In this document: positions 1 through 16,386 of the stretch, piece after piece | Numbering within the stretch: the stretch's first letter is position 1 | Layout of the letters: every line of letters starts with the position of its first letter | Source of the DNA: a virus | Taxonomy: Duplodnaviria; Heunggongvirae; Uroviricota; Caudoviricetes | Reading direction: 5' to 3' (one strand) | IMG/VR virus record: IMGVR_UViG_2923323785_000006 | Location: 1 to 16,386 of that record | Length of the DNA: 16,386 bases | The notes under the pieces: generated by a model | What the model was told of the DNA's origin: nothing | The model's database searches: none | What the model saw: the letters and a program-made list of their open reading frames with translations, nothing else | Made by a program: the position numbers and the translations under genes

Positions 1-88
1 TTATCTTCTGGTATTTAGCTATCCCTCATAAGTTAATTGCCGCTGAGATATCCTAAGCTCTAGCCTCTGAAAATACATTTATATTTCG

Positions 89-114
89 AAGCCCGCGATA
101 TTTTAAGCGGGCTT
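89..114 (+). terminator. Hairpin (aagcccgc / gcgggctt, 10-nt loop) followed by TTATTTTA; intrinsic terminator candidate downstream of tfa
   Basis: Seen in sequence: 8-bp GC-rich inverted repeat at 89-96 / 107-114, T-rich tract 115-122 on + strand. On the minus (tfa) strand the flank is A-rich, so function there is less certain. Confidence 0.45.
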
Positions 115-119
115 TTATT

Positions 120-701
120 TTAAACTTCAGGTATTACAGGCCACTCAATATCAGGTGCAGTTGATGTATCAACACGGTTCAGCAACACCCGATACTTTTT
201 CCAGGCTTCCAGCAATGAGGTTTCTTCCTCCGTTGCGATTTCCAGATCTACAGCATCCTGAAGTGGCGCAATATGCTCACTGGCTACCTGCATCAGGCTG
301 TTTTTTGTTTCTTCCGCCTCCCGGATCCGGAACAGTTTTTCTGCTTCTGCATCTTTCACCCAGGCTGTGCCGTTCCACTTCTGAAACTCCCCTTCCGGCG
401 ATAACCAGGTAACATTTTCCGGTAATGATCCGAGTTCAGAAATAAATAACGCGTCGCCGGAAGCCACGTCATAAACCGTTTTACCCCGATGATCTTCAAC
501 GAGATGCCACGATGACTCATCACTGTTGAAAACAGCCACGAAGCCAGCCGGAATATCTGGCGGTGCAATATAGGTACTGTTTGCTGGCAGACCTGTATGA
601 GGCGGAATATATGCGTCACCTTCACCAATAAATTCATTAGTTCCGGCCAGCAGATTATAAATTTTTATGGTCCGTGGTTGTTCACTCATTCTGAATGCCA
701 T
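120..701 (-). CDS. tfa: Tail fibre assembly protein (lambda Tfa-like, 193 aa)
   Basis: Translation [24 protein letters not shown]... is near-identical over its length to lambda Tfa as I recall it. ATG at 701..699 overlaps the stf stop (TAATG). Confidence 0.92.
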
Positions 702-2713
702 TATGCAAGCCTCACAATGTAGTTAAATGCGATGTTTTTGACGGTGTTTTCCGCGTTACCAGCAGCGTTAACGGTGATGGTGTGTCCATGTGAGCCAATC
801 GCAACAGAGTGCGTATGAGCACCAATACCGACAGTATGTGCGTGAGCACCTGCAGATGCGGCTGTGCCGCTGACACTATGAGTGTGCGCTCCTGCAGCAC
901 TTGTATTCACACTGGCCGTAGACACTACCTTATGTACTGACCCATTTTGTGACCACTGGCTGACTGCTGATGCGCCTGTGACACTATGAGTATGGTTTCC
1001 GGCACTTGCGGCTGTACCGCTCACACTGTGCGTATGCGCCCCGGTGTTATTCGTGGATTTAGTGCCGTAATCAAACGACGATGTGGTTTTCGTCCCCAAA
1101 TCCGTACTGGATGCGCTGGCGCTGTGGGTGTGCGATTTAATGCCGTCCTGTTCCTGAGACAATACGGCACGACCACTGGCAGGTTTGCCCTTAATCGTCC
1201 AGCCACGCATATCAGGGATCACGCCTGACGGATAAGCGGCTGCAAGTTTCGGGTATGCAGATTTGTCAAAAGTCTGCCCCTGCATCAGGGCATAACCAGA
1301 CGGAACGGTATCTGATGGCCACGGGATTGGTGCACCGACTGGGTAGCTTTCTGGTGGAAGATTTTTCGAGGTATAAACTTCTGCCCAGTCTTCCTCAAAA
1401 CCATAGCCATCTCTTGAGGAACGGTAGAACAGACCTCCATTTCTGTAATGTGCCTTCATCTGCAAGGTCCGGCAACTTCCGACTCCGGTATAGAAGTTAA
1501 CCAGAATATAGCTGTCGCCAGAGCGGGTGACATTGTAAGCGCCTGATTCGGCATTCCATGGAACGCCCCCATCCGCATCGGCATACGTATCCGTTGCCCT
1601 TCTGGCAAAAGCAGCCACATGCGCGGCGGTTAAAGTAATATCTTTGGAACCATCAAACTCAACACCAGAAACCAGTCTTGGCGTTTGCAGCTTTGTTGCT
1701 GTTAATGCATTACCGTTCAGACTTGCGGACAGTTTGGTTCCAATAACCAGTTCGCCGGTTGCGTTATCAATAGCAAACGGTCTTAATGTATTCCAGCCAC
1801 CATAAACATCACCTTGATTGGTAAGCAGCAGGTAAGTTTTAGCGCCATCATTACGCCATAATGCACCATACTCCCCACCTATCATTCGAATCTGATTACC
1901 ACCACGCGCTACAATTTCGTCTGTGGCAAAAAGTTTTTTGCACGACAAGTTATCGTTAACGATTAACGAATGAGACTCATAAAAACCACGCCCACTCTTA
2001 AAATCAAGGATAACGTCCGCCGCGATACATTCAGTCGCTGGATTTGTTGCCCCAAACTTATAGGTCGTATCATTAACAACGAGATCAGCACCAGGTGCGG
2101 ATATTGACAGGCCATCTTCGATAAACGCAAAAACAGGGAAAGCAGCGCCATCAACATAGAACACAGAGCGCAAATCATCGCCCTTATTACTCATCATTAT
2201 TGAGTGGATGGCTCGTTCATTGTTTTGATATTGCCAGAACATTCCATAAGCATAACGCCCCCTGTCAGTCCAGCCACCAGGCATAACAAATCCGTTAAAC
2301 TCGCAGTTATTCATCGGATCGCCTGCGGTTCGCGTTGCCGTGGTGATAATGACCCTTGATGCCAGTTCGCTTACTGAGCCAGCAGAACGCATAACAACAA
2401 CAGGGTAATATTTTCCAGATGTTGCACCTGCAGGAGCGTTAACCCGCACATAACGCATACCACGCTTATCAGCAAAGTCTGTTTTACTGACCGCGTTAAT
2501 GTTGTTCAGGAAGCGTCCCTTATCGGGTATATCAGCGCCGTTCTGGTCTTTCTGCAGACGTTTCTCAGCATTGTCATTGGCTGCTTTTACTGCCTTTGGC
2601 GTTGCCGCCAGCGTTTCAGACGTGCTGTTGGTCGCACTGCTGAGCTGTACTATCCCCTTTTTCGTCGTGCTCGCATCCTCAAGCGCCACGGCGGATGCAA
2701 TACCGGCGCGACG
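701..2713 (-). pseudogene. stf: 5'-truncated side tail fibre gene (C-terminal ~660 codons of a lambda Stf-like protein; ORF track begins at a GTG at 2689)
   Basis: Translation ...[34 protein letters not shown]... through the His-rich [15 protein letters not shown] repeats and C-terminal ...[29 protein letters not shown] matches the lambda Stf C-terminal part. Homology stops near 2700-2713 where the frame runs into a stop, so the N-terminal ~450 codons are missing. Confidence 0.88.
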
Positions 2714-2772
2714 ATGATGCGGGCCTGTGGAGTTCTGCCGATCTGACTTATGTCATTACCTATGAAATGTGA
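2701..2772 (+). pseudogene. 3' remnant of minor tail protein U gene (last ~23 codons)
   Basis: In-frame translation [23 protein letters not shown] matches the lambda gpU C-terminus as recalled; no upstream continuation. Confidence 0.6.
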
Positions 2773-2778
2773 GGACGA

Positions 2779-3238
2779 TATGCCTGTACCAAATCCAGCA
2801 ATACCGGTGAAAGGTGCCGGAACCACCCTGTGGGTTTATAACGGGAGCGGCGACTCTTATGCGAACCCGCTTTCAGACGTTGACTGGTCGCGTCTGGCTA
2901 AAGTTAAAGACCTGACGCCCGGCGAACTGACCGCTGAGTCCTATGACGACAGTTATCTCGATGATGAAGATGCGGACTGGACCGCGACCGGGCAGGGGCA
3001 GAAATCCGCCGGAGATACCAGCTTCACGCTGGCGTGGATGCCCGGAGAGCAGGGGCAGCAGGCGCTGCTGGCGTGGTTTAATGAAGGTGATACCCGTGCC
3101 TATAAAATCCGCTTCCCACCACAAGCACGCTGCCGCCACCTTTCAGGGCTGAACGCTGCCCCTTTTTACGACGCCTGCGTCGGGACAGGACAATCCGCGC
3201 GTTACCCAGCTTTATTACGGGCAAATCCCCCCGGTTAA
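2779..3238 (+). pseudogene. Major tail protein V, N-terminal fragment (~113 aa of V fused to 40 unrelated codons)
   Basis: [50 protein letters not shown]...AYKIRFP matches the lambda gpV N-terminus; identity ends near nt 3118, after which the ORF continues in unrelated sequence to a stop at 3238. GAGGA Shine-Dalgarno precedes the ATG at 2779. Confidence 0.85.
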
Positions 3239-3295
3239 CCTTGATTCTGGCCTGCGGATTTTTGACCGTGGCCCTTTTCAGCCTGGCCCTTTCCT

Positions 3296-3880
3296 TTACC
3301 AGTTTCCGGCGTACCTTTGTCTCACGGGCAACCTGTGACGCCGACTGCGATATCGCGGATGAAGCAACGCGGTTATCAGTTCATCCAGCGCGGCTGCTTT
3401 GTTCATGGCTTTGATGATATCCCGTTTCAGGAAATCAACATGTCGGTTTTCCAGTTCCGGAAAACGCCGCTGCACCGACAGGGGGATCCCGTCGAGAATA
3501 CTGGCAATTTCACCTGCGATCCGCGACAGCACGAAAGTACAGAATGCGGTTTCCACCACTTCAGCGGAGTCTCTGGCATTTTTCAGCTCCTGTGCGTCGG
3601 CCTGCGCACGCGTAAGTCGATGGCGTTCGTACTCAATAGTCCCTGGCTGGAGATCTGTCTCGCTGGCCTGCCGCAGTTCTTCAACTTCCCGGCGCAGCTT
3701 TTCGTTCTCAATTTCAGCATCCCTTTCGGCATACCATCTTATAACGGCGGCAGAGTCATAAAGCACCTCATTACCCTTGCCACCGCCTCGCAGAACGGGC
3801 ATTCCCTGTTCCTGCCAGTTCTGAATGGTACGGATACTCGCACCGAAAATGTCAGCCAGCTGCTTTTTGTTGACTTCCAT
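3296..3880 (-). CDS. nohD: Terminase small subunit Nu1 homologue with replaced C-terminus (194 aa)
   Basis: MEVNKKQLADIFGASIRTIQNWQEQGMPVLRGGGKGNEVLYDSAAV... is near-identical to lambda Nu1 up to ...AAALDELI (about residue 171), then diverges (ITALLHPRYRSRRHRLPVRQRYAGNW). No gpA large terminase gene follows. Confidence 0.9.
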   Translation of the reverse strand: MEVNKKQLADIFGASIRTIQNWQEQGMPVLRGGGKGNEVLYDSAAVIRWYAERDAEIENEKLRREVEELRQASETDLQPGTIEYERHRLTRAQADAQELKNARDSAEVVETAFCTFVLSRIAGEIASILDGIPLSVQRRFPELENRHVDFLKRDIIKAMNKAAALDELITALLHPRYRSRRHRLPVRQRYAGNW

Positions 3881-4057
3881 TGTTCATCCCACGGCCAAAA
3901 ACAGAGAAAGGAAACGACAGAGGCCCAAAAGCTCGTTTTCAGCACCTGTCGTTTCCTTTCTTTTCAGGGGGTATTTTAAATAAAAACATTAAGTTACGAC
4001 GAAGAAGAACGGAAATACCTTAAACCGGAAAATTTTCATAAATAGCGAAAACCCGCG
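3881..4057 (-). promoter_or_regulatory. cosB region (Nu1-binding R sites and IHF site between cosN and the Nu1 start)
   Basis: Reverse complement reproduces the lambda left-end leader. R-site-like repeats seen at about 3906-3921, 3946-3961 and 3999-4014 (cgtttcc(t/g)ttct motifs and their complements). Confidence 0.75.
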
Positions 4058-4069
4058 AGGTCGCCGCCC
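4058..4069 (-). promoter_or_regulatory. cosN cohesive-end sequence (GGGCGGCGACCT on minus strand)
   Basis: Plus strand aggtcgccgccc is the exact reverse complement of the 12-nt lambda cohesive end, flanked by lambda-like left-end and right-end sequence. Confidence 0.85.
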
Positions 4070-4268
4070 CGTAACCTGTCGGATCGCCGGAAAGGACCCA
4101 CAAAATGATAATAATTATCATCTACATGTCACAACGTGCATCTACGCCATCAAACCACGTCAAATAATCAATTATGACGCAGGTATCGTATTAATTGATC
4201 TGCATCAACTTAACGTAAAAACAACTTCAGACAATACAAATCAGCGACACTGAATACGGGGCAACCTC

Positions 4269-4463
4269 ATGTCAACTAAGAACAGAACCCGCAGAACAAC
4301 AACCCGCAACATCCGCTTTCCTAACCAAATGATTGAACAAATTAACATCGCTCTTGAGCAAAAAGGGTCCGGGAATTTCTCAGCCTGGGTCATTGAAGCC
4401 TGCCGTCGGAGGCTAACGTCAGAAAAGAGAGCATATACATCAATTAAAAGTGATGAAGAATGA
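4269..4463 (+). CDS. ylcI: Small basic protein (64 aa), lambda right-end / DLP12 ylcI-like; possible ribbon-helix-helix fold
   Basis: ATG at 4269, MSTKNRTRRTTTRNIRFPNQMIEQINIALEQKGSGNFSAWVIEACRRRL...; position between cos and ybcW matches the DLP12 order as I recall it. Symbol assigned by position and length, not verified. Confidence 0.6.
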   Translation: MSTKNRTRRTTTRNIRFPNQMIEQINIALEQKGSGNFSAWVIEACRRRLTSEKRAYTSIKSDEE

Positions 4464-4627
4464 ACATCCCGCGTTCTTCCCTCCGAACAGGACGATATTG
4501 TAAATTCACTTAATTACGAGGGCATTGCAGTAATTGAGTTGCAGTTTTACCACTTTCCTGACAGTGACAGACTGCGTGTTGGCTCTGTCACAGGTTAAGT
4601 AGTTTGAATGATTAGCAGTTATGGTGA

Positions 4628-4834
4628 TCAGTCAACCACCAGGGAATAATCCTTCATATTATTATCGTGCTTCACCAACGCTGCCTCAATTGCCCTGAAT
4701 GCTTCCAGAGACACCTTATGTTCTATACATGCAATTACAACATCAGGGTAACTCATAGAAATGGTGCTATTAAGCATATTTTTTACACGAATCAGATCCA
4801 CGGAGGGATCATCAGCAGATTGTTCTTTATTCAT
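4628..4834 (-). CDS. ybcW: Small prophage protein YbcW-like (68 aa)
   Basis: ATG at 4834 with GGAG 9 nt upstream; translation [40 protein letters not shown]... matches my recollection of DLP12 YbcW. Confidence 0.7.
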
Positions 4835-5119
4835 TTTGTCGCTCCATGCGCTTGCTCTTCATCTAGCGGTTAAAATATTACTTCAAATCTTTCTGTATGA
4901 AGGTTTGAGCACGTTGGCCTTACATACATCTGTCGGTTGTATTTCCCTCCAGAATGCCAGCAGGACCGCACTTTGTTACGCAACCAATACTATTAATTGA
5001 AAACATTCCTAATATTTGACATAAATCATCAACAAAACACAAAGAGGTCAGACCAGATTGAAGCGATAAAAACGATAATGCAAACTACGCGCCCTCGTAT
5101 CACATGGAAGGTTTTACCA

Positions 5120-5530
5120 ATGGCTCAGGTTGCCATTTTTAAAGAAATATTCGATCAAGTGCGAAAAGATTTAAACTGTGAATTGTTTTATTCTGAACTA
5201 AAACGTCACAATGTCTCACATTATATTTACTATCTAGCCACAGATAATATTCACATTGTGTTAGAAAACGATAACACCGTGTTAATAAAAGGACTTAAAA
5301 AGGTTGTAAATGTTAAATTCTCAAGAAATACGCATCTTATAGAAACGTCCTATGATAGGTTGAAATCAAGAGAAATCACATTTCAGCAATACAGGGAAAA
5401 TCTTGCTAAAGCAGGAGTTTTCCGATGGATTACAAATATCCACGAACATAAAAGATATTACTATACCTTTGATAATTCATTACTATTTACTGAGAGCATT
5501 CAGAACACTACACAAATCTTTCCACGCTAA
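5120..5530 (+). CDS. ybcV: DUF1398-family protein YbcV-like (136 aa)
   Basis: ORF track starts at a TTG (4997); the internal ATG at 5120 has a GGAAGG Shine-Dalgarno 8 nt upstream and gives 136 aa ([43 protein letters not shown]...), the length I recall for YbcV. Confidence 0.75.
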
Positions 5531-5820
5531 ATCATAACGTCCGGTTTCTTCCGTGTCAGCACCGGGGTGTTGGCATAATACAATGCATGTACGCGCTAAA
5601 CCCTGTGTGCATCGTTTTTAATTATTCCCGGACACTCCCGCAGAGAAGTTCCCCGTCAGGGCTGTGGACATAGTTAATCCGGGAATACAATGACGATTCA
5701 TCGCACCTGGCATACATTAATAAATATTAACAATATGAAATTTCAACTCATTGTTTAGGGTTTGTTTAATTTTCTACACATACGATTCTGCGAACTTCAA
5801 AAAGCATCGGGAATAACACC

Positions 5821-6114
5821 ATGAAAAAAATGCTACTCGCTACTGCGCTGGCCCTGCTTATTACAGGATGTGCTCAACAGACATTTACTGTTCAAAACAA
5901 ACAGACAGCAGTAGCACCAAAGGAAACCATCACCCATCATTTCTTCGTTTCTGGAATTGGGCAGAAGAAAACTGTCGATGCAGCTAAAATTTGTGGCGGC
6001 GCAGAAAATGTTGTTAAAACAGAAACCCAGCAAACATTCGTAAATGGATTGCTCGGTTTTATTACTTTAGGCATTTATACTCCGCTGGAAGCGCGTGTGT
6101 ATTGCTCAAAATAA
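5821..6114 (+). CDS. borD: Bor outer-membrane lipoprotein (serum-resistance protein, 97 aa)
   Basis: MKKMLLATALALLITGCAQQ... has a lipoprotein signal peptide with lipobox LITGC; near-identical to lambda Bor; opposite strand to the lysis genes as in lambda. Confidence 0.93.
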   Translation: MKKMLLATALALLITGCAQQTFTVQNKQTAVAPKETITHHFFVSGIGQKKTVDAAKICGGAENVVKTETQQTFVNGLLGFITLGIYTPLEARVYCSK

Positions 6115-6145
6115 TTGCATGAGTTGCCCATCGATATGGTCAGCT

Positions 6146-6607
6146 CTATCTGCACTGCTCATTAATATACTTCTGGGTTCCTTCCAGTTGTTTTTGCATA
6201 GTGATCAGCCTCTCTCTGAGGGTGAAATAATCCCGTTCAGCGGTGTCTGCCAGTCGGGGGGAGGCTGCATTATCCACGCCGGAGGCCGTGGTGGCTTCAC
6301 GCACTGACTGACAGACTGCTTTGATGTGCAACCGACGACGACCAGCGGCAACATCATCACGCAGAGCATCATTTTCAGCTTTCGCATCAGCTAACTCCTT
6401 CGTGTATTTTGCATCGAGCGCAGCAACATCACGCTGACGCATCTGCATGTCAGTAATTGCCGCGTTCGCTAGCTTCAGTTCTCTGGCATTTTTGTCGCGC
6501 TGGACTTTGTAGGCGATTGCGTTATCACGGTAATGATTGACCGCCCATGACAGGCTGACGATGATGCAGATAATCAGAGCGGATATAATCGCGGTTACTC
6601 TGCTCAC
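6146..6607 (-). CDS. rzpD: Rz i-spanin (153 aa, GTG start)
   Basis: (M)[59 protein letters not shown]... is near-identical to lambda Rz. GTG at 6607..6605 overlaps the R stop (GTGA); GGGGG Shine-Dalgarno 7 nt upstream. Confidence 0.9.
6205..6387 (-). CDS. rzoD: Rz1 o-spanin lipoprotein embedded in the +1 frame of Rz (60 aa)
   Basis: [60 protein letters not shown]: lipobox VVGC and proline-rich region, matches lambda Rz1 as recalled; lies entirely inside Rz. Confidence 0.88.
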
Positions 6608-7101
6608 TGTTGCCCCCACAAACAGACTTCACGCTCAATCTCACGACGAGTCATCAGGCCTTTCCATTGCTTACCGCCAGCGTATGTCCAGCGACGCAGC
6701 TGATCACATGCGCCTTTGATATCGCCCTGGTTTATTTTGCGAAGAAGCGTCGATGTTCTAAAATTGCCAGCACCCACGTTGTAAACGAATGAGTAAAGAG
6801 CGCCGCGCGTTGTTTCCGGTATATCGACTTTGATATACGGGTTAATTTGTCTGGCGACAGTGGCAAGGTCTTTATTCAAGAGTGCTTTGCATTCTGCTTT
6901 GGTATACGTTTTACCGAGCATGATGTCTTTTCCGGTGTGTCCGTGACATACAGTCCATACACCAACAATATCTTTGTATGGTATGTAGCTGACACCTTCC
7001 AGACCATCGTTACCACTTGGGCCAGTGATTAACACTGATGCTATAGCAATTGCTCCGCCACCAATAGCAGCAGCAACGGCTTTTCGTAATGATGGAGGCA
7101 T
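6604..7101 (-). CDS. rrrD: SAR endolysin (P21 R-type lysozyme, 165 aa)
   Basis: N-terminal signal-anchor-release segment ([20 protein letters not shown]) followed by a T4-lysozyme-like catalytic region; ATG at 7101 overlaps the holin stop (TAATG). Confidence 0.9.
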
Positions 7102-7316
7102 TATTCACCTCTCGCGGCCTTGCGCTTATCTTCTTTAATCTTGAAATAAAGGTTTGTCAGGTACGTCAGCAGGCCAAATACCAGGCTACCCAGCACACCT
7201 ATTGCTGCCCACTGTGAGGGAGTGACTTTATCGAGCAGCTGTAAAAACCAGTAACCGGCACTACCTGCTGAGGTGCCATAGGCGACTCCAGTTGTTAACT
7301 TATCCATGAATTTCAT
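7101..7316 (-). CDS. essD: Pinholin (S21-type, 71 aa, dual-start motif MKFM)
   Basis: [71 protein letters not shown]: two transmembrane segments, Lys before the second Met (holin/antiholin dual start); GAGGTGGGG Shine-Dalgarno upstream of 7316. The ORF-track extension to 7361 is rejected. Confidence 0.88.
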
Positions 7317-7361
7317 AACCCCACCTCGCAGACAAAGCGGGTGTAAATTGAGGGAATACAA

Positions 7362-7904
7362 CGTATCGCAAAAAAGCAGAAACGTAACTGACTCCGAGTC
7401 AGTGAATAACTCAGGTATTGAGTTATCAGCTAATATCGAGACTCAAAAAATGGAAAAACCAGCGCGACGGCGGGTTTAAGCTGTGTGACGAAGTAACCAC
7501 TCTTAACAGCATAACCAATTTTTTACGTACGTAAACCACTGAATGATATTTATGAGAATGCTACCGAGTGTTCAAAACATCACCACAAATACATAAGAAA
7601 ACTTCAACAAATAACCAATAAATAATTTCCAGTGTTATTTTTAGCTGGTTTAAATTAAACAGACGAATTATAGAACCACCATAAATAACAGCCATTAATA
7701 TAAATTAGCTAATAGATTTATTTTTGTTCAAATAAGAGCCATAAATAGGTTTCGATAGAAAAAGTTCAGATAAAAATAGAGATCTACTTCACAAATTAAA
7801 TGAGAAACTAAAACTTACATCTTGAAATAATCACATTGATTAGATGAATATTTATCGCGCAGTGACATCATTTTTTAATAATAGTTCAAAAAAAAGGGCT
7901 CACG
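7362..7904 (+). promoter_or_regulatory. AT-rich ~540-bp non-coding region upstream of nmpC (porin promoter / regulatory region, possible H-NS target)
   Basis: Seen in sequence: long A/T runs (7560-7900) and no credible ORF; lies between the divergent holin and porin starts. Confidence 0.4.
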
Positions 7905-9002
7905 ATGAAAAAATTAACAGTGGCAATTTCTGCTGTAGCTGCATCAGTACTGATGGCGATGTCTGCTCAGGCAGCTGAAATTTATAATAAAGACAGTAAC
8001 AAGCTGGATCTGTACGGGAAAGTTAATGCCAAGCACTACTTTTCCTCTAACGATGCAGATGATGGTGATACTACTTATGTTCGTCTGGGCTTCAAAGGCG
8101 AAACCCAAATCAACGATCAGCTGACTGGTTTCGGTCAGTGGGAATATGAATTCAAAGGCAACCGCGCTGAATCTCAAGGTTCCTCCAAAGACAAAACCCG
8201 TCTTGCATTTGCAGGCCTGAAATTCGGTGACTACGGCTCAATCGATTACGGCCGTAACTACGGTGTAGCATACGACATCGGTGCGTGGACTGACGTTCTG
8301 CCAGAATTCGGTGGCGATACCTGGACCCAAACAGATGTGTTCATGACTGGTCGCACCACTGGTGTTGCAACCTATCGTAACAACGACTTCTTTGGTCTGG
8401 TTGATGGTCTGAACTTTGCTGCTCAGTACCAAGGCAAAAACGATCGTAGCGATTTCGATAACTACACCGAAGGTAACGGTGATGGCTTCGGTTTCTCTGC
8501 TACCTATGAATACGAAGGATTCGGTATCGGTGCAACTTATGCGAAATCTGATCGTACCGACACTCAAGTTAATGCAGGGAAAGTTCTTCCTGAAGTATTT
8601 GCTTCCGGTAAAAATGCAGAAGTTTGGGCCGCAGGTCTGAAATATGACGCTAACAACATTTACCTGGCCACTACCTATTCTGAAACCCAGAATATGACTG
8701 TATTTGCTGATCACTTCGTTGCTAATAAAGCTCAAAACTTCGAAGCTGTTGCACAATATCAGTTCGATTTCGGTCTGCGTCCGTCCGTTGCTTACCTGCA
8801 ATCTAAAGGTAAGGATCTTGGAGTATGGGGCGATCAGGACTTAGTCAAATATGTTGATGTAGGTGCAACCTATTACTTCAACAAAAATATGTCTACTTTC
8901 GTTGATTACAAAATCAACCTGCTTGACAAAAATGACTTCACTAAAGCACTCGGTGTAAGCACTGATGACATCGTTGCTGTAGGTCTGGTTTACCAGTTCT
9001 AA
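7905..9002 (+). CDS. nmpC: General outer-membrane porin NmpC (OmpC/OmpF/PhoE family), intact, 365 aa
   Basis: Signal peptide [23 protein letters not shown], then [17 protein letters not shown]... and C-terminal ...VAVGLVYQF (terminal Phe, beta-barrel signature); classic enterobacterial porin motifs throughout. Confidence 0.93.
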
Positions 9003-9018
9003 TCTGATTACGAAAAAG

Positions 9019-9053
9019 ATATGTTGCGGGAGGCGTTGCCTCCCCAACATATA
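9019..9053 (-). terminator. Long hairpin (about 15 bp with one bulge) followed on the minus strand by CTTTTTCG; candidate tR'-like terminator of the late leader
   Basis: Seen in sequence: atatgttgcgggaggc / gcctccccaacatat inverted repeat; U-tract on the minus strand only; sits about 140-170 nt downstream of the Q stop. Confidence 0.5.
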
Positions 9054-9140
9054 AGTGGCTCCCTCAAGCCACTTCCTTTAGGAGCACAACCTTGCTTCTA
9101 ACTATATAAACCTTCTGTTATATATTACCCTTTATTTTTG

Positions 9141-9165
9141 GGGGCGTTGCAACGCCCCATTTTTA
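9141..9165 (+). terminator. Intrinsic terminator (ggggcg-ttgcaa-cgcccc followed by ATTTTTA), probable nmpC terminator
   Basis: Seen in sequence: perfect 6-bp GC stem, 6-nt loop, T-tract on + strand. Confidence 0.65.
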
Positions 9166-9191
9166 ATAACTTTCAGTAAACAATTGGCATA

Positions 9192-9575
9192 TTAATTAGA
9201 GTTATTAACAACGATATCCATCTCTAACCGGATATCTAATGCCATTAACATCCCTTCAATTATGCCCTCAGCCTTCTGTAACCTTTTCCCGATATAACCA
9301 TCAGAGCAGCAATGCTTACCTGCCAGTGACATGAATGTCATACCGACTACATAATAATCTACTAATAAATCGTGCAAATCGCTGTTGTTCTTTTTCAGAC
9401 GGGCCATGCACCCGCAAATGATCATCGCGTCATCGTCACAACATTGCGGGCGAGATTTTACTTTTGAAGGAATTAATCCCTTAAAACCGGCGGCAATGGA
9501 CGACCAGGTCACATCTTCATGATTATTAGCCGCCCACGCTCCCCAACGTTCAAGAACCATCTGAATATCACGCAT
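9192..9575 (-). CDS. quuD: Late-gene antiterminator Q (127 aa)
   Basis: [62 protein letters not shown]... matches my recollection of DLP12 QuuD; ATG at 9575 with GGAGAAAG Shine-Dalgarno; position directly upstream of the lysis cassette. Confidence 0.85.
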
Positions 9576-9592
9576 TAACTTTCTCCACAAAA

Positions 9593-10588
9593 TCAGGCCA
9601 GCACACCAATCGCCAGTGCGCGATCGATAAAACGAAATATCAGCTCCAGCTGGGAGCCATACTTCTCTTCAAATGCCACGGTATCCGCATGCAGTTCGTC
9701 GTGGTGTTTTCTGCACAAAGGCAGCACAAAAAGGTCATGCGCTTTTGTACCCATTCCACCCTGACCATGGCCTATCAGATGATGCGGATCATCAGCTGGC
9801 TTTCCACAACATGCACACGGCTGCGTCTTAACCCAGCGCGTGTACTGTTCATTAACCCAGCGACGACGTTTGGGGCGTAACATAAAAGACTCCGGCGACT
9901 CCGGATCCACTTTCAGCGCCAGCACCTTTTTCGCTTTATCCTGGATAATGCTGGTGGCAGGAACCGAAGGCACAAGGTCACTTTCCCGGGTGACAGACGG
10001 CAAAACAGACTTCGGTAATCTCAGTGCCTTACGGGCTGCGCTTTCCGGTAAGGCATCCGCCAGGTCATTACGAACCAGCCACCAGCACAGTTCCGGCATT
10101 GTCACGGCATGGTTATCATTAAAATCGAGATCCCGACGGACTACAGACAACACCCAATGGGCACAGTTATCCGTTGCCATTGATTCCAGCCGCTCCGTGA
10201 ACTGATCACGTAACTGATTATCGCAGTGCCAGCACAGACGGATTGCGCCCGGCGCGTGTCGCATTGTGGTCATGTTCTCGCTGTGCCAGTCGGAATGAGG
10301 CCACTGGCAGCCTTTTTCACGAAGTAACCAGCTTTCAAGACATTCCACCCCACCAGCACGACGAATCACTGCCTCATTACGGAACACGGCCCGAACGGCA
10401 GGATCATCCGCCAGCGGTTGTGATGCCGCGGGAACGGCACCACTGGCGAAAGATGAATAATGCTCCGGCTCAGGCTCCAGCAGTACACGCCCCTGCATAA
10501 ACAGGGGCATCAGCTCTGAACCGGGCCTGAACAATACGATCCCCATACGCGGGGCAATTTCAGGGGTCAGTAGTGCTCTCACGGTCAC
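9593..10588 (-). CDS. DUF968-like (YdfU-like) protein with C-terminal HNH-like metal-binding motif (about 329-331 aa; start GTG at 10588 or 10582)
   Basis: C-terminal ...[46 protein letters not shown]... has CxxC, His-His and C..HH..H spacing typical of HNH nucleases; additional CWHC motif mid-protein. Sits immediately upstream of Q, like ydfU-quuQ in the Qin prophage (from memory). Confidence 0.7.
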
Positions 10589-10589
10589 C

Positions 10590-11387
10590 TCAATGAACGG
10601 TATCGAGCAGCTTTAACAGCTCAGGGAATCGGGATTCGAAGAAATGCGGCTGCGTCTCGCGCGGATTTGCGGGACTGGTGATGTTCTTGCCGAACATGCA
10701 GCCTTTCGCTGTCAGCGACCAGAATTTTTTGATGTTGTTAATAGCGGTACGGCTGTATCGTTCGCGCTGCTCGACGATCCCCAGCTTCACCATCTGGTGA
10801 TATGCCTGATTAGCTGTCAGGCGGATACCATACTGCTTCAGCAGTGCACTCAGTGACAGCGTGGGACGGCTTGAGCCATCAGGCGCGTCAGCAGGAGCAT
10901 CAATGGCATAGCGCGGTGCCAGATTCGGTAAGCCAACAGCCTCCTGGAGTTTCTGACAGGCACCAAGCACTGAAGAGTTAGACAGGTTTAACTCCCGGCG
11001 CATAAAGTCCAGCAGAATCACGCCAGCCTGCATCTTGTCAGCAGCCTGCCCGGATAATTTTTCCGATGCGCTGGTTACCATATCGAAAGTACGGATCACC
11101 TTCAGATGGAATGACGGGCTGATCCACATTGCATAGGCATACACCAGTTCTTTGCAGACATACGTCCCCTGGTTATTTCCGCCACGAATAACGTTAACTG
11201 GCTCTATATTGACCGAGTTGCAAATCTGCAACTCGCTTATTAAACGTTCAGTTTGCTCATTGCGGAGCCAGAATGCAGGCTTATGCTTATCCAGAGAACC
11301 GGCAGCCCTGTGCAGATCGTTCAGGCTGTAACGCCCATAAGCATCACGACGAACTTCAATACCATCAATGACCATCAGATTATTCAT
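10590..11387 (-). CDS. KilA-N domain protein with ANT/KilAC-like C-terminal half (antirepressor-like, 265 aa)
   Basis: N-terminus MNNLMVIDGIEVRRDAYGRYSLNDLHRAAGSLDKHKPAFWLRNEQTERLISEL... resembles the KilA-N fold family; ATG at 11387 with AGAGGAGAAA Shine-Dalgarno. The ORF-track GTG extension to 11420 is rejected. Confidence 0.72.
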   Translation of the reverse strand: MNNLMVIDGIEVRRDAYGRYSLNDLHRAAGSLDKHKPAFWLRNEQTERLISELQICNSVNIEPVNVIRGGNNQGTYVCKELVYAYAMWISPSFHLKVIRTFDMVTSASEKLSGQAADKMQAGVILLDFMRRELNLSNSSVLGACQKLQEAVGLPNLAPRYAIDAPADAPDGSSRPTLSLSALLKQYGIRLTANQAYHQMVKLGIVEQRERYSRTAINNIKKFWSLTAKGCMFGKNITSPANPRETQPHFFESRFPELLKLLDTVH

Positions 11388-11406
11388 ACTTCGTTTCTCC
11401 TCTTGA

Positions 11407-11796
11407 TCAGGCGGCTGCACCCGCCGTTTTCTCGTACTTACTGATAGTGATCTCGACCTTCCCTTCCGGGATAACCGGTCCCCACTCCACCAGCATTCTT
11501 TTCACCTGGCTGTCGTCTTCCCACACACCCGCGTGGGTCAGGGCGTCAAACAGCGCCTTGTTATAGTTGTCCAGATCGCGGATCCGGTTATCCGGAGGAA
11601 ACAACACGATCTCCACTGAAGCAGGTGCCGACGTTGGTTTCGGCAGACGACGTAACTGCTCAACTATTGCTGTGCACGCCGCACTCTGGAATTTTCGCCC
11701 CGCCGCGCTTATCAGGCTCTTACCAGCAAATGCCCCTTTGTTGGGGTGTCGCCAGTAGGTGTTCACGCTGGGTGGAAAAGGCAGAATCAGCTTCAT
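11407..11796 (-). CDS. rusA: RusA-family Holliday junction resolvase (129 aa)
   Basis: MKLILPFPPSVNTYWRH... and RDLDNYNKALFDALTHAGVWEDDSQV match RusA catalytic-region motifs. ATG at 11796 overlaps the stop of the upstream gene (ATGA); GAGGGGG Shine-Dalgarno. Confidence 0.85.
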   Translation of the reverse strand: MKLILPFPPSVNTYWRHPNKGAFAGKSLISAAGRKFQSAACTAIVEQLRRLPKPTSAPASVEIVLFPPDNRIRDLDNYNKALFDALTHAGVWEDDSQVKRMLVEWGPVIPEGKVEITISKYEKTAGAAA

Positions 11797-12119
11797 ACTT
11801 TCAGCCCCCTCTCATGTAACCAGTGGGCTGCACGCAGCCTGGCGTTTTCCTCACCAGCAAGCAGTGCGCGGATAATCCCGGCCACCTCGCTGTCGTCGTC
11901 CTTCACCGCGGTATGAAGCGTGATGCCCCGGGCCACGCCACGCTTTATCGTGATGACGCCTTTTTTCTCCAGTGCGCGAAGATGCTCCACCGCTGCATTC
12001 ACTGAACGGTATCCCAGCATGGTAGCCACCTCCTGATTGGTTGGCGGGAAGCCACGTTCTTTCTGGTAAGAAATCAGCATATCCAGCACCTGCTGCTGGC
12101 ATTGAGTTAACGTCGTCAT
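11793..12119 (-). CDS. LexA N-terminal DNA-binding-domain-only protein (about 108 aa; no S24 peptidase domain)
   Basis: MTTLTQCQQQVLDMLISYQKERGFPPTNQEVATMLGYRSVNAAVEHLRALEKKGVITIKRGVARGITL aligns position-by-position with the LexA winged-helix domain (recalled from memory); the protein ends about 40 aa later. ATG at 12119 overlaps the upstream stop (TAATG); GGGGG Shine-Dalgarno. Confidence 0.8.
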   Translation of the reverse strand: MTTLTQCQQQVLDMLISYQKERGFPPTNQEVATMLGYRSVNAAVEHLRALEKKGVITIKRGVARGITLHTAVKDDDSEVAGIIRALLAGEENARLRAAHWLHERGLKV

Positions 12120-12370
12120 TAAGCCCCCACGTAATTCCCTGACAGATACCACTCTTCACCCGATACAGCGCGCTTGCTGCTTTTCCGTAAACACCGCTCA
12201 CGACGCGCAAGAAAATTGTTTCGCTCTTGCTGGGAGTGGCTTTCACGGAATGCCGCCATCCACACCGTTGCAGCACGACGGTATAAGCCCCTGGACTCCA
12301 GTTCTTCCGCCTGGCGGGTCAGGCACAAAATCACCCGGGGATCGTTAGTGCCGACATAGAAATTGTGCAC
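12119..12370 (-). CDS. Small PerC/Pch-like putative transcriptional activator (83 aa, GTG start)
   Basis: Motif AEELESRGLYRRAATVWMAAF resembles the LE..G.WRRAA..W core I recall for the PerC family; family assignment is from memory and the start codon is GTG without a strong Shine-Dalgarno. Confidence 0.5.
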   Translation of the reverse strand: MHNFYVGTNDPRVILCLTRQAEELESRGLYRRAATVWMAAFRESHSQQERNNFLARRERCLRKSSKRAVSGEEWYLSGNYVGA

Positions 12371-12406
12371 AGGTCTGGATTCACGAACTGGTTGCGGTTC
12401 CGGCTC

Positions 12407-12607
12407 CTACGGTATCTCAGTCAGCCGCGGGAAATGTCTGCGTGTATCCCCTTCACAACGGTGAGCCACACGCCCACTCTGACGTAACTTGCTTGCTGAC
12501 TGCAGAACGCGCTGTCGTGAGTAACCTGCAAAAGCATCAGCAATGTCTCCGGAAGTACACCCCGGATGGGCTTCAATGAATTTCTGAACGTCATTCAAAA
12601 GACTCAT
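12407..12607 (-). CDS. Small hypothetical protein (66 aa), possible winged-helix DNA-binding fold; first gene of the minus-strand operon
   Basis: ATG at 12607 with GGGGGTGA Shine-Dalgarno 6 nt upstream; MSLLNDVQKFIEAHPGCTSGDIADAFAGYSRQRVLQSASKLRQSGRV... The ORF-track extension to 12730 is rejected (Arg/Gln-rich, no ribosome-binding site). Confidence 0.45.
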   Translation of the reverse strand: MSLLNDVQKFIEAHPGCTSGDIADAFAGYSRQRVLQSASKLRQSGRVAHRCEGDTRRHFPRLTEIP

Positions 12608-12849
12608 GATCACCCCCTGAATCCTGCCGGGATCTGGCTGTAGTCCACGTTGTCGTAACTGGCTTTGAAGTACGGGTCTTCGCGTTTTTCGGTGTACGTG
12701 CTGACTATTCTGCAGGAAGACTATGGACAATTACTGACTCTTGCCGGTGAACCTGACGGAAAACTACGCGCAGCAGGTCATTAATATCGTTCTTAATAAA
12801 CTGATTATTTATCTCATCACTGAATATCTTTATATAGTGAGGACTTATT
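12608..12849. promoter_or_regulatory. Divergent intergenic region between the minus-strand (nin/Q/late) and plus-strand (yfdQ...int) operons; presumed promoters, no repressor gene
   Basis: No ORF with repressor features on either strand; AGTGAGGA Shine-Dalgarno for the first plus-strand gene at 12836-12843; promoter hexamers not confidently assignable by eye. Confidence 0.4.
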
Positions 12850-13674
12850 ATGTCTCAGAACTTAGACGCAACCGCAATTAATCAAATCCATGCCCTTATT
12901 TCTGCTCAGGGTGTTAATGAAATTATCAGTAAGATTTGTGCCGATGCTGTGGCATTGCCTGAGAATTTCCGCATTCATGATCTGGAAAAATTTAATTTAA
13001 ATCGCTTCCGTTTCCGTGGTGCGCTTTCCACTGCCAGCATCGATGACTTTACCCGTTATTCTAAAGATCTTGCAGATGAAGGCACCCGCTGCTTTATCGA
13101 TGCCGATAATATGCAAGCCGTCAGTGTGCTTAACCTGGGTACTATTGATGAACCAGGTCACGCAGATAACACCGCCACTCTCAAACTGAAAAAGACAGCA
13201 CCGTTCTCTGCCCTGTTGTCTGTTAACGGCGAGCGTAACTCCCAGAAGTCACTGGCAGAATGGATTGAAGACTGGGCCGACTACCTTGTGGGCTTTGATG
13301 CTAATGGTGACGCCATTCAGGCAACCAAAGCGGCTGCGGCGATCCGTAAAATCACAATTGAAGCGAACCAGACCGCTGATTTTGAAGATAATGACTTCAG
13401 CGGCAAACGCTCCCTGATGGAGTCTGTCGAAGCGAAGACCAAAGACATTATGCCAGGGGCATTTGAATTTAAATGCGTTCCGTTTGAAGGTCTGAAAGAA
13501 CGTCCATTTAAATTACGCCTCAGCATTATCACTGGCGATCGTCCTGTACTGGTTCTGCGCATTATTCAGCTGGAAGCGGTGCAGGAAGAAATGGCTAACG
13601 AATTTCGTGATCTGCTTGTTGAGAAATTCAAAGACAGCAAAGTAGAAACCTTTATTGGTACTTTCACCGCCTGA
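12850..13674 (+). CDS. yfdQ: YfdQ-like protein (DUF2303-type, 274 aa)
   Basis: [21 protein letters not shown]...; length and sequence match my recollection of CPS-53 YfdQ; first gene of a four-gene cluster. Confidence 0.75.
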
Positions 13675-13686
13675 TTTCATTACTGC

Positions 13687-13710
13687 AAATGCCCCTGCGG
13701 GGGCATTTAT
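13687..13710 (+). terminator. Hairpin (tgcccc-tgcg-ggggca) followed by TTTAT; candidate attenuator or terminator between the first two cluster genes
   Basis: Seen in sequence: aaatgcccctgcgggggcattt near-perfect inverted repeat directly after the yfdQ-like stop. Confidence 0.5.
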
Positions 13711-13801
13711 GGAAACGTAATTAACTCAATAATCACCGGATGGTGAGGGCTTCCTTTTACCAGAATTCAGCGCGGTGCAGTGCATACACGTGGAGAACAA
13801 A

Positions 13802-14338
13802 ATGTCATTTATTAAAACTTTTTCCGGGAAGCATTTTTATTATGACAAGATAAATAAAGACGACATCGATATTAACGATATCGCGGTTTCCCTTTCAAAT
13901 ATCTGTCGCTTTGCCGGTCATCTTTCGCACTTCTACAGCGTCGCCCAACATGCGGTTCTTTGCAGCCAGCTGGTGCCGCAGGAATTTGCTTTTGAAGCGT
14001 TAATGCATGATGCAACAGAAGCGTATTGCCAGGACATTCCCGCACCACTGAAACGCCTTCTTCCTGACTATAAACGGATGGAAGAAAAAATAGACGCCGT
14101 AATCCGTGAGAAATACGGGTTACCCCCAGTTATGAGTACACCCGTGAAATATGCCGATCTCATCATGCTGGCAACCGAACGCCGCGATCTCGGGCTTGAT
14201 GATGGCTCTTTCTGGCCTGTACTGGAAGGCATCCCGGCAACAGAGATGTTCAACGTGATTCCACTGGCACCGGGTCATGCCTACGGGATGTTTATGGAAC
14301 GTTTTAACGATTTATCGGAGTTACGCAAATGCGCATGA
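13802..14338 (+). CDS. yfdR: HD-domain phosphohydrolase, YfdR-like 5'-deoxynucleotidase (178 aa)
   Basis: ATG at 13802 with GGAGAA Shine-Dalgarno; HD-domain metal-binding signature ...FAGHLSHFYSVAQHAVL...MHDATEAY...; length equals K-12 YfdR as recalled. The ORF-track GTG start at 13775 is rejected. Confidence 0.85.
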   Translation: MSFIKTFSGKHFYYDKINKDDIDINDIAVSLSNICRFAGHLSHFYSVAQHAVLCSQLVPQEFAFEALMHDATEAYCQDIPAPLKRLLPDYKRMEEKIDAVIREKYGLPPVMSTPVKYADLIMLATERRDLGLDDGSFWPVLEGIPATEMFNVIPLAPGHAYGMFMERFNDLSELRKCA

Positions 14339-14691
14339 ATGTTTTCGAAATGGAAGGGTTTCTTCGCGGGAAATGTGTACCGCGAGATCTGAAAGTGAAC
14401 GAAACAAATGCTGAGTACCTGGTACGTAAATTCGACGCGCTTGAAGCTAAATGTGCGGCACTGGAAAACAAAATAATACCAGTGTCAGCTGAACTGCCAC
14501 CAGCAAATGAAAGTGTTCTGTTATTTGATGCTAATGGAGAAGGCTGGCTGATTGGCTGGCGTTCTCTCTGGTACACCTGGGGACAAAAAGAAACCGGAGA
14601 ATGGCAGTGGACATTTCAGGTCGGGGACCTTGAAAACGTCAATATCACTCACTGGGCAGTAATGCCAAAAGCACCGGAGGCTGGAGCATAA
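14329..14691 (+). CDS. yfdS: YfdS-like protein (120 aa)
   Basis: MRMNVFEMEGFLRGKCVPRDLKVNETNAEYLV...; overlaps the upstream stop by 10 nt, and its stop overlaps the next start (TAATG). Confidence 0.7.
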   Translation: MRMNVFEMEGFLRGKCVPRDLKVNETNAEYLVRKFDALEAKCAALENKIIPVSAELPPANESVLLFDANGEGWLIGWRSLWYTWGQKETGEWQWTFQVGDLENVNITHWAVMPKAPEAGA

Positions 14692-14996
14692 TGACCACAT
14701 TTACCAATAAAGAACTGATTAAAGAAATCAAAGAACGAATCAGCAGCCTAGAGGTTCGAGACGATATTGAGCGCCGTGCTTATGAAATCGCACTCGTATC
14801 TCTGGAAGTAGAGCCAGATGAACGCGAAGCCTATGAATTATTCATGGAAAAGCGTTTCGGTGACTTAGTAGATCGTCGGAGAGCAAAAAACGGCGATAAC
14901 GAATACATGGCATGGGATATGACTCTCGGTTGGATCGTCTGGCAGCAACGAGCTGGTATCCATTTTTCAACAATGACACAGCAAGAGGTGAAATAA
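14691..14996 (+). CDS. yfdT: YfdT-like protein (101 aa)
   Basis: MTTFTNKELIKEIKERISSLEVRDD...; start and stop both share bases with the neighbouring genes (TAATG junctions). Confidence 0.7.
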   Translation: MTTFTNKELIKEIKERISSLEVRDDIERRAYEIALVSLEVEPDEREAYELFMEKRFGDLVDRRRAKNGDNEYMAWDMTLGWIVWQQRAGIHFSTMTQQEVK

Positions 14997-15367
14997 TGGA
15001 GCCATACAGCCTCACACTCGATGAGGCCTGTCAGTTTCTTAAGATATCCAGACCAACCGCCACCAACTGGATACGAACAGGCCGCCTACAGGCAACACGT
15101 AAAGATCCAACCAAGCCAAAATCTCCTTACCTCACAACACGGCAAGCTTGCATTGCGGCGCTTCAGTCTCCGCTGCATACTGTCCAGGTGAGCGCGGGTG
15201 ATGGCATAACAGAGGAAAGAAAATGTCACTCTTCCGCAGAAATGAAATATGGTATGCCTCGTATTCGCTCCCGGGCGGGAAACGAATTAAGGAATCTCTT
15301 GGCACAAAGGACAAGCGGCAAGCTCAGGAGTTGCACGACAAGCGAAAAGCAGAACTCTGGCGAGTAG
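14996..15367 (+). CDS. Excisionase-like HTH protein (AlpA/Xis family); 3' end uncertain, reading frame overlaps int by 145 nt
   Basis: ATG at 14996 with GAGGTGA Shine-Dalgarno; [32 protein letters not shown] resembles excisionase-type HTH domains; position immediately upstream of int. The tail beyond about residue 65 may be a frameshift artefact. Confidence 0.55.
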
Positions 15368-16386
15368 AAAAGCTAGGGGATTTACCTGATGTCACTTTTG
15401 AAGAGGCCTGCCTAAGATGGCTTGAGGAAAAAGCTGATAAAAAATCTCTCGATTCAGATAAAAGCCGGATTGAGTTTTGGCTTGAACATTTTGAGGGTAT
15501 AAGGCTTAAAGATATCTCGGAGGCAAAGATTTACTCTGCTGTAAGCAGAATGCATAACAGAAAGACGAAAGAAATATGGAAACAGAAAGTTCAGGCCGCC
15601 ATCAGGAAAGGTAAAGAACCGCCTGTTTATGAACCAAAGCCAGTATCAACTCAGACAAAGGCAAAGCATCTTGCCATGATAAAGGCCATTCTCCGTGCTG
15701 CAGAACGCGACTGGAAGTGGCTGGAAAAAGCGCCTGTCATCAAGATACCAGCGGTCAGAAACAAGCGAGTCAGATGGCTGGAAAAGGAGGAAGCAAAACG
15801 CCTTATTGATGAGTGCCCCGAACCACTGAAATCTGTCGTCAAGTTTGCGCTGGCAACTGGTCTGAGAAAGTCGAACATCATAAATCTGGAATGGCAACAA
15901 ATCGACATGCAGCGACGAGTTGCCTGGGTGAATCCAGAAGAGAGCAAATCAAACCGCGCCATTGGTGTGGCGCTGAACGATACCGCCTGTAAAGTGTTGC
16001 GTGATCAAATAGGCAAGCATCACAAATGGGTGTTTGTACATACCAAGGCGGCTAAGCGAGCAGATGGAACATCAACGCCTGCGGTCAGGAAGATGCGCAT
16101 CGACAGCAAGACATCATGGCTATCAGCTTGTCGTCGTGCAGGAATTGAAGATTTCCGTTTCCATGACCTCAGACACACCTGGGCAAGCTGGCTGATCCAG
16201 TCAGGCGTCCCATTATCTGTGCTTCAGGAAATGGGCGGATGGGAGTCCATAGAAATGGTTCGTAGGTATGCTCACCTTGCGCCTAATCATTTGACAGAGC
16301 ATGCAAGGAAAATAGACGACATTTTTGGTGATAATGTCCCAAATATGTCCCACTGTGGAATTATGGAGGATATAAAGAAGGCGTAA
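15223..16386 (+). CDS. intD: Tyrosine site-specific integrase (P21/DLP12 IntD-type, 387 aa)
   Basis: [50 protein letters not shown]...; C-terminal catalytic motifs ...[39 protein letters not shown] (R..H-x-x-R...Y). GAGGAAAG Shine-Dalgarno; the stop codon is the last 3 nt of the window. Confidence 0.93.

Follow-up and report, generated by a model that had tools for sequence, protein, structure and literature searches.

The cos-nohD end of a probable DLP12-type prophage remnant in Escherichia coli: a near-lambda cos site beside a small terminase gene with a replaced C-terminus

Genes and features around the cos site

The window, which is the whole 16,386-nt stretch of DNA that was analyzed, contains a lambda-type cos site, a nohD-type gene for the small terminase subunit Nu1 and, beyond this gene, fragments of a lambda-type tail region (Table 1). 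The lambda map on which this description is based was built by blastn and tblastn searches of lambda against the window. No match in the window was obtained with either program for lambda 709-8062, which corresponds to A, W, B, C, Nu3, D, E, FI, FII, and the first 29 codons of Z. The sequence of gpA was found nowhere in the window with these programs, no overlapping gene for a large subunit lies adjacent to Nu1, and neither a large terminase nor a head gene appears in the PGAP annotation of the genome region that is identical to the window. An earlier note on this DNA had stated that gpA and all head genes were gone and that the element was unable to package itself, and both statements are borne out by the map. 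The matches for Nu1, cos, and the deletion are not due to chance, with E-values that are effectively zero.

Table 1. Positions of the features in the window (1 to 16,386), with strand and the basis of each assignment.
Feature	Position	Strand	Basis and remarks
Side tail fibre (N-terminally truncated) and tail fibre assembly genes, far side of the large deletion	120..2702	-	Annotation, blastn, Pfam
Inverted piece, end of U and start of V (lambda 8876-9292)	2701..3117	+	blastn 95.7%, opposite orientation; tblastn U, V; Pfam Phage_TTP_12
Internal fragment of tail gene Z (lambda 8063-8323)	3115..3375	-	blastn 96.9% identity; PGAP "phage tail protein", partial
25 foreign codons and stop: gpZ DNA, wrong frame	3296..3373	-	Lambda alignment, PGAP Z fragment
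cos and Nu1 (lambda 708-1)	3363-4069		blastn
Deletion joint CTGATA/ACCGCG, lambda 697 to lambda 8065, TA common to both partners	3374..3376	-	Alignment to lambda
Nu1 (nohD-type small terminase subunit) codons 1-169: wHTH DNA-binding domain, central helical region, most of the C-terminal region	3374..3880	-	BLASTP, Pfam, PDB
cosB R1	3905..3920	-	Identical to lambda 151-166
cosB R2, inverted R site	3946..3961	-	Identical to lambda 109-124
R3-R2 interval holding the IHF site I1	3962..4004	-	Differs from lambda at 73 (A>G) and 102 (T>C)
cosB R3 (lambda bp 50-65), substitutions C53T and G54A	4005..4020	-	Alignment to lambda
cosN, 12-nt cohesive end GGGCGGCGACCT (4069->4058, minus strand)	4058..4069	-	Exact lambda; flanking bases too
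Late region upstream of cos (ylcI, ybcW, ybcV, bor, rzpD)	4070..6606	-	Lambda 45967-48502, 98% identical
cosQ heptamer GGGTCCT, termination signal	4093..4099	-	Identical to lambda 48473-48479 (alignment); lambda distance to cosN kept

The order of these pieces shows that an illegitimate deletion joined Nu1 codon 169 to Z codon 30 through the shared TA. With it, gpA and all head genes were lost, and the Nu1 ORF now ends in 25 codons that are read out of frame. Additional rearrangements, namely the inverted U/V piece and the U-to-stf joint, removed most of the tail genes.

Regarding the source of the DNA, the chromosome of E. coli MB06101 is 100% identical to positions 3000-4500 of the window, and its annotation places the window inside a prophage with tRNA-Arg/intD on one side and ompT-envY-ybcH-nfrA on the other, which is the DLP12 site. 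Integration at argU (tRNA-Arg) with intD, together with ompT-envY-ybcH-nfrA on the far side, was found when the identical MB06101 region was compared with K-12, and the late region quuD-(porin)-essD-rrrD-rzpD-bor-ybcV-ybcW-ylcI-cos-nohD corresponds to that of K-12 DLP12 in gene order and orientation. Besides the chromosomal site (argU/intD; ompT/envY/nfrA) and the late order from essD through rrrD, rzpD, bor, ybcV, ybcW, ylcI, and cos to nohD, the likeness extends to the cos and Nu1 sequences of K-12 DLP12, which are about 98-99% identical to those of the window. The prophage remnant in MB06101 is approximately 20 kb in size and has an annotated integrase gene, while its annotation includes no lambda-type replication genes. 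Based on these findings, we consider that a lambdoid prophage of the DLP12 type very probably decayed at the argU tRNA gene and that the region is its cos-nohD end; its cos can probably still be cut, but it would not be an efficient transducing device.

The two prophages differ in several respects. In K-12 DLP12, NohD is full-length (181 aa) and is followed by the first ~300 bp of gpA joined to tfa (lambda 1018/22119), whereas the break in the window is located inside Nu1 at lambda 697 and has gpZ as its partner. R3 carries one substitution in K-12 DLP12 and two in the window, and the early region of the window prophage, with yfdN-yfdT-like genes, is of a type unlike that of K-12 DLP12. A Nu1 homologue that lies beside a lambda-type cos without gpA, and the C-terminus of which has been replaced after a deletion into tail-fibre DNA, is present in the K-12 prophage Qin as nohA (189 aa). 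Its joint, GAATATA/ACCGCGCTG, leads into stfQ and again shows TA/ACCGCG as in the window. The break in Qin is at residue 176 (lambda ~720) with stfQ as the partner, in contrast to residue 169 and gpZ in the window, and the chromosomal sites are different. The replaced C-terminus of Nu1 beside cos, to which the earlier note had drawn attention, is therefore not new, since nohA of the reference strain shows it too: a remnant of this kind is already known, and a cos with a tail-damaged small-terminase gene is an ordinary, previously described form of prophage decay.

The exact Nu1-Z joint was found in 3 of 5426 complete E. coli genomes, MB06101, HKUOPY1, and L3452210II, and the exact 194-aa protein on 45 contigs in public data. 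The joint is located at the DLP12 site in MB06101 and HKUOPY1; in L3452210II, it lies in a gene neighborhood of another type, the annotation of which still includes the tail genes U to K. The allele itself is of little weight, being one rare version of the classic DLP12/Qin remnant.

The cos site and its likely use by a helper terminase

When the reverse complement of the window was aligned with the lambda cos junction and K-12 DLP12, the window showed no difference from lambda between -16 and +52 relative to the nick sites. The claim that the 12-nt cosN had been preserved was confirmed, since the match is exact at 4058-4069 and the alignment to lambda shows no disabling change. Upstream, cosQ is a highly conserved element of 7 bp (PMC4669245), and I1 is located between R3 and R2 (PMC4669245); the order R3-I1-R2-R1 of cosB, the inversion of R2, and the spacing are all as in lambda. 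The accompanying claim that the R sites are preserved was slightly generous: R2 and R1 are exact, but R3 carries C53T and G54A, so that 2 of its 16 bases are changed (GGTATTTCC in the window, GGCGTTTCC in lambda) and TATTTCC replaces the CGTTTCC of lambda, with the cosN-to-R3 spacing unchanged. Further differences from lambda are at 73, 102, 134, 145, 176, and 183, together with a 1-nt deletion near 138, each of which occurs in at least one other aligned prophage or phage, and those at 73 and 102 are common to complete lambda-like phage genomes.

The two changes in R3 raise the question of whether the site is dead, i.e., whether two adjacent substitutions, combined with the loss of the cognate terminase, have made the cos unrecognizable and the region inert. 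R3 (bp 50-65), in which TerS contacts bp 55-63, is the most critical R site, as described by Murialdo and Feiss (PMC9026076), and single transitions in it may be severe (PMC9026076). C53 and G54 are conserved among the three R sites of lambda, and the double change is very rare, having been found in the window and one IMG/VR contig only. However, bp 53 and 54 are outside the contact core of bp 55-63 and also outside bp 56, 58, and 59, the positions at which packaging mutations are known (PMC9026076). Each change occurs singly elsewhere, C53T in phage 2H10 and K-12 DLP12 and G54A in phage PhiR42_1 and Qin; the genomes of the two phages, 2H10 and PhiR42_1, are complete, and their Nu1 and A genes are intact. 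Considering, in addition, that R2, R1, cosN, cosQ, and the spacing are intact, a dead cos is unlikely, and we consider it likely from the sequence and from the behavior of related sites that a lambda-type terminase cleaves the cos of the window. The cleavage could be weakened by the double change because R3 is the most critical R site and the double change is so rare.

Evidence for the use of a closely related site was obtained from crosses between lambda and DLP12. Lambda recombines with a 3.35-kb patch of DLP12, half of the joints adjoin cos, and all tested recombinants were viable, including those that had acquired R, Rz, or nu1 of DLP12, and the authors proposed that the exchange is promoted by breaks at cos (De Paepe et al., PMC3945230). 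Recombinants between lambda and the DLP12 cos, within a 3.5-kb patch, were also recovered by Poteete et al. (PMC545071). In agreement with these crosses, cosB and cosN in the window would most likely still be bound and nicked, respectively, if an infecting or co-resident phage provided a lambda-type terminase. A double-strand break at this cos would then stimulate recombination between the incoming phage and the patch, in which lysis genes, cos, and nu1 are exchanged. The cos sites of cryptic prophages are also carried by lambda qsr'/qin recombinants, and cutting of the E. coli chromosome by terminase at an endogenous site was reported in the early 1990s.

A different outcome, proposed in the earlier note, is that a helper phage packages the DNA adjacent to cos. 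Its first step, the recognition of cos by a helper terminase, is plausible because the cos and nu1 of K-12 DLP12 are found in viable lambda recombinants and the defective prophage Sp4 is packaged in trans, but the idea itself was already known. In E. coli O157 Sakai, Sp4 has a disrupted nu1 and is packaged; the terminase most likely comes from Sp14, the cos of which is identical (PMC2669165). Sp4 resembles the prophage in the window in that both are defective and lambdoid, combine a good cos with damage to the gene for the small terminase, and need a terminase in trans. In contrast to the window, Sp4 is nearly complete, excises and is amplified, its nu1 was broken by an IS instead of a deletion, and its terminase is provided by a co-resident prophage with the same cos.

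The second step, i.e., the packaging of adjacent DNA, was overstated. Packaging from cosN heads toward Nu1, which corresponds to lower coordinates of the window, and subsequently toward the catalase/ferritin-like, ompT, envY, and nfrA genes. The termination of packaging in lambda requires a downstream cosQ/cosN (PMC4669245), and only one place in the MB06101 chromosome matches a lambda-type cos/Nu1. Because there is this single cos match and the remnant is only ~20 kb, packaging in situ would meet no terminating cut and would continue into the host chromosome. The most to be expected is abortive packaging from one end, first toward the tail fibre genes and then toward catalase, ompT, and nfrA, and the locus would not serve as an efficient transducing device.

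The possibility that the locus behaves as a hitchhiker in the manner of cos satellites or lateral transduction, with a helper terminase cutting cos and packaging the adjacent chromosome or an excised element into infectious particles, needs to be weighed against these data. The near-intact cos and the presence of an integrase gene are consistent with it, as are the precedents of Sp4 (PMC2669165) and the cos-type PICIs. These PICIs (e.g., EcCICFT073, with Rpp) are similar to the remnant in being chromosomal, in lacking terminase and capsid genes, and in using helper TerS/TerL at a lambda-like cos; however, they have a repressor, a replication module, a packageable size, and Rpp, through which TerS is redirected to a cosB that is specific to the PICI. 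The annotation of the MB06101 region includes neither a PICI regulatory or replication module nor an rpp-type gene, and the gene adjacent to cos is a true Nu1 homologue. Unlike the cosB of a PICI, that of the window is of the lambda type and would compete with the cos of the helper instead of redirecting its terminase. Besides the absence of a second lambda-type cos/Nu1 match on the chromosome for termination (PMC4669245), the annotation of the ~20-kb remnant lists no lambda-type replication genes, no rpp-like redirecting gene, and no capsid-size genes. These features weigh against the packaging of the locus into infectious particles. The one-ended "doc" particles that are formed from excision-defective lambda lysogens are rare and poorly infectious, which is a further point against it. 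Efficient transducing particles from the locus are unlikely, and we hold infectious hitchhiking of either form to be most improbable. By analogy with DLP12, recombination fueled by a break at cos is better supported than transduction.

Recombination with lambda has been documented for a DLP12-type remnant and packaging in trans for a related prophage. These examples call for some caution, since lambda-type cos sites that can be cleaved are present in E. coli strains together with patches of lysis and terminase genes, and incoming lambdoid phages can break them and recombine with them.

The altered Nu1 protein

The ORF at 3296-3880(-) encodes a protein of 194 aa. Over residues 1-173, 168 of 173 positions are identical to lambda Nu1 (BLASTP, E 5e-127) and 171 of 173 to K-12 NohD (BLASTP), while homology to lambda Nu1 at the DNA level stops after residue 169 (...ALDELI). 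The Pfam model PF07471 Phage_Nu1 is covered at positions 1-164 of 164 (E 3e-101), and the PDB chains 1j9i and 6hn7 span residues 1-68 and 1-98, respectively. Residues 1-47 are those of lambda and K48R is the sole change in residues 1-68, in agreement with the earlier statement that Nu1 is intact through its DNA-binding N-terminal domain. The replacement of the tail was likewise recognized correctly, but its extent was not: 12 residues are lost instead of ~10 and 25 are gained instead of ~23. As a consequence of exchanging residues 170-181 for 25 out-of-frame residues, the C-terminal TerL(gpA)-binding region (the last ~40 residues) is not intact. In an AlphaFold2 prediction from the single sequence, the mean pLDDT was 56.6 and values were below 50 for residues 162-194, so that the structure predicted for the new tail is of low confidence.

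Since the reading frames of Z and Nu1 differ by one base, the new tail is an accidental read-through and an accident of the deletion, with no new domain. It would have no evolved function.

The suggestion that the altered Nu1 interferes with a helper terminase is conceivable as speculation that draws on a statement in the literature, in which the C-terminal ~40 residues of TerS were proposed as the TerL-binding domain and a 30-residue C-terminal truncation was found to bind TerL poorly (PMC9026076). In its strongest form, the truncated protein (residues 1-169 and the unrelated tail) is a retained dominant-negative TerS that binds cosB or joins helper TerS, does not recruit TerL, and thereby lowers the burst of lambda-type phages. 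The DNA-binding and oligomerization parts are intact, satellites are known to target TerS, as Rpp does in structure 6hn7, and Nu1 forms that end at residue 169 are common in E. coli, with exact 169-aa products on 327, 272, 50, and 43 contigs. This frequency could mean selection rather than pure decay. On the other hand, only 12 of the ~40 C-terminal residues are gone and binding may persist; the tails are many and different but share a single starting nucleotide, a pattern that indicates a mutational hot spot instead of selection at the protein level; the protein would be made only if the late genes of a silent prophage were transcribed; and the exact allele occurs in just the three complete genomes named above. 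A retained dominant-negative function is very unlikely, and the reading of the tail as an accident of the deletion is preferred.

Recurrent breakpoints at lambda 697 and lambda 8064

A side observation concerns the joint itself, in which two recurrent breakpoints meet, each precise to the nucleotide: lambda 697, for which at least 16 partners were found, and lambda 8064, for which there were at least 11. The Nu1 variants in the protein cluster of the ORF all diverge after one particular residue. The left end was defined from the DNA of these variants and by scanning IMG/VR for ...CTGATA followed by a base other than C. The break at lambda 697/698 (…CTGATA/CCGGGGTTGCT) has at least 16 downstream partners in E. 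coli prophages and viral contigs, which include Z 8065, C 5574, A 2489, L 13980, J 16140, 17231, 17306, and 17971, tfa 22290, and several stf/fibre and unidentified sites. At lambda 8064/8065 in Z (…CCATTA/ACCGCGTTGCT), there are at least six left partners, i.e., Nu1 697, A 1269, A 1643, B 3887, and two non-lambda sequences, and the left flank of this break is joined to five right partners, one of which is inverted. Approximately 300 of 4066 matching genome records have no place that covers at least 80% of a 281-bp Nu1-A query, and most of those sampled among these records end at lambda 696-702.

All partners of lambda 697 for which the native lambda sequence may be checked have TA, ATA, or GATA directly left of the retained base, and across both breakpoints TA is found at the break in almost every partner with a checkable native sequence. 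The motif CCG[GC]G(G)TTGCT directly follows the Nu1 break and follows the Z break after one base; in lambda, it occurs at these two places only, against 0.29 expected in shuffled sequences, for a motif that was defined post hoc.

These regularities are consistent with a sequence-directed process that repeatedly "beheads" lambda-type prophages and leaves cos with TerS(1-169), the truncated TerS of which might be kept as anti-phage decoys, a scenario that we put forward tentatively and consider unlikely. Such a process might be driven by a nuclease, nickase, or recombinase with site specificity or by a site at which replication stalls strongly; alternatively, an insertion element, since lost, may have been removed with its flanks by microhomology end-joining. 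IS excision by IEE with a flanking deletion and microhomology joining (PMC9943667) is a hypothetical cause. No resident IS was found at lambda 697 in more than 30 loci inspected, and the right flank of the lambda 697 site was never found with a foreign left flank in IMG/VR, the 65 matches being plain allelic variants. If the hot spots reflect a defined enzyme or sequence signal, they would provide a concrete mechanism for the loss of head and terminase genes during the domestication of lambdoid prophages.

Several other origins of the breakpoints were considered. Mosaic boundaries at lambda 697 or 8063 were rejected because homology runs through both points in ~110 phage records. Four mechanisms, namely crossover by a Pin/Gin-type invertase, cutting by terminase at a pseudo-cosN, restriction at CCNGG, and cleavage by RusA 5' of CC, were compared with the joints by eye; each probably fits some joints and not others, and on this basis none was accepted as a general explanation. 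Regarding CRISPR self-targeting at the gpZ endpoint, a repeat-spacer-repeat query of 5426 E. coli genomes returned no true spacer match; the best match, of 89%, was in two pieces and covered the repeats only. An ATG PAM is present at lambda 8055-8057, which would place the break at protospacer positions 6-8, and this reading is unsupported, not refuted.

The deletion endpoints are mainly of specialist interest as hot spots common to many independent prophage deletions. A third joint in the window, at U 8876, also reads TA/CCGGCG.

Recurrent breakpoints in Nu1 and gpZ

The deletion that joins the small-terminase gene Nu1 to the tail gene Z in the window uses a position in Nu1 at which many other rearrangements also end (Table; a slash marks the break throughout). 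The lambda-like sequence runs up to ...GATGAACTGATA/, where at least 16 independent deletions end, each with a different partner to its right; these partners include four sites in J as well as Z, C, A, L, tfa and stf/fibre genes. TA, ATA or GATA was present at the break in all of the partner sites that could be checked, and hundreds of contigs carry the exact 169-aa truncated Nu1 products.

The gpZ breakpoint, CCATTA/ACCGCGTTGC, is also recurrent, with at least six left partners and five right partners, all different, and one of the latter joined as an inversion. The motif CCG[GC]G(G)TTGCT lies shortly downstream of both hot spots and is absent from the rest of lambda.

The 21-mer that ends at the Nu1 breakpoint was also found as an exact match in a Myxococcales MAG (L042, JBBQEB010000006.1) and in Erwinia sp. 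(L043, NZ_JBJGXA010000008.1), neither record being labelled E. coli, and is followed in each by a different non-lambda sequence. Contamination or mis-binning of a contig could account for these matches, as could a genuine relative.

Table. Coordinates of the breakpoints and associated features.
Feature	Window	Lambda	Other loci	Remarks
Inverted piece, end of U and start of V	2701-3117			417 bp; joints at ~2701 and ~3116
Nu1 breakpoint	3374-3376	697/698	L015-L048	
gpZ breakpoint	3375	8063-8065	L005, L008, L010, L049-L051, L117-L121	
Porin gene, nmpC position	7905-9002 (+)			between quuD and essD
Early/left part of prophage	9593-15367		L002 20594-26062	
Nu1-Z joint identical to that of the window			L006, NZ_CP076527.1 1937470-1950788	E. 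coli L3452210II
GIY-YIG nuclease family gene			L009 11360-11848	E. coli HKUOPY1
nohA, Qin			L122 5799-6368	K-12 MG1655

Prophages sharing the Nu1-Z joint

The joint in E. coli L3452210II encodes the same protein as that in the window (WP_001594847.1). In this prophage the tail module seems complete (U, V, G, T, H, M, L, K and others) and lysis genes are also kept, but head genes are absent; by gene content it is a head-less, tail-only lambdoid element. The same joint is present in the DLP12-site prophage of E. coli HKUOPY1, in which a gene of the GIY-YIG nuclease family is flanked by a ybcV-like gene and lysis genes; a link between this gene and the breakpoints is pure speculation.

Related joints in the window and in Qin

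In the window, the Z fragment is separated from the tail-fibre remnant by an inverted U/V piece, whose U joint has TA/CCGGCG once more and whose V/Z joint has CCC microhomology. K-12 NohA, a Nu1 homologue of 189 aa in Qin, departs from Nu1 past residue 176, and its joint, GAATATA/ACCGCGCTG, leads into stfQ, with a further TA/ACCGCG, similar to the gpZ hot-spot sequence.

Comparison with K-12 DLP12

The porin gene of the window is an intact ORF of 365 codons; in K-12 DLP12, an IS5 lies directly downstream of the porin gene. The early part differs between the two prophages: where K-12 DLP12 has ybcN/ninE/ybcO, the window has a gene for a LexA-family protein together with genes of the KilA-N, DUF968 and yfdN/yfdQ/yfdR/yfdT-like types, which makes the window prophage a mosaic.

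Among phage records, 'Campylobacter phage CJLB-4' (MW057783.1; phages collection, H126) is 100% identical to lambda across Nu1/A, and has the appearance of either lambda contamination or a mislabelled entry.

Follow-up and report, generated by a model that had tools for sequence, protein, structure and literature searches.

The lc/nmpC porin gene, its position in phage PA-2 and in the DLP12 (qsr') prophage of Escherichia coli K-12, the disruption of the K-12 copy by IS5 and the ipeX element were all described between 1985 and 2006, so that the feature considered here is already known. The lc gene of the lambdoid phage PA-2 was reportedly characterized by Blasband, Marcotte and Schnaitman in 1986, and the primary source on ipeX is said to be a 2006 study by Castillo-Keller et al. 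Two reports describe ipeX as an inhibitor of OmpC/OmpF expression that represses ompC and ompF (PMC5069750; PMC8065619). A further point of comparison is provided by the Stx phages 933W and SC370, which encode a Q protein of the same family (79% amino acid identity), possess a homologous pR'-qut-terminator block and likewise carry cargo in the Q-to-S interval. In these phages, stx is located downstream of pR', co-oriented with it and Q-dependent (Q-pR'-qut-tR'-(tRNAs)-stx-S). In the 933W record, pR' (TTTACG, 16 nt, TATCAT; NC_000924 20666–20693) overlaps the end of Q and is followed by qut and a rho-independent terminator, and the SC370 record bears the same promoter and terminator annotations. 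For the chromosomal gene ompD, the E. coli equivalent is commonly taken to be nmpC (PMC3333887).

The window, i.e., the entire stretch of 16,386 nucleotides analysed here, is 100% identical to positions 3428080–3444465 of the E. coli MB06101 chromosome. In MB06101, the element is bounded by a tail-fibre assembly gene and intD, and the tRNA-Arg gene (argU) is directly past intD. The element spans 16.4 kb and includes truncated tail-fibre, gpU, tail-tube and tail genes; according to the MB06101 annotation, head, repressor/immunity and replication genes are all missing from these 16.4 kb. The gene order quuD-porin-essD-rrrD-rzpD-bor-ybcV-ybcW-ylcI-terminase small subunit agrees with that of K-12 DLP12 (quuD-nmpC-essD-rrrD-rzpD-bor-ybcV-ybcW-ylcI-nohD), with which the window also shares the argU/intD attachment region, whereas the early regions differ, with DUF968, KilA-N and yfd-type genes in the window and ybcK-ybcO in K-12. 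The window is, hence, a defective DLP12-type cryptic prophage at argU. The Q-porin-S block is present at 99.7% identity in PhiR29_1, a complete phage of 46 kb that also has DUF968, RusA and LexA-like early genes in common with the window. The window accordingly has the appearance of a relative of such phages that has decayed. The initial annotation of the locus had spoken of a late operon and of a lysogen; given the lack of head, repressor and replication genes, both terms fit the window only loosely. We consider it highly probable that the locus is a classical lambdoid lc/nmpC cassette, intact within a defective DLP12-type prophage and situated between Q and pR', such that it is not crossed by late transcription.

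The porin gene occupies positions 7905–9002 (+), starts with ATG and encodes 365 amino acids followed by a stop codon, with no internal stop. Its product is covered in full by the Pfam Porin_1 profile (PF00267; profile positions 1–337 of 337, E = 1.8e-156) and its mature part, residue 24 through the C-terminal Phe, can be aligned over the entire length of the solved structures of OmpC, OmpK36, PhoE and OmpF (E values from ~1e-136 to 1e-118), from which a trimer of 16-strand beta-barrels can be predicted. Codons 1–23 (7905–7973, +) specify a signal peptide with an AQA/AE cleavage site, so placed that the mature protein begins where the solved chains begin; a signal peptide is likewise annotated on lc in the PA-2 record (J02580). 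The protein ends in VYQF, the terminal YQF providing the aromatic beta-signal for assembly, and contains the PEFGG motif of the L3 constriction loop. Both the Sec signal peptide and the C-terminal aromatic residue expected of general porins were, thus, found in the product of 7905–9002. Differences between alleles of the protein group into five patches spaced periodically along the C-terminal half, a pattern that would be expected of surface loops.

On the opposite strand, the gene is bracketed by quuD (9192–9575, −), which encodes a Q antiterminator of 127 amino acids (PF06530, E = 8.5e-54) distantly related to the solved Q21 structure, and by the lysis genes. The latter comprise essD (7101–7316, −; PF04971), a class II holin gene and the first lysis-cassette gene downstream of pR', followed by the lysozyme/endolysin gene (6604–7101, −) and Rz (6146–6607, −), both recognized by annotation and Pfam. 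The same layout, with a porin gene on the opposite strand between Q and S-R-Rz, is found in PA-2, DLP12, 434B, PhiR29_1, ev099, PhiR34_1, ev243, ev207 and 2G7b.

The closest relatives of the gene establish its identity. The PA-2 lc locus (J02580) shares with the window the gene, its orientation between Q and the lysis genes, the upstream region and the 3' UTR, and is 97.6% identical at the nucleotide level over the whole 1.8-kb segment (7362–9165). The Lc protein is identical to the window porin at 362 of 365 positions, the exceptions being V59A, R99H and V154F (window residue first, Lc residue last). The two loci differ further by a group of base changes within the AT-rich spacer (7640–7740) and by two bases of the terminator loop, and PA-2 is an active phage, whereas the host element of the window is a defective prophage. 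K-12 NmpC, once IS5 is removed, is likewise identical to the window porin at 362 of 365 residues. In K-12 itself, IS5B is inserted after the base equivalent to window position 8944 (codon 346/347, target CTAA) and truncates NmpC, a short tail read out of frame taking the place of its final 19 residues; the window is continuous at this site. According to what is reportedly stated in the 2006 work of Castillo-Keller et al., the K-12 IS5 also parts ipeX from the porin promoter. Apart from the insertion, the K-12 DLP12 cassette is very similar, with 98% identity in ipeX and 97% in the pR' block.

Chromosomal OmpD-type porins of Salmonella, Citrobacter and Enterobacter also belong to Porin_1 and are 75–79% identical to the window porin at the amino acid level. 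At the OmpD-like loci retrieved from Citrobacter, Enterobacter, Salmonella and other genera, we could not identify Q, holin, endolysin, ipeX or the pR' block in the flanking regions, and the porins there look like host genes, not like the cargo of a prophage. The possibility that the window gene is itself a host ompC/ompD paralogue was considered and rejected, given that its flanks are Q and the holin, endolysin and spanin genes and that no ipeX tail turned up at the porin loci retrieved from other genera.

Downstream of the coding sequence, the porin mRNA ends in a structured 3' UTR of 163 nt (9003–9165, +) that is the known ipeX RNA. The predicted fold consists of five hairpins (dG −62.4 kcal/mol, z −7.75), and the region is 98% identical to its counterpart in PA-2 as well and 93–100% identical across alleles. 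Together with the core promoter/5' UTR, it is conserved more strongly across alleles than the porin coding region. Among eight alleles, however, the ipeX hairpins contain few substitutions, and those located in stems are not compensatory, so that the backing for the fold is thermodynamic only. A scan of the whole window against Rfam matched no ipeX family, the sole match being IS009 at 160–358. The porin/ipeX transcript would end at an intrinsic terminator (9141–9164, +) with a 7-bp stem that includes six GC pairs (9141–9158), followed by ATTTTT, 140 nt past the stop codon.

Upstream, the gene is preceded by an AT-rich regulatory region and 5' UTR (7545–7904, +; GC 25–30%); GC content is 24.5–29.5% across 7500–7900, compared to ~45–50% in the flanks. 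The plus-strand cassette, thus, comprises the AT-rich regulatory region (~7545–7904), the coding sequence, the ipeX UTR and the terminator. The identity and intactness of the gene and the anatomy of the cassette, all observed directly and none of them attributable to chance, bear out most of the initial annotation, which had described a complete 365-aa porin gene of the nmpC type, antiparallel to Q and the lysis genes, with its own AT-rich upstream region and its own terminator (the end that it had set at 9165 agrees with ours) and free of the IS5 that disrupts K-12 nmpC. That the terminator closes a 3' UTR known as ipeX was an element absent from that annotation.

Several regulatory signals can be placed on the AT-rich region with varying degrees of confidence. 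A conservation profile of eight alleles revealed an invariant core at 7822–7861. A simple scan of 7545–7904 found no sigma-70 consensus promoter for the porin. Of the two CRP sites described for PA-2, the first maps to 7481–7501, within the initial transcribed region of pR', and the second to about 7776–7796; control of the window porin by CRP may be assumed by homology. The K-12 nmpC/essD intergenic region is listed among the promoter islands to which H-NS bound in every ChIP-chip study taken into account (PMC3661553), which already answers the hns suggestion of the initial annotation as far as K-12 is concerned. Silencing of the window copy by H-NS can be proposed on the same grounds. On the minus strand, we noted a putative sigma-E promoter of the lysis cassette (TGAACTA, 16 nt, TCACT; 7855–7888, −), a motif read from the sequence. 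One report, citing Rueggeberg 2015, describes a lysis-cassette reporter spanning '−121 to +650' (PMC7918800). The primers given there for this reporter map to window positions 7977–7193, which corresponds to a start near 7856 (−); a sigma-E-dependent transcript may, therefore, begin at ~7856 (−), its promoter overlapping the 5' region of the porin on the other strand. Porin codons 5–7 contain CAGUGGC, which we take to be the complement of the RybB seed. nmpC has been reported as a RybB target (PMC3333887).

The position of the late promoter is the point on which the locus departs from the initial annotation. QuuD is 79% identical to the 933W Q protein over residues 1–126, with no match past residue ~120, and the 933W pR'-qut-terminator block is matched by one homologous stretch only, at 7536–7454 (−) of the window, with 77% identity over 83 bp. 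Within it, the pR' cognate to QuuD/Q933W (7508–7535, −) consists of a −35 hexamer TTTACG (7535–7530), a 16-nt spacer and a −10 hexamer TATGCT (7513–7508); the −35 hexamer is identical to that of 933W, the −10 is at the equal position and the 16-bp spacing is equal. This assignment was made by homology, the annotations in the 933W and SC370 records being themselves marked 'putative'. The promoter is followed by an initial transcribed region that contains an exact 12-mer shared with 933W (AAGAGTGGTTAC, 7504–7493) and the position equivalent to the 933W 'qut' (together 7487–7504, −), and then by a tR' homologue, a hairpin with T-runs (7444–7477, −) that aligns with the 933W terminator (20726–20748), although the hairpin is weaker in the window (dG −5.9 kcal/mol) than in K-12 (−12.0) or 933W (−14.8). 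The block was missed by a simple promoter scan because its hexamers score only 8/12 against the consensus. It lies between the porin AT-rich region and essD, ~190 bp upstream of the holin ATG and, on the other side, ~370–400 bp ahead of the ATG of the porin.

The porin-bearing phages and prophages listed next share this placement. The exact AAGAGTGGTTAC 12-mer is also present in 933W, PA-2, K-12 DLP12, 434B, PhiR29_1, ev099, PhiR34_1, ev243, ev207 and 2G7b, and in all these carriers except 933W, where it directly follows Q, it is located upstream of S. 434B, which is among those with the pR' block placed as in the window, is a viable 434xDLP12 recombinant. Among eight porin-bearing prophages and phages, the block is almost invariant, whereas the adjacent AT-rich spacer varies. 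A search of the phage collection yielded 362 records with the block and 369 with this Q gene, and in those Stx-phage matches that carry annotation, the block falls under the Q gene. Given that the only homologue of the block is on the holin side of the porin, late transcripts start upstream of the porin and diverge from it; Q-dependent late transcription is predicted to start near 7501 (−) and to run away from the porin toward essD. Comparison with 933W further suggests that the porin cassette was inserted between Q codon ~120 and its cognate pR'. The initial annotation had placed the gene inside the late operon and had late transcription from Q reading antisense through it; neither statement agrees with a porin (7905–9002) that is upstream of, and divergent from, the pR' homologue (7535–7508, −). 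Its description of the gene as a moron stands, as the cassette has its own terminator and AT-rich regulatory region and nothing separates Q from the pR' that it abuts in the related phage 933W. The locus differs from the Stx phages in arrangement: the porin cargo lies upstream of pR' and faces the other way, and, with a terminator and a presumed promoter of its own, it would not depend on Q.

A porin embedded in a Q-dependent late operon, with transcription from a Q-adjacent pR' running antisense through it, appears improbable by comparison. It draws on lambda and 933W, in which pR' immediately follows or overlaps Q, on a terminator-like hairpin in the Q direction 140–180 nt past Q that could be read as tR', and on a 9-nt island downstream of Q, ATATAACAG, which is common to phage ev087. 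The minus strand between Q and the porin (9191–9003), however, has no promoter-like site detectable by a simple scan, the only homologue of the pR'-qut-terminator block is at 7536–7454, beyond the porin, and the block is nearly invariant and always just upstream of S in 10 of the 10 porin-bearing phages and prophages examined. The hairpin in question (9010–9052, −; dG −21.3 kcal/mol, z −5.0), followed by CUUUUUCG, is located inside ipeX, just before the porin stop codon, and is a candidate terminator of the Q (early) transcript that would halt non-antiterminated transcripts arriving from upstream of Q. Such early read-through is what could still cross the porin antisense. Somewhat less probable again is the coexistence of two late promoters, namely the S-proximal block and a second, unrecognized Q-responsive promoter beside Q from which some transcription would cross the porin. 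ev087, with a Q protein 89% identical to that of the window, has no detectable copy of the block within 5.7 kb, an observation that also weighs against the preferred reading, and its Q is followed immediately by a promoter-like sequence and a terminator. In the alignment next to Q, it shares only the 9-nt island with the window. Against a second promoter, each porin-bearing locus contains just one match to the 933W block, and the window lacks a consensus promoter beside Q. Equally speculative, and assigned a similarly small chance, is a regulatory elaboration of the preferred cassette: with the cassette inserted between the Q ORF and pR', the Q transcript would end within ipeX, at 9052–9010, so that the last ~155 nt of the Q mRNA would be perfectly antisense to ipeX. 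Q transcription driven by induction might then titrate or destabilize the porin/ipeX RNA, and the divergent pR', the sigma-E promoter and the porin promoter would all share one H-NS-bound spacer; jointly, these features would act as a switch coupling prophage induction or envelope stress to the porin repertoire.

A different kind of alternative holds that the gene is intact but quiescent, an H-NS-silenced, idle relic that adds nothing to the outer membrane in ordinary circumstances. This proposal fits the cassette anatomy and denies function only, and we regard it as a minority possibility. The intact nmpC of E. coli B is reportedly 'quiescent', as attributed to Prilipov et al. in 1998, which counts in its favour, as does the decayed state of the host element. 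In addition, the K-12 homologue of the upstream region, the H-NS-bound promoter island mentioned above, has very low transcriptional output (PMC3661553). By contrast, expression of related copies has been documented: NmpC of the Perceval prophage in strain LF82 is ~10-fold over the local background (PMC9928086), and the nmpC genes of CFT073 are preferentially expressed at 37 °C, at both the RNA and protein levels (PMC12890032). Conservation of the core promoter/5' UTR and ipeX above that of the coding region also argues against an idle relic. Furthermore, a remnant in E. albertii retains, beside host genes, only bor, the porin (96% amino acid identity), ipeX and a 31-aa fragment weakly similar to Q; the loss of the other phage genes suggests selection for retention of the cassette.

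If the cassette is transcribed, as the literature on its homologues would suggest, the porin precursor would be exported by Sec and form trimers of 16-strand barrels, as general porins of the OmpC/OmpF/PhoE/OmpD family do, and the ipeX tail on the porin transcript would, by homology, lower OmpC and OmpF. The net outcome would be a porin swap that alters permeability and the set of surface receptors. On the phage side, insertion of the cassette would have moved the cognate pR'-qut-tR' of Q to 7535–7444 (−), divergent from the porin promoter.

The cassette is widespread. The segment was matched in 3659 of the 5426 complete E. coli genomes and is covered over at least 80% of its length in 2465. 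With a 120-nt probe spanning the IS5 target, an uninterrupted 3' junction was detected in about 769 of 5426 complete genomes, whereas the K-12 nmpC-IS5 junction occurs in 282 genomes which, among the twelve matches listed, are mostly K-12 or other laboratory strains. The exact porin protein is encoded in at least 1000 public contigs, with some sources naming it 'outer membrane porin protein LC', and 36 phage genomes contain the segment. Among wild E. coli, an intact porin is, thus, the rule, from which the disrupted K-12 copy deviates. As a discovery, the locus matters little, the gene being long known and common. Nevertheless, genome records mostly label it 'porin', 'OmpC' or 'OmpD' and leave the ipeX tail unannotated. 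For phages and prophages of the DLP12/PA-2 type, placing the late promoter on the holin side of the porin means that late transcription would be divergent from the porin gene rather than convergent with it, which changes what strand-specific RNA-seq would be expected to show.

The prophage is a mosaic. Its early half (window 9593-16386) comprises DUF968, KilA-N and RusA genes, a LexA-like gene and yfdN/Q/R/T-type genes, and includes several gene fragments and one internal stop, whereas K-12 DLP12 carries ybcK-ybcO in place of these genes. Toward the opposite end of the element, a full-length match to the Rfam family IS009 (RF02111; 160-358, minus strand; 229.5 bits versus a gathering score of 117) falls within the tail-fibre assembly gene (120-701).

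Phage 434B (OL657227; locus L005, 4419-8010), a laboratory isolate of 434, carries the K-12 DLP12 quuD-nmpC::IS5-essD block, gained via recombination with a crossover annotated in ylcG in the 434B record. Given that this recombinant forms plaques, the Q/pR'/lysis module of DLP12 is functional in it. In phage ev087 (locus L008, 390-3441), Q is 89% identical to that of the window and is immediately followed by a lipocalin gene (blc) on the reverse strand; a pR' block of the 933W type was not detected upstream of the holin. A decayed remnant is found in Escherichia albertii NBRC 107761 (locus L017, 231-2760), in which only bor, the porin gene (96% amino acid identity), ipeX (87% identity) and a Q fragment of 31 aa are left, with host genes for a CxxCxxCC domain protein, an FAA hydrolase and YcgL coming next.

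Across eight porin alleles, the N-terminal half is almost devoid of variation, and differences within window 8422-8981 are grouped in five periodic patches (8422-8461, 8542-8621, 8702-8741, 8822-8861 and 8902-8981), a pattern consistent with diversifying surface loops. Within ipeX, the 3' UTR of the porin mRNA, a strong hairpin followed by CUUUUUCG is found when read in the direction of Q transcription (9010-9052, minus strand; dG -21.3 kcal/mol, z -5); ~155 nt of ipeX would face the antisense 3' end of a Q transcript.

GenBank record J02580 of PA-2 places its first 'CRP site' at 1067-1087, which corresponds to window 7481-7501. This site falls on the pR' initial transcribed/qut region, ~400 bp away from the start codon of the porin gene, and may not be a regulatory site of that gene. 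A 14-bp stretch that includes the pR' -35 hexamer (7522-7535, minus strand) is perfectly palindromic, TTTACGTACGTAAA. The equivalent position in 933W reads TTTACGATCGTAAA; because the central change is symmetric and the palindrome is kept, comparison of the two sequences suggests a site for binding of a dimeric protein. The tR' homologue 3' of pR' (7444-7477, minus strand) is weakened in the window copy by two substitutions in the 3' arm: its hairpin has a dG of -5.9 kcal/mol, which does not beat shuffled sequences, compared to -12.0 in K-12 DLP12 and -14.8 in 933W. This weakening could mean a leakier lysis cassette in the window copy.

Follow-up and report, generated by a model that had tools for sequence, protein, structure and literature searches.

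The porin gene, the antiterminator gene and the spacer between them

The window, that is, the whole stretch of 16,386 nt analysed here (positions 1 to 16,386 of IMG/VR virus record IMGVR_UViG_2923323785_000006), contains a lambdoid prophage of the DLP12/PA-2 type, whose late direction is the minus strand (Table 1). Its antiterminator gene quuD ends with the stop codon at 9192-9194 (-) and encodes a protein of 127 aa, which is distantly related to Q21 (structures 6JNX and 6P18, E = 7.6e-8) and shares ~79-82% identity with Q proteins from many Stx phages. Facing it is nmpC, which is intact in the window and in PA-2 and carries an IS5 insertion in its K-12 copy. The convergent stop codons of the two genes enclose 189 nt (9003-9191), hereafter called the spacer, and this region was matched in 2532 of 5426 complete E. 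coli genomes. A contig of 442 nt labelled Streptomyces alkaliterrae (NZ_VJYK02000722.1) also matches the nmpC 3'-end/ipeX region of E. coli with 99% identity, which is probably a case of assembly contamination.

Two further observations concern the surroundings of the locus. Upstream of Q, the gene of a DUF968 / HNH-like protein occupies 9593-10588 (-), and an HNH endonuclease gene takes the equivalent position in the cdtI phage. At 160-358 (-), within a minus-strand ORF of 193 aa, we found a full-length match to the Rfam entry IS009 (229.5 bits, E = 8e-57).

Table 1. Features of the nmpC-Q locus and of the late leader, in window coordinates.
Feature	Position	Strand	Basis
Phage-21-type holin gene	start near 7316	-	lysozyme gene next
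Initial transcribed region TAAGAGTGGTTAC (7505-7493), then hairpin T1 and U tract (~7476-7445)	7445-7505	-	conserved in DLP12, Stx2 II, SfIV and cdtI phages
Homologue of the Stx-phage pR', putative start G7502	7535-7502	-	alignments to the mapped promoter
nmpC/lc porin gene, 365 aa, intact	7905-9002	+	Pfam Porin_1, E = 1.8e-156
nmpC/lc 3' untranslated region, ipeX locus, between the stop codon of nmpC and the U tract of the terminator, inclusive	9003-9164	+	K-12 identity, fold z = -7.1
CUUUUUCG tail 3' of HP-A	9018-9011 (complement)	-	A-rich run on the porin strand; read from sequence
HP-A, first stem-loop of the 3' untranslated region (tR' hairpin of the first-pass annotation)	9019-9052	+	folding; Term-seq; P7
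HP-B, 8-bp stem, CCCUCA loop	9053-9074	+	folding; P7 comparison
HP-C, 9-bp stem	9078-9101	+	folding; pair variation
HP-D and U5, intrinsic terminator of nmpC/IpeX	9141-9164	+	terminator scan, fold, Term-seq, P7
quuD, antiterminator Q, phage-21 Q family	9192-9575	-	Pfam PF06530, E = 8.5e-54

Structure, RNA 3' ends and relatives of the spacer

A first-pass annotation of this DNA had placed a hairpin at 9019-9053, followed by a minus-strand U tract at 9011-9018, about 170 nt past the stop codon of Q, and had regarded a second hairpin at 9141-9158 as the plus-strand terminator of nmpC. As physical features, all of these were borne out. The first hairpin, HP-A, spans 9019-9052, is followed on the minus strand by CUUUUUCG and has its 3' base ~173 nt beyond 9192-9194. 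Two paired segments of 8 bp and 7 bp, with a one-base bulge between them (C9027, plus strand), enclose a 3-nt loop; the hairpin folds with -21.3 kcal/mol as minus-strand RNA (z = -5.6) and with -23.3 kcal/mol as plus-strand RNA (z = -5.9), none of 200 shuffled sequences being equally stable in either orientation. The second hairpin, HP-D, has 7 bp (six of them G-C) and a 4-nt loop, is followed by AUUUUU on the plus strand, has a folding energy of -13.9 kcal/mol and was picked by the terminator scan; a Term-seq 3' end on the last U of its U5 (see below) confirms its function as terminator of nmpC. In a TransTermHP-style scoring, the minus-strand tail of HP-A (-2.36) and the tail of HP-D (-2.39) are equal. 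HP-B and HP-C, which lie between the two, were absent from the earlier annotation. The 189-nt spacer as a whole is far more structured than expected by chance on both strands (z = -7.1 for the plus strand and -4.2 for the minus strand), and its plus-strand fold is both more stable and more unusual than the minus-strand one.

Over its 189 nt, the spacer shares 97% identity with the nmpC-quuD spacer of DLP12 in K-12; with the PA-2 lc record, the identity is 98.5% over the portion present there. According to reviews, it is to this K-12 spacer that the sRNA IpeX (167 nt) maps, which is transcribed from the phage porin promoter within the porin transcript, subsequently processed, and represses the synthesis of OmpC and OmpF; on its mode of action on these targets the reviews disagree, some giving Hfq-dependent base pairing. 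With the ends of IpeX taken from reviews and arithmetic, counting 167 nt back from 9164 leads to the nmpC stop codon. Rfam, searched at both gathering and permissive thresholds, yielded no family for the spacer/IpeX or for the late-leader homologue described below, but chance-level matches only.

To locate RNA ends, we searched supplementary file 1 of a Term-seq study of MG1655 (PMC7815308) for the K-12 nmpC-quuD region. In the LB OD 0.4 sheet, the sole 3' ends between 568708 and 578444 are 574367(-), with ~46,700 reads, and 574476(-), with ~23,500 reads; a second sheet gives 574366(-), with ~66,400 reads (PMC7815308). By coordinate arithmetic and comparison of the printed sequences, 574367/574366(-) corresponds to window position 9164(+), the last U after HP-D, and 574476(-) corresponds to 9055(+), 3 nt past the stem of HP-A, where a porin-strand end fits processing of the porin transcript. 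Both 3' ends thus lie on the porin strand, which supports a plus-strand role for both hairpins. At 57451x/57452x, the equivalent of the proposed tR', no Q-strand 3' end is listed in the MG1655 Term-seq data; since Q may not be transcribed in MG1655, these data say little about the minus strand.

The relatives of the spacer outside the lambdoid phages point to the porin gene as well. In the P1-like phage P7, nmpC is followed by ssb, and the nmpC region examined contains no Q gene. Window positions 7842-9133 match P7 in one continuous stretch with 74% identity, and the match runs on through the terminator given an 18-nt insertion. When folded, the 3' untranslated region of P7 presents the hairpins in the same order, all four being kept, and several stem differences are compensatory: in HP-A, AUAUGUUG...CAACAUAU becomes AUAUGCGGG...CCCGCAUAU (UUG/CAA to CGGG/CCCG); in HP-B, AAGUGGCU/AGCCACUU becomes AGGUGGCA/UGCCACCU, with two double compensatory changes and an identical CCCUCA loop; and in HP-D, GGGGCG/CGCCCC becomes GGGCGC/GCGCCC. 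After HP-A, the minus strand of P7 reads UCUUACC, with no U tract. When all genomes were scanned with a degenerate HP-B pattern, nearly all matches were at chance level and none added a lineage, a plasmid search returned near-identical copies only, and the P7 3' untranslated region as query found P7-type phages only, so that the covariation rests on two lineages. Judged by these alignments, the spacer is an element that travels with the porin gene and not with Q.

Variation within the lambdoid lineage was followed in 81 related loci with 29 distinct spacers. Here, the stems hold while the bulge and the loops vary, and one-sided changes preserve pairing mostly on the plus strand. For instance, 13 distinct variants have a plus-strand G-U pair at 9082-9097 of HP-C and 17 have A-U, and the G-U form would be a C-A mismatch on the minus strand. 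The A-rich run 5' of HP-A on the porin strand occurs in 81 of 81 loci; 35 of them (43%) have only CUUUUA as the minus-strand tail of HP-A.

These data bear on whether HP-A serves both strands, with its minus-strand U tract also ending unmodified transcription that leaves Q. HP-A and HP-D would then constitute a convergent terminator pair that shields nmpC and Q mutually, which is compatible with the spacer encoding IpeX. Such dual use would suit the convergent arrangement of the genes, the -21.3 kcal/mol of HP-A followed by C-U5 on the minus strand, a tail score that equals that of HP-D, and the A-rich run before HP-A that all 81 lambdoid loci share. However, a tract that has only four U in 43% of the loci and is absent in P7 is under no obvious selection, and MG1655 displays no Q-strand 3' end, albeit in a strain in which Q is perhaps not transcribed. 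In lambda, N-modified transcripts are known to ignore terminators during lytic growth; a transcript that crosses Q in the lytic cycle would be modified by N and ignore HP-A, too. On balance, we consider dual use of HP-A possible but rather unlikely.

A homologue of the late promoter between nmpC and the holin gene

In the Stx phages of the Sakai strain, dRNA-seq and Term-seq place the pR' start close to Q, 258 nt upstream of the 3' end of tR'. In the Stx2 II sequence, this distance puts the start at G2956, 6 nt after the TATCAT of a promoter TTTACG-16-TATCAT, and G+173 counted from G2956 falls in the reported GUAUU cleavage site. The mapped Stx pR' segment aligns with window positions 7536-7454(-), and the homologous segment is described in 933W-derived annotation as a putative late promoter with a possible terminator. 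In the window, the aligned elements are the -35 hexamer TTTACG (7535-7530) and the -10 hexamer TATGCT (7513-7508), separated by 16 bp. The aligned -10 hexamers of DLP12, Stx2 II, SfIV and cdtI (TATGCT, TATCAT, TACTGT and TAATCT, respectively) all conform to TAnnnT, and the transcribed part is nearly invariant across these four phages, whereas the -35 hexamer and the sequence between the two hexamers differ between Q subtypes, as expected of a Q binding site. The stretch of promoter and initial transcribed sequence (~7540-7481) shows rare single-base variants only, in 5 of the 81 loci, and has variable flanks. Based on these alignments, TTTACG-16-TATGCT at 7535-7508(-) is most probably the late promoter that responds to Q, with a start near 7502, some 186 nt upstream of the holin gene and ~1.6 kb from the spacer, across nmpC. 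We infer that this promoter is active and responds to Q in the present phage. The MG1655 Term-seq data list no 3' end downstream of it, and the MG1655 Cappable-seq supplements have no entries for these coordinates.

The first hairpin of this leader, T1, is weakened in the window by T7461, which is found in about half of the 81 loci, and by C7464, which is found in this window only. The 81 loci fall into two leader haplotypes, defined at 7364-7379 and 7461(-). All 32 loci without the U-rich 16-mer CTGCTTTTTTGCGATA, K-12 included, have an intact first hairpin, and all 40 loci with a weakened first hairpin keep CTGCTTTTTTGCGATA, which comes after a second hairpin at 7403-7387. This pattern may reflect a need for one terminator or more ahead of the holin gene, or plain linkage.

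Two other transcription starts have been placed in this neighbourhood. The published regulatory fragment of the DLP12 lysis operon, -121 to +650, begins inside nmpC, at K-12 position 576753, which would put the start of the lysis operon near 7856(-) in the window, beyond nmpC. A sigma-E-like sequence, GAACTA-16-TCACT, is located at 7856-7888(-), ahead of this start deduced from the -121 primer. SMRT-Cappable-seq gives an nmpC start at K-12 576870 on the reverse strand, which maps to ~7860(+).

Just upstream of the 7535 promoter, at 7521-7560(-), we detected a remnant of a 933W-type Q gene, namely its final codons and an in-frame TAA, and the alignment of QuuD with the 933W-type Q ends at residue 126, close to the end of quuD (9192-9197(-)). 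Because of this remnant and of the point at which the QuuD alignment stops, the sequences suggest that the 3' end of Q took up the porin cassette, which now separates Q from its promoter. The cassette (at least 7842-9164) would sit between Q and the place of Q action. Antisense genes also lie between a PF06530-type Q and the conserved leader module in SfIV (376-3506) and in the cdtI phage (626-2655), and SfIV has an IS1 at this site as well. The gap between Q and pR' looks like a recurrent slot for cargo.

Interpretation of the spacer and known counterparts

How do these results bear on the function that the first-pass annotation had assigned to 9011-9191, namely a unit of pR', qut and tR'? 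According to this model, pR' would be situated just past Q on the minus strand and would produce a leader of ~150-180 nt for Q to act upon, terminated by HP-A and CUUUUUCG as tR'. The site directly after Q is the textbook position for such a unit, HP-A is strong and followed by C-U5, and its tail score of -2.36 resembles that of a validated terminator. A further argument for the model comes from the related phage ev087 (2879-3035), whose Q is 89% identical to QuuD and is directly followed by the promoter-like TTGCTG-17-TAATGT, the -10-like sequence TAGAAT and a terminator similar to the tR' of Stx phages, after which comes an antisense lipocalin gene (blc); the conserved TAAGAGTGGTTAC module is absent from the ~2.5 kb examined downstream of this Q.

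Against this model stands the poor supply of promoter signals for the start that it requires. With a sigma-70 matrix, the best candidate for a start within 9160-9200 reaches 6.6 bits and has a poor -10. The sole decent candidate in the spacer is TTGCAA-19-TAATAT at 9152-9122(-), with a start at ~9115 and 9.2 bits in this crude matrix, by which the 7535 homologue scores 8.0 bits and the mapped Stx promoter 9.8 bits; its -35-like TTGCAA falls in the loop of HP-D and varies among the loci (TTGAGA, TTGAAA). By sequence scores alone, a minus-strand transcript starting near 9115 and a terminator role of HP-A would both be conceivable. A consensus promoter scan found none in the spacer, but this negative result means little, as the homologue of the mapped promoter, with 8 of 12 matches, escapes the same scan. 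Compared with Stx-phage sequences, the spacer shows no match to the pR' mapped in phages with the most closely related Q. The Q21 site is characterized by a TGAGCA direct repeat and a -10-like element; neither a Q21-type TGAGCA repeat nor a clear -10-like pause element was found at either candidate promoter, be it the one in the spacer or the one at 7535.

The other objections come from the comparisons above. The segment that P7 has in common with the window runs through the whole spacer to the terminator (with the 18-nt insertion) in a phage with no Q near its nmpC; the U tract of the supposed tR' is reduced to CUUUUA in 43% of the loci; MG1655 shows no Q-strand 3' end at the site; and the homologue of the mapped pR' is located elsewhere and is far better conserved. 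Thus, the assignment of 9011-9191 as a late leader is not supported: the spacer goes with the porin gene, as in P7, the counterpart of pR' is found at 7535-7502(-), no usable promoter is predicted for a start within 9160-9200, and the 3' ends listed for this spacer in K-12 are all on the porin strand. We regard the late-leader model as scarcely credible.

The candidate at 9152-9122(-) might alternatively be a weak promoter of its own, giving rise to an RNA of ~100 nt that starts near 9115, ends at HP-A and, being fully complementary to IpeX, would act as an antisense regulator of it. If true, the prophage would harbour a pair of sRNA and anti-sRNA that links porin control to transcription on the Q side. 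Of all minus-strand candidates in 7300-9600, this one has the sixth-best score (9.2 bits); a TATAGT resembling a -10 element is located at about +10 to +15, and the terminator-like HP-A is found downstream. A spacing of 19 bp is unfavourable, however, many similar scores are expected by chance in such an AT-rich region, the -35 is part of a variable hairpin loop, and no minus-strand 3' end has been listed in MG1655. We deem an anti-IpeX RNA very unlikely.

Most likely, then, 9003-9191 is the 3' untranslated region of the porin gene and the known ipeX locus, an already published element that acts as plus-strand RNA. We are confident of this reading in conjunction with a pR' at 7535-7502. Transcription would begin at the porin promoter, whose K-12 start is equivalent to ~7860(+), and pass through nmpC, HP-A, HP-B, HP-C and an AU-rich stretch before stopping at HP-D and its U5, at 9164, which would keep porin transcription from running antisense into Q. 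Directly 3' of the stop codon, HP-A would set a second stable 3' end at 9055, where either an exonuclease would stall or the transcript would be cut, so that the porin mRNA would be separated from the downstream IpeX fragment. Such processing at HP-A is what we infer from the hairpin and the K-12 end next to it; IpeX would then lower the synthesis of OmpC and OmpF, as described in the literature.

The interval itself adds little, since IpeX and the nmpC 3' untranslated region have been published. What it calls for is a correction of annotation: in this widespread group of prophages, pR' should not be taken for granted in the DNA that directly follows Q. Here as well as in SfIV and cdtI, antisense cargo genes are placed between Q and the conserved module of late promoter and leader, and such cargo affects how the regulation of late, lysis and toxin genes is inferred from sequence.

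Several known systems invite comparison with the spacer. Lambda 6S RNA, the pR'/tR' unit of phage 21 and StxS are likewise encoded beside the Q gene, and on their late strand, too, a hairpin is followed by a U-rich tail; unlike these units, the spacer is devoid of a convincing promoter or Q binding site and travels with the porin gene. Terminator pairs of convergent genes and bidirectional terminators similarly comprise two hairpins between convergent genes, each with a U tail on one strand, but of the two hairpins here only HP-D is experimentally supported, and the minus-strand tail of HP-A is polymorphic and missing in P7. Regulatory RNAs derived from 3' untranslated regions, and mRNA 3' ends protected by hairpins, share with the spacer a structured 3' untranslated region that includes the terminator of the parent gene, as well as an additional stable 3' end just past a stem-loop. 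Finally, IpeX of DLP12 and PA-2 coincides with the spacer in locus, sequence, porin strand and terminator, and the length from the stop codon to U5 fits 167 nt. There is no material difference between them, the nmpC of the window being intact like that of PA-2, while the K-12 copy carries IS5.

Follow-up and report, generated by a model that had tools for sequence, protein, structure and literature searches.

The gene at 9593-10588 on the minus strand of the window (the whole stretch of DNA that was analysed, 16,386 nucleotides long) is an intact, ordinary member of DUF968, a known and already classified family, and its sequence predicts a nuclease. We lean towards the explanation that it encodes a two-module zinc protein whose C-terminal HNH domain would nick recombination or replication intermediates alongside RusA, by analogy with its nearest relatives. 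Three points were already in print in 2017 and are not new: the assignment to HNH, the RusA/Q neighbourhood and a recombination role like that of NinG. Jablonska et al. (2017, PMC5714182) placed DUF968 and DUF1364 in His-Me finger group 7, recorded the RusA, Q and antirepressor neighbours of DUF968, and proposed that it works in recombination in the manner of NinG or Ref. A literature search on the Pfam family turned up nothing further than this classification.

Gene structure and family membership

With the GTG at 10588 as its first codon, the ORF translates into 331 aa and ends in a TGA stop codon at 9593-9595. The true start is probably the second GTG, at 10582, which would give a protein of 329 aa, because it is the start used by RefSeq, a GAGG Shine-Dalgarno sequence that overlaps the KilA-N stop lies 5 nt before it, and homologues start with MRALLTP. 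RefSeq titles the protein (WP_001358249) 'DUF968 domain-containing protein'. The gene, its domains and its motifs are listed below; the motif set is far beyond chance.

9593..10588, minus strand: DUF968 (YdfU-like) gene, from its translation, Pfam DUF968, RefSeq WP_001358249 and Shine-Dalgarno context
10352..10588, minus strand: N-terminal subdomain, residues 1-79, a small beta-hairpin with short helices
10124..10351, minus strand: N-terminal zinc module, residues 80-155, outside every Pfam model
10223-10234, minus strand: C119-W120-H121-C122 ('CWHC'); C119 invariant, W120 in 40/41 sequences
9854..10123, minus strand: helical and extended linker, residues 156-245, equivalent to the N-terminal half of the Pfam DUF968 profile
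9659..9853, minus strand: C-terminal HNH (His-Me finger) core, residues 246-310
9806-9817, minus strand: C258-A-C-C261, first zinc knuckle of the HNH domain; C258 invariant
9779-9784, minus strand: H269-H270, in DPH269H270LIGHGQGG; both at least 90% conserved, with the predicted general-base His ending beta-strand 1
9689-9715, minus strand: C292-R-K-H295-H296-D-E-L-H300, within LPLC292RKH295H296DELH300; matches P1 Ref 'LPLCRWHH' and Gp16 'LCREHHNEQH'

The DUF968 identity given in the initial annotation is borne out by Pfam DUF968 (PF06147), which matched residues 162-328 over profile positions 2-171 of 171 (271.7 bits against a cutoff of 27.8, E=3.4e-81). Family members include YdfU of the E. 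coli Qin prophage, phage SfV orf45, mEp460 gp49 and ST64B sb47/48, from which the window protein differs in nothing material. Pfam HNHc_6 (PF16784) narrowly passed its cutoff (27.3 against 26.6 bits, E=3.2e-6) over residues 253-310 only, corresponding to profile positions 123-184 of 204; the N-terminal NinB/Orf-like domain of the HNHc_6 type is absent. PHROG 96, 'HNH endonuclease', matched over the full length (E=4.6e-176), and PHROGs and RefSeq already use that name for homologues. These matches agree with the HNH-type C-terminal spacing seen earlier, and CACC, HH, D and CRKHHDELH are all present. An NCBIfam scan returned no matches.

Conservation of the HNH core and the putative N-terminal zinc module

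The C-terminal ~80 residues are, judged by their sequence, a canonical His-Me/HNH domain. In the AlphaFold model of the protein (pLDDT 91.1) the core runs through a helix (247-254), two beta-strands (267-270 and 288-291) and a second helix (293-301). This is the beta-beta-alpha-metal fold of the His-Me finger/HNH superfamily, with a predicted general-base His ending strand 1 and predicted metal-ligand His/Asn/Asp in the helix. The predicted zinc ligands are C258, C261, C292 and H295. The predicted catalytic or metal-binding residues are H269 and H270 in strand 267-270, D285 at the 'N' position, and H296 and H300 in helix 293-301. D285 is invariant in the 41-sequence alignment, where each of H269, H270, H296 and H300 shows conservation of 90% or more. 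All five are invariant in a second alignment of 28 C-terminal domains, which leaves out the PdcB clade described below.

The initial annotation had named a purely structural zinc ribbon as the outcome that would count against a nuclease. Conservation favours a catalytic site in the window protein's clade, since the catalytic His/Asp residues are retained even in a clade without the zinc ligands. The zinc ligands and HH-D-H-H are both present in 164 of 218 C-terminal domains. About 14 representatives of the 218 have lost zinc ligands (C261 to T/S/N, C292 to S/H/R/A, H295 to E/A/Q) and keep HH-D-H-H intact. Where the zinc site is kept, position 295 alternates between H and C. We therefore rejected a purely structural ribbon for this clade, given that its zinc-less variants keep HH-D-H-H.

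The CWHC motif noted earlier in mid-protein lies at C119-C122, within a module consisting of a helix (80-88), two beta-strands (106-111 and 114-119) and two further helices (120-126 and 132-153). Four ligand columns stand out among the 41 sequences: C94 in 40, C or H at position 102 (21 and 19 sequences), C119 in all 41, and H or C at position 122 (27 and 14). In the window protein these are C94, H102, C119 and C122. Two readings of this module are new here, and the support for both is weak to moderate: CWHC may supply half the ligands of a second C-(C/H)-C-(C/H) zinc site that is found throughout the family, and the module's beta-beta-alpha fold resembles a degenerate HNH copy without the catalytic His. 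The Pfam DUF968 model begins at residue 162 and thus misses the module. Its profile gave noise only against PDB sequences and Pfam (E up to 10), Foldseek of the N-terminal model against BFVD found nothing at E<=0.001, and a search of a 5.8-billion-protein database recovered only fragments of DUF968 proteins and no new domain architectures. The subdomain at residues 1-79 has no recognisable relatives. The linker contains a conserved ELCWW helix and, just ahead of the HNH, a basic RPK(R/x)RW motif in which P239 and K240 are near-invariant.

Comparison with Ref, Gp16, NinG and PdcB

The structure and profile comparison with HNH nucleases suggested earlier led to P1 Ref, YbcO and IscB, all of them closer structural matches than a packaging-type HNH (HK97 gp74). 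[quoted passage not shown] Aligning the C-terminal profile with Ref by hhalign gave E=3.2e-5, with 'LPLCRWHH' aligned to 'LPLCRKHH'. The link to Ref rests on structure and profile comparison, because Ref was absent from a HMMER search of PDB sequences, where the best match was YbcO at only E=0.1, and RecA_dep_nuc did not match the protein. A single-sequence PDB search yielded only chance C2H2 zinc-finger matches, plus YbcO at E=1.3. YbcO (DUF1364, PDB 3g27) is a 96-aa single domain without the N-terminal 245 residues of the DUF968 protein. That region is folded and carries the putative second zinc site, whereas the Ref N-terminus is disordered, basic and 76 residues long (PMC4330346).

The closest tested relative is Gp16 of Staphylococcus phage phiNM1, an HNHc_6 protein that is a RecA-interacting nickase in vitro and whose cleavage is enhanced by RecA (NAR 2026, PMC12817073). 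Its HNH core is 41% identical to that of the DUF968 protein over 59 residues (E=3e-10), and its residues C145, C148, H157, C181, H184, H185 and H189 align with C258, C261, H270, C292, H295, H296 and H300. The similarity is reciprocal: Gp16 exceeds the Pfam DUF968 cutoff just as the window protein exceeds that of HNHc_6. Each is encoded by an early phage gene, within a replication/recombination region where RusA is encoded as well. The description of the family as uncharacterised in the initial annotation thus holds for wet-lab work on DUF968 itself, but the family was classified in 2017 (PMC5714182) and its sister HNHc_6 includes Gp16. Gp16 H157A, equivalent to H270, left toxicity unrelieved (PMC12817073), so the catalytic assignment in this subfamily is provisional. 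The N-terminal domain of Gp16 is NinB-like, unlike that of DUF968. Since the N-terminal domains of both Ref and Gp16 differ from that of DUF968, RecA dependence may not carry over.

The comparison with NinG/Rap, which the initial annotation had raised, showed no kinship beyond the superfamily. [quoted passage not shown] Its gene, like that of DUF968, falls broadly within the nin region, the stretch that separates the replication genes from Q. At 204 aa it is unlike the DUF968 protein in size and architecture. Pfam NinG did not match the DUF968 protein at E<=0.01 (lambda NinG itself scores 309.5 bits), and the best BLASTP alignment of the two proteins had E=1.6 over 6 residues. We rejected NinG orthology on these results. 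As to the parallel drawn between the slot upstream of Q and that of lambda NinG, both genes lie in the nin region; Q follows DUF968 immediately, but the lambda order is ninG-ninH-ninI-Q, with ninG three genes before Q.

P1 PdcB is a DUF968 member with 25% identity to the window protein over 99% of its length (E=8e-39). It has the same N-terminal zinc module (LCWHHDN) and lies directly upstream of the late-gene activator gene lpa. Its HNH keeps CxxC...CxxC; H270, H296 and H300 are replaced by I, Q and E, and the GHGxGGMG loop is deleted, and we predict that PdcB is inactive as a nuclease. PdcB is non-essential (PMC10695390, PMC10067587), and a pdcB::kan mutant is available (PMC10067587). As the PdcB clade keeps the whole protein without the catalytic His residues, the family scaffold must have some value independent of cleavage.

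Operon context and weighing of functions

The gene sits in a DLP12-like defective prophage at argU; this copy may not be expressed. It is the fourth gene in the order LexA-like, RusA, KilA-N, DUF968, Q:

11793..12152, minus strand: gene for a protein with a LexA DNA-binding domain only (Pfam LexA_DNA_bind E=3.7e-19), first of a conserved four-gene module
11407..11796, minus strand: RusA Holliday-junction resolvase gene (Pfam RusA E=7.4e-15; PHROG 34)
10590..11420, minus strand: KilA-N domain (antirepressor-like) gene (Pfam KilA-N E=2.4e-26)
9192..9590, minus strand: antiterminator Q (quuD), the next operon gene (Pfam Phage_antitermQ, PF06530, E=9.8e-54)

RusA is therefore two genes from DUF968, as had been noted, with KilA-N between them. 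The KilA-N gene stops 1 nt ahead of the first GTG in the DUF968 ORF. The RefSeq start of Q is an ATG at 9575, 17 nt past the DUF968 stop and preceded by a GGAG Shine-Dalgarno sequence. This spacing is compatible with a single operon. A promoter and terminator scan found no promoter-like site upstream of the DUF968 gene, with promoter counts not above those of shuffles. A tandem-repeat search in the tail-fibre gene found none.

We compared 80 IMG/VR loci that are 96-97% identical and come from a tight alignment, making them informative on gene order and not on diversity. DUF968 lies directly upstream of Q and is linked to RusA in all 80, and in 74 it is preceded by KilA-N, accompanied by RusA and usually by the LexA-like gene. 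The Q next to DUF968 in lambdoid phages is of two unrelated types. Neither NinG nor NinB occurs within 6 kb in any of the 80 loci, and the absence of NinG is compatible with functional substitution. A search for homologues yielded roughly 3000 representatives. Diverse homologues adjoin RusA, VRR-NUC or antirepressors and lie upstream of late regulators. The same module is present in the functional phage mEp460. Close homologues are carried by SfV and Stx-converting phages, and by P1-like phage-plasmids in the form of PdcB. By megablast, the gene matched 3719 of 5426 complete E. coli genomes (about two-thirds), at up to 6 places per genome.

In the function we lean towards, the product would be expressed from the delayed-early (nin-region) operon of a lambdoid prophage of the SfV/mEp460 type, and its C-terminal ~80 residues would be a catalytically competent HNH domain. 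The beta-beta-alpha fold of this domain would be braced by a CCCH zinc site (C258, C261, C292, H295). H270, which closes strand 1, would act as general base, and the catalytic divalent metal would be held by H269, H296 and H300 together with D285, which takes the 'N' position. The predicted enzyme would most likely nick DNA at recombination or replication intermediates (D-loops, branched DNA) by analogy with P1 Ref and phiNM1 Gp16, possibly helped by RecA, and it would work with the co-transcribed RusA resolvase in early lytic growth. The N-terminal half, with its second zinc site (C94, H102, C119, C122), would probably serve recognition of DNA structure or of a partner and not catalysis. The recombination or branched-DNA role earlier judged plausible is thus the one best inferred from the closest relatives, Ref and Gp16, together with the RusA linkage.

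A fuller version of this reading is tentative and, taken as a whole, rather unlikely. DUF968 would be a tandem double-HNH derived from an ancient internal duplication, and its N-module, which has lost the catalytic His and is now conserved more strongly than any other part of the family, would be a DNA-structure or RecA-recognition element for the active C-terminal HNH. In lambdoid phages of the SfV/mEp460 type, the enzyme would be a RecA- or D-loop-directed nickase that replaces NinG/Rap. In the P1 PdcB clade both HNH copies would then be 'dead', and this double pseudo-nuclease would persist for a task other than catalysis beside the late-gene activator.

A nuclease effector directed at the host or a competitor, attacking the host chromosome or incoming rival phage or plasmid DNA (shut-off, superinfection exclusion, anti-defence) and not recombination intermediates of the phage itself, overlaps with the nickase reading, and the two are not mutually exclusive; we consider it doubtful. 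Expression of Gp16, the closest characterised relative, inhibits host growth and host replication (PMC12817073), and P1 Ref raises ciprofloxacin lethality in lysogens (PMC4713147). The intact gene in a defective prophage and its matches in the 3719 E. coli genomes would also fit a benefit to lysogens. Yet the gene is part of the Q-upstream early operon, whose genes are repressed in lysogens, and its tight linkage to RusA points elsewhere. PADLOC gave no defence-system family at E<=0.01, and an immunity or antitoxin partner is not evident. A non-catalytic zinc-finger protein that has only structural Cys/His clusters and binds a partner or DNA, such as a regulator near the late-gene activator, seems improbable. 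It would account for the PdcB clade, which is maintained upstream of lpa with both zinc sites and without H270, H296 and H300, for the position directly before Q of two unrelated types, and for an N-module zinc site more conserved than the catalytic residues. However, the conservation of the catalytic His/Asp in the window protein's clade runs against it, and the gene would also come last before Q simply by ending the nin region.

Two further HNH functions were rejected. A packaging-associated nuclease like HK97 gp74, aiding terminase at cos/pac, is very improbable and fails on gene position, as DUF968 is not adjacent to terminase: it sits upstream of Q within the early operon, separated from the small terminase remnant (3296-3880) by the lysis cassette, a porin gene and Q itself, and the gene order is identical in mEp460. 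Vibrio phage Her has a DUF968 gene plus a separate protein, 'hnh endonuclease' by its structure note, beside the small terminase. Free-standing HNH genes of phages are often homing endonucleases, selfish mobile genes. We give this reading almost no credence for DUF968 and rejected it on the syntenic position, conserved across homologues of 25% to 97% identity, and on the maintenance of a catalytically degenerate clade. Also against it are the large conserved non-nuclease N-terminal half and the absence of DNA-binding modules typical of homing enzymes.

If DUF968 works as a nickase of the Ref or Gp16 kind, the lambdoid toolkit would gain a second widespread recombination or DNA-processing nuclease beside RusA. 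It could then affect prophage induction, recombination between prophages (Stx phages included) and, as for P1 Ref, how cells respond to DNA-damaging antibiotics. Direct handles for experiments are offered by the second zinc module and by two clades, one with catalytic residues but without zinc ligands, the other with zinc sites but without catalytic residues.

The DUF968 gene and its operon

With 100% identity, the window matches part of the chromosome of E. coli MB06101 and holds a DLP12-like defective lambdoid prophage inserted beside a tRNA-Arg gene. This prophage retains intD, yfdQRT-like early genes, a nin-type region, quuD, a porin gene, the essD/rrrD/rzpD lysis genes and bor, and its terminase, tail and tail-fibre genes are truncated remnants. 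Five genes follow each other in transcription order:

11793-12152 (-), LexA-DNA-binding-domain protein gene
11407-11796 (-), RusA gene
10590-11420 (-), KilA-N protein gene
9593-10588 (-), DUF968 gene
9192-9590 (-), Q antiterminator gene (quuD)

Their spacing is consistent with a single operon. A promoter scan found no promoter-like site upstream of the DUF968 gene, and quuD starts 17 nt past its stop. The second GTG of the DUF968 ORF, at 10582, is preceded at 5 nt by a GAGG Shine-Dalgarno sequence overlapping the KilA-N stop; this is the RefSeq start, yielding a product of 329 aa, the length of most homologues.

The initial annotation placed the gene immediately upstream of Q and two genes from RusA, as we find it. 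It also assigned the gene to the slot just upstream of Q that NinG/Rap fills in lambda, but the lambda order is ninG-ninH-ninI-Q, so that the region is common and the slot is not. All motifs it quoted, including CWHC, occur in the 331-aa translation, from which residues are numbered:

9806-9817 (-), C258-A-C-C261
9779-9784 (-), HH codons of DPH269-H270-LIGHGQGG
9689-9715 (-), LPLC292-RK-H295-H296-DEL-H300
10223-10234 (-), C119-W-H-C122

The protein matched Pfam DUF968 (residues 162-328, E=3.4e-81), Pfam HNHc_6, a 'putative HNHc nuclease' (residues 253-310, 27.3 bits against a curated cutoff of 26.6), and, over its whole length, PHROG 96 ('HNH endonuclease', E=4.6e-176). Judging by these matches, the motif set is not due to chance. 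The copy in the window shares 97% identity with phage genes that are already annotated. Membership of the NinG/Rap family was rejected by Pfam and BLASTP comparisons. Four database entries (P0010, P0049, P0060 and P0066) have a KilA-N domain fused to DUF968; since the two genes lie 1 nt apart here, these are probably frameshifts, read-throughs or mis-called genes and not true fusions.

A zinc-finger HNH motif in DUF968 proteins, as well as fusions to Erf, Rad52 and RusA, was reported by Curtis et al. 2014 (PMC4118853). Jablonska et al. 2017 placed DUF968 in His-Me finger group 7 with YdfU and YbcO, already remarked on the RusA, Q and antirepressor neighbours, and suggested a part in recombination like that of NinG or Ref (PMC5714182). 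PHROGs and RefSeq label the homologues 'HNH endonuclease'. The HNH observation of the initial annotation was correct and its nuclease inference reasonable, but neither was new. Its description of the family as uncharacterised is apt for laboratory work on DUF968 itself, but overlooks the classification published in 2017. Among the listed uncharacterised E. coli genes, ydfU still appears (PMC11551758).

Conservation of the C-terminal HNH domain

We modelled the protein with AlphaFold2 from a 41-sequence alignment (mean pLDDT 91.1). In the model, residues 246-310 form a predicted beta-beta-alpha unit, with a helix (247-254), two strands (267-270 and 288-291) and a second helix (293-301). Structural comparison gave the highest score to the P1 HNH endonuclease Ref (3plw; 7.6 over 79 residues, 25% identity), followed by the IscB HNH (6.1), YbcO (3g27; 5.7), the CBASS Cap5 HNH (5.6) and EcoKMcrA (4.9). 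Although Ref is the nearest solved structure, membership of Pfam RecA_dep_nuc was rejected. The domain profile matched Ref with E=3.2e-5, pairing 'PCIAC...LHHIAG...LPLCRWHHQ-H' of Ref with the DUF968 segment that begins 'PCACCG...PHHLIGHG'. The HNH core of Gp16 from Staphylococcus phage phiNM1, a strong HNHc_6 member that also passes the DUF968 cutoff, is 41% identical over 59 residues (E=3e-10); this core alone is common to HNHc_6/Gp16 and the DUF968 protein. The mutated Gp16 residues C148, C181, H184, H157, H185 and H189 correspond to C261, C292, H295, H270, H296 and H300. Ref and Gp16 are the nearest characterised relatives of the DUF968 protein, an identification that is new here. Gp16, characterised in 2026, is an early protein that nicks DNA in vitro, inhibits host growth, and binds and is stimulated by RecA (PMC12817073). 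Ref is described as a RecA-dependent HNH nuclease with cut sites within RecA-made D-loops.

The initial annotation named a purely structural zinc ribbon as the finding that would refute a nuclease. Full-length homologue alignments comprised 38-41 sequences with 25-85% identity, and we sorted 218 C-terminal domains by nine key positions. Both sites were intact (CC...C(H/C) plus HH-D-H-H) in 164 domains, among which position 295 is sometimes H and sometimes C, as would be expected of a fourth zinc ligand. In about 14 representatives the zinc ligands were gone (C261 to T/S/N, C292 to S/H/R/A, H295 to E/A/Q) while H269, H270, D285, H296 and H300 were all intact. Conversely, the clade of PdcB, the P1 homologue (PdcB, P0190, P0198, P0250), retained CxxC...CxxC but had its catalytic histidines replaced and the GHGxGGMG loop deleted. 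Within the window protein's clade, conservation of the His/Asp set does not depend on the zinc site, a pattern that matches the prediction for a catalytic metal site. As this set is kept irrespective of the zinc ligands, natural variation points to a catalytic site and away from the structural ribbon. This argument is new here.

Of the four zinc ligands of the HNH domain, the zinc-less clade (P0172, P0183, P0228, P0229, P0230, P0242, P0261 and locus L006 5001-6032) lacks two or three. Its catalytic His/Asp are complete, and it may represent HNH domains folding without structural zinc.

By its sequence, the PdcB clade appears catalytically degenerate, which is recognised here for the first time, and PdcB looks like a pseudo-nuclease with a non-catalytic role. 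Both zinc-ligand sets are kept in this clade (L003 4001-5044, P1 pdcB; L094 2360-3403; proteins P0190, P0198, P0250), which is maintained in P1-like phage-plasmids. P1 pdcB lies immediately ahead of the C1-controlled promoter from which the late activator lpa is expressed, and is reported to be a non-essential gene of unknown function (PMC10695390, PMC10067587).

A second predicted zinc site in the N-terminal module

Residues 1-160 are without annotation because the Pfam DUF968 model begins at residue 162. Over all 41 aligned sequences, PdcB-like ones included, four columns of the N-module (residues 80-155) behave like metal ligands: C94 (C in 40), 102 (C in 21, H in 19), C119 (C in all 41) and 122 (H in 27, C in 14). 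W120 (40/41) and D123 (37/41) are also conserved. This strongly suggests that CWHC supplies half the ligands of a second zinc site. Two conserved Cys/His ligand sets are therefore present, both presumably occupied by zinc. The second, universally conserved site in a previously unannotated module is new here. In the AlphaFold2 model, the order of elements around these ligands mirrors that of the C-terminal HNH.

Table. Corresponding elements of the N-module and the C-terminal HNH.
Element: N-module; C-terminal HNH
Helix: 80-88; 247-254
First two ligands: C94, H102; C258, C261
Strand 1: 106-111; 267-270
Strand 2: 114-119; 288-291
Ligand 3, at or just past strand 2 end: C119; C292
Ligand 4, first helical turn: C122; H295
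Helix past strand 2: 120-126; 293-301

Profile-profile comparison aligned the two modules collinearly over 73-75 columns (E=0.007-0.008), a score matched in just 3 of 200 column shuffles, and paired C119/C292, C122/H295, D123/H296 and R127/H300. Position 111, equivalent to the general-base His, is variable (H 10, Y 10, V 5, others). A degenerate, non-catalytic HNH-like module is thus moderately supported; its origin by an old internal duplication is speculative. Searches of Pfam, PDB sequences and BFVD models gave no match to the N-module, and when 5.8 billion proteins were searched by profile, every hit was a DUF968 protein or a fragment of one.

Gene neighbourhoods and possible role

Megablast matched the DUF968 gene in 3719 of 5426 complete E. 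coli genomes, 2362 of them with at least 80% of the gene covered, at up to six places per genome. With tblastn, DUF968 was found in 186 phage records (e.g. SfV orf45, mEp460, Stx-converting, ST64B, Klebsiella, Yersinia and Vibrio phages, P1/P7) and 869 plasmid records, mostly P1-like. For so widespread a gene our results are useful experimental leads, if no surprise to a specialist.

Among 80 IMG/VR loci with a 96-97% identical gene, Q followed directly in all 80, and KilA-N preceded in 74, with RusA and mostly a LexA-like gene. The Q genes are of two unrelated types (39 and 39), which places a mosaic joint directly after DUF968. Neither NinG nor NinB occurred within 6 kb in these loci. The functional phage mEp460 has the order replication protein - PerC - methylase-like - LexA-like - RusA - KilA-N - 'HNH endonuclease' - Q. 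Distant homologues are arranged as follows:

P0143: RusA - antirepressor - DUF968 - Q - lysis
P0183 (zinc-less): DUF968 - VRR-NUC, a nuclease gene in place of Q
P0228: DUF968 - RusA
P0195: DUF968 - small ORF - PF03589 antiterminator - lysis - terminase
P0190 and P1 (PdcB-type): DUF968 - late promoter activator Lpa

Since gene order is alike in close and distant homologues, DUF968 regularly belongs to the late end of the early (replication/recombination) region, where its neighbour is often a junction resolvase.

Our analysis establishes DUF968 membership, the HNH fold, the conserved catalytic residues and the operon position with RusA and Q. We consider it probable that the protein is an active HNH nuclease. 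It would be made early in lytic growth, and its C-terminal HNH would nick or cut DNA using a divalent metal, while the N-terminal zinc module may serve to recognise a DNA structure or a partner. The analogy with Ref and Gp16 and the RusA/VRR-NUC linkage suggest that the substrates could be recombination or replication intermediates, perhaps with RecA involved; action on recombination intermediates or a RecA link is a tentative proposal, somewhat short of an even chance. A nuclease effector directed at the host or a competitor is an alternative that overlaps with this proposal. A non-catalytic zinc protein is a plausible reading of the PdcB clade, though not of the window protein's clade, where the His/Asp set is conserved. 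Two further alternatives are improbable: a packaging HNH, in view of where the gene lies, and a homing endonuclease, in view of the conserved synteny and the catalytically degenerate clade.

The prophage is decayed, yet its RusA-to-Q module is intact. RefSeq marks the PerC-family regulator yfdN (12119-12613, -) as interrupted by an internal stop, and at 2700-3880 it marks several tail, tail-tube and terminase remnants that are truncated. The tail-fibre fragment (701-2689, -) has a His-rich, imperfectly repeated end, in which Tandem Repeats Finder saw no DNA-level repeat. The early-left region, flanked by the integrase end and the nin module, has a YfdR-like HD-domain 5'-deoxynucleotidase gene (13775-14338, +) and a YfdQ/DUF2303 gene (12850-13674, +). 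Q and the lysis cassette flank an intact OmpC/NmpC-like porin gene on the opposite strand (7905-9002, +), at the position of the toxin genes in Stx phages. A strong GC-rich hairpin (9141-9158), with a T-run after it, separates the porin gene from the quuD end. The 119-aa LexA-like protein (11793-12152, -) has only the LexA DNA-binding domain (PF01726, residues 12-76), without the S24 self-cleavage domain, and could be an uncleavable LexA-box binder modulating SOS genes. The stop of its gene overlaps the RusA start, and of the 80 related viral loci, 69 have this gene at the head of the LexA-like > RusA > KilA-N > DUF968 module.

Follow-up and report, generated by a model that had tools for sequence, protein, structure and literature searches.

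The window examined in this study was a stretch of 16,386 nucleotides from a Caudoviricetes virus (IMG/VR record IMGVR_UViG_2923323785_000006), taken at its full length. A gene for a LexA-like protein of 108 aa was located on its minus strand at 11796..12119, with the ATG at 12119, the last codon at 11796 and a TGA at 11795-11793. The gene is orf42 of Shigella phage SfV; its product corresponds to WP_000210176.1 and belongs to PHROG 362. Upstream lies a gene of the yfdN/PerC family (12119..12613, minus strand; PF06069, E 2.3e-10), the homologue of SfV orf40; in this window it is a pseudogene, interrupted by an in-frame TAG at 12409-12407. Downstream lies rusA (11407..11796, minus strand; PF05866, E 7.4e-15), which encodes a Holliday-junction resolvase. 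The operon continues on the same strand with a KilA-N domain gene (10590..11387), a DUF968/HNH-like gene (9593..10582) and, at the end of the module, quuD (9192..9575), which encodes a Q-type antiterminator. The LexA-like gene shares 1 nt with the PerC-like ORF (TAATG), and its stop shares 4 nt with the start of rusA (ATGA, 11793..11796, minus strand). Both overlaps had been noted in a preliminary description of this DNA, and both were confirmed by reading the sequence directly.

The LexA-type winged helix-turn-helix domain is encoded by codons 1-69 (11913..12119, minus strand). Pfam LexA_DNA_bind (PF01726) matched residues 1-65 over model positions 1-65 of 65 with an E value of 2.9e-19. BLASTP against E. 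coli LexA gave an ungapped alignment of residues 1-68 with 35 of 68 positions identical (51%, E 2e-21), and LexA was the only protein of the PDB matched by sequence. An AF2 monomer model was built with 21 relatives as input and had a mean pLDDT of 84. In Foldseek, it superimposed on the LexA N-terminal domain of the DNA complex 3JSO with 0.8 A over 68 residues. The winged-helix elements were helices 6-22, 28-35 and 40-52 and wing strands 56-58 and 66-68. The presence of a LexA N-terminal winged-helix domain, as first described, was thus established by profile, sequence identity and structure.

The protease half of LexA was absent. Peptidase_S24 (PF00717) had no match in the LexA-like protein, the polypeptide stops at residue 108, and no S24 protease was found over the whole window. 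The score against the LexA equivalog TIGR00498 was 67.4 bits, below the cut-off of 110.95. The possibility that the rest of a lexA gene lies in another frame of the flanking DNA was examined by searching the window in all six frames with the LexA C-terminal domain (tblastn), and the best E value was 5.7; a frameshifted lexA was thereby excluded. The absence of the S24 peptidase domain claimed earlier is therefore upheld. The accompanying claim that no Ala-Gly cleavage site exists held only in part. An Ala-Gly dipeptide is present at A88-G89 (LLAGEE), but the family does not conserve it: Citrobacter variants carry A-N and a sister branch of the family E-P-G. A derivation of the tail from the cleavage region of LexA was also considered and rejected, as the similarity of the tail to LexA residues 67-110 was not significant and 36% of shuffles scored equally high. 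The LexA-like protein is a genuine stand-alone LexA DNA-binding domain without a protease.

The domain is followed by an acidic linker, TAVKDDDSE, the start of which is encoded by codons 70-74 (11898..11912, minus strand); this stretch is modelled with low confidence (pLDDT below 50 at residues 71-73). Codons 75-108 (11796..11897, minus strand) encode a family-specific tail, for which AF2 predicts a two-helix hairpin with helices at 75-88 and 93-103. In an exhaustive profile search, the C-terminal 35 residues of the tail were kept in relatives of 41-52% identity. Family alignments gave the pattern hydrophobic-x-x-LL-x-x-hydrophobic-hydrophobic ... AR-x-RA-x-x-(F/W)L, and the window-type tail fits this PHROG 362 pattern. 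A tail profile search found no homologue in the PDB, only spurious helical-repeat matches, and Foldseek against the PDB aligned known structures through the LexA N-terminal domain alone. The hydrophobic moment of both tail helices was no different from that of shuffles.

The distribution of the family and the selection acting on it were investigated. The match to PHROG 362 was full length (residues 1-108 on profile positions 1-106 of 106, E 7e-58), so the LexA-like protein is a complete member of the family of SfV orf42 and WP_000210176.1 and does not differ from them in kind. The genes of this conserved family lie in the nin region of lambdoid phages. The gene also occurs in phages SfII, SfIV, mEp460, cdtI and 2H10 and in many Stx2a- and Stx2c-converting phages. 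The 327-bp gene was present in 2233 of 5426 complete E. coli genomes (41%), in up to four copies. Over 57 distinct alleles, pN/pS was 0.06 overall, 0.015 in the N-terminal domain and 0.13 in the tail; the gene is under strong purifying selection. The N-terminal domain was almost invariant across E. coli phages that differ in their immunity region. A BFVD search returned further LexA domains that are short and stand alone, showing this kind of protein to be common among those predicted for viruses. PADLOC defence-system models gave a marginal winged-helix match only.

PGAP names WP_000210176.1 a "LexA family transcriptional regulator". The annotation of PHROG 362-type proteins as transcriptional repressors has homology as its sole basis, and no experiment was found behind it. 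In the literature searched, no study characterising SfV orf42 or the PHROG 362 LexA-like family was found, in agreement with the earlier remark that such a protein is not known to have a characterised role at this position of a lambdoid nin region. The "LexA family" proteins of PMC8044961 are cI-type repressors.

The gene neighbourhood was surveyed in homologous loci. The order was replication gene, PerC, an optional DNA methylase, LexA-like gene, RusA, KilA-N or Rha/ANT, DUF968 and Q. None of the 90-odd E. coli-type loci departed from this order, nor did distant relatives, and synteny with RusA, DUF968 and Q held down to 41% identity. RusA followed the LexA-like gene in almost every context that was examined, so the neighbours of the gene proved to be conserved. 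The methylase family varied by phage, being either Dam (PF05869) or a PF00145 enzyme together with a D12-class enzyme. About half of the E. coli loci contained a dam cassette with the same ATGA at both of its borders, which accounts for the TAATG junction in the window. Salmonella phage ST64B carries the same module with Dam leading straight into RusA and the LexA-like gene absent. The gene is therefore accessory and not a structural part of the operon. The PHROG match, the pN/pS values, the conservation of the tail and the synteny with RusA nevertheless support the view that it is an integral, selected gene and not debris.

The recognition helix, VNAAVEHLRALEK, is encoded by codons 40-52 (11964..12002, minus strand). 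The LexA contacts to the CTGT half-site are reported to be S39, N41, A42, E44 and E45 (PMC13416735, citing Knegtel 1995). At these contact positions, the LexA-like protein has S, N, A, V and E; four of the five are kept, and Glu44 is replaced by Val. At position 44 the family members carry V, A, L, F, T or Y, but in no case Glu. At position 45 they have Glu, or Leu in the commonest sister types, in which VLL or VAL replaces AEE. The combinations found at positions 43-45 were AVE, AAE, VLL, VAL, ATD and AFE. The backbone and wing residues T27, S39, N41, R64 and G65 are conserved in the family. Over LexA positions 38-47, E. coli LexA reads RSPNAAEEHL and the window type RSVNAAVEHL, while the sister branch has SSPNAAAEHL, SSPNAVALHL or SSSNAVLLHL. 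Two of these ten positions set the window-type helix apart from LexA (P40V and E44V), and it is the nearest to LexA in the family. With only two departures, the window-type branch may still have kept the capacity to bind SOS boxes.

The sister branch consists of relatives of 130-135 aa in the same PHROG (362), carried by Klebsiella-type prophages. It occupies the same slot as the window type, but there the transcription unit begins anew, with a terminator followed by a -35/-10 promoter and a perfect SOS box, for example TACTGTTTATTTATACAGTA, over the -10. After the promoter come dinI, an ORF of 75-96 aa, the LexA-like gene, an ORF of 67 aa, RusA (at some loci), DUF968 and Q. In one variant dinI is replaced by a 95-aa gene with RecA_C only, and another variant is without such a first gene. 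A perfect CTGT-N8-ACAG was found within 1.3 kb upstream at 67 of the 71 sister loci with enough upstream sequence, and no SOS box was found within 2.5 kb downstream of the sister-branch gene. Alignment of the sister-branch promoters showed nothing conserved besides the SOS box. By comparison, none of 79 loci had an SOS box within 1.3 kb upstream of the window-type gene. The sister boxes stay canonical because host LexA must bind them, while the helices of the sister proteins themselves drift. This argues that the family would not recognise the box in the manner of LexA.

The layout of the sister branch is also that of the dinI-antirepressor-irsA operon of Gifsy prophages, which is repressed by LexA and brings about their induction (PMC3121763). 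The order in Gifsy-2 is dinI, antirepressor, irsA, a 66-aa gene, a resolvase (NinG, replacing RusA) and Q, and the LexA-like gene fills the irsA slot. irsA belongs to DUF1367 / PHROG 319 and is annotated "NinB/Orf recombination mediator". The 66-aa gene of Gifsy-2 and the 67-aa ORF of the sister branch are homologous, with 37% identity. In contrast, irsA has no sequence relation to the LexA-like protein, and the small ORF of the sister branch is unrelated to Gifsy GftA. The window-type branch differs from the Gifsy-type operon in having neither an SOS box nor dinI upstream and in being read from the main early operon.

An operator of the LexA-like protein was sought in several ways. At up to one mismatch, five CTGT-N8-ACAG boxes were found in the window against 5.65 expected, and none was perfect. 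No inverted repeats stood out in the module (9000-12900). All 4-mer half-sites with spacers of 6-10 were enumerated over 84 window-type and 80 sister-type loci, and no candidate operator emerged; besides A/T-rich half-sites, the ordinary SOS box alone exceeded other spacings, in both sets. At window-type loci, SOS boxes lie within the cI gene or beside the methylase gene downstream of Q. The box in the cI gene was rejected as a target and considered unrelated, since ST64B and a Klebsiella phage, both without the LexA-like gene, carry it too.

The nearest precedent is gp6 of the Bacillus thuringiensis tectivirus GIL01/Bam35, a truncated LexA homologue of 66 aa. It has evolved to recognise a palindrome of its own, GaCACAnnTGTGaC, over a -35 element and acts as an activator of the late promoter P3, which is repressed by host LexA together with gp7 (PMC6182141). 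Like the LexA-like protein, gp6 is a stand-alone LexA winged helix of a phage without a protease, an early product that is insensitive to RecA and coexists with host-LexA control of the same phage. BLASTP gave no alignment between the two proteins, so they represent independent captures, gp6 from Bacillus LexA and the present family from gammaproteobacterial LexA. They also differ in that gp6 is tail-less while the LexA-like protein has a conserved 35-aa helical hairpin, and in that gp6 activates P3 whereas lambdoid late genes depend on Q. Compared with E. coli LexA (TIGR00498; 1LEA, 3JSO), the likeness is confined to the N-terminal domain, with 51% identity, 0.8 A and four of five contacts plus the wing. 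E. coli LexA has the S24 protease (Ser119/Lys156) and dimerisation domain and a conserved cleavage site, and the LexA-like protein has neither. The latter also has Val for Glu44, lies below the equivalog cut-off and is phage-borne.

From these comparisons, we tentatively prefer the reading, at a confidence somewhat short of even, that the protein is a sequence-specific dimeric regulator, insensitive to RecA, that recognises an operator similar but not identical to the SOS box and acts in lytic development. The protein would bind DNA as a dimer, with the tail replacing the dimer contact of the LexA protease domain. We infer dimerisation through the tail purely because winged-helix regulators must dimerise to bind palindromes. 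The operator would be a palindrome akin to, but not identical with, CTGT-N8-ACAG, by analogy with GIL01 gp6. The window type would normally be expressed from the delayed-early rightward transcript, and the sister branch from the host-LexA-controlled dinI promoter. With such timing, its action would fall in the lytic cycle rather than in lysogeny. Several observations weigh against this reading. The hydrophobic moment of the tail helices is unremarkable, and the structural model is a monomer. Inverted repeats, half-site enumeration and promoter alignments gave no candidate operator. Only P40V and E44V separate the window helix from that of LexA. The near invariance of the N-terminal domain across immunity types fits a constant target, in the host or in the linked module, better than an operator that is part of the phage mosaic.

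The preliminary description had proposed an uncleavable LexA mimic, a protein that binds host SOS boxes and cannot be removed by RecA*. Such a protein would re-repress SOS genes in lytic growth. Its targets would include LexA-gated antirepressors of rival prophages, colicins and the phage's own dinI-type promoters. The 51% identity to the LexA N-terminal domain, the retention of S39, N41, A42, E45 and the wing, and a helix (RSVNAAVEHL) that is the family's closest to RSPNAAEEHL of LexA are consistent with this proposal, as is the near-invariant domain across mosaic phages, which a constant host target predicts. In the sister branch, co-transcription with dinI or the RecA_C-only gene behind SOS boxes points to a theme of SOS modulation, and the SOS box at the promoter would permit negative feedback. 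However, Glu44 is lost in all members, and Glu45 is lost too in the commonest sister types, behind canonical boxes. The dimer-forming element is unlike that of LexA, so the 8-bp half-site spacing is not assured. SOS boxes were not in excess in the window and were found near none of the 79 window-type genes, and the gp6 precedent has itself diverged in specificity. E. coli strains are commonly SOS-proficient. With the gene in 41% of complete genomes, this indicates that the protein is no SOS super-repressor in lysogens, and any silencing would be confined to lytic growth. On balance, the mimic is not favoured and appears rather unlikely; the earlier interpretation is supported in part.

A further version of this proposal would have the window-type protein still bind SOS boxes as a tail-mediated dimer, proof against RecA*, and shut down the host SOS regulon again early in lytic growth, which we consider doubtful. 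If true, colicins and SOS-induced defences would be silenced, as would antirepressors under LexA control in prophages of the Gifsy, 186 or N15 type in the same cell, and a phage-encoded SOS off-switch would be present in about 40% of E. coli strains. The sister-branch protein and DinI would then form a negative-feedback pulse generator.

The state of the prophage in the window bears on whether the gene has any role at this locus. The region was 100% identical to an argU/intD (DLP12-site) prophage remnant in E. coli O27:H7 B4103-1. A deletion scar at 12610..12849, where a replication-gene remnant adjoins the divergent yfdQ, marks the loss of cI, cro, the early promoters and the replication genes, and the head and tail genes are fragments. 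A crude consensus scan found no sigma-70-like promoter in 11300-13000. The gene was earlier described as an integral, co-translated operon member. As a selected and conserved gene it deserves the first term, but the coupling argument is weak at this locus because a stop codon interrupts the upstream PerC gene and the region of the early promoter has been lost. The gene is intact here but may not be expressed, as the decayed prophage has lost its early promoter. It could thus be a silent passenger at this locus, intact through recent decay, untranscribed and without a role for the host, which is compatible with any function of the family. The missing early genes and promoters, the stop in yfdN, the fragmented head and tail genes and the promoter scan point in this direction. 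On the other hand, the coding sequence was 100% identical to copies on nine viral contigs, the adjoining rusA, KilA-N, DUF968, quuD and lysis genes are likewise intact, and the crude scan leaves room for weak or read-through transcription. A silent passenger is judged improbable.

Lastly, the protein could be an accessory of recombination or DNA processing, its winged helix binding DNA or a partner and working with RusA, in which case it would replace NinB/Orf in nin regions that have RusA instead of NinG/Rap. This is very unlikely: its place ahead of RusA in almost all contexts, mostly with stop and start codons that overlap, and the occupation of the same slot in Gifsy-2 by irsA (PHROG 319, NinB/Orf) with homologous 66- and 67-aa flanking genes are outweighed by overlaps that are general in the operon and make the coupling to rusA unspecific, by the direct junction of Dam and RusA in ST64B without the LexA-like gene, by a fold and conserved DNA-reading residues that point to sequence-specific duplex binding, and by the lack of similarity to Orf or irsA. 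The rusA genes of DLP12 and of phage 82 type, which are not known to have a LexA-like neighbour, were also counted against it.

The gene and its annotation were already known. The present analysis adds that the tail is conserved, that Glu44 is lost throughout the family and that a sister branch is linked to SOS boxes and dinI. About two fifths of complete E. coli genomes carry a member of the family, as do Stx2-converting phages and serotype-converting phages of Shigella, and the family touches on a central regulatory circuit. After GIL01 gp6, this makes a second, independent instance in which a phage has captured the DNA-binding part of LexA without the rest. In the sister branch the gene is directly linked to dinI operons under host-LexA control, a type of operon that sets off prophage induction in Salmonella. 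The identity of the operator would reveal either a lambdoid feedback on the SOS response or the mere reuse of a handy DNA-binding fold, with a bearing on Shiga-toxin phage induction, competition between prophages and antibiotic-triggered lysis.

The prophage in the window is SfV-like, lies at the DLP12/argU site and lacks the entire immunity and replication region. The deletion scar was located at positions 12610-12849, where the 3' fragment of a replication gene is fused to a fragment beside the divergent yfdQ. The yfdN/PerC-family gene (12119-12613), a homologue of SfV orf40, is interrupted by an in-frame TAG at 12407-12409 on the minus strand. This stop, also flagged by PGAP, divides the gene into halves of 66 and 83 codons.

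The region between PerC and the LexA-like gene was compared between SfV and the window. SfV carries a 654-bp dam cassette at 6808-7461, at the point corresponding to position 12119 of the window, and loci with and without the cassette were about equal in number. Since ATGA is present at both borders, the cassette behaves as a clean start-codon-to-start-codon module. The DNA-methyltransferase gene orf48 of SfV is located downstream of Q. A perfect SOS box (CTGT-N8-ACAG), TACTGTAAAAATAAACAGTG, lies at its 5' end (2886-2905). This box and its close variants were found in about 25 IMG/VR loci besides SfV, 3.9-6.5 kb downstream of the LexA-like gene. The position of the box suggests that orf48 is under host-LexA control.

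Perfect SOS boxes were also observed inside the genes of one cI-repressor family, where they lie in the stretch coding for the HTH-S24 interdomain linker. They were located at 7468-7487 in ST64B, 7461-7480 in Klebsiella phage 1 LV-2017, and 5546-5565 and 836-855 in comparison loci L020 and L008. The CTGT and ACAG cores were retained across 69-99% DNA identity, whereas the spacer codes for differing residues (VCK versus VFI). The cI-internal box occurred both with and without the LexA-like gene; an internal promoter and a roadblock are candidate functions.

Additional genes were found in operons of the sister-branch (Klebsiella) type. In comparison locus L096 (4907-5262), the first gene after two overlapping SOS boxes takes the place of dinI in the prophage operon. 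It encodes a 95-aa protein made up wholly of a RecA C-terminal domain (PF21096, E 9e-10), which may be a RecA modulator. In comparison locus L089, two genes (4863-6232) are inserted immediately upstream of the operon's SOS-box promoter: one, on the opposite strand, encodes an RNAse_A_bac toxin, and the other shows a faint CdiI_2-like immunity match.

In the LexA-controlled operon of Gifsy-2, irsA (STM1020, 11768-12370), whose role was termed elusive (PMC3121763), encodes a DUF1367 protein matching PHROG 319, "NinB/Orf recombination mediator" (E 5e-76).

The profile search also returned 140-350-aa proteins with two tandem LexA DNA-binding domains (P0129, P0130, P0146, P0150-P0153 and others). 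The tandem domains may be a covalent-dimer answer to the missing LexA dimerisation domain.

Follow-up and report, generated by a model that had tools for sequence, protein, structure and literature searches.

An apparent regulatory cassette in a cryptic Escherichia coli prophage is very probably the scar of a single 4.2-kb deletion

The region between positions 11793 and 12849 of a cryptic prophage in Escherichia coli MB06101 is very probably the scar left when a lambdoid prophage of the PhiR29_1/SfV type lost 4.2 kb in one deletion. The prophage lies at the argU/intD (DLP12) site and constitutes the window, the whole 16,386-nucleotide stretch analysed here, whose sequence is identical to NZ_CM129890.1. 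An earlier note on this DNA had described the region as a compact regulatory cassette: three small putative DNA-binding proteins, beside a divergent promoter region, in the place where a lambdoid phage carries cro, cII, O and P. The features recognised in the region and at its borders are listed below (window positions).

11407–11796, minus strand: rusA, an intact Holliday-junction resolvase gene of 129 aa (Pfam RusA, 7.4e-15; product 98% identical to SfV Orf43).
11793–12119, minus strand: intact gene for a 108-aa LexA-head-only protein (SfV Orf42 family, phrog_362), comprising a LexA N-terminal winged-helix domain and a helical tail of ~35 aa.
12119–12613, minus strand: yfdN pseudogene of the PerC family, 164 codons from a GTG or 162 from the ATG at 12607 (RefSeq "PerC family transcriptional regulator, internal stop").
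12119–12370, minus strand: 83-aa ORF, the C-terminal PerC domain of YfdN, in frame downstream of the TAG (Pfam PerC, 2.3e-10; alignment).
12407–12409, minus strand: premature stop in yfdN, CAG to TAG, codon 67 from the ATG and codon 69 from the GTG (codon-by-codon comparison with relatives).
12410–12607, minus strand: 66-aa ORF, the N-terminal domain of YfdN (profile positions 15–78 of phrog_1324, the full-length YfdN family).
12610–12705, minus strand: 3' stump, the last 32 codons, of an O-like replication initiator gene (yfdO; "DNA replication protein O" in PhiR29_1; RefSeq partial, "missing N-terminus").
12701–12705, no strand: deletion junction, a 5-bp microhomology (CTGAC) present in both parental sequences (three-way alignments).
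12701–12784, plus strand: 3' stump of yfdP, the last 27 codons and the stop (RefSeq partial, "missing N-terminus").
12785–12849, plus strand: native AT-rich 65-bp intercistronic spacer between yfdP and yfdQ with the yfdQ ribosome-binding site, of the same length and position as in K-12, SfV, 2H10 and PhiR29_1.
12850–13674, plus strand: yfdQ (DUF2303, 274 aa; Pfam DUF2303, 2.4e-91; product 97.8% identical to SfV Orf31), the first intact gene of the leftward yfdQRST block.

The window is collinear with the temperate phage PhiR29_1 (PV340556.1; from E. coli ECOR13) at 97–99% nucleotide identity, and is also collinear with SfV and 2H10. Identity to PhiR29_1 is 97.2% over window positions 6037–12119, 99.3% over 12116–12705 and 98.9% over 12701–15205, and the PhiR29_1-type map is thus followed on both sides of the scar (6.1, 0.59 and 2.5 kb). 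Relative to this phage 4,235 bp are absent, corresponding to PhiR29_1 positions 7332–11566, and the same pattern of a missing segment recurs in alignments with 2H10, SfV, K-12 and EC50. The collinear gene order in PhiR29_1 runs from Bor through lysis genes, a porin, Q, DUF968, KilA-N, rusA, the LexA-like gene, yfdN and O, and then yfdP, yfdQ, yfdR, yfdS and yfdT. Unlike the window, PhiR29_1 has kept the 4,235 bp with O, YmfM, YmfL, a cro-like gene, cI, one further ORF and the 5' part of yfdP. The segment missing here encodes, in 2H10, an initiator (HTH_36 + DnaD_N), an Ash-family protein, a CII of the CP76 family, a Cro-like protein and an S24 repressor.

Gene order in PhiR29_1, SfV and 2H10 shows where the supposed cassette belongs. 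From cI a leftward series runs through further genes to yfdP and yfdQ, and in the opposite direction cro is followed by a cII-like gene, further genes, O, yfdN, in some cases dam, the LexA-head gene, rusA, KilA-N, DUF968 and Q. SfV (NC_003444; orf31–orf46) has the same architecture, with cI facing cro-orf36-orf37-orf38-orf39 (replication)-orf40 (YfdN)-dam-orf42 (LexA head)-orf43 (RusA)-orf44 (KilA-N)-orf45-Q; its Orf42 and Orf40 are each 94% identical to the window products. Unlike the window, the SfV genome is complete and functional; its operator region is annotated, and its replication gene is a different allele (71% identity over the C-terminal 35 aa). The dam gene stands between yfdN and the LexA-like gene in PhiR29_1 but is absent in the window, 2H10 and EC50. 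The small ORFs therefore do not occupy the cro-cII-O-P position that had been proposed for them; in the intact phages PhiR29_1, SfV, SfII, mEp460 and 2H10, both yfdN and the LexA-head gene come after the replication gene and before rusA. It is the microhomology-mediated deletion of 4,235 bp that brought them up to yfdQ.

Elsewhere in the window RefSeq annotates partial tail and tail-fibre genes, and genes for the large terminase, portal and capsid are absent. A reading of the element as a phage satellite or PICI was rejected because the Q, lysis, small-terminase and tail-fibre remnants are collinear with a full phage.

The scar itself is composed of recognisable pieces. The O-like stump falls within the 590-bp alignment of 12116–12705, where identity is 99.3% with PhiR29_1 and 95.4% with K-12 yfdO'; the stump aligns with residues 238–272 of SfV Orf39 (tblastn, E 1.4e-12) and matches phrog_26426, "replication protein" (2e-5). 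The yfdP stump aligns with residues 94–120 of SfV Orf32 at 96% identity (tblastn) and matches phrog_17027 (4.6e-13). Together with the native 65-bp spacer, these two stumps make up 12608–12849, which had been taken for a divergent promoter region. A simple consensus scan, blind to weak or non-sigma-70 promoters and to read-through, found no sigma-70-like site in 12608–12849 (1.1 expected from shuffles) and no promoter-like site in 11700–13000, and a repeat search of the latter interval returned no local direct-repeat families or palindromes that might represent operators or iterons. Two terminator-like matches in 11700–13000 are both antisense to the genes and at chance level, and an Rfam scan gave no match in the locus.

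Of the two copies of CTGAC between which the deletion ran, one lies in the O-like gene and the other in yfdP. The event took out cI and the cro-like gene, the cII-like (YmfL) and YmfM genes, a further ORF and the 5' part of yfdP; 90% of the O-like gene also went, along with the iteron-like repeats spaced 15 bp apart inside it. Judging from the annotated gene order, the cI-cro operator/promoter region would have been lost as well. What looked like a cassette is the part of the rightward operon that follows, with yfdN, the LexA-head gene and rusA translationally coupled as in the intact phages; yfdN has since been inactivated by the CAG to TAG change, and the LexA-head gene is still intact. The tight packing with overlapping stops and starts reported earlier was borne out, with ATGA at the LexA-like stop and rusA start (11793–11796) and TAATG between yfdN and the LexA-like gene (12117–12121).

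A 151-bp query spanning the junction was covered to at least 80% in only one of 5,426 complete E. coli genomes, MB06101. Since the record is labelled "whole genome shotgun", three places in the genome match the region and the join falls at a short shared sequence, the junction could in principle be a chimeric assembly of two similar prophage copies, the real prophage being intact. We consider this extremely improbable. A shared sequence of five bases is much too short to deceive an assembler, and each flank follows a single phage map collinearly and on the expected strand. The rest of the element is independently degraded, and other E. coli prophages have also lost DNA from this interval, though between different end points.

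One of these relatives, K-12 CPS-53 (KpLE1; yfdM'-yfdN-yfdO'/yfdP-yfdQRST), resembles the window in lacking immunity genes between the O-like gene and yfdP, in having a truncated O-like gene, and in its yfdN and yfdQRST at 95–98% nucleotide identity. Its deletion is nonetheless separate, with different end points. Unlike the window, CPS-53 retains 708 bp of yfdO containing 15-bp-spaced TCAGATTTTGA repeats that are bound by SrsR; its yfdP and yfdN are complete, it has neither a LexA-head gene nor rusA, and it uses a different attachment site. The TCAGATTTTGA repeats with 15-bp spacing lie inside both the PhiR29_1 O gene and K-12 yfdO', and no TCAGATTTTGA cluster that could form an iteron array was found in the window.

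Searches for the missing functions agree with the deletion. Homologues of cI, cro, the cII-like gene and a complete replication gene were found nowhere in the window by tblastn with SfV and 2H10 early proteins; for Cro the best match was not significant (E 0.055) and lay outside the locus. A six-frame Pfam scan of 11400–15300 detected no S24, HTH_3, Cro or replication domain in any frame, and RefSeq annotates no cI-like repressor in the window. The earlier observation that a cI-like (HTH plus S24) repressor is lacking thus holds. The companion claim that the element has no replication genes and is replication-dead stands insofar as no complete module exists; it had overlooked the vestige of the O-like gene within the inspected interval (12610–12705), where only the last 32–35 codons of the initiator remain. 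On sequence grounds, these results support an element that cannot replicate and has no repressor. With both ancestral early promoters gone in the deletion, transcription of the remaining genes is most likely slight or absent.

The three small minus-strand ORFs noted between rusA and the divergent region do exist, in the interval from rusA to yfdQ, but they represent two genes. The 66-aa and 83-aa ORFs share one frame, are separated by the TAG and 12 further codons, and sum to the 162/164-codon yfdN of K-12, EC50, SfV, 2H10 and PhiR29_1. All five of these relatives have CAG at the position of the stop, and the intact yfdN of PhiR29_1 differs from the window allele by four nucleotides. With the in-frame TAG, no uninterrupted frame for full-length YfdN (162–164 aa) is present in the window. 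Among the 5,426 genomes, a 71-bp stretch around the TAG is 100% identical in MB06101 only, and the other 277 genomes carrying the stretch reach at most 98.6%. The junction and the stop-codon allele each occur in this strain only, and both events are therefore recent.

Both predicted domains have some basis, although neither ORF is a gene of its own. The 66-aa ORF, described earlier as winged-helix-like, is modelled by AF2 as three helices (pLDDT 74), and its best Foldseek matches are all winged-helix proteins (TM 0.55–0.6), none of them significant (E 0.5–2); it also has a weak MarR-type PHROG match (2.8e-5). This truncated N-terminal YfdN product could be made if the region is transcribed. 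The PerC-like assignment of the 83-aa ORF was sound as to domain (PF06069, 41 bits vs a cut-off of 22.6), but the ORF is a C-terminal fragment of YfdN that the ORF finder called from an internal GTG with no Shine-Dalgarno-like sequence at the usual distance upstream. Full-length YfdN had no match in a PDB sequence search, and literature searches returned yfdN only as "the K-12 PerC homologue" and in one table entry.

These results bear directly on the alternative that a module exchange had put three DNA-binding proteins and a divergent promoter (12608–12849) in place of cro-cII-O-P, and that the host had domesticated this cassette to regulate its own or other-prophage genes. DNA-binding domains are indeed present, and the gene for the LexA-head protein is intact. 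YfdN counts as the PerC homologue of K-12 (PMC5931665), and the related K-12 CPS-53 units yfdO'NMLK and yfdPQ, whose expression is driven from a region to which the host factor SrsR binds, influence peroxide tolerance (PMC9181523). However, functional phages have the same genes, order and overlaps downstream of the replication gene, the microhomology junction is flanked by O-like and yfdP stumps, and a single gene with a nonsense codon accounts for two of the three "proteins". The region yielded no sequence resembling a promoter or an operator, this prophage has lost the counterpart of the K-12 segment that SrsR binds as well as the early promoters, and the configuration occurs in one genome only and is therefore not conserved. 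We regard this alternative as highly unlikely; of the compact regulatory cassette, what stands is the intact LexA-head gene.

The LexA domain was correctly recognised, though not the start of its gene, which is the ATG at 12119 (108 aa), as in all relatives, and not the GTG at 12152. Within the 119-aa ORF from that GTG (11793–12152), residues 12–76 match Pfam LexA_DNA_bind (PF01726) at 3.7e-19 (68.7 bits vs a cut-off of 23.7), and the protein matches phrog_362 over its full length (7e-58). Its TIGR00498 lexA score of 67.4 bits is below the 110.95 cut-off and covers only profile positions 1–91 of 203. Residues 2–70 align without gaps to residues 2–70 of E. coli LexA (PDB 1lea, 3jso; E 8e-16), and the recognition-helix segment RS-NAA-EHL-AL-KKG is common to both. 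E. coli LexA also has the Ala84-Gly85 cleavage site and an S24 domain with its Ser/Lys dyad, whereas the phage protein has neither and ends at residue 108, which implies that it does not undergo RecA*-stimulated self-cleavage. In place of the LexA dimerisation domain is the ~35-aa tail, helical in a low-confidence single-sequence AF2 model (pLDDT 52) that is too poor for inferring fold or dimer and was used for secondary structure alone.

If made, the LexA-head protein would be a DNA-binding protein that RecA* does not inactivate and that recognises LexA-box-like half-sites. Against PhiR29_1 its gene shows eight synonymous and three non-synonymous differences (pN/pS 0.12), a ratio that resembles purifying selection but probably mirrors differences between the alleles of functional phages, not selection acting within MB06101; RusA differs from that of PhiR29_1 at two residues. 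Proteins of this kind (SfV Orf42/phrog_362) occur in many lambdoid phages, and DNA similar to this region is present in about half of complete E. coli genomes. One may speculate that the protein is a LexA mimic, uncleavable by RecA*, that binds SOS-box-like sites and could damp or retune either the SOS response of the host or genes that LexA controls in other prophages, and that it may be kept in cryptic prophages for this reason, but we think this very unlikely. Matches to the SOS box CTGT-N8-ACAG with one mismatch allowed number five in the window vs 5.65 expected, none of them near the locus, and literature searches found no experimental characterisation of the phage LexA-like protein. Nothing here supports regulation of host or other-prophage genes by this protein.

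The locus is a case of ordinary prophage decay, and RefSeq already annotates yfdN as a pseudogene and both stumps as partial genes. The value of the analysis lies mainly in correct annotation, with two cautions for reading DNA from its ORFs: two adjacent small "regulators" may be one broken gene, and an AT-rich gap beside divergent ORFs may be a deletion scar. For the prophage itself, the locus offers a clear example of disarming, in which one microhomology deletion strips out the repressor and both early promoters along with the replication initiator and its presumed origin, and a gene close by then decays by point mutation.

Over the 2.4 kb around the locus, the sequence matches E. coli strain MB06101 (NZ_CM129890.1) at 100% identity. 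The window extends from a tail-fibre-assembly gene to intD and adjoins fimZ and a tRNA-Arg gene, the location of the DLP12 attachment site. RefSeq annotation depicts a heavily degraded element.

RefSeq-annotated content of the window
Partial tail-fibre, tail-terminator, tail-tube and tail genes
Small terminase gene, lysis genes, porin, quuD, DUF968, KilA-N, rusA
After rusA, 'LexA family protein', then 'yfdN, PerC family, internal stop'
Then a partial 'helix-turn-helix domain-containing protein, missing N-terminus' and a partial hypothetical protein
Then yfdQ, yfdR, phage protein, yfdT, partial Xis-like gene, intD

The porin gene (7905-9002, +; 365 aa; named OmpD in the phage PhiR29_1) lies intact between Q and the lysis genes, a phage-borne outer-membrane porin apparently complete in a cryptic prophage. 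A full-length Rfam match to IS009 (RF02111; 160-358, -; 229 bits, gathering score 117) sits inside the tail-fibre-assembly gene (120-701). Upstream of intD, a Xis/TorI-like HTH_17 gene (14912-15367, +, and 14996-15061) is annotated as partial, missing its C-terminus; a 151-aa ORF in its frame extends into the start of int, which makes damage to the excision function probable as well.

Between rusA and yfdQ, the earlier note had placed three small putative DNA-binding proteins, next to a divergent promoter region (12608-12849), where cro, cII, O and P would be expected. Our reading of this interval is as follows.

Features of the locus
11793-12119 (-), 108-aa LexA-head protein, SfV Orf42 family
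12119-12613 (-), yfdN pseudogene, containing an 83-aa ORF (12119-12370, -) and a 66-aa ORF (12410-12607, -)
12610-12705 (-), 3' stump of an O-like gene
12701-12705, deletion junction
12701-12784 (+), 3' stump of yfdP
12785-12849, yfdP-yfdQ spacer

ORF calling recovered all three ORFs, with Pfam matches to LexA_DNA_bind for the LexA-domain ORF (11793-12152; 3.7e-19) and to PerC for the 83-aa ORF (2.3e-10), and none for the 66-aa ORF. The last was modelled as three helices (pLDDT 74), and its nearest solved folds are all winged-helix (Stf76, MarR, Lrp/AsnC, MecI and a LexA; TM ~0.55-0.6, with non-significant E-values), in agreement with a weak MarR-type PHROG match (2.8e-5); the label 'winged-helix-like' is therefore plausible. 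The described overlaps of stops and starts are also visible, as ATGA at the LexA-like/rusA boundary and TAATG at the yfdN/LexA-like boundary. The count of three proteins, however, is wrong: the 66- and 83-aa ORFs share a single frame of 165 codons (12613-12119), whose sole disruption in alignment with YfdN of K-12, EC50, SfV and 2H10 is a CAG to TAG change at 12409-12407. The 83-aa start called by the ORF finder is simply the first in-frame GTG past this TAG, and inspection revealed no suitably spaced Shine-Dalgarno-like sequence ahead of it. In every relative compared, the start codon of the LexA-like gene is the ATG at 12119, which gives 108 aa. Thus, yfdN is not an intact PerC-family gene. 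It differs from its PhiR29_1 counterpart by four nucleotides (one synonymous, two missense and one nonsense). Beside the nonsense codon, codons 65-66 (12410-12415, -) read ATA CCG (Ile-Pro) in the window and AGA GCG (Arg-Ala) in K-12 and EC50, with Arg-Ala also in SfV and 2H10. The Ile-Pro allele also occurs in PhiR29_1, which leaves the TAG-creating C to T change as the only one private to MB06101.

Intact relatives identify what is missing. A phage collection held 51 records with 95-99% identical DNA, and query coverage was at most 58% in each of the best 25 because each carries extra DNA where the window has its scar. The closest known intact counterparts are PhiR29_1, SfV and 2H10, whereas the K-12 CPS-53 region is a parallel, independently truncated remnant. 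PhiR29_1 (L007, PV340556.1; from ECOR13) is the closest relative and also shares the late genes Q, porin, S, R, Rz and Bor.

Alignment of the window with PhiR29_1
Window 6037-12119, PhiR29_1 1-6095, 97.2% identity
Window 12116-12705, PhiR29_1 6742-7331, 99.3% identity
Window 12701-15205, PhiR29_1 11567-14071, 98.9% identity

The first gap corresponds to the dam gene and the second to 4,235 bp. CTGAC at the second break is common to both parental sequences, making 12701-12705 a 5-bp microhomology junction. To its left, tblastn placed the final 32 codons of the O-like gene (SfV Orf39 residues 238-272, E 1.4e-12); on the other side lie the final 27 codons of yfdP (96% identity), followed by the native yfdP-yfdQ spacer of 65 bp, which all relatives have at this position. 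The supposed promoter interval contained no sigma-70-like sites (1.1 expected) and, in a repeat search, no operator-like repeats. The divergent promoter was thus a misreading of two gene stumps and a spacer, and the proposed replacement cassette a misreading of this scar together with a split pseudogene.

Gene order leads to the same conclusion. SfV is arranged yfdQ(orf31)-yfdP(orf32)-orf33-cI, operator, cro-orf36-orf37-orf38-orf39(replication), then orf40(YfdN)-dam-orf42(LexA head)-orf43(RusA)-orf44(KilA-N)-orf45-Q, and 2H10 has this arrangement minus dam. The usual place of yfdN and the LexA-head gene is therefore downstream of the replication gene, for which they are not a substitute. By Pfam, the 2H10 genes missing from the window encode an initiator (HTH_36 + DnaD_N), an Ash-family protein, CII (CP76 family), a Cro-like protein and an S24 repressor. 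When all SfV and 2H10 early proteins served as tblastn queries, nothing came back beyond the rusA-to-yfdQ-region genes and stumps, and a six-frame Pfam scan of 11400-15300 detected only RusA, LexA_DNA_bind, PerC, DUF2303, YfbR-like and Xis-type HTH_17. The earlier note was therefore correct that no cI-like gene and no working replication module remain, and by the defining features tested the locus is neither an immunity region nor a replication module. The cause is deletion, not module replacement. In PhiR29_1 (6092-6745), SfV and SfII, yfdN and the LexA-head gene are separated by the dam methyltransferase gene, which is cleanly absent at window 12119, as in 2H10 and EC50, these three having the same TAATG junction; dam thus behaves as an optional mosaic module, and its absence is a mosaic variant, not a product of decay.

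A 151-bp query spanning the junction was covered in just one of 5,426 complete E. coli genomes, and the 71 bp around the TAG were 100% identical in that genome alone, with at least one difference in 277 others and in PhiR29_1. Both lesions are thus recent and, within the collection, limited to this genome, which is evidence against a cassette that is conserved and selected. Because RefSeq annotation and the standard picture of prophage decay already capture the locus, the finding is an ordinary one.

The LexA-head protein survives. Residues 2-70 of E. coli LexA align to it without gaps (E 8e-16), and the segment matching LexA 38-54 reads RSvNAAvEHLrALeKKG (RSpNAAeEHLkALaRKG in LexA). In the LexA-operator structure (PDB 3jso) the CTGT half-site is read by Ser39, Asn41, Ala42 and Glu45; all four are conserved in the window protein, and Glu44 is changed to Val. 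Pfam, a lexA profile and the six-frame scan detected no cleavage site and no S24 domain, and for want of the latter the 108-aa protein does not qualify as a LexA. Its C-terminal tail of ~35 aa has two predicted helices (low-confidence model). A full-length match to phrog_362 (7e-58) indicates that a head-only architecture is typical of the family. Most likely the protein regulates by binding DNA, with a half-site specificity like that of LexA and without being open to inactivation by RecA*. A box scan showed no enrichment of SOS boxes in the window, and literature searches returned no experimental work on this phage protein.

SrsR, a LysR-type host factor that activates yfdONMLK and yfdPQ, has its strongest binding site in the K-12 genome in the yfdO'/yfdP interval (PMC9181523). 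The reported boxes, TCAGATTTTGA (PMC9181523), recur in four or five copies at an exact period of 15 bp within the annotated yfdO pseudogene of CPS-53 (L002 10063-10133), and these repeats are also present within the intact PhiR29_1 O gene (7823-7860). In position and periodicity they are reminiscent of lambda-type origin iterons, and by analogy this host factor may bind a relic phage origin. Alignment and a repeat check of the window show that the segment is deleted there. The equivalent of the K-12 host-controlled region is thus lost and, judging from the position of cI and cro, so are the phage early promoters; the remaining genes are therefore most likely poorly transcribed.

DNA between the rightward operon and yfdP is also lost, with different end points in each, from K-12 CPS-53, EC50 (L003) and PCP06173 (L004). 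These three prophages and the window all lack the cI/cro region and keep yfdQRST, with rightward genes kept in varying amounts, a pattern that could reflect repeated loss of the immunity/replication region or preferential retention of its flanks.

Follow-up and report, generated by a model that had tools for sequence, protein, structure and literature searches.

A PerC-like open reading frame in a decayed Escherichia coli prophage is very probably the C-terminal remnant of an amber-interrupted yfdN

An amber codon interrupts yfdN upstream of the ORF

An open reading frame (ORF) of 83 codons, which begins with GTG at 12119..12370 on the minus strand of the window (the whole 16,386-base stretch of DNA analyzed here), is very probably the C-terminal remnant of yfdN, disrupted by a nonsense mutation within a decayed prophage. 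The locus is already known: it is an annotated pseudogene of a very common prophage gene, and no new small regulator. A preliminary description had proposed a stand-alone small activator at this position. That proposal fails, as the ORF is a fragment lying 3' of an amber codon in the two-domain gene yfdN, belongs to a RefSeq pseudogene, and opens with a GTG that lacks a ribosome-binding site. What survives of the proposed PerC-like gene is the ORF itself and its family; the GTG start, about which caution had rightly been voiced, is internal to a longer gene.

The ORF corresponds to codons 82-164 of yfdN, which encode the end of a linker, the three-helix PerC core and a conserved tail, W.L[AS]G.Y.G; the GTG at 12370 is the codon for Val82. 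Upstream, its frame is open except for a single TAG at codon 69 (12409..12407, minus strand). Over the whole interval 12119..12613 (minus strand), 492 of 495 nucleotides (99.4%) are identical, in collinear alignment, to the intact 164-aa yfdN of APEC O18 (WP_001573323.1). The three differences comprise a synonymous GCG>GCT change, a CAG>TAG change that converts Gln69 to amber (C>T at 12409 on the coding strand, identified by translation and alignment), and a CGC>CAC missense change directly after GTG 12370 (Arg83His; 12366..12366, minus strand). Because the in-frame upstream DNA is 99.4% identical to intact yfdN, with one nonsense change, the ORF is not a stand-alone gene. Nor does it carry the features of one, namely its own start and ribosome-binding site in a frame of ~60-105 aa, and the uninterrupted frame of a functional YfdN is broken at codon 69. 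RefSeq reaches the same gene model on the 100% identical record NZ_CM129890.1, where 12119..12613 is named 'yfdN, PerC family transcriptional regulator' and flagged as a pseudogene with an internal stop.

The native yfdN product is 164 aa long if read from GTG 12613, or 162 aa from the better-supported ATG 12607. Between this ATG and the amber codon lies a translatable N-terminal fragment of 66 aa (12410..12607, minus strand), assigned by AlphaFold, Foldseek and profile matches as a winged-helix DNA-binding domain. When 22 two-domain members are aligned, the amber codon maps to the point where the variable inter-domain linker begins. Programmed recoding at the TAG was considered and rejected: the other complete genomes with a variant of the surrounding 61-mer differ by at least one base, and the intact reference reads CAG.

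The ORF belongs to the PerC family

The preliminary description gave the coordinates and the motif AEELESRGLYRRAATVWMAAF of the 83-aa ORF correctly and named no strand; the strand is minus. Its family assignment is likewise upheld. An hmmscan search of the ORF against Pfam-A returned PerC (PF06069) at E=2.3e-10 and 41.0 bits, above the gathering cutoff of 22.6, with ORF residues 19-71 matching profile positions 5-57 of 90. BLASTP aligned the ORF with PerC of EPEC (pMAR2, 89 aa) at 30% identity across 57 residues (E=4e-7) and brought their motifs into line, AKYLEEKGFYRRAADRW against AEELESRGLYRRAATVW. The alignment that had been proposed as a check thus bears out the PerC half of the comparison; PchA/B/C, PchD and PchE are likened below by published descriptions. 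The PerC core motif A..LE..G.[YFW].RAA..W ... R[RE]R..C is present in the ORF; across 36 aligned sequences, L24, R32 and A33 never vary, and A21, A34, R57 and C60 are at least 90% conserved. On these sequence comparisons, the likeness to PerC is far beyond chance level.

The ANR family (e.g. Aar, NF033650) shows weak similarity over the same helical core. The NCBIfam profile NF033650 scored 25.9 bits (E=6.5e-6) against a curated cutoff of 32, so the ORF is not a member. This sub-threshold match covers the same helices as the PerC match, and a resemblance between PerC-family and ANR proteins was noted in a 2025 paper (PMC11773190).

YfdN-type PerC proteins have two domains

To place the ORF among its relatives, we ran phmmer exhaustively with the 83-aa sequence against 1.84 billion cluster representatives, which returned 59 relatives. 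Those that are close or mid-range and look intact are 138-161 aa long, their PerC core occupying residues ~60-160 (typically ~80-158). Stand-alone PerC-domain forms of 57-95 aa were found among the more distant matches only. The named short entries among the close database matches are all flagged 'partial', and in the homologous-protein searches nearly all entries were partial or broken, with no clean 164-aa representative found among them. A full-length gene of 162-174 aa is annotated in four phages, SfV (orf40), PhiR29_2, 1720a-02 and ST64B (sb43). Its syntenic position is the same in all four: O, the replication gene, lies on one side and the nin-region genes dam/LexA-like/rusA on the other. 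The window copy likewise sits in the early-right operon between O and LexA-like/rusA genes.

Alignment of the 22 two-domain members, at 25-77% identity, revealed conservation of the N-terminal module, the variable linker, the PerC core and the tail W.L[AS]G.Y.G, the N-terminal module being kept down to 25% identity. An intact orthologue matches phrog_1324 over residues 2-163 (E=5e-78). Two further PHROG families map to parts of the protein: phrog_2608 (83 positions, 'transcriptional activator') corresponds exactly to YfdN residues 82-164, and phrog_23071 matches the N-terminal part. Both appear to be built at least partly from split or truncated annotations of one two-domain gene.

The two fragments encoded in the window were modeled separately by AlphaFold. 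The 66-aa fragment is predicted to form a winged helix of H-b-H-H-b-b topology (mean pLDDT 84.6), which Foldseek matched to ArsR/SmtB, MarR/SlyA and BlaI domains (TM 0.65-0.83, prob 1.00); the N-terminal part of YfdN also gave weak MarR-like profile matches. In the 83-aa part, helices are predicted at residues 11-26, 30-43 and 47-69, with pLDDT of ~95 over residues 11-60. Foldseek returned only generic TPR/MIT-like helical matches for the PerC core (E>=0.5), and we drew no mechanism from them. This generic result agrees with the report that Pch proteins lack similarity to known DNA-binding proteins (PMC4764244). A sequence search of the PDB with intact YfdN gave no match at E<=10. Together, these data show that intact YfdN (~162-164 aa) carries its winged helix at the N-terminus and its PerC core, three helices in a TPR-like arrangement, at the C-terminus, with a variable linker in between.

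The gene lies in a mosaic, degraded prophage

The chromosome of E. coli MB06101 (NZ_CM129890.1), a seawater isolate from the Galapagos, matches the whole window at 100% identity. The window represents a mosaic, degraded DLP12/CPS-53-like lambdoid prophage at argU/intD, in keeping with the prophage location proposed in the preliminary description. The DLP12-type parts include the lysis genes, bor, quuD and the porin; the CPS-53-type early genes are yfdN, yfdQ, yfdR, a yfdS-like gene and yfdT. Upstream of yfdN, the prophage carries a deletion scar (12610..12784) at which a 96-bp C-terminal remnant of replication protein O (12610..12705, minus strand; the N-terminal part is deleted) abuts a yfdP remnant on the opposite strand (12701..12784, plus strand), followed by yfdQ, yfdR, the yfdS-like gene, yfdT and intD. 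The immunity region, with cI, cro, cII, pR and pL, is gone. A smaller deletion is seen there in strain EC50 (contig L008), and on contig L011 the region is intact.

Downstream, in the same operon, lies a gene for a 108-aa LexA-like protein (11793..12119, minus strand), whose ATG overlaps the yfdN stop codon (TAATG). The protein consists of the LexA DNA-binding domain alone (PF01726, E=3.7e-19), without the S24 peptidase domain, and its gene is conserved beside yfdN in SfV-like phages. In SfV, PhiR29_2 and 1720a-02, a dam gene (N6-adenine methyltransferase) separates yfdN from the LexA-like gene; it is absent at 12119. In ST64B, a PAPS-reductase/dam-like gene follows the yfdN homologue, and among public proteins, P0132 (382 aa) joins YfdN and Dam in a read-through fusion. 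Elsewhere in the window, a tail-fibre-assembly gene (120..701) contains a match to Rfam IS009 (RF02111) at 160..358 on the minus strand (229.5 bits; gathering cutoff 117). The structural genes at 701..3880 are truncated: what is left is a tail fibre that has lost its N-terminal part, together with pieces of gpU, the tail tube and a tail protein, adjoined by an intact small terminase gene. The truncation of these genes shows extensive decay of the late region of the prophage.

The amber haplotype is rare, inherited and older than the deletion

The exact 61-mer around the TAG occurs in one of 5426 complete E. coli genomes, that of MB06101. Other matches to this 61-mer fall in 261 records at 95-99% identity, and all 39 among the matches listed differ from it by a single base. 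Arg83His is likewise unique to this haplotype among complete genomes. Beyond complete genomes, the identical three-SNP haplotype recurs on at least 24 further contigs of the ENA and Logan assemblies, in prophages at three states of decay: one with the same deletion as the window (L010), one with full-length O upstream of yfdN (L012), and one that keeps a cI-like repressor, Cro, a CII-like gene and O, and bears a different deletion in kilA/DUF968 (L011). The recurrence of an identical three-SNP haplotype in three decay states indicates that the lesion is real and inherited, not an assembly error, and that the amber mutation is older than the deletion of the immunity region. As the haplotype copies compared are identical, their persistence is no evidence of selection.

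DNA of the yfdN PerC-domain type is by comparison very common, found in 2,581 of 5,426 complete E. coli genomes (~48%) and also in Shigella and Salmonella phages. Within the MB06101 chromosome, a second locus outside the window matches the yfdN PerC-domain DNA, making two places in that record.

The PerC core is probably not made from this copy

The likely true start of yfdN, ATG 12607, has an anti-Shine-Dalgarno pairing energy of -10.7 kcal/mol, and the starts of five neighboring genes range from about -6.4 to -11.1 kcal/mol. For the 20 nt before GTG 12370, the value is +0.3 kcal/mol, which means that a Shine-Dalgarno sequence is lacking there. A sigma-70 consensus scan of 12000-13000 on both strands found no promoter, this being a simple scan that may miss weak or non-sigma-70 promoters, and an Rfam scan gave no match at the yfdN locus. 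Public data include the truncated 66-aa product, in its exact form, from 29 contigs, whereas a collection of ~15 billion proteins has no exact copy of the 83-aa sequence with either M or V as its first residue. On three representative contigs, standing for 24, gene callers placed no gene in the 288 nt that separate the 66-aa gene from the LexA-like one.

Were the operon transcribed, ribosomes starting at ATG 12607 would make nothing beyond the winged-helix peptide of 66 aa. The PerC core, lying 3' of the stop and behind a GTG without a Shine-Dalgarno sequence, would most likely not be made, and in the window it also stands downstream of a deletion that took pR and the immunity region. The amber codon, the GTG and this deletion are together the reason to regard the PerC module as a product that is likely not made, and we infer that the 83-aa ORF is unexpressed. 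In all likelihood, this copy has therefore lost its function, providing at most a 66-aa winged-helix peptide while its PerC core stays silent.

Several observations count against this account and fit a restart of translation at GTG 12370, which would release, in addition to the 66-aa winged-helix peptide, a stand-alone PerC/Pch-like regulator of 83 aa acting against H-NS. Arg83His is the only damage to the PerC core, for which a confident fold is predicted even in isolation. In nature, members of the PerC family often occur as stand-alone proteins about as long as the ORF; examples are the distant forms of 57-95 aa and PerC (89 aa). Past the amber, no in-frame start codon precedes GTG 12370, which lies 36 nt downstream, and initiation after nonsense codons is established in E. 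coli: post-termination reinitiation is known, for example, from the lacI restart proteins, and Adhin and van Duin reportedly put forward a scanning model for it. The haplotype persists on at least 24 contigs, one of which (L011) carries a prophage that keeps cI, cro, cII and O; in a prophage of this type the yfdN operon could be transcribed on induction. A trace of the 83-aa product, made by reinitiation 36 nt past the stop, is thus possible in principle. Against a functional restart stand the pairing energy of +0.3 kcal/mol at this GTG, the deletion of pR and the lack of a promoter in the consensus scan, the two-domain architecture of all the close relatives that look intact, the silence of gene callers and of the protein collection, and the identity of the haplotype copies, so that their persistence does not point to selection. 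On balance, we consider such a restart, at a low level, the main rival account but quite unlikely. A natural fission at the exact domain boundary, into a free 66-aa winged helix and a restart-made 83-aa PerC module, is also quite unlikely; if true, it would be a snapshot of stand-alone PerC/Pch regulators arising from two-domain phage proteins of the YfdN type.

A further possibility is that the stop is ineffective, either as a sequencing error or through amber suppression or read-through, and that full-length YfdN is made. A single-base substitution is the only lesion, and UAG is the stop codon that is easiest to suppress. The independent assembly of the TAG haplotype on at least 24 ENA and Logan contigs rules out a one-off error, basal read-through of UAG is low, and to our knowledge amber suppressors are not expected in natural isolates; in the window, the operon has also lost its promoter region. 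We regard full-length YfdN from this allele as very unlikely. Extremely improbable is the model of the preliminary description, an independent small GTG-start gene for a PerC/Pch-like activator with non-LEE targets: although the ORF is real and matches PerC, phrog_2608 matches it end to end, some phage records annotate the short form and the host has no detectable LEE, the GTG has no Shine-Dalgarno sequence and is an internal Val82 codon of a longer gene, kept intact by functional phages and by the other alleles compared (one or a few bases off the window 61-mer; 261 records, 95-99%), the short forms named among close matches are all partial, and the locus is a pseudogene according to RefSeq.

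YfdN among PerC-family proteins

YfdN of the K-12 cryptic prophage CPS-53/KpLE1 (b2357, P76510) is the same gene under the same RefSeq name, termed 'the K12 unique PerC homologue' in earlier work (PMC5931665), and phage orthologues include SfV Orf40, ST64B Sb43, and the 'PerC family' proteins of mEp460, SfII and SfIV. Many copies in E. coli and in phages match the window yfdN DNA at 96-99.8% identity, and the gene order O, yfdN, (dam), LexA-like gene, rusA is shared. It differs from other yfdN copies in the change of Gln69 to amber, in Arg83His, in the absence of the dam gene that follows yfdN in phages, and in the deletion of the immunity region.

PerC, encoded on the EPEC plasmid pEAF/pMAR2 (89 aa), is the founding member of PF06069 and shares with YfdN the core A..LE..G.Y/F.RAA..W...R.R..C. 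In PerC, which is stand-alone and plasmid-encoded, the core is N-terminal, whereas in YfdN it follows a winged helix and is succeeded by the distinct tail W.L[AS]G.Y.G. PerC activates LEE1, an activity undocumented for YfdN. By published descriptions, the prophage-encoded PerC homologues PchA/B/C (group 1), PchD and PchE of EHEC O157:H7 are also comparable. At LEE1, PchA, which binds AT-rich DNA, reduces the occupancy by H-NS/StpA (PMC4764244). Expression of the group 1 pch genes is SOS- and prophage-induced (PMC6265319), in line with the place of yfdN in a phage early operon.

Intact YfdN is encoded in the early-right operon of temperate phages of the SfV/ST64B/mEp460 type. By analogy with PchA, it would most plausibly serve as a transcription modulator of the phage early operon that binds AT-rich, H-NS-silenced DNA. 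In such a scheme, the winged helix would bind DNA and the PerC module would act in a PchA-like manner, reducing H-NS/StpA occupancy. Existing data on yfdN itself include its deletion as a precaution in a ler::lacZ reporter strain (PMC5931665) and a change in glycogen accumulation on its over-expression in a screen (PMC2853380).

Family membership does not predict LEE activation

The preliminary description presumed that the host might be LEE-negative, and this premise is borne out for MB06101, in which no LEE is detectable by an escN probe. The chimeric query consisted of escN, taken from the Sakai LEE, and a stretch of the window for which MB06101 is the top-ranked match. The escN half matched LEE-positive strains and added no match in MB06101, which gave three places with escN and three without. 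Given that yfdN-type DNA is present in 2,581 of 5,426 E. coli genomes and in Shigella and Salmonella phages, the role of the PerC family is clearly independent of LEE. Only some PerC-family members activate ler (PMC6265319, PMC11773190). Group 1 Pch proteins do so, unlike PchD and PchE, the latter being a repressor of curli and adhesion (PMC6265319, PMC7369912); a PerC-family member encoded by a PICI represses LEE1 (PMC11773190). These heterogeneous functions imply that family membership is no predictor of LEE activation.

From the ORF list, the locus looked like a novel small regulator of the virulence type in a strain without LEE; it is instead an inactivated copy of a common prophage gene, already flagged as such by RefSeq. 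As phrog_2608 coincides with the truncated 83-aa form, database matches to 'small transcriptional activators' of ~83 aa should be checked for an in-frame N-terminal domain upstream. More broadly, PerC proteins of the YfdN type are consistently two-domain, which may explain why members of the PerC family behave differently in LEE assays.

What the first reader, a model, noticed from the sequence alone, without database searches (positions are those of the whole stretch)
12850..14996. yfdQ-yfdR-yfdS-yfdT-like cluster transplanted into the early-left position of a DLP12-type prophage
Four consecutive ORFs of 274, 178, 120 and 101 aa match the lengths and N-termini I recall for the CPS-53 genes yfdQ, yfdR, yfdS and yfdT, but here they lie directly upstream of xis and a P21/DLP12-type int, showing module exchange between prophage lineages. 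YfdR is an HD-domain 5'-deoxynucleotidase. From the literature as I recall it (Noguchi and Katayama, 2016, to be verified), YfdR binds DnaA and overexpression of the cluster inhibits chromosomal replication initiation. A nucleotide-pool or replication-interfering module under an early promoter could act in host takeover or in exclusion of superinfecting phage. A hairpin directly after yfdQ (13687-13710) may attenuate expression of yfdRST.
Basis: partly seen in the sequence, partly recalled or inferred. Interest (0 to 1): 0.5.

Follow-up and report, generated by a model that had tools for sequence, protein, structure and literature searches.

The report
Known phage yfdQRST cassette, conserved RNA spacer
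The four genes really are yfdQ, yfdR, yfdS and yfdT, but they sit in their normal place in a decayed lambdoid prophage rather than being transplanted; the one fresh point is that the gap between yfdQ and yfdR is a widely conserved structured RNA element that no RNA-family database lists.

Summary
The ORFs at 12850-13674, 13802-14338, 14329-14691 and 14691-14996 are 99/99/100/98% identical in protein to K-12 YfdQ/R/S/T, and xis and int follow directly.

The order cI...yfdP-yfdQ-yfdR-yfdS-yfdT-xis-int is the native early-left operon of living phages (SfV, SfIV, PhiR29_1, PhiR49_1, Kati). The yfdT-xis-intD junction occurs in 353 of 5426 complete E. coli genomes. K-12 CPS-53 keeps a dead relic of this same xis straight after yfdT, so CPS-53 is the rearranged copy.

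In this window a 4.2-kb deletion (junction 12701-12705, seen in one genome only) removed most of the O gene, cro, cI, the early-left leader and yfdP. The cluster is therefore not under an early promoter here. Int and Xis are P22-type, not P21-type.

The Noguchi and Katayama 2016 recollection is accurate.

The hairpin is real. It is the first of three covarying helices in a 133-nt element (13675-13807) found in more than 150 loci across Enterobacterales. The element occurs with or without yfdQ upstream or yfdR downstream and has no Rfam match.

The cluster itself is ordinary. The RNA element deserves follow-up.

The parts
12119..12613 (-). yfdN (PerC-family) pseudogene with an internal stop. 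This is the left end of the homology to CPS-53.
   Evidence: PGAP annotation of the identical genome. The ORF is split. Window 12116-12705 is 95% identical to K-12 and 99% to PhiR29_1.
12610..12705 (-). 3' remnant of the replication gene O (yfdO-type). It ends at the deletion junction.
12701..12705 (.). Deletion junction with CTGAC microhomology. Relative to phage PhiR29_1, 4.2 kb is missing: most of O, ymfM/L-like genes, cro, cI, the early-left leader and most of yfdP.
   Evidence: blastn of the window against L003: 12116-12705 matches 4027-4616 and 12701-16386 matches 8852-12537. The junction is contiguous in only 1 of 5426 genomes.
12701..12784 (+). yfdP 3' remnant (last ~26 codons).
   Evidence: tblastn YfdP residues 94-119 at 96%. 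PGAP calls it a partial CDS.
12850..13674 (+). yfdQ, DUF2303 family, 274 aa.
   Evidence: 99% identical to K-12 YfdQ. PF10065 scores 306 bits. PDB 9o7m 'YfdQ protein' matches at E=2e-45.
13675..13807 (+). Conserved structured spacer element: H1, a single-stranded stretch, H2, a conserved single strand, H3, then the Shine-Dalgarno GGAGAA and the ATG of the next gene.
   Evidence: Covariance model R1 scores 112 bits here and 56-146 bits in 100 loci. Across 92 distinct sequences, 97.4% of cells are paired and 10 of 17 pairs show compensatory changes; 0 of 500 shuffles reach these values. There is no Rfam match.
13687..13708 (+). H1: GC-rich 9-bp hairpin followed by AUUUAU. It resembles a weak intrinsic terminator or a 3'-end stabiliser.
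   Evidence: Annotated as 'terminator' in phage Ayreon. The consensus terminator scan does not call it.
13733..13746 (+). H2: UCACC-GGAU-GGUGA (family consensus UCGCC-N4-GGCGA). It is followed by the near-invariant single strand GAGGGAUUCGUGCAACCAAAAU at 13746-13767 (its first base is the last base of H2; the window variant reads GAGGGCUUCCUUUUACCAGAAUU).
   Evidence: Alignments A5, A7 and A9.
13770..13783 (+). H3: short helix GCGC/GUGC around the near-invariant loop G-GUGCA-G.
   Evidence: All four modelled pairs covary.
13802..14338 (+). yfdR, HD-domain phosphohydrolase, 178 aa. The K-12 protein is the reported DnaA binder.
   Evidence: 99% identical to K-12 YfdR. phrog_318 scores 369 bits. 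The HD residues in QH, MHDATE and YADL are read directly from the sequence. PMC4776307.
14329..14691 (+). yfdS: coiled-coil N-terminus plus a DUF551 C-terminal domain.
   Evidence: 100% identical to K-12 YfdS. PF04448 scores 22.2 bits against a cut-off of 22. PHROG matches split into N- and C-terminal modules.
14691..14996 (+). yfdT, 101 aa, no Pfam family.
   Evidence: 98% identical to K-12 YfdT. phrog_660.
14996..15367 (+). xis, P22-type, 123 aa, apparently intact. It overlaps int by 145 nt.
   Evidence: phrog_2907 matches at full length. 75% identical to P22 Xis over 122 aa. PGAP annotates only 14996-15061, as a pseudogene.
15223..16386 (+). intD, tyrosine integrase. The argU tRNA lies just beyond the window.

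Best explanation
The window is a 16.4-kb cryptic prophage at argU. It is a decayed member of a living lambdoid lineage (PhiR29_1, PhiR49_1, Kati; related to SfV). In that lineage yfdP-yfdQ | yfdR-yfdS-yfdT-xis-int is the normal distal half of the early-left operon.

yfdQRST is therefore a known accessory cassette in its usual position. The mosaic exchange happened at xis/int, and CPS-53 is the rearranged derivative.

In intact phages the genes are transcribed leftward from the cI-side promoter through a long leader of roughly 400-600 nt (inferred from gene order). In this window a 4.2-kb deletion removed that promoter, the leader, cI/cro and yfdP. The cluster here is probably silent or only weakly expressed (inferred).

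Function. For the near-identical K-12 proteins it has been shown that YfdR binds DnaA domain I (Phe46) and competes moderately with DiaA and DnaB. Multicopy yfdQ+yfdR plus either yfdS or yfdT inhibits oriC initiation. The most likely natural role is dampening host replication initiation during lytic growth (inferred).

The yfdQ-yfdR gap is a conserved RNA element. H1 most likely acts as a partial terminator or 3'-end stabiliser that separates the upstream unit from the translationally coupled yfdR-S-T-xis block. H2, the conserved single strand and H3 most likely form a leader that controls read-through or expression of whatever gene follows (inferred).
For: - Identity to K-12 proteins.
- Same order in phages, with cI upstream.
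- Identical xis-int in active phages.
- Window versus PhiR29_1 synteny and the deletion.
- Frequencies among complete E. coli genomes: 1587 of 5426 carry at least 80% of window 12700-15300, and 353 of 5426 carry the yfdT-xis-intD junction.
- xis relic in CPS-53 and the complementary relic in DLP12 xisD.
- Literature: PMC4776307 and PMC12315714.
- Purifying selection.
- yfdP-yfdQ are adjacent in essentially all 71 genome loci, while yfdR follows within ~150 nt in about 50 and yfdS/T occur mainly in the E. coli type.
- RNA element.
- Frequent G.U pairs in H1 that would be C.A mismatches on the other strand point to an RNA on the sense strand.
Against: - No expression data exist for this strain.
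- The replication phenotype was seen only at high copy. Deleting yfdQRST gave no phenotype, and the authors themselves caution that the effect may be an artefact.
- No phage mutant has been tested.
- H1 has only about 4 U in the 8 nt after its GC core and is not called by the consensus terminator scan.
- The RNA alignments were fitted to the model and the sequences are related by descent, so the covariation statistics are inflated to an unknown degree.
- YfdQ has no informative fold relatives.
Confidence: 0.8

Rival explanations
1. yfdQRST was moved from a CPS-53-type phage into the early-left slot of a DLP12/P21-type prophage, where an early promoter drives it as a host-takeover or exclusion module.
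For: K-12 DLP12 has different genes in this slot (exoD', peaD, renD, emrE and others). Only window 3363-9610 and 15128-16386 match K-12 DLP12, so DLP12-site prophages do differ in this region.
Against: - The whole segment 8752-16386 is collinear with the active phage PhiR29_1, apart from a missing ~650-bp Dam gene and the 4.2-kb deletion.
- The cassette is joined to this xis in SfV-type and PhiR29-type phages and even, as a relic, in CPS-53.
- The promoter region is deleted here.
- There are no matches to anti-phage defence models.
- Int and Xis are P22-type.
Confidence: 0.07
2. The cluster is a domesticated, host-beneficial module (stress tolerance). Host selection keeps it intact while the rest of the prophage decays.
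For: - All four ORFs are intact and 98-100% conserved, whereas the flanking yfdN, O, yfdP and tail genes are pseudogenes.
- As cited in PMC4776307, yfdQ and yfdS deletions raise H2O2 sensitivity (Wang 2010) and a yfdQ deletion raises MMS sensitivity (Rooney 2009).
- The cluster is present in about 30% of complete E. coli genomes.
Against: - The low dN/dS can equally reflect selection in the active-phage state, because the same alleles circulate in inducible phages.
- This copy lacks a promoter.
- yfdQRST deletion had no replication or hydroxyurea phenotype (abstract).
Confidence: 0.12
3. The conserved spacer is not a functional RNA. It is a conserved recombination 'linker' at a module boundary, and its palindromes are DNA-level features such as protein operators.
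For: - The element sits exactly where gene content switches. Downstream it is followed by yfdR, Ea22-like, repeat-protein or exonuclease-like genes. Upstream it follows either yfdQ or a non-coding leader.
- Symmetric changes in a palindrome also preserve a dimer-binding operator.
Against: - H1 contains many G.U and U.G pairs (GU 14+26, UG 21+12+2 among 92 sequences). These pair only in RNA of the + strand.
- Loop lengths vary freely while the stems are kept.
- The single-stranded stretch and the H3 loop are nearly invariant across genera in which the flanking proteins are only 55-70% identical.
Confidence: 0.2

Closest known systems
K-12 CPS-53 (KplE1) yfdP-yfdQ-yfdR-yfdS-yfdT cluster (Noguchi and Katayama 2016)
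   Same: The proteins are 98-100% identical, with the same order and the same intergenic spacer. Homology runs from yfdN to about 60 nt past the yfdT stop.
   Different: In the window yfdP and the region between yfdO and yfdP are deleted. The window has a full xis plus intD at argU, whereas CPS-53 has a dead xis stub, then torI and attR at argW, with intS at the other end.
Early-left operons of Shigella phages SfV/SfIV (orf32-orf28, xis, int) and E. coli phages PhiR29_1, PhiR49_1 and Kati
   Same: The order cI ... yfdP-Q-R-S-T-xis-int is identical, with 97-99% nt identity over the cluster. In PhiR29/PhiR49/Kati the xis-int is also 99.6-99.9% identical.
   Different: Those are complete phages with cI, cro, O and the leader. 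SfV's xis and int are only 77% and 73% identical in protein.
E. coli YfbR, the 5'-deoxynucleotidase (HD domain)
   Same: It has the HD-domain motif residues, and Pfam YfbR-like is the best-scoring Pfam family.
   Different: YfdR scores below the family thresholds: Pfam 24.3 against 25.9 bits, and the NCBIfam equivalog 19.9 against 122 bits. Its reported nucleotide affinity is much lower (PMC4776307). YfdR is a distant relative, not an orthologue.
Phage lambda ea22/ea8.5 region between the recombination genes and xis
   Same: The position is the same, just upstream of xis. YfdS and YfdT share the modular N-terminal coiled-coil plus swappable C-terminal domain plan of Ea22-like proteins, and DUF551 also occurs in an Ea22 variant (PMC10834534; PHROG split matches).
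   Different: There is no detectable sequence homology to lambda Ea22 itself, and the function is unknown.
HK022 put RNAs and lambda/P22 nut sites (cis-acting antitermination signals of early operons)
   Same: Like these signals, the spacer is a conserved structured RNA in an early operon. The phages concerned lack an N homologue (stated for phage LLS in PMC12315714). The conserved single strand followed by a short hairpin with an invariant loop resembles the boxA-boxB layout.
   Different: Model R1 finds nothing in HK022 (best E=0.07). put RNAs are two long adjacent stem-loops of about 70 nt next to the promoter (PMC9378689). No boxA consensus is present, and the GUGCAG loop is unlike the GNRA-like boxB loops. 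The element lies after a terminator-like hairpin and can lie mid-operon.

Membership tests
YfdQ family (Pfam DUF2303, PF10065) | Full-length match to the family profile above the curated cut-off. | tested here: met
   306.2 bits against a cut-off of 26.6, covering residues 7-272 of 274. 99% identical to K-12 YfdQ.
K-12 yfdQRST cluster (as studied by Noguchi and Katayama) | Four consecutive co-oriented genes orthologous to yfdQ, yfdR, yfdS and yfdT. | tested here: met
   99/99/100/98% protein identity with the same order and spacing.
K-12 yfdQRST cluster (as studied by Noguchi and Katayama) | YfdR binds DnaA, and overexpression inhibits oriC initiation. | not testable with these tools
   Shown for the K-12 proteins only (PMC4776307). 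The window YfdR differs by one residue, V23D.
YfbR-type 5'-deoxynucleotidase (PF12917 / NCBIfam NF003009) | Score above the curated family threshold. | tested here: not met
   Pfam 24.3 against 25.9 bits. NCBIfam 19.9 against 122 bits.
HD-domain phosphohydrolase superfamily | Conserved H...HD...D metal-binding residues. | tested here: met
   H49 (AQH), H69-D70 (MHDATE) and D119 (YADL) are read from the sequence. YfdR aligns to the HD protein Atu1052 (2gz4) at E=3.7e-14. phrog_318 scores 369 bits.
DUF551 (PF04448), for YfdS | Match above the gathering score. | tested here: met
   22.2 bits against a cut-off of 22, residues 50-117. The match is marginal.
P22-type excisionase | Full-length similarity to P22 Xis (~116 aa) with an N-terminal HTH. 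| tested here: met
   75.4% identity over residues 1-122 to P22 Xis. phrog_2907 matches 1-116 of 117. HTH_17 scores 35.5 bits.
   No phage 21 integrase sequence was compared. The nearest relatives found are E. coli argU-type phages at 99% nt identity, then Stx/POCJ13 phages at about 81% nt and P22-like Salmonella phages at about 78% nt.
Canonical intrinsic (Rho-independent) terminator | GC-rich hairpin immediately followed by a run of at least 5 U in 8 nt. | tested here: inconclusive
   The GC-rich stem is present and conserved. The tail has 4 U of 8 in the window and a mean of 4.0 across 41 lineages. The scan does not call it.
HK022 put antiterminator RNA | About 70 nt, two long adjacent stem-loops, homologous to putL/putR. 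| tested here: not met
   The covariance model search of HK022 with filters off gives a best E of 0.07, and the two best hits (the only ones shown as alignments) match mainly the model's unstructured or Shine-Dalgarno/ATG positions. The architecture also differs.
Any Rfam 15 RNA family | cmscan match at E of 1 or lower. | tested here: not met
   No match in 12600-15300.
Known anti-phage defence systems (PADLOC-DB 2.0) | Match of any of YfdP/Q/R/S/T to a defence-protein model. | tested here: not met
   0 families at E of 0.01 or lower.

The most novel reading that the evidence does not exclude
The 133-nt yfdQ-yfdR spacer (13675-13807) may be an undescribed cis-regulatory RNA of the early-left operon of N-less lambdoid phages. 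It consists of H1, H2, the single strand GAGGGAUUCGUGCAACCAAAAU and H3 with a GUGCAG loop.

It is the 3' module of a conserved leader of roughly 400-600 nt. The optional yfdP-yfdQ cassette is inserted between an H3-like hairpin and H1.

It could be a factor-independent or host-factor-dependent read-through or processing signal. In that case it would decide how much of the operon beyond it (yfdR ... xis-int) is expressed.
Probability: 0.35. Interest if true: 0.55.

Novelty: already known. Interest (0 to 1): 0.3.

Why it matters
The gene cluster itself adds nothing new. It is a well-known and very common prophage cassette in its normal context, and this copy has lost its promoter.

Three corrections are useful:
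- yfdQRST should be read as part of an SfV/PhiR29-type early-left operon.
- CPS-53 and K-12 DLP12 carry complementary relics of one P22-type xis.
- yfdP-yfdQ is the tightly linked core, while yfdR, yfdS and yfdT are looser add-ons.

The item worth pursuing is the conserved structured spacer. Early-operon control in lambdoid phages without an N protein is not understood. An element this widespread and this well conserved, placed between a terminator-like hairpin and the next gene, is a concrete and testable candidate for that control.

Tried and rejected
- **Defence role.** No PADLOC match for YfdP/Q/R/S/T.
- **Other proteins in the PDB.** YfdP, YfdS and YfdT have no significant sequence relative.
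- **Promoter for yfdQ in the window.** None was predicted on the + strand.
- **HK022 put homology of the spacer.** Negative.
- **Alternative long-range helix.** RNAalifold proposed GCG (after H1) pairing with CGC (the 5' arm of H3). I rejected it because the window and L081-type sequences carry A at the first position without a compensating change (read).
- **Coding potential of the spacer.** Rejected: indels are not multiples of three and all three codon positions are invariant.
- **Zimmerman et al. 2008** (YfdR enzymology, PMC2504004) is not held in the library. The enzymatic claim therefore rests on Noguchi's summary.
- **Python access to the K-12 locus** failed at first. I worked around this with the tool aligners.
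Full report
**Observation.** The window holds ORFs at 12850-13674 (274 aa), 13802-14338 (178 aa from the ATG; the mechanical ORF starts at a GTG at 13775), 14329-14691 (120 aa) and 14691-14996 (101 aa). BLASTP against the K-12 CPS-53 proteins gives 270/274, 177/178, 120/120 and 99/101 identities. Window stretch 12700-15300 is 100% identical to E. coli MB06101, where PGAP names the genes yfdQ, yfdR, 'phage protein' and yfdT, followed by intD and tRNA-Arg (argU). Family searches give DUF2303 at 306 bits for YfdQ. YfdR is an HD domain just below the YfbR-like threshold. YfdS is a marginal DUF551. YfdT has no Pfam family. All four match phage protein families. dN/dS against SfV, K-12 and phage Ayreon is 0.0-0.2 in 10 of 11 comparisons.

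**Context.** Mapping the window onto the MB06101 annotation shows that it spans a whole 16.4-kb cryptic prophage. From left to right it carries:
- tail-fibre fragments and a small terminase subunit;
- ylcI, ybcW, ybcV and bor;
- the rzpD-rrrD-essD lysis genes, an intact porin and quuD;
- DUF968, KilA-N, RusA and LexA-like genes;
- yfdN (internal stop), an O-gene remnant and a yfdP remnant;
- yfdQRST, xis and int.

Against K-12 DLP12, only 3363-9610 and 15128-16386 match. Against the sequenced phage PhiR29_1 (recorded host ECOR13), 8752-16386 is collinear at 95-99% identity, with two exceptions. A Dam methylase gene of about 650 bp is missing (junction 12116-12119). A 4.2-kb deletion is present, with its junction at 12701-12705 and CTGAC microhomology. 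That deletion removed most of O, two ymf-like genes, cro, cI, the non-coding leader and all but the last ~26 codons of yfdP. The deletion junction is contiguous in only one of 5426 complete E. coli genomes.

**Is the cluster 'transplanted'?** No.
- The order cI ... yfdP-yfdQ-yfdR-yfdS-yfdT-xis-int occurs in SfV (orf32-orf28, xis, int), SfIV, PhiR29_1/2, PhiR49_1 and Kati at 97-99% nt identity. Partial versions occur in mEp460, cdtI, Ayreon, 2H10 and many Stx2c phages.
- The xis-int of the window is 99.6-99.9% identical to that of PhiR29, PhiR49 and Kati.
- Among complete E. coli genomes, 1587 of 5426 carry at least 80% of 12700-15300, and 353 carry the yfdT-xis-intD junction.
- In K-12 CPS-53 the homology does not stop at the yfdT stop codon. 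It runs about 60 nt further, into the first ~20 codons of this same xis, where the ATG is mutated to ATA inside the annotated 'ypdJ'.
- K-12 DLP12 xisD holds the complementary 3' part, from window position 15128 onward.

CPS-53 is therefore the rearranged copy, and the recombination breakpoints lie within xis.

**xis and int.** The 123-aa xis ORF (14996-15367) overlaps int by 145 nt. It matches the excisionase PHROG over its full length and is 75% identical to P22 Xis over 122 residues. It looks intact, although PGAP annotates only its first 66 nt as a pseudogene. The closest int/xis relatives outside the E. coli argU group are Stx/POCJ13-type and P22-like phages. 'P22-type' is therefore the better label. 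No phage 21 integrase was compared.

**Function of the proteins.** A multicopy suppressor screen of hda-185 recovered yfdQRST. The minimal set is yfdQ plus yfdR plus either yfdS or yfdT. The cluster inhibits initiation in several backgrounds. YfdR binds DnaA in a Phe46-dependent way and competes moderately with DiaA and DnaB. Deletion has no phenotype, and the authors caution that the overexpression effect might be an artefact. They already noted the SfV homologues (PMC4776307).

YfdR carries the HD residues but is not a YfbR orthologue. Its nucleotide affinities are reported as much lower than YfbR's. YfdQ has no informative fold relative. A 36-chain PDB entry 9o7m, 'YfdQ protein', exists, but I found no paper for it. 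None of the proteins matches a defence model.

In 71 genome loci from many Enterobacterales genera, yfdP-yfdQ adjacency is essentially universal. yfdR follows within ~150 nt in about 50 of them. yfdS and yfdT occur mainly in the E. coli-type loci, with only fragmentary matches elsewhere. The core unit is therefore yfdPQ, and this window has lost yfdP.

**Expression in this window.** The native promoter, leader and immunity region are deleted. The genes upstream lie on the opposite strand, and the consensus scan finds no + strand promoter in 12300-15400. 'Under an early promoter' does not hold for this copy. It does hold, by position, for the intact relatives.

**The hairpin and the spacer.** The hairpin at 13687-13708 is real, with dG -15 kcal/mol. 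In 63 distinct sequences downstream of yfdQ, 61 have a stem of at least 8 bp within 70 nt of the stop codon, against 10% of dinucleotide shuffles. There are 31 different 7-bp stem cores. RNAalifold finds compensatory changes in 6 of 8 pairs. The tail is short: AUUUAU in the window, and a mean of 4 U in 8 nt across lineages. The consensus scan does not call it a terminator, although the annotators of phage Ayreon did.

Aligning the whole spacer showed that all 133 nt are conserved. The parts, in order, are:
- H1;
- a conserved stretch, GUGAAGCGUAAUU in the consensus;
- H2 (UCGCC-N4-GGCGA; window 13733-13746);
- a near-invariant single strand, GAGGGAUUCGUGCAACCAAAAU;
- H3, a short helix around a near-invariant GUGCAG loop (window 13770-13783);
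- GGAGAA and the start codon of the next gene.

A covariance model built from 16 sequences finds the full-length element in every locus searched, at 56-146 bits. On 92 distinct sequences, 97.4% of cells pair and 10 of 17 pairs show changes on both sides. None of 500 shuffles reaches these values, and the slid controls reach 41-59% pairing. These figures are inflated to some degree, because the sequences are related and the alignment was fitted to the model. Abundant G.U pairs in H1 argue for an RNA of the sense strand.

The element is not tied to yfdR. It also precedes Ea22-like, repeat-protein and exonuclease-like genes. It is not tied to yfdQ either. Of 120 IMG/VR contigs that carry its core motif, 59 have yfdQ immediately upstream, 53 do not, and 8 lie too close to a contig end to tell. 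In the 36 no-yfdQ contigs searched, the whole element is present. In the 25 of these whose upstream region was examined, no long ORF precedes it. In L101, the one locus read in full, it ends a non-coding stretch of roughly 500-600 nt downstream of the cI-side promoter region, directly before the first early-left gene.

Blocks of that leader are shared with the region upstream of yfdP in SfV and PhiR29_1. They include a GUGGAGAA-CUAA motif followed by a hairpin with an H3-like loop. yfdP-yfdQ therefore looks like an optional cassette inserted between that hairpin and H1.

There is no Rfam match and no similarity to HK022 put by the model. No N homologue is known in phage LLS, an early-left-operon relative of these phages (PMC12315714).

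My reading is that H1 acts as a partial terminator or 3'-end stabiliser, and that H2, the single strand and H3 form a leader controlling expression of what follows. This is inference only.

**Verdict.** The cluster is correctly identified but ordinary and already described, and it sits in its usual place. This particular copy is a promoter-less remnant. The module-exchange story should be reversed.

Noticed in passing
window 14996-15367: The xis ORF is full length (123 aa, 75% identical to P22 Xis) and overlaps int by 145 nt. PGAP, in the identical genome, annotates only the first 66 nt, as a pseudogene. This is probably a mis-annotation.
   Followed up: yes
window 14996-15058 and 15128-15367; K-12 loci L002 12179-12241 and L077 1859-2080: K-12 carries two complementary relics of this one xis gene. 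Codons 1 to ~20 lie after yfdT in CPS-53 (ATG mutated to ATA, inside 'ypdJ'). The 3' part is DLP12 xisD.
   Followed up: yes
window 1 (= L001 3302) and its left flank in L001 1-3301: The prophage's left flank in MB06101 consists of con-10/YciG-like, YciE/YciF-family, ferritin-like and Mn-catalase genes. K-12 DLP12 is flanked on that side by appY and ompT. This suggests a chromosomal rearrangement at the prophage's tail-fibre end.
   Followed up: no
window 12116-12119: A Dam-type methyltransferase gene of about 650 bp lies between the LexA-like gene and yfdN in PhiR29_1 and SfV. It is cleanly absent here. K-12 keeps a fragment of it (yfdM).
   Followed up: partly
window 160-358 (-): There is a full-length Rfam match to IS009 (229 bits), a predicted sRNA, inside the tail-fibre assembly gene.
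   Followed up: no
window 7905-9002: The nmpC/OmpD-type porin gene is intact here. In K-12 DLP12 it is interrupted by IS5.
   Followed up: no
window 701-3300: This stretch is a patchwork of tail gene fragments (tail fibre, gpU, tail tube, tail protein) on both strands. It points to several deletions or inversions in the late region.
   Followed up: no
L101 6904-7546; L004 6155-6573: The leader of the early-left operon is about 420 nt in SfV and 500-600 nt in L101, non-coding, and shares conserved blocks between phages with and without yfdPQ. It includes a GUGGAGAA-CUAA motif plus a hairpin whose loop resembles that of H3. Only the last 133 nt were analysed for structure.
   Followed up: partly
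PDB 9o7m (not in the window): A solved structure named 'YfdQ protein' has 36 chains and matches the window's YfdQ at E=2e-45. This implies a large assembly. It is missing from the fold-search libraries and no publication was found.
   Followed up: partly
PhiR29_1 locus L003 4521-5462; PMC12315714: PhiR29_1, like phage LLS, appears to encode only an O-type replication protein, with no helicase or loader next to it. YfdR binds the DnaB-docking site of DnaA, so a link between yfdPQR and this 'O-only' replication type may be worth testing.
   Followed up: no
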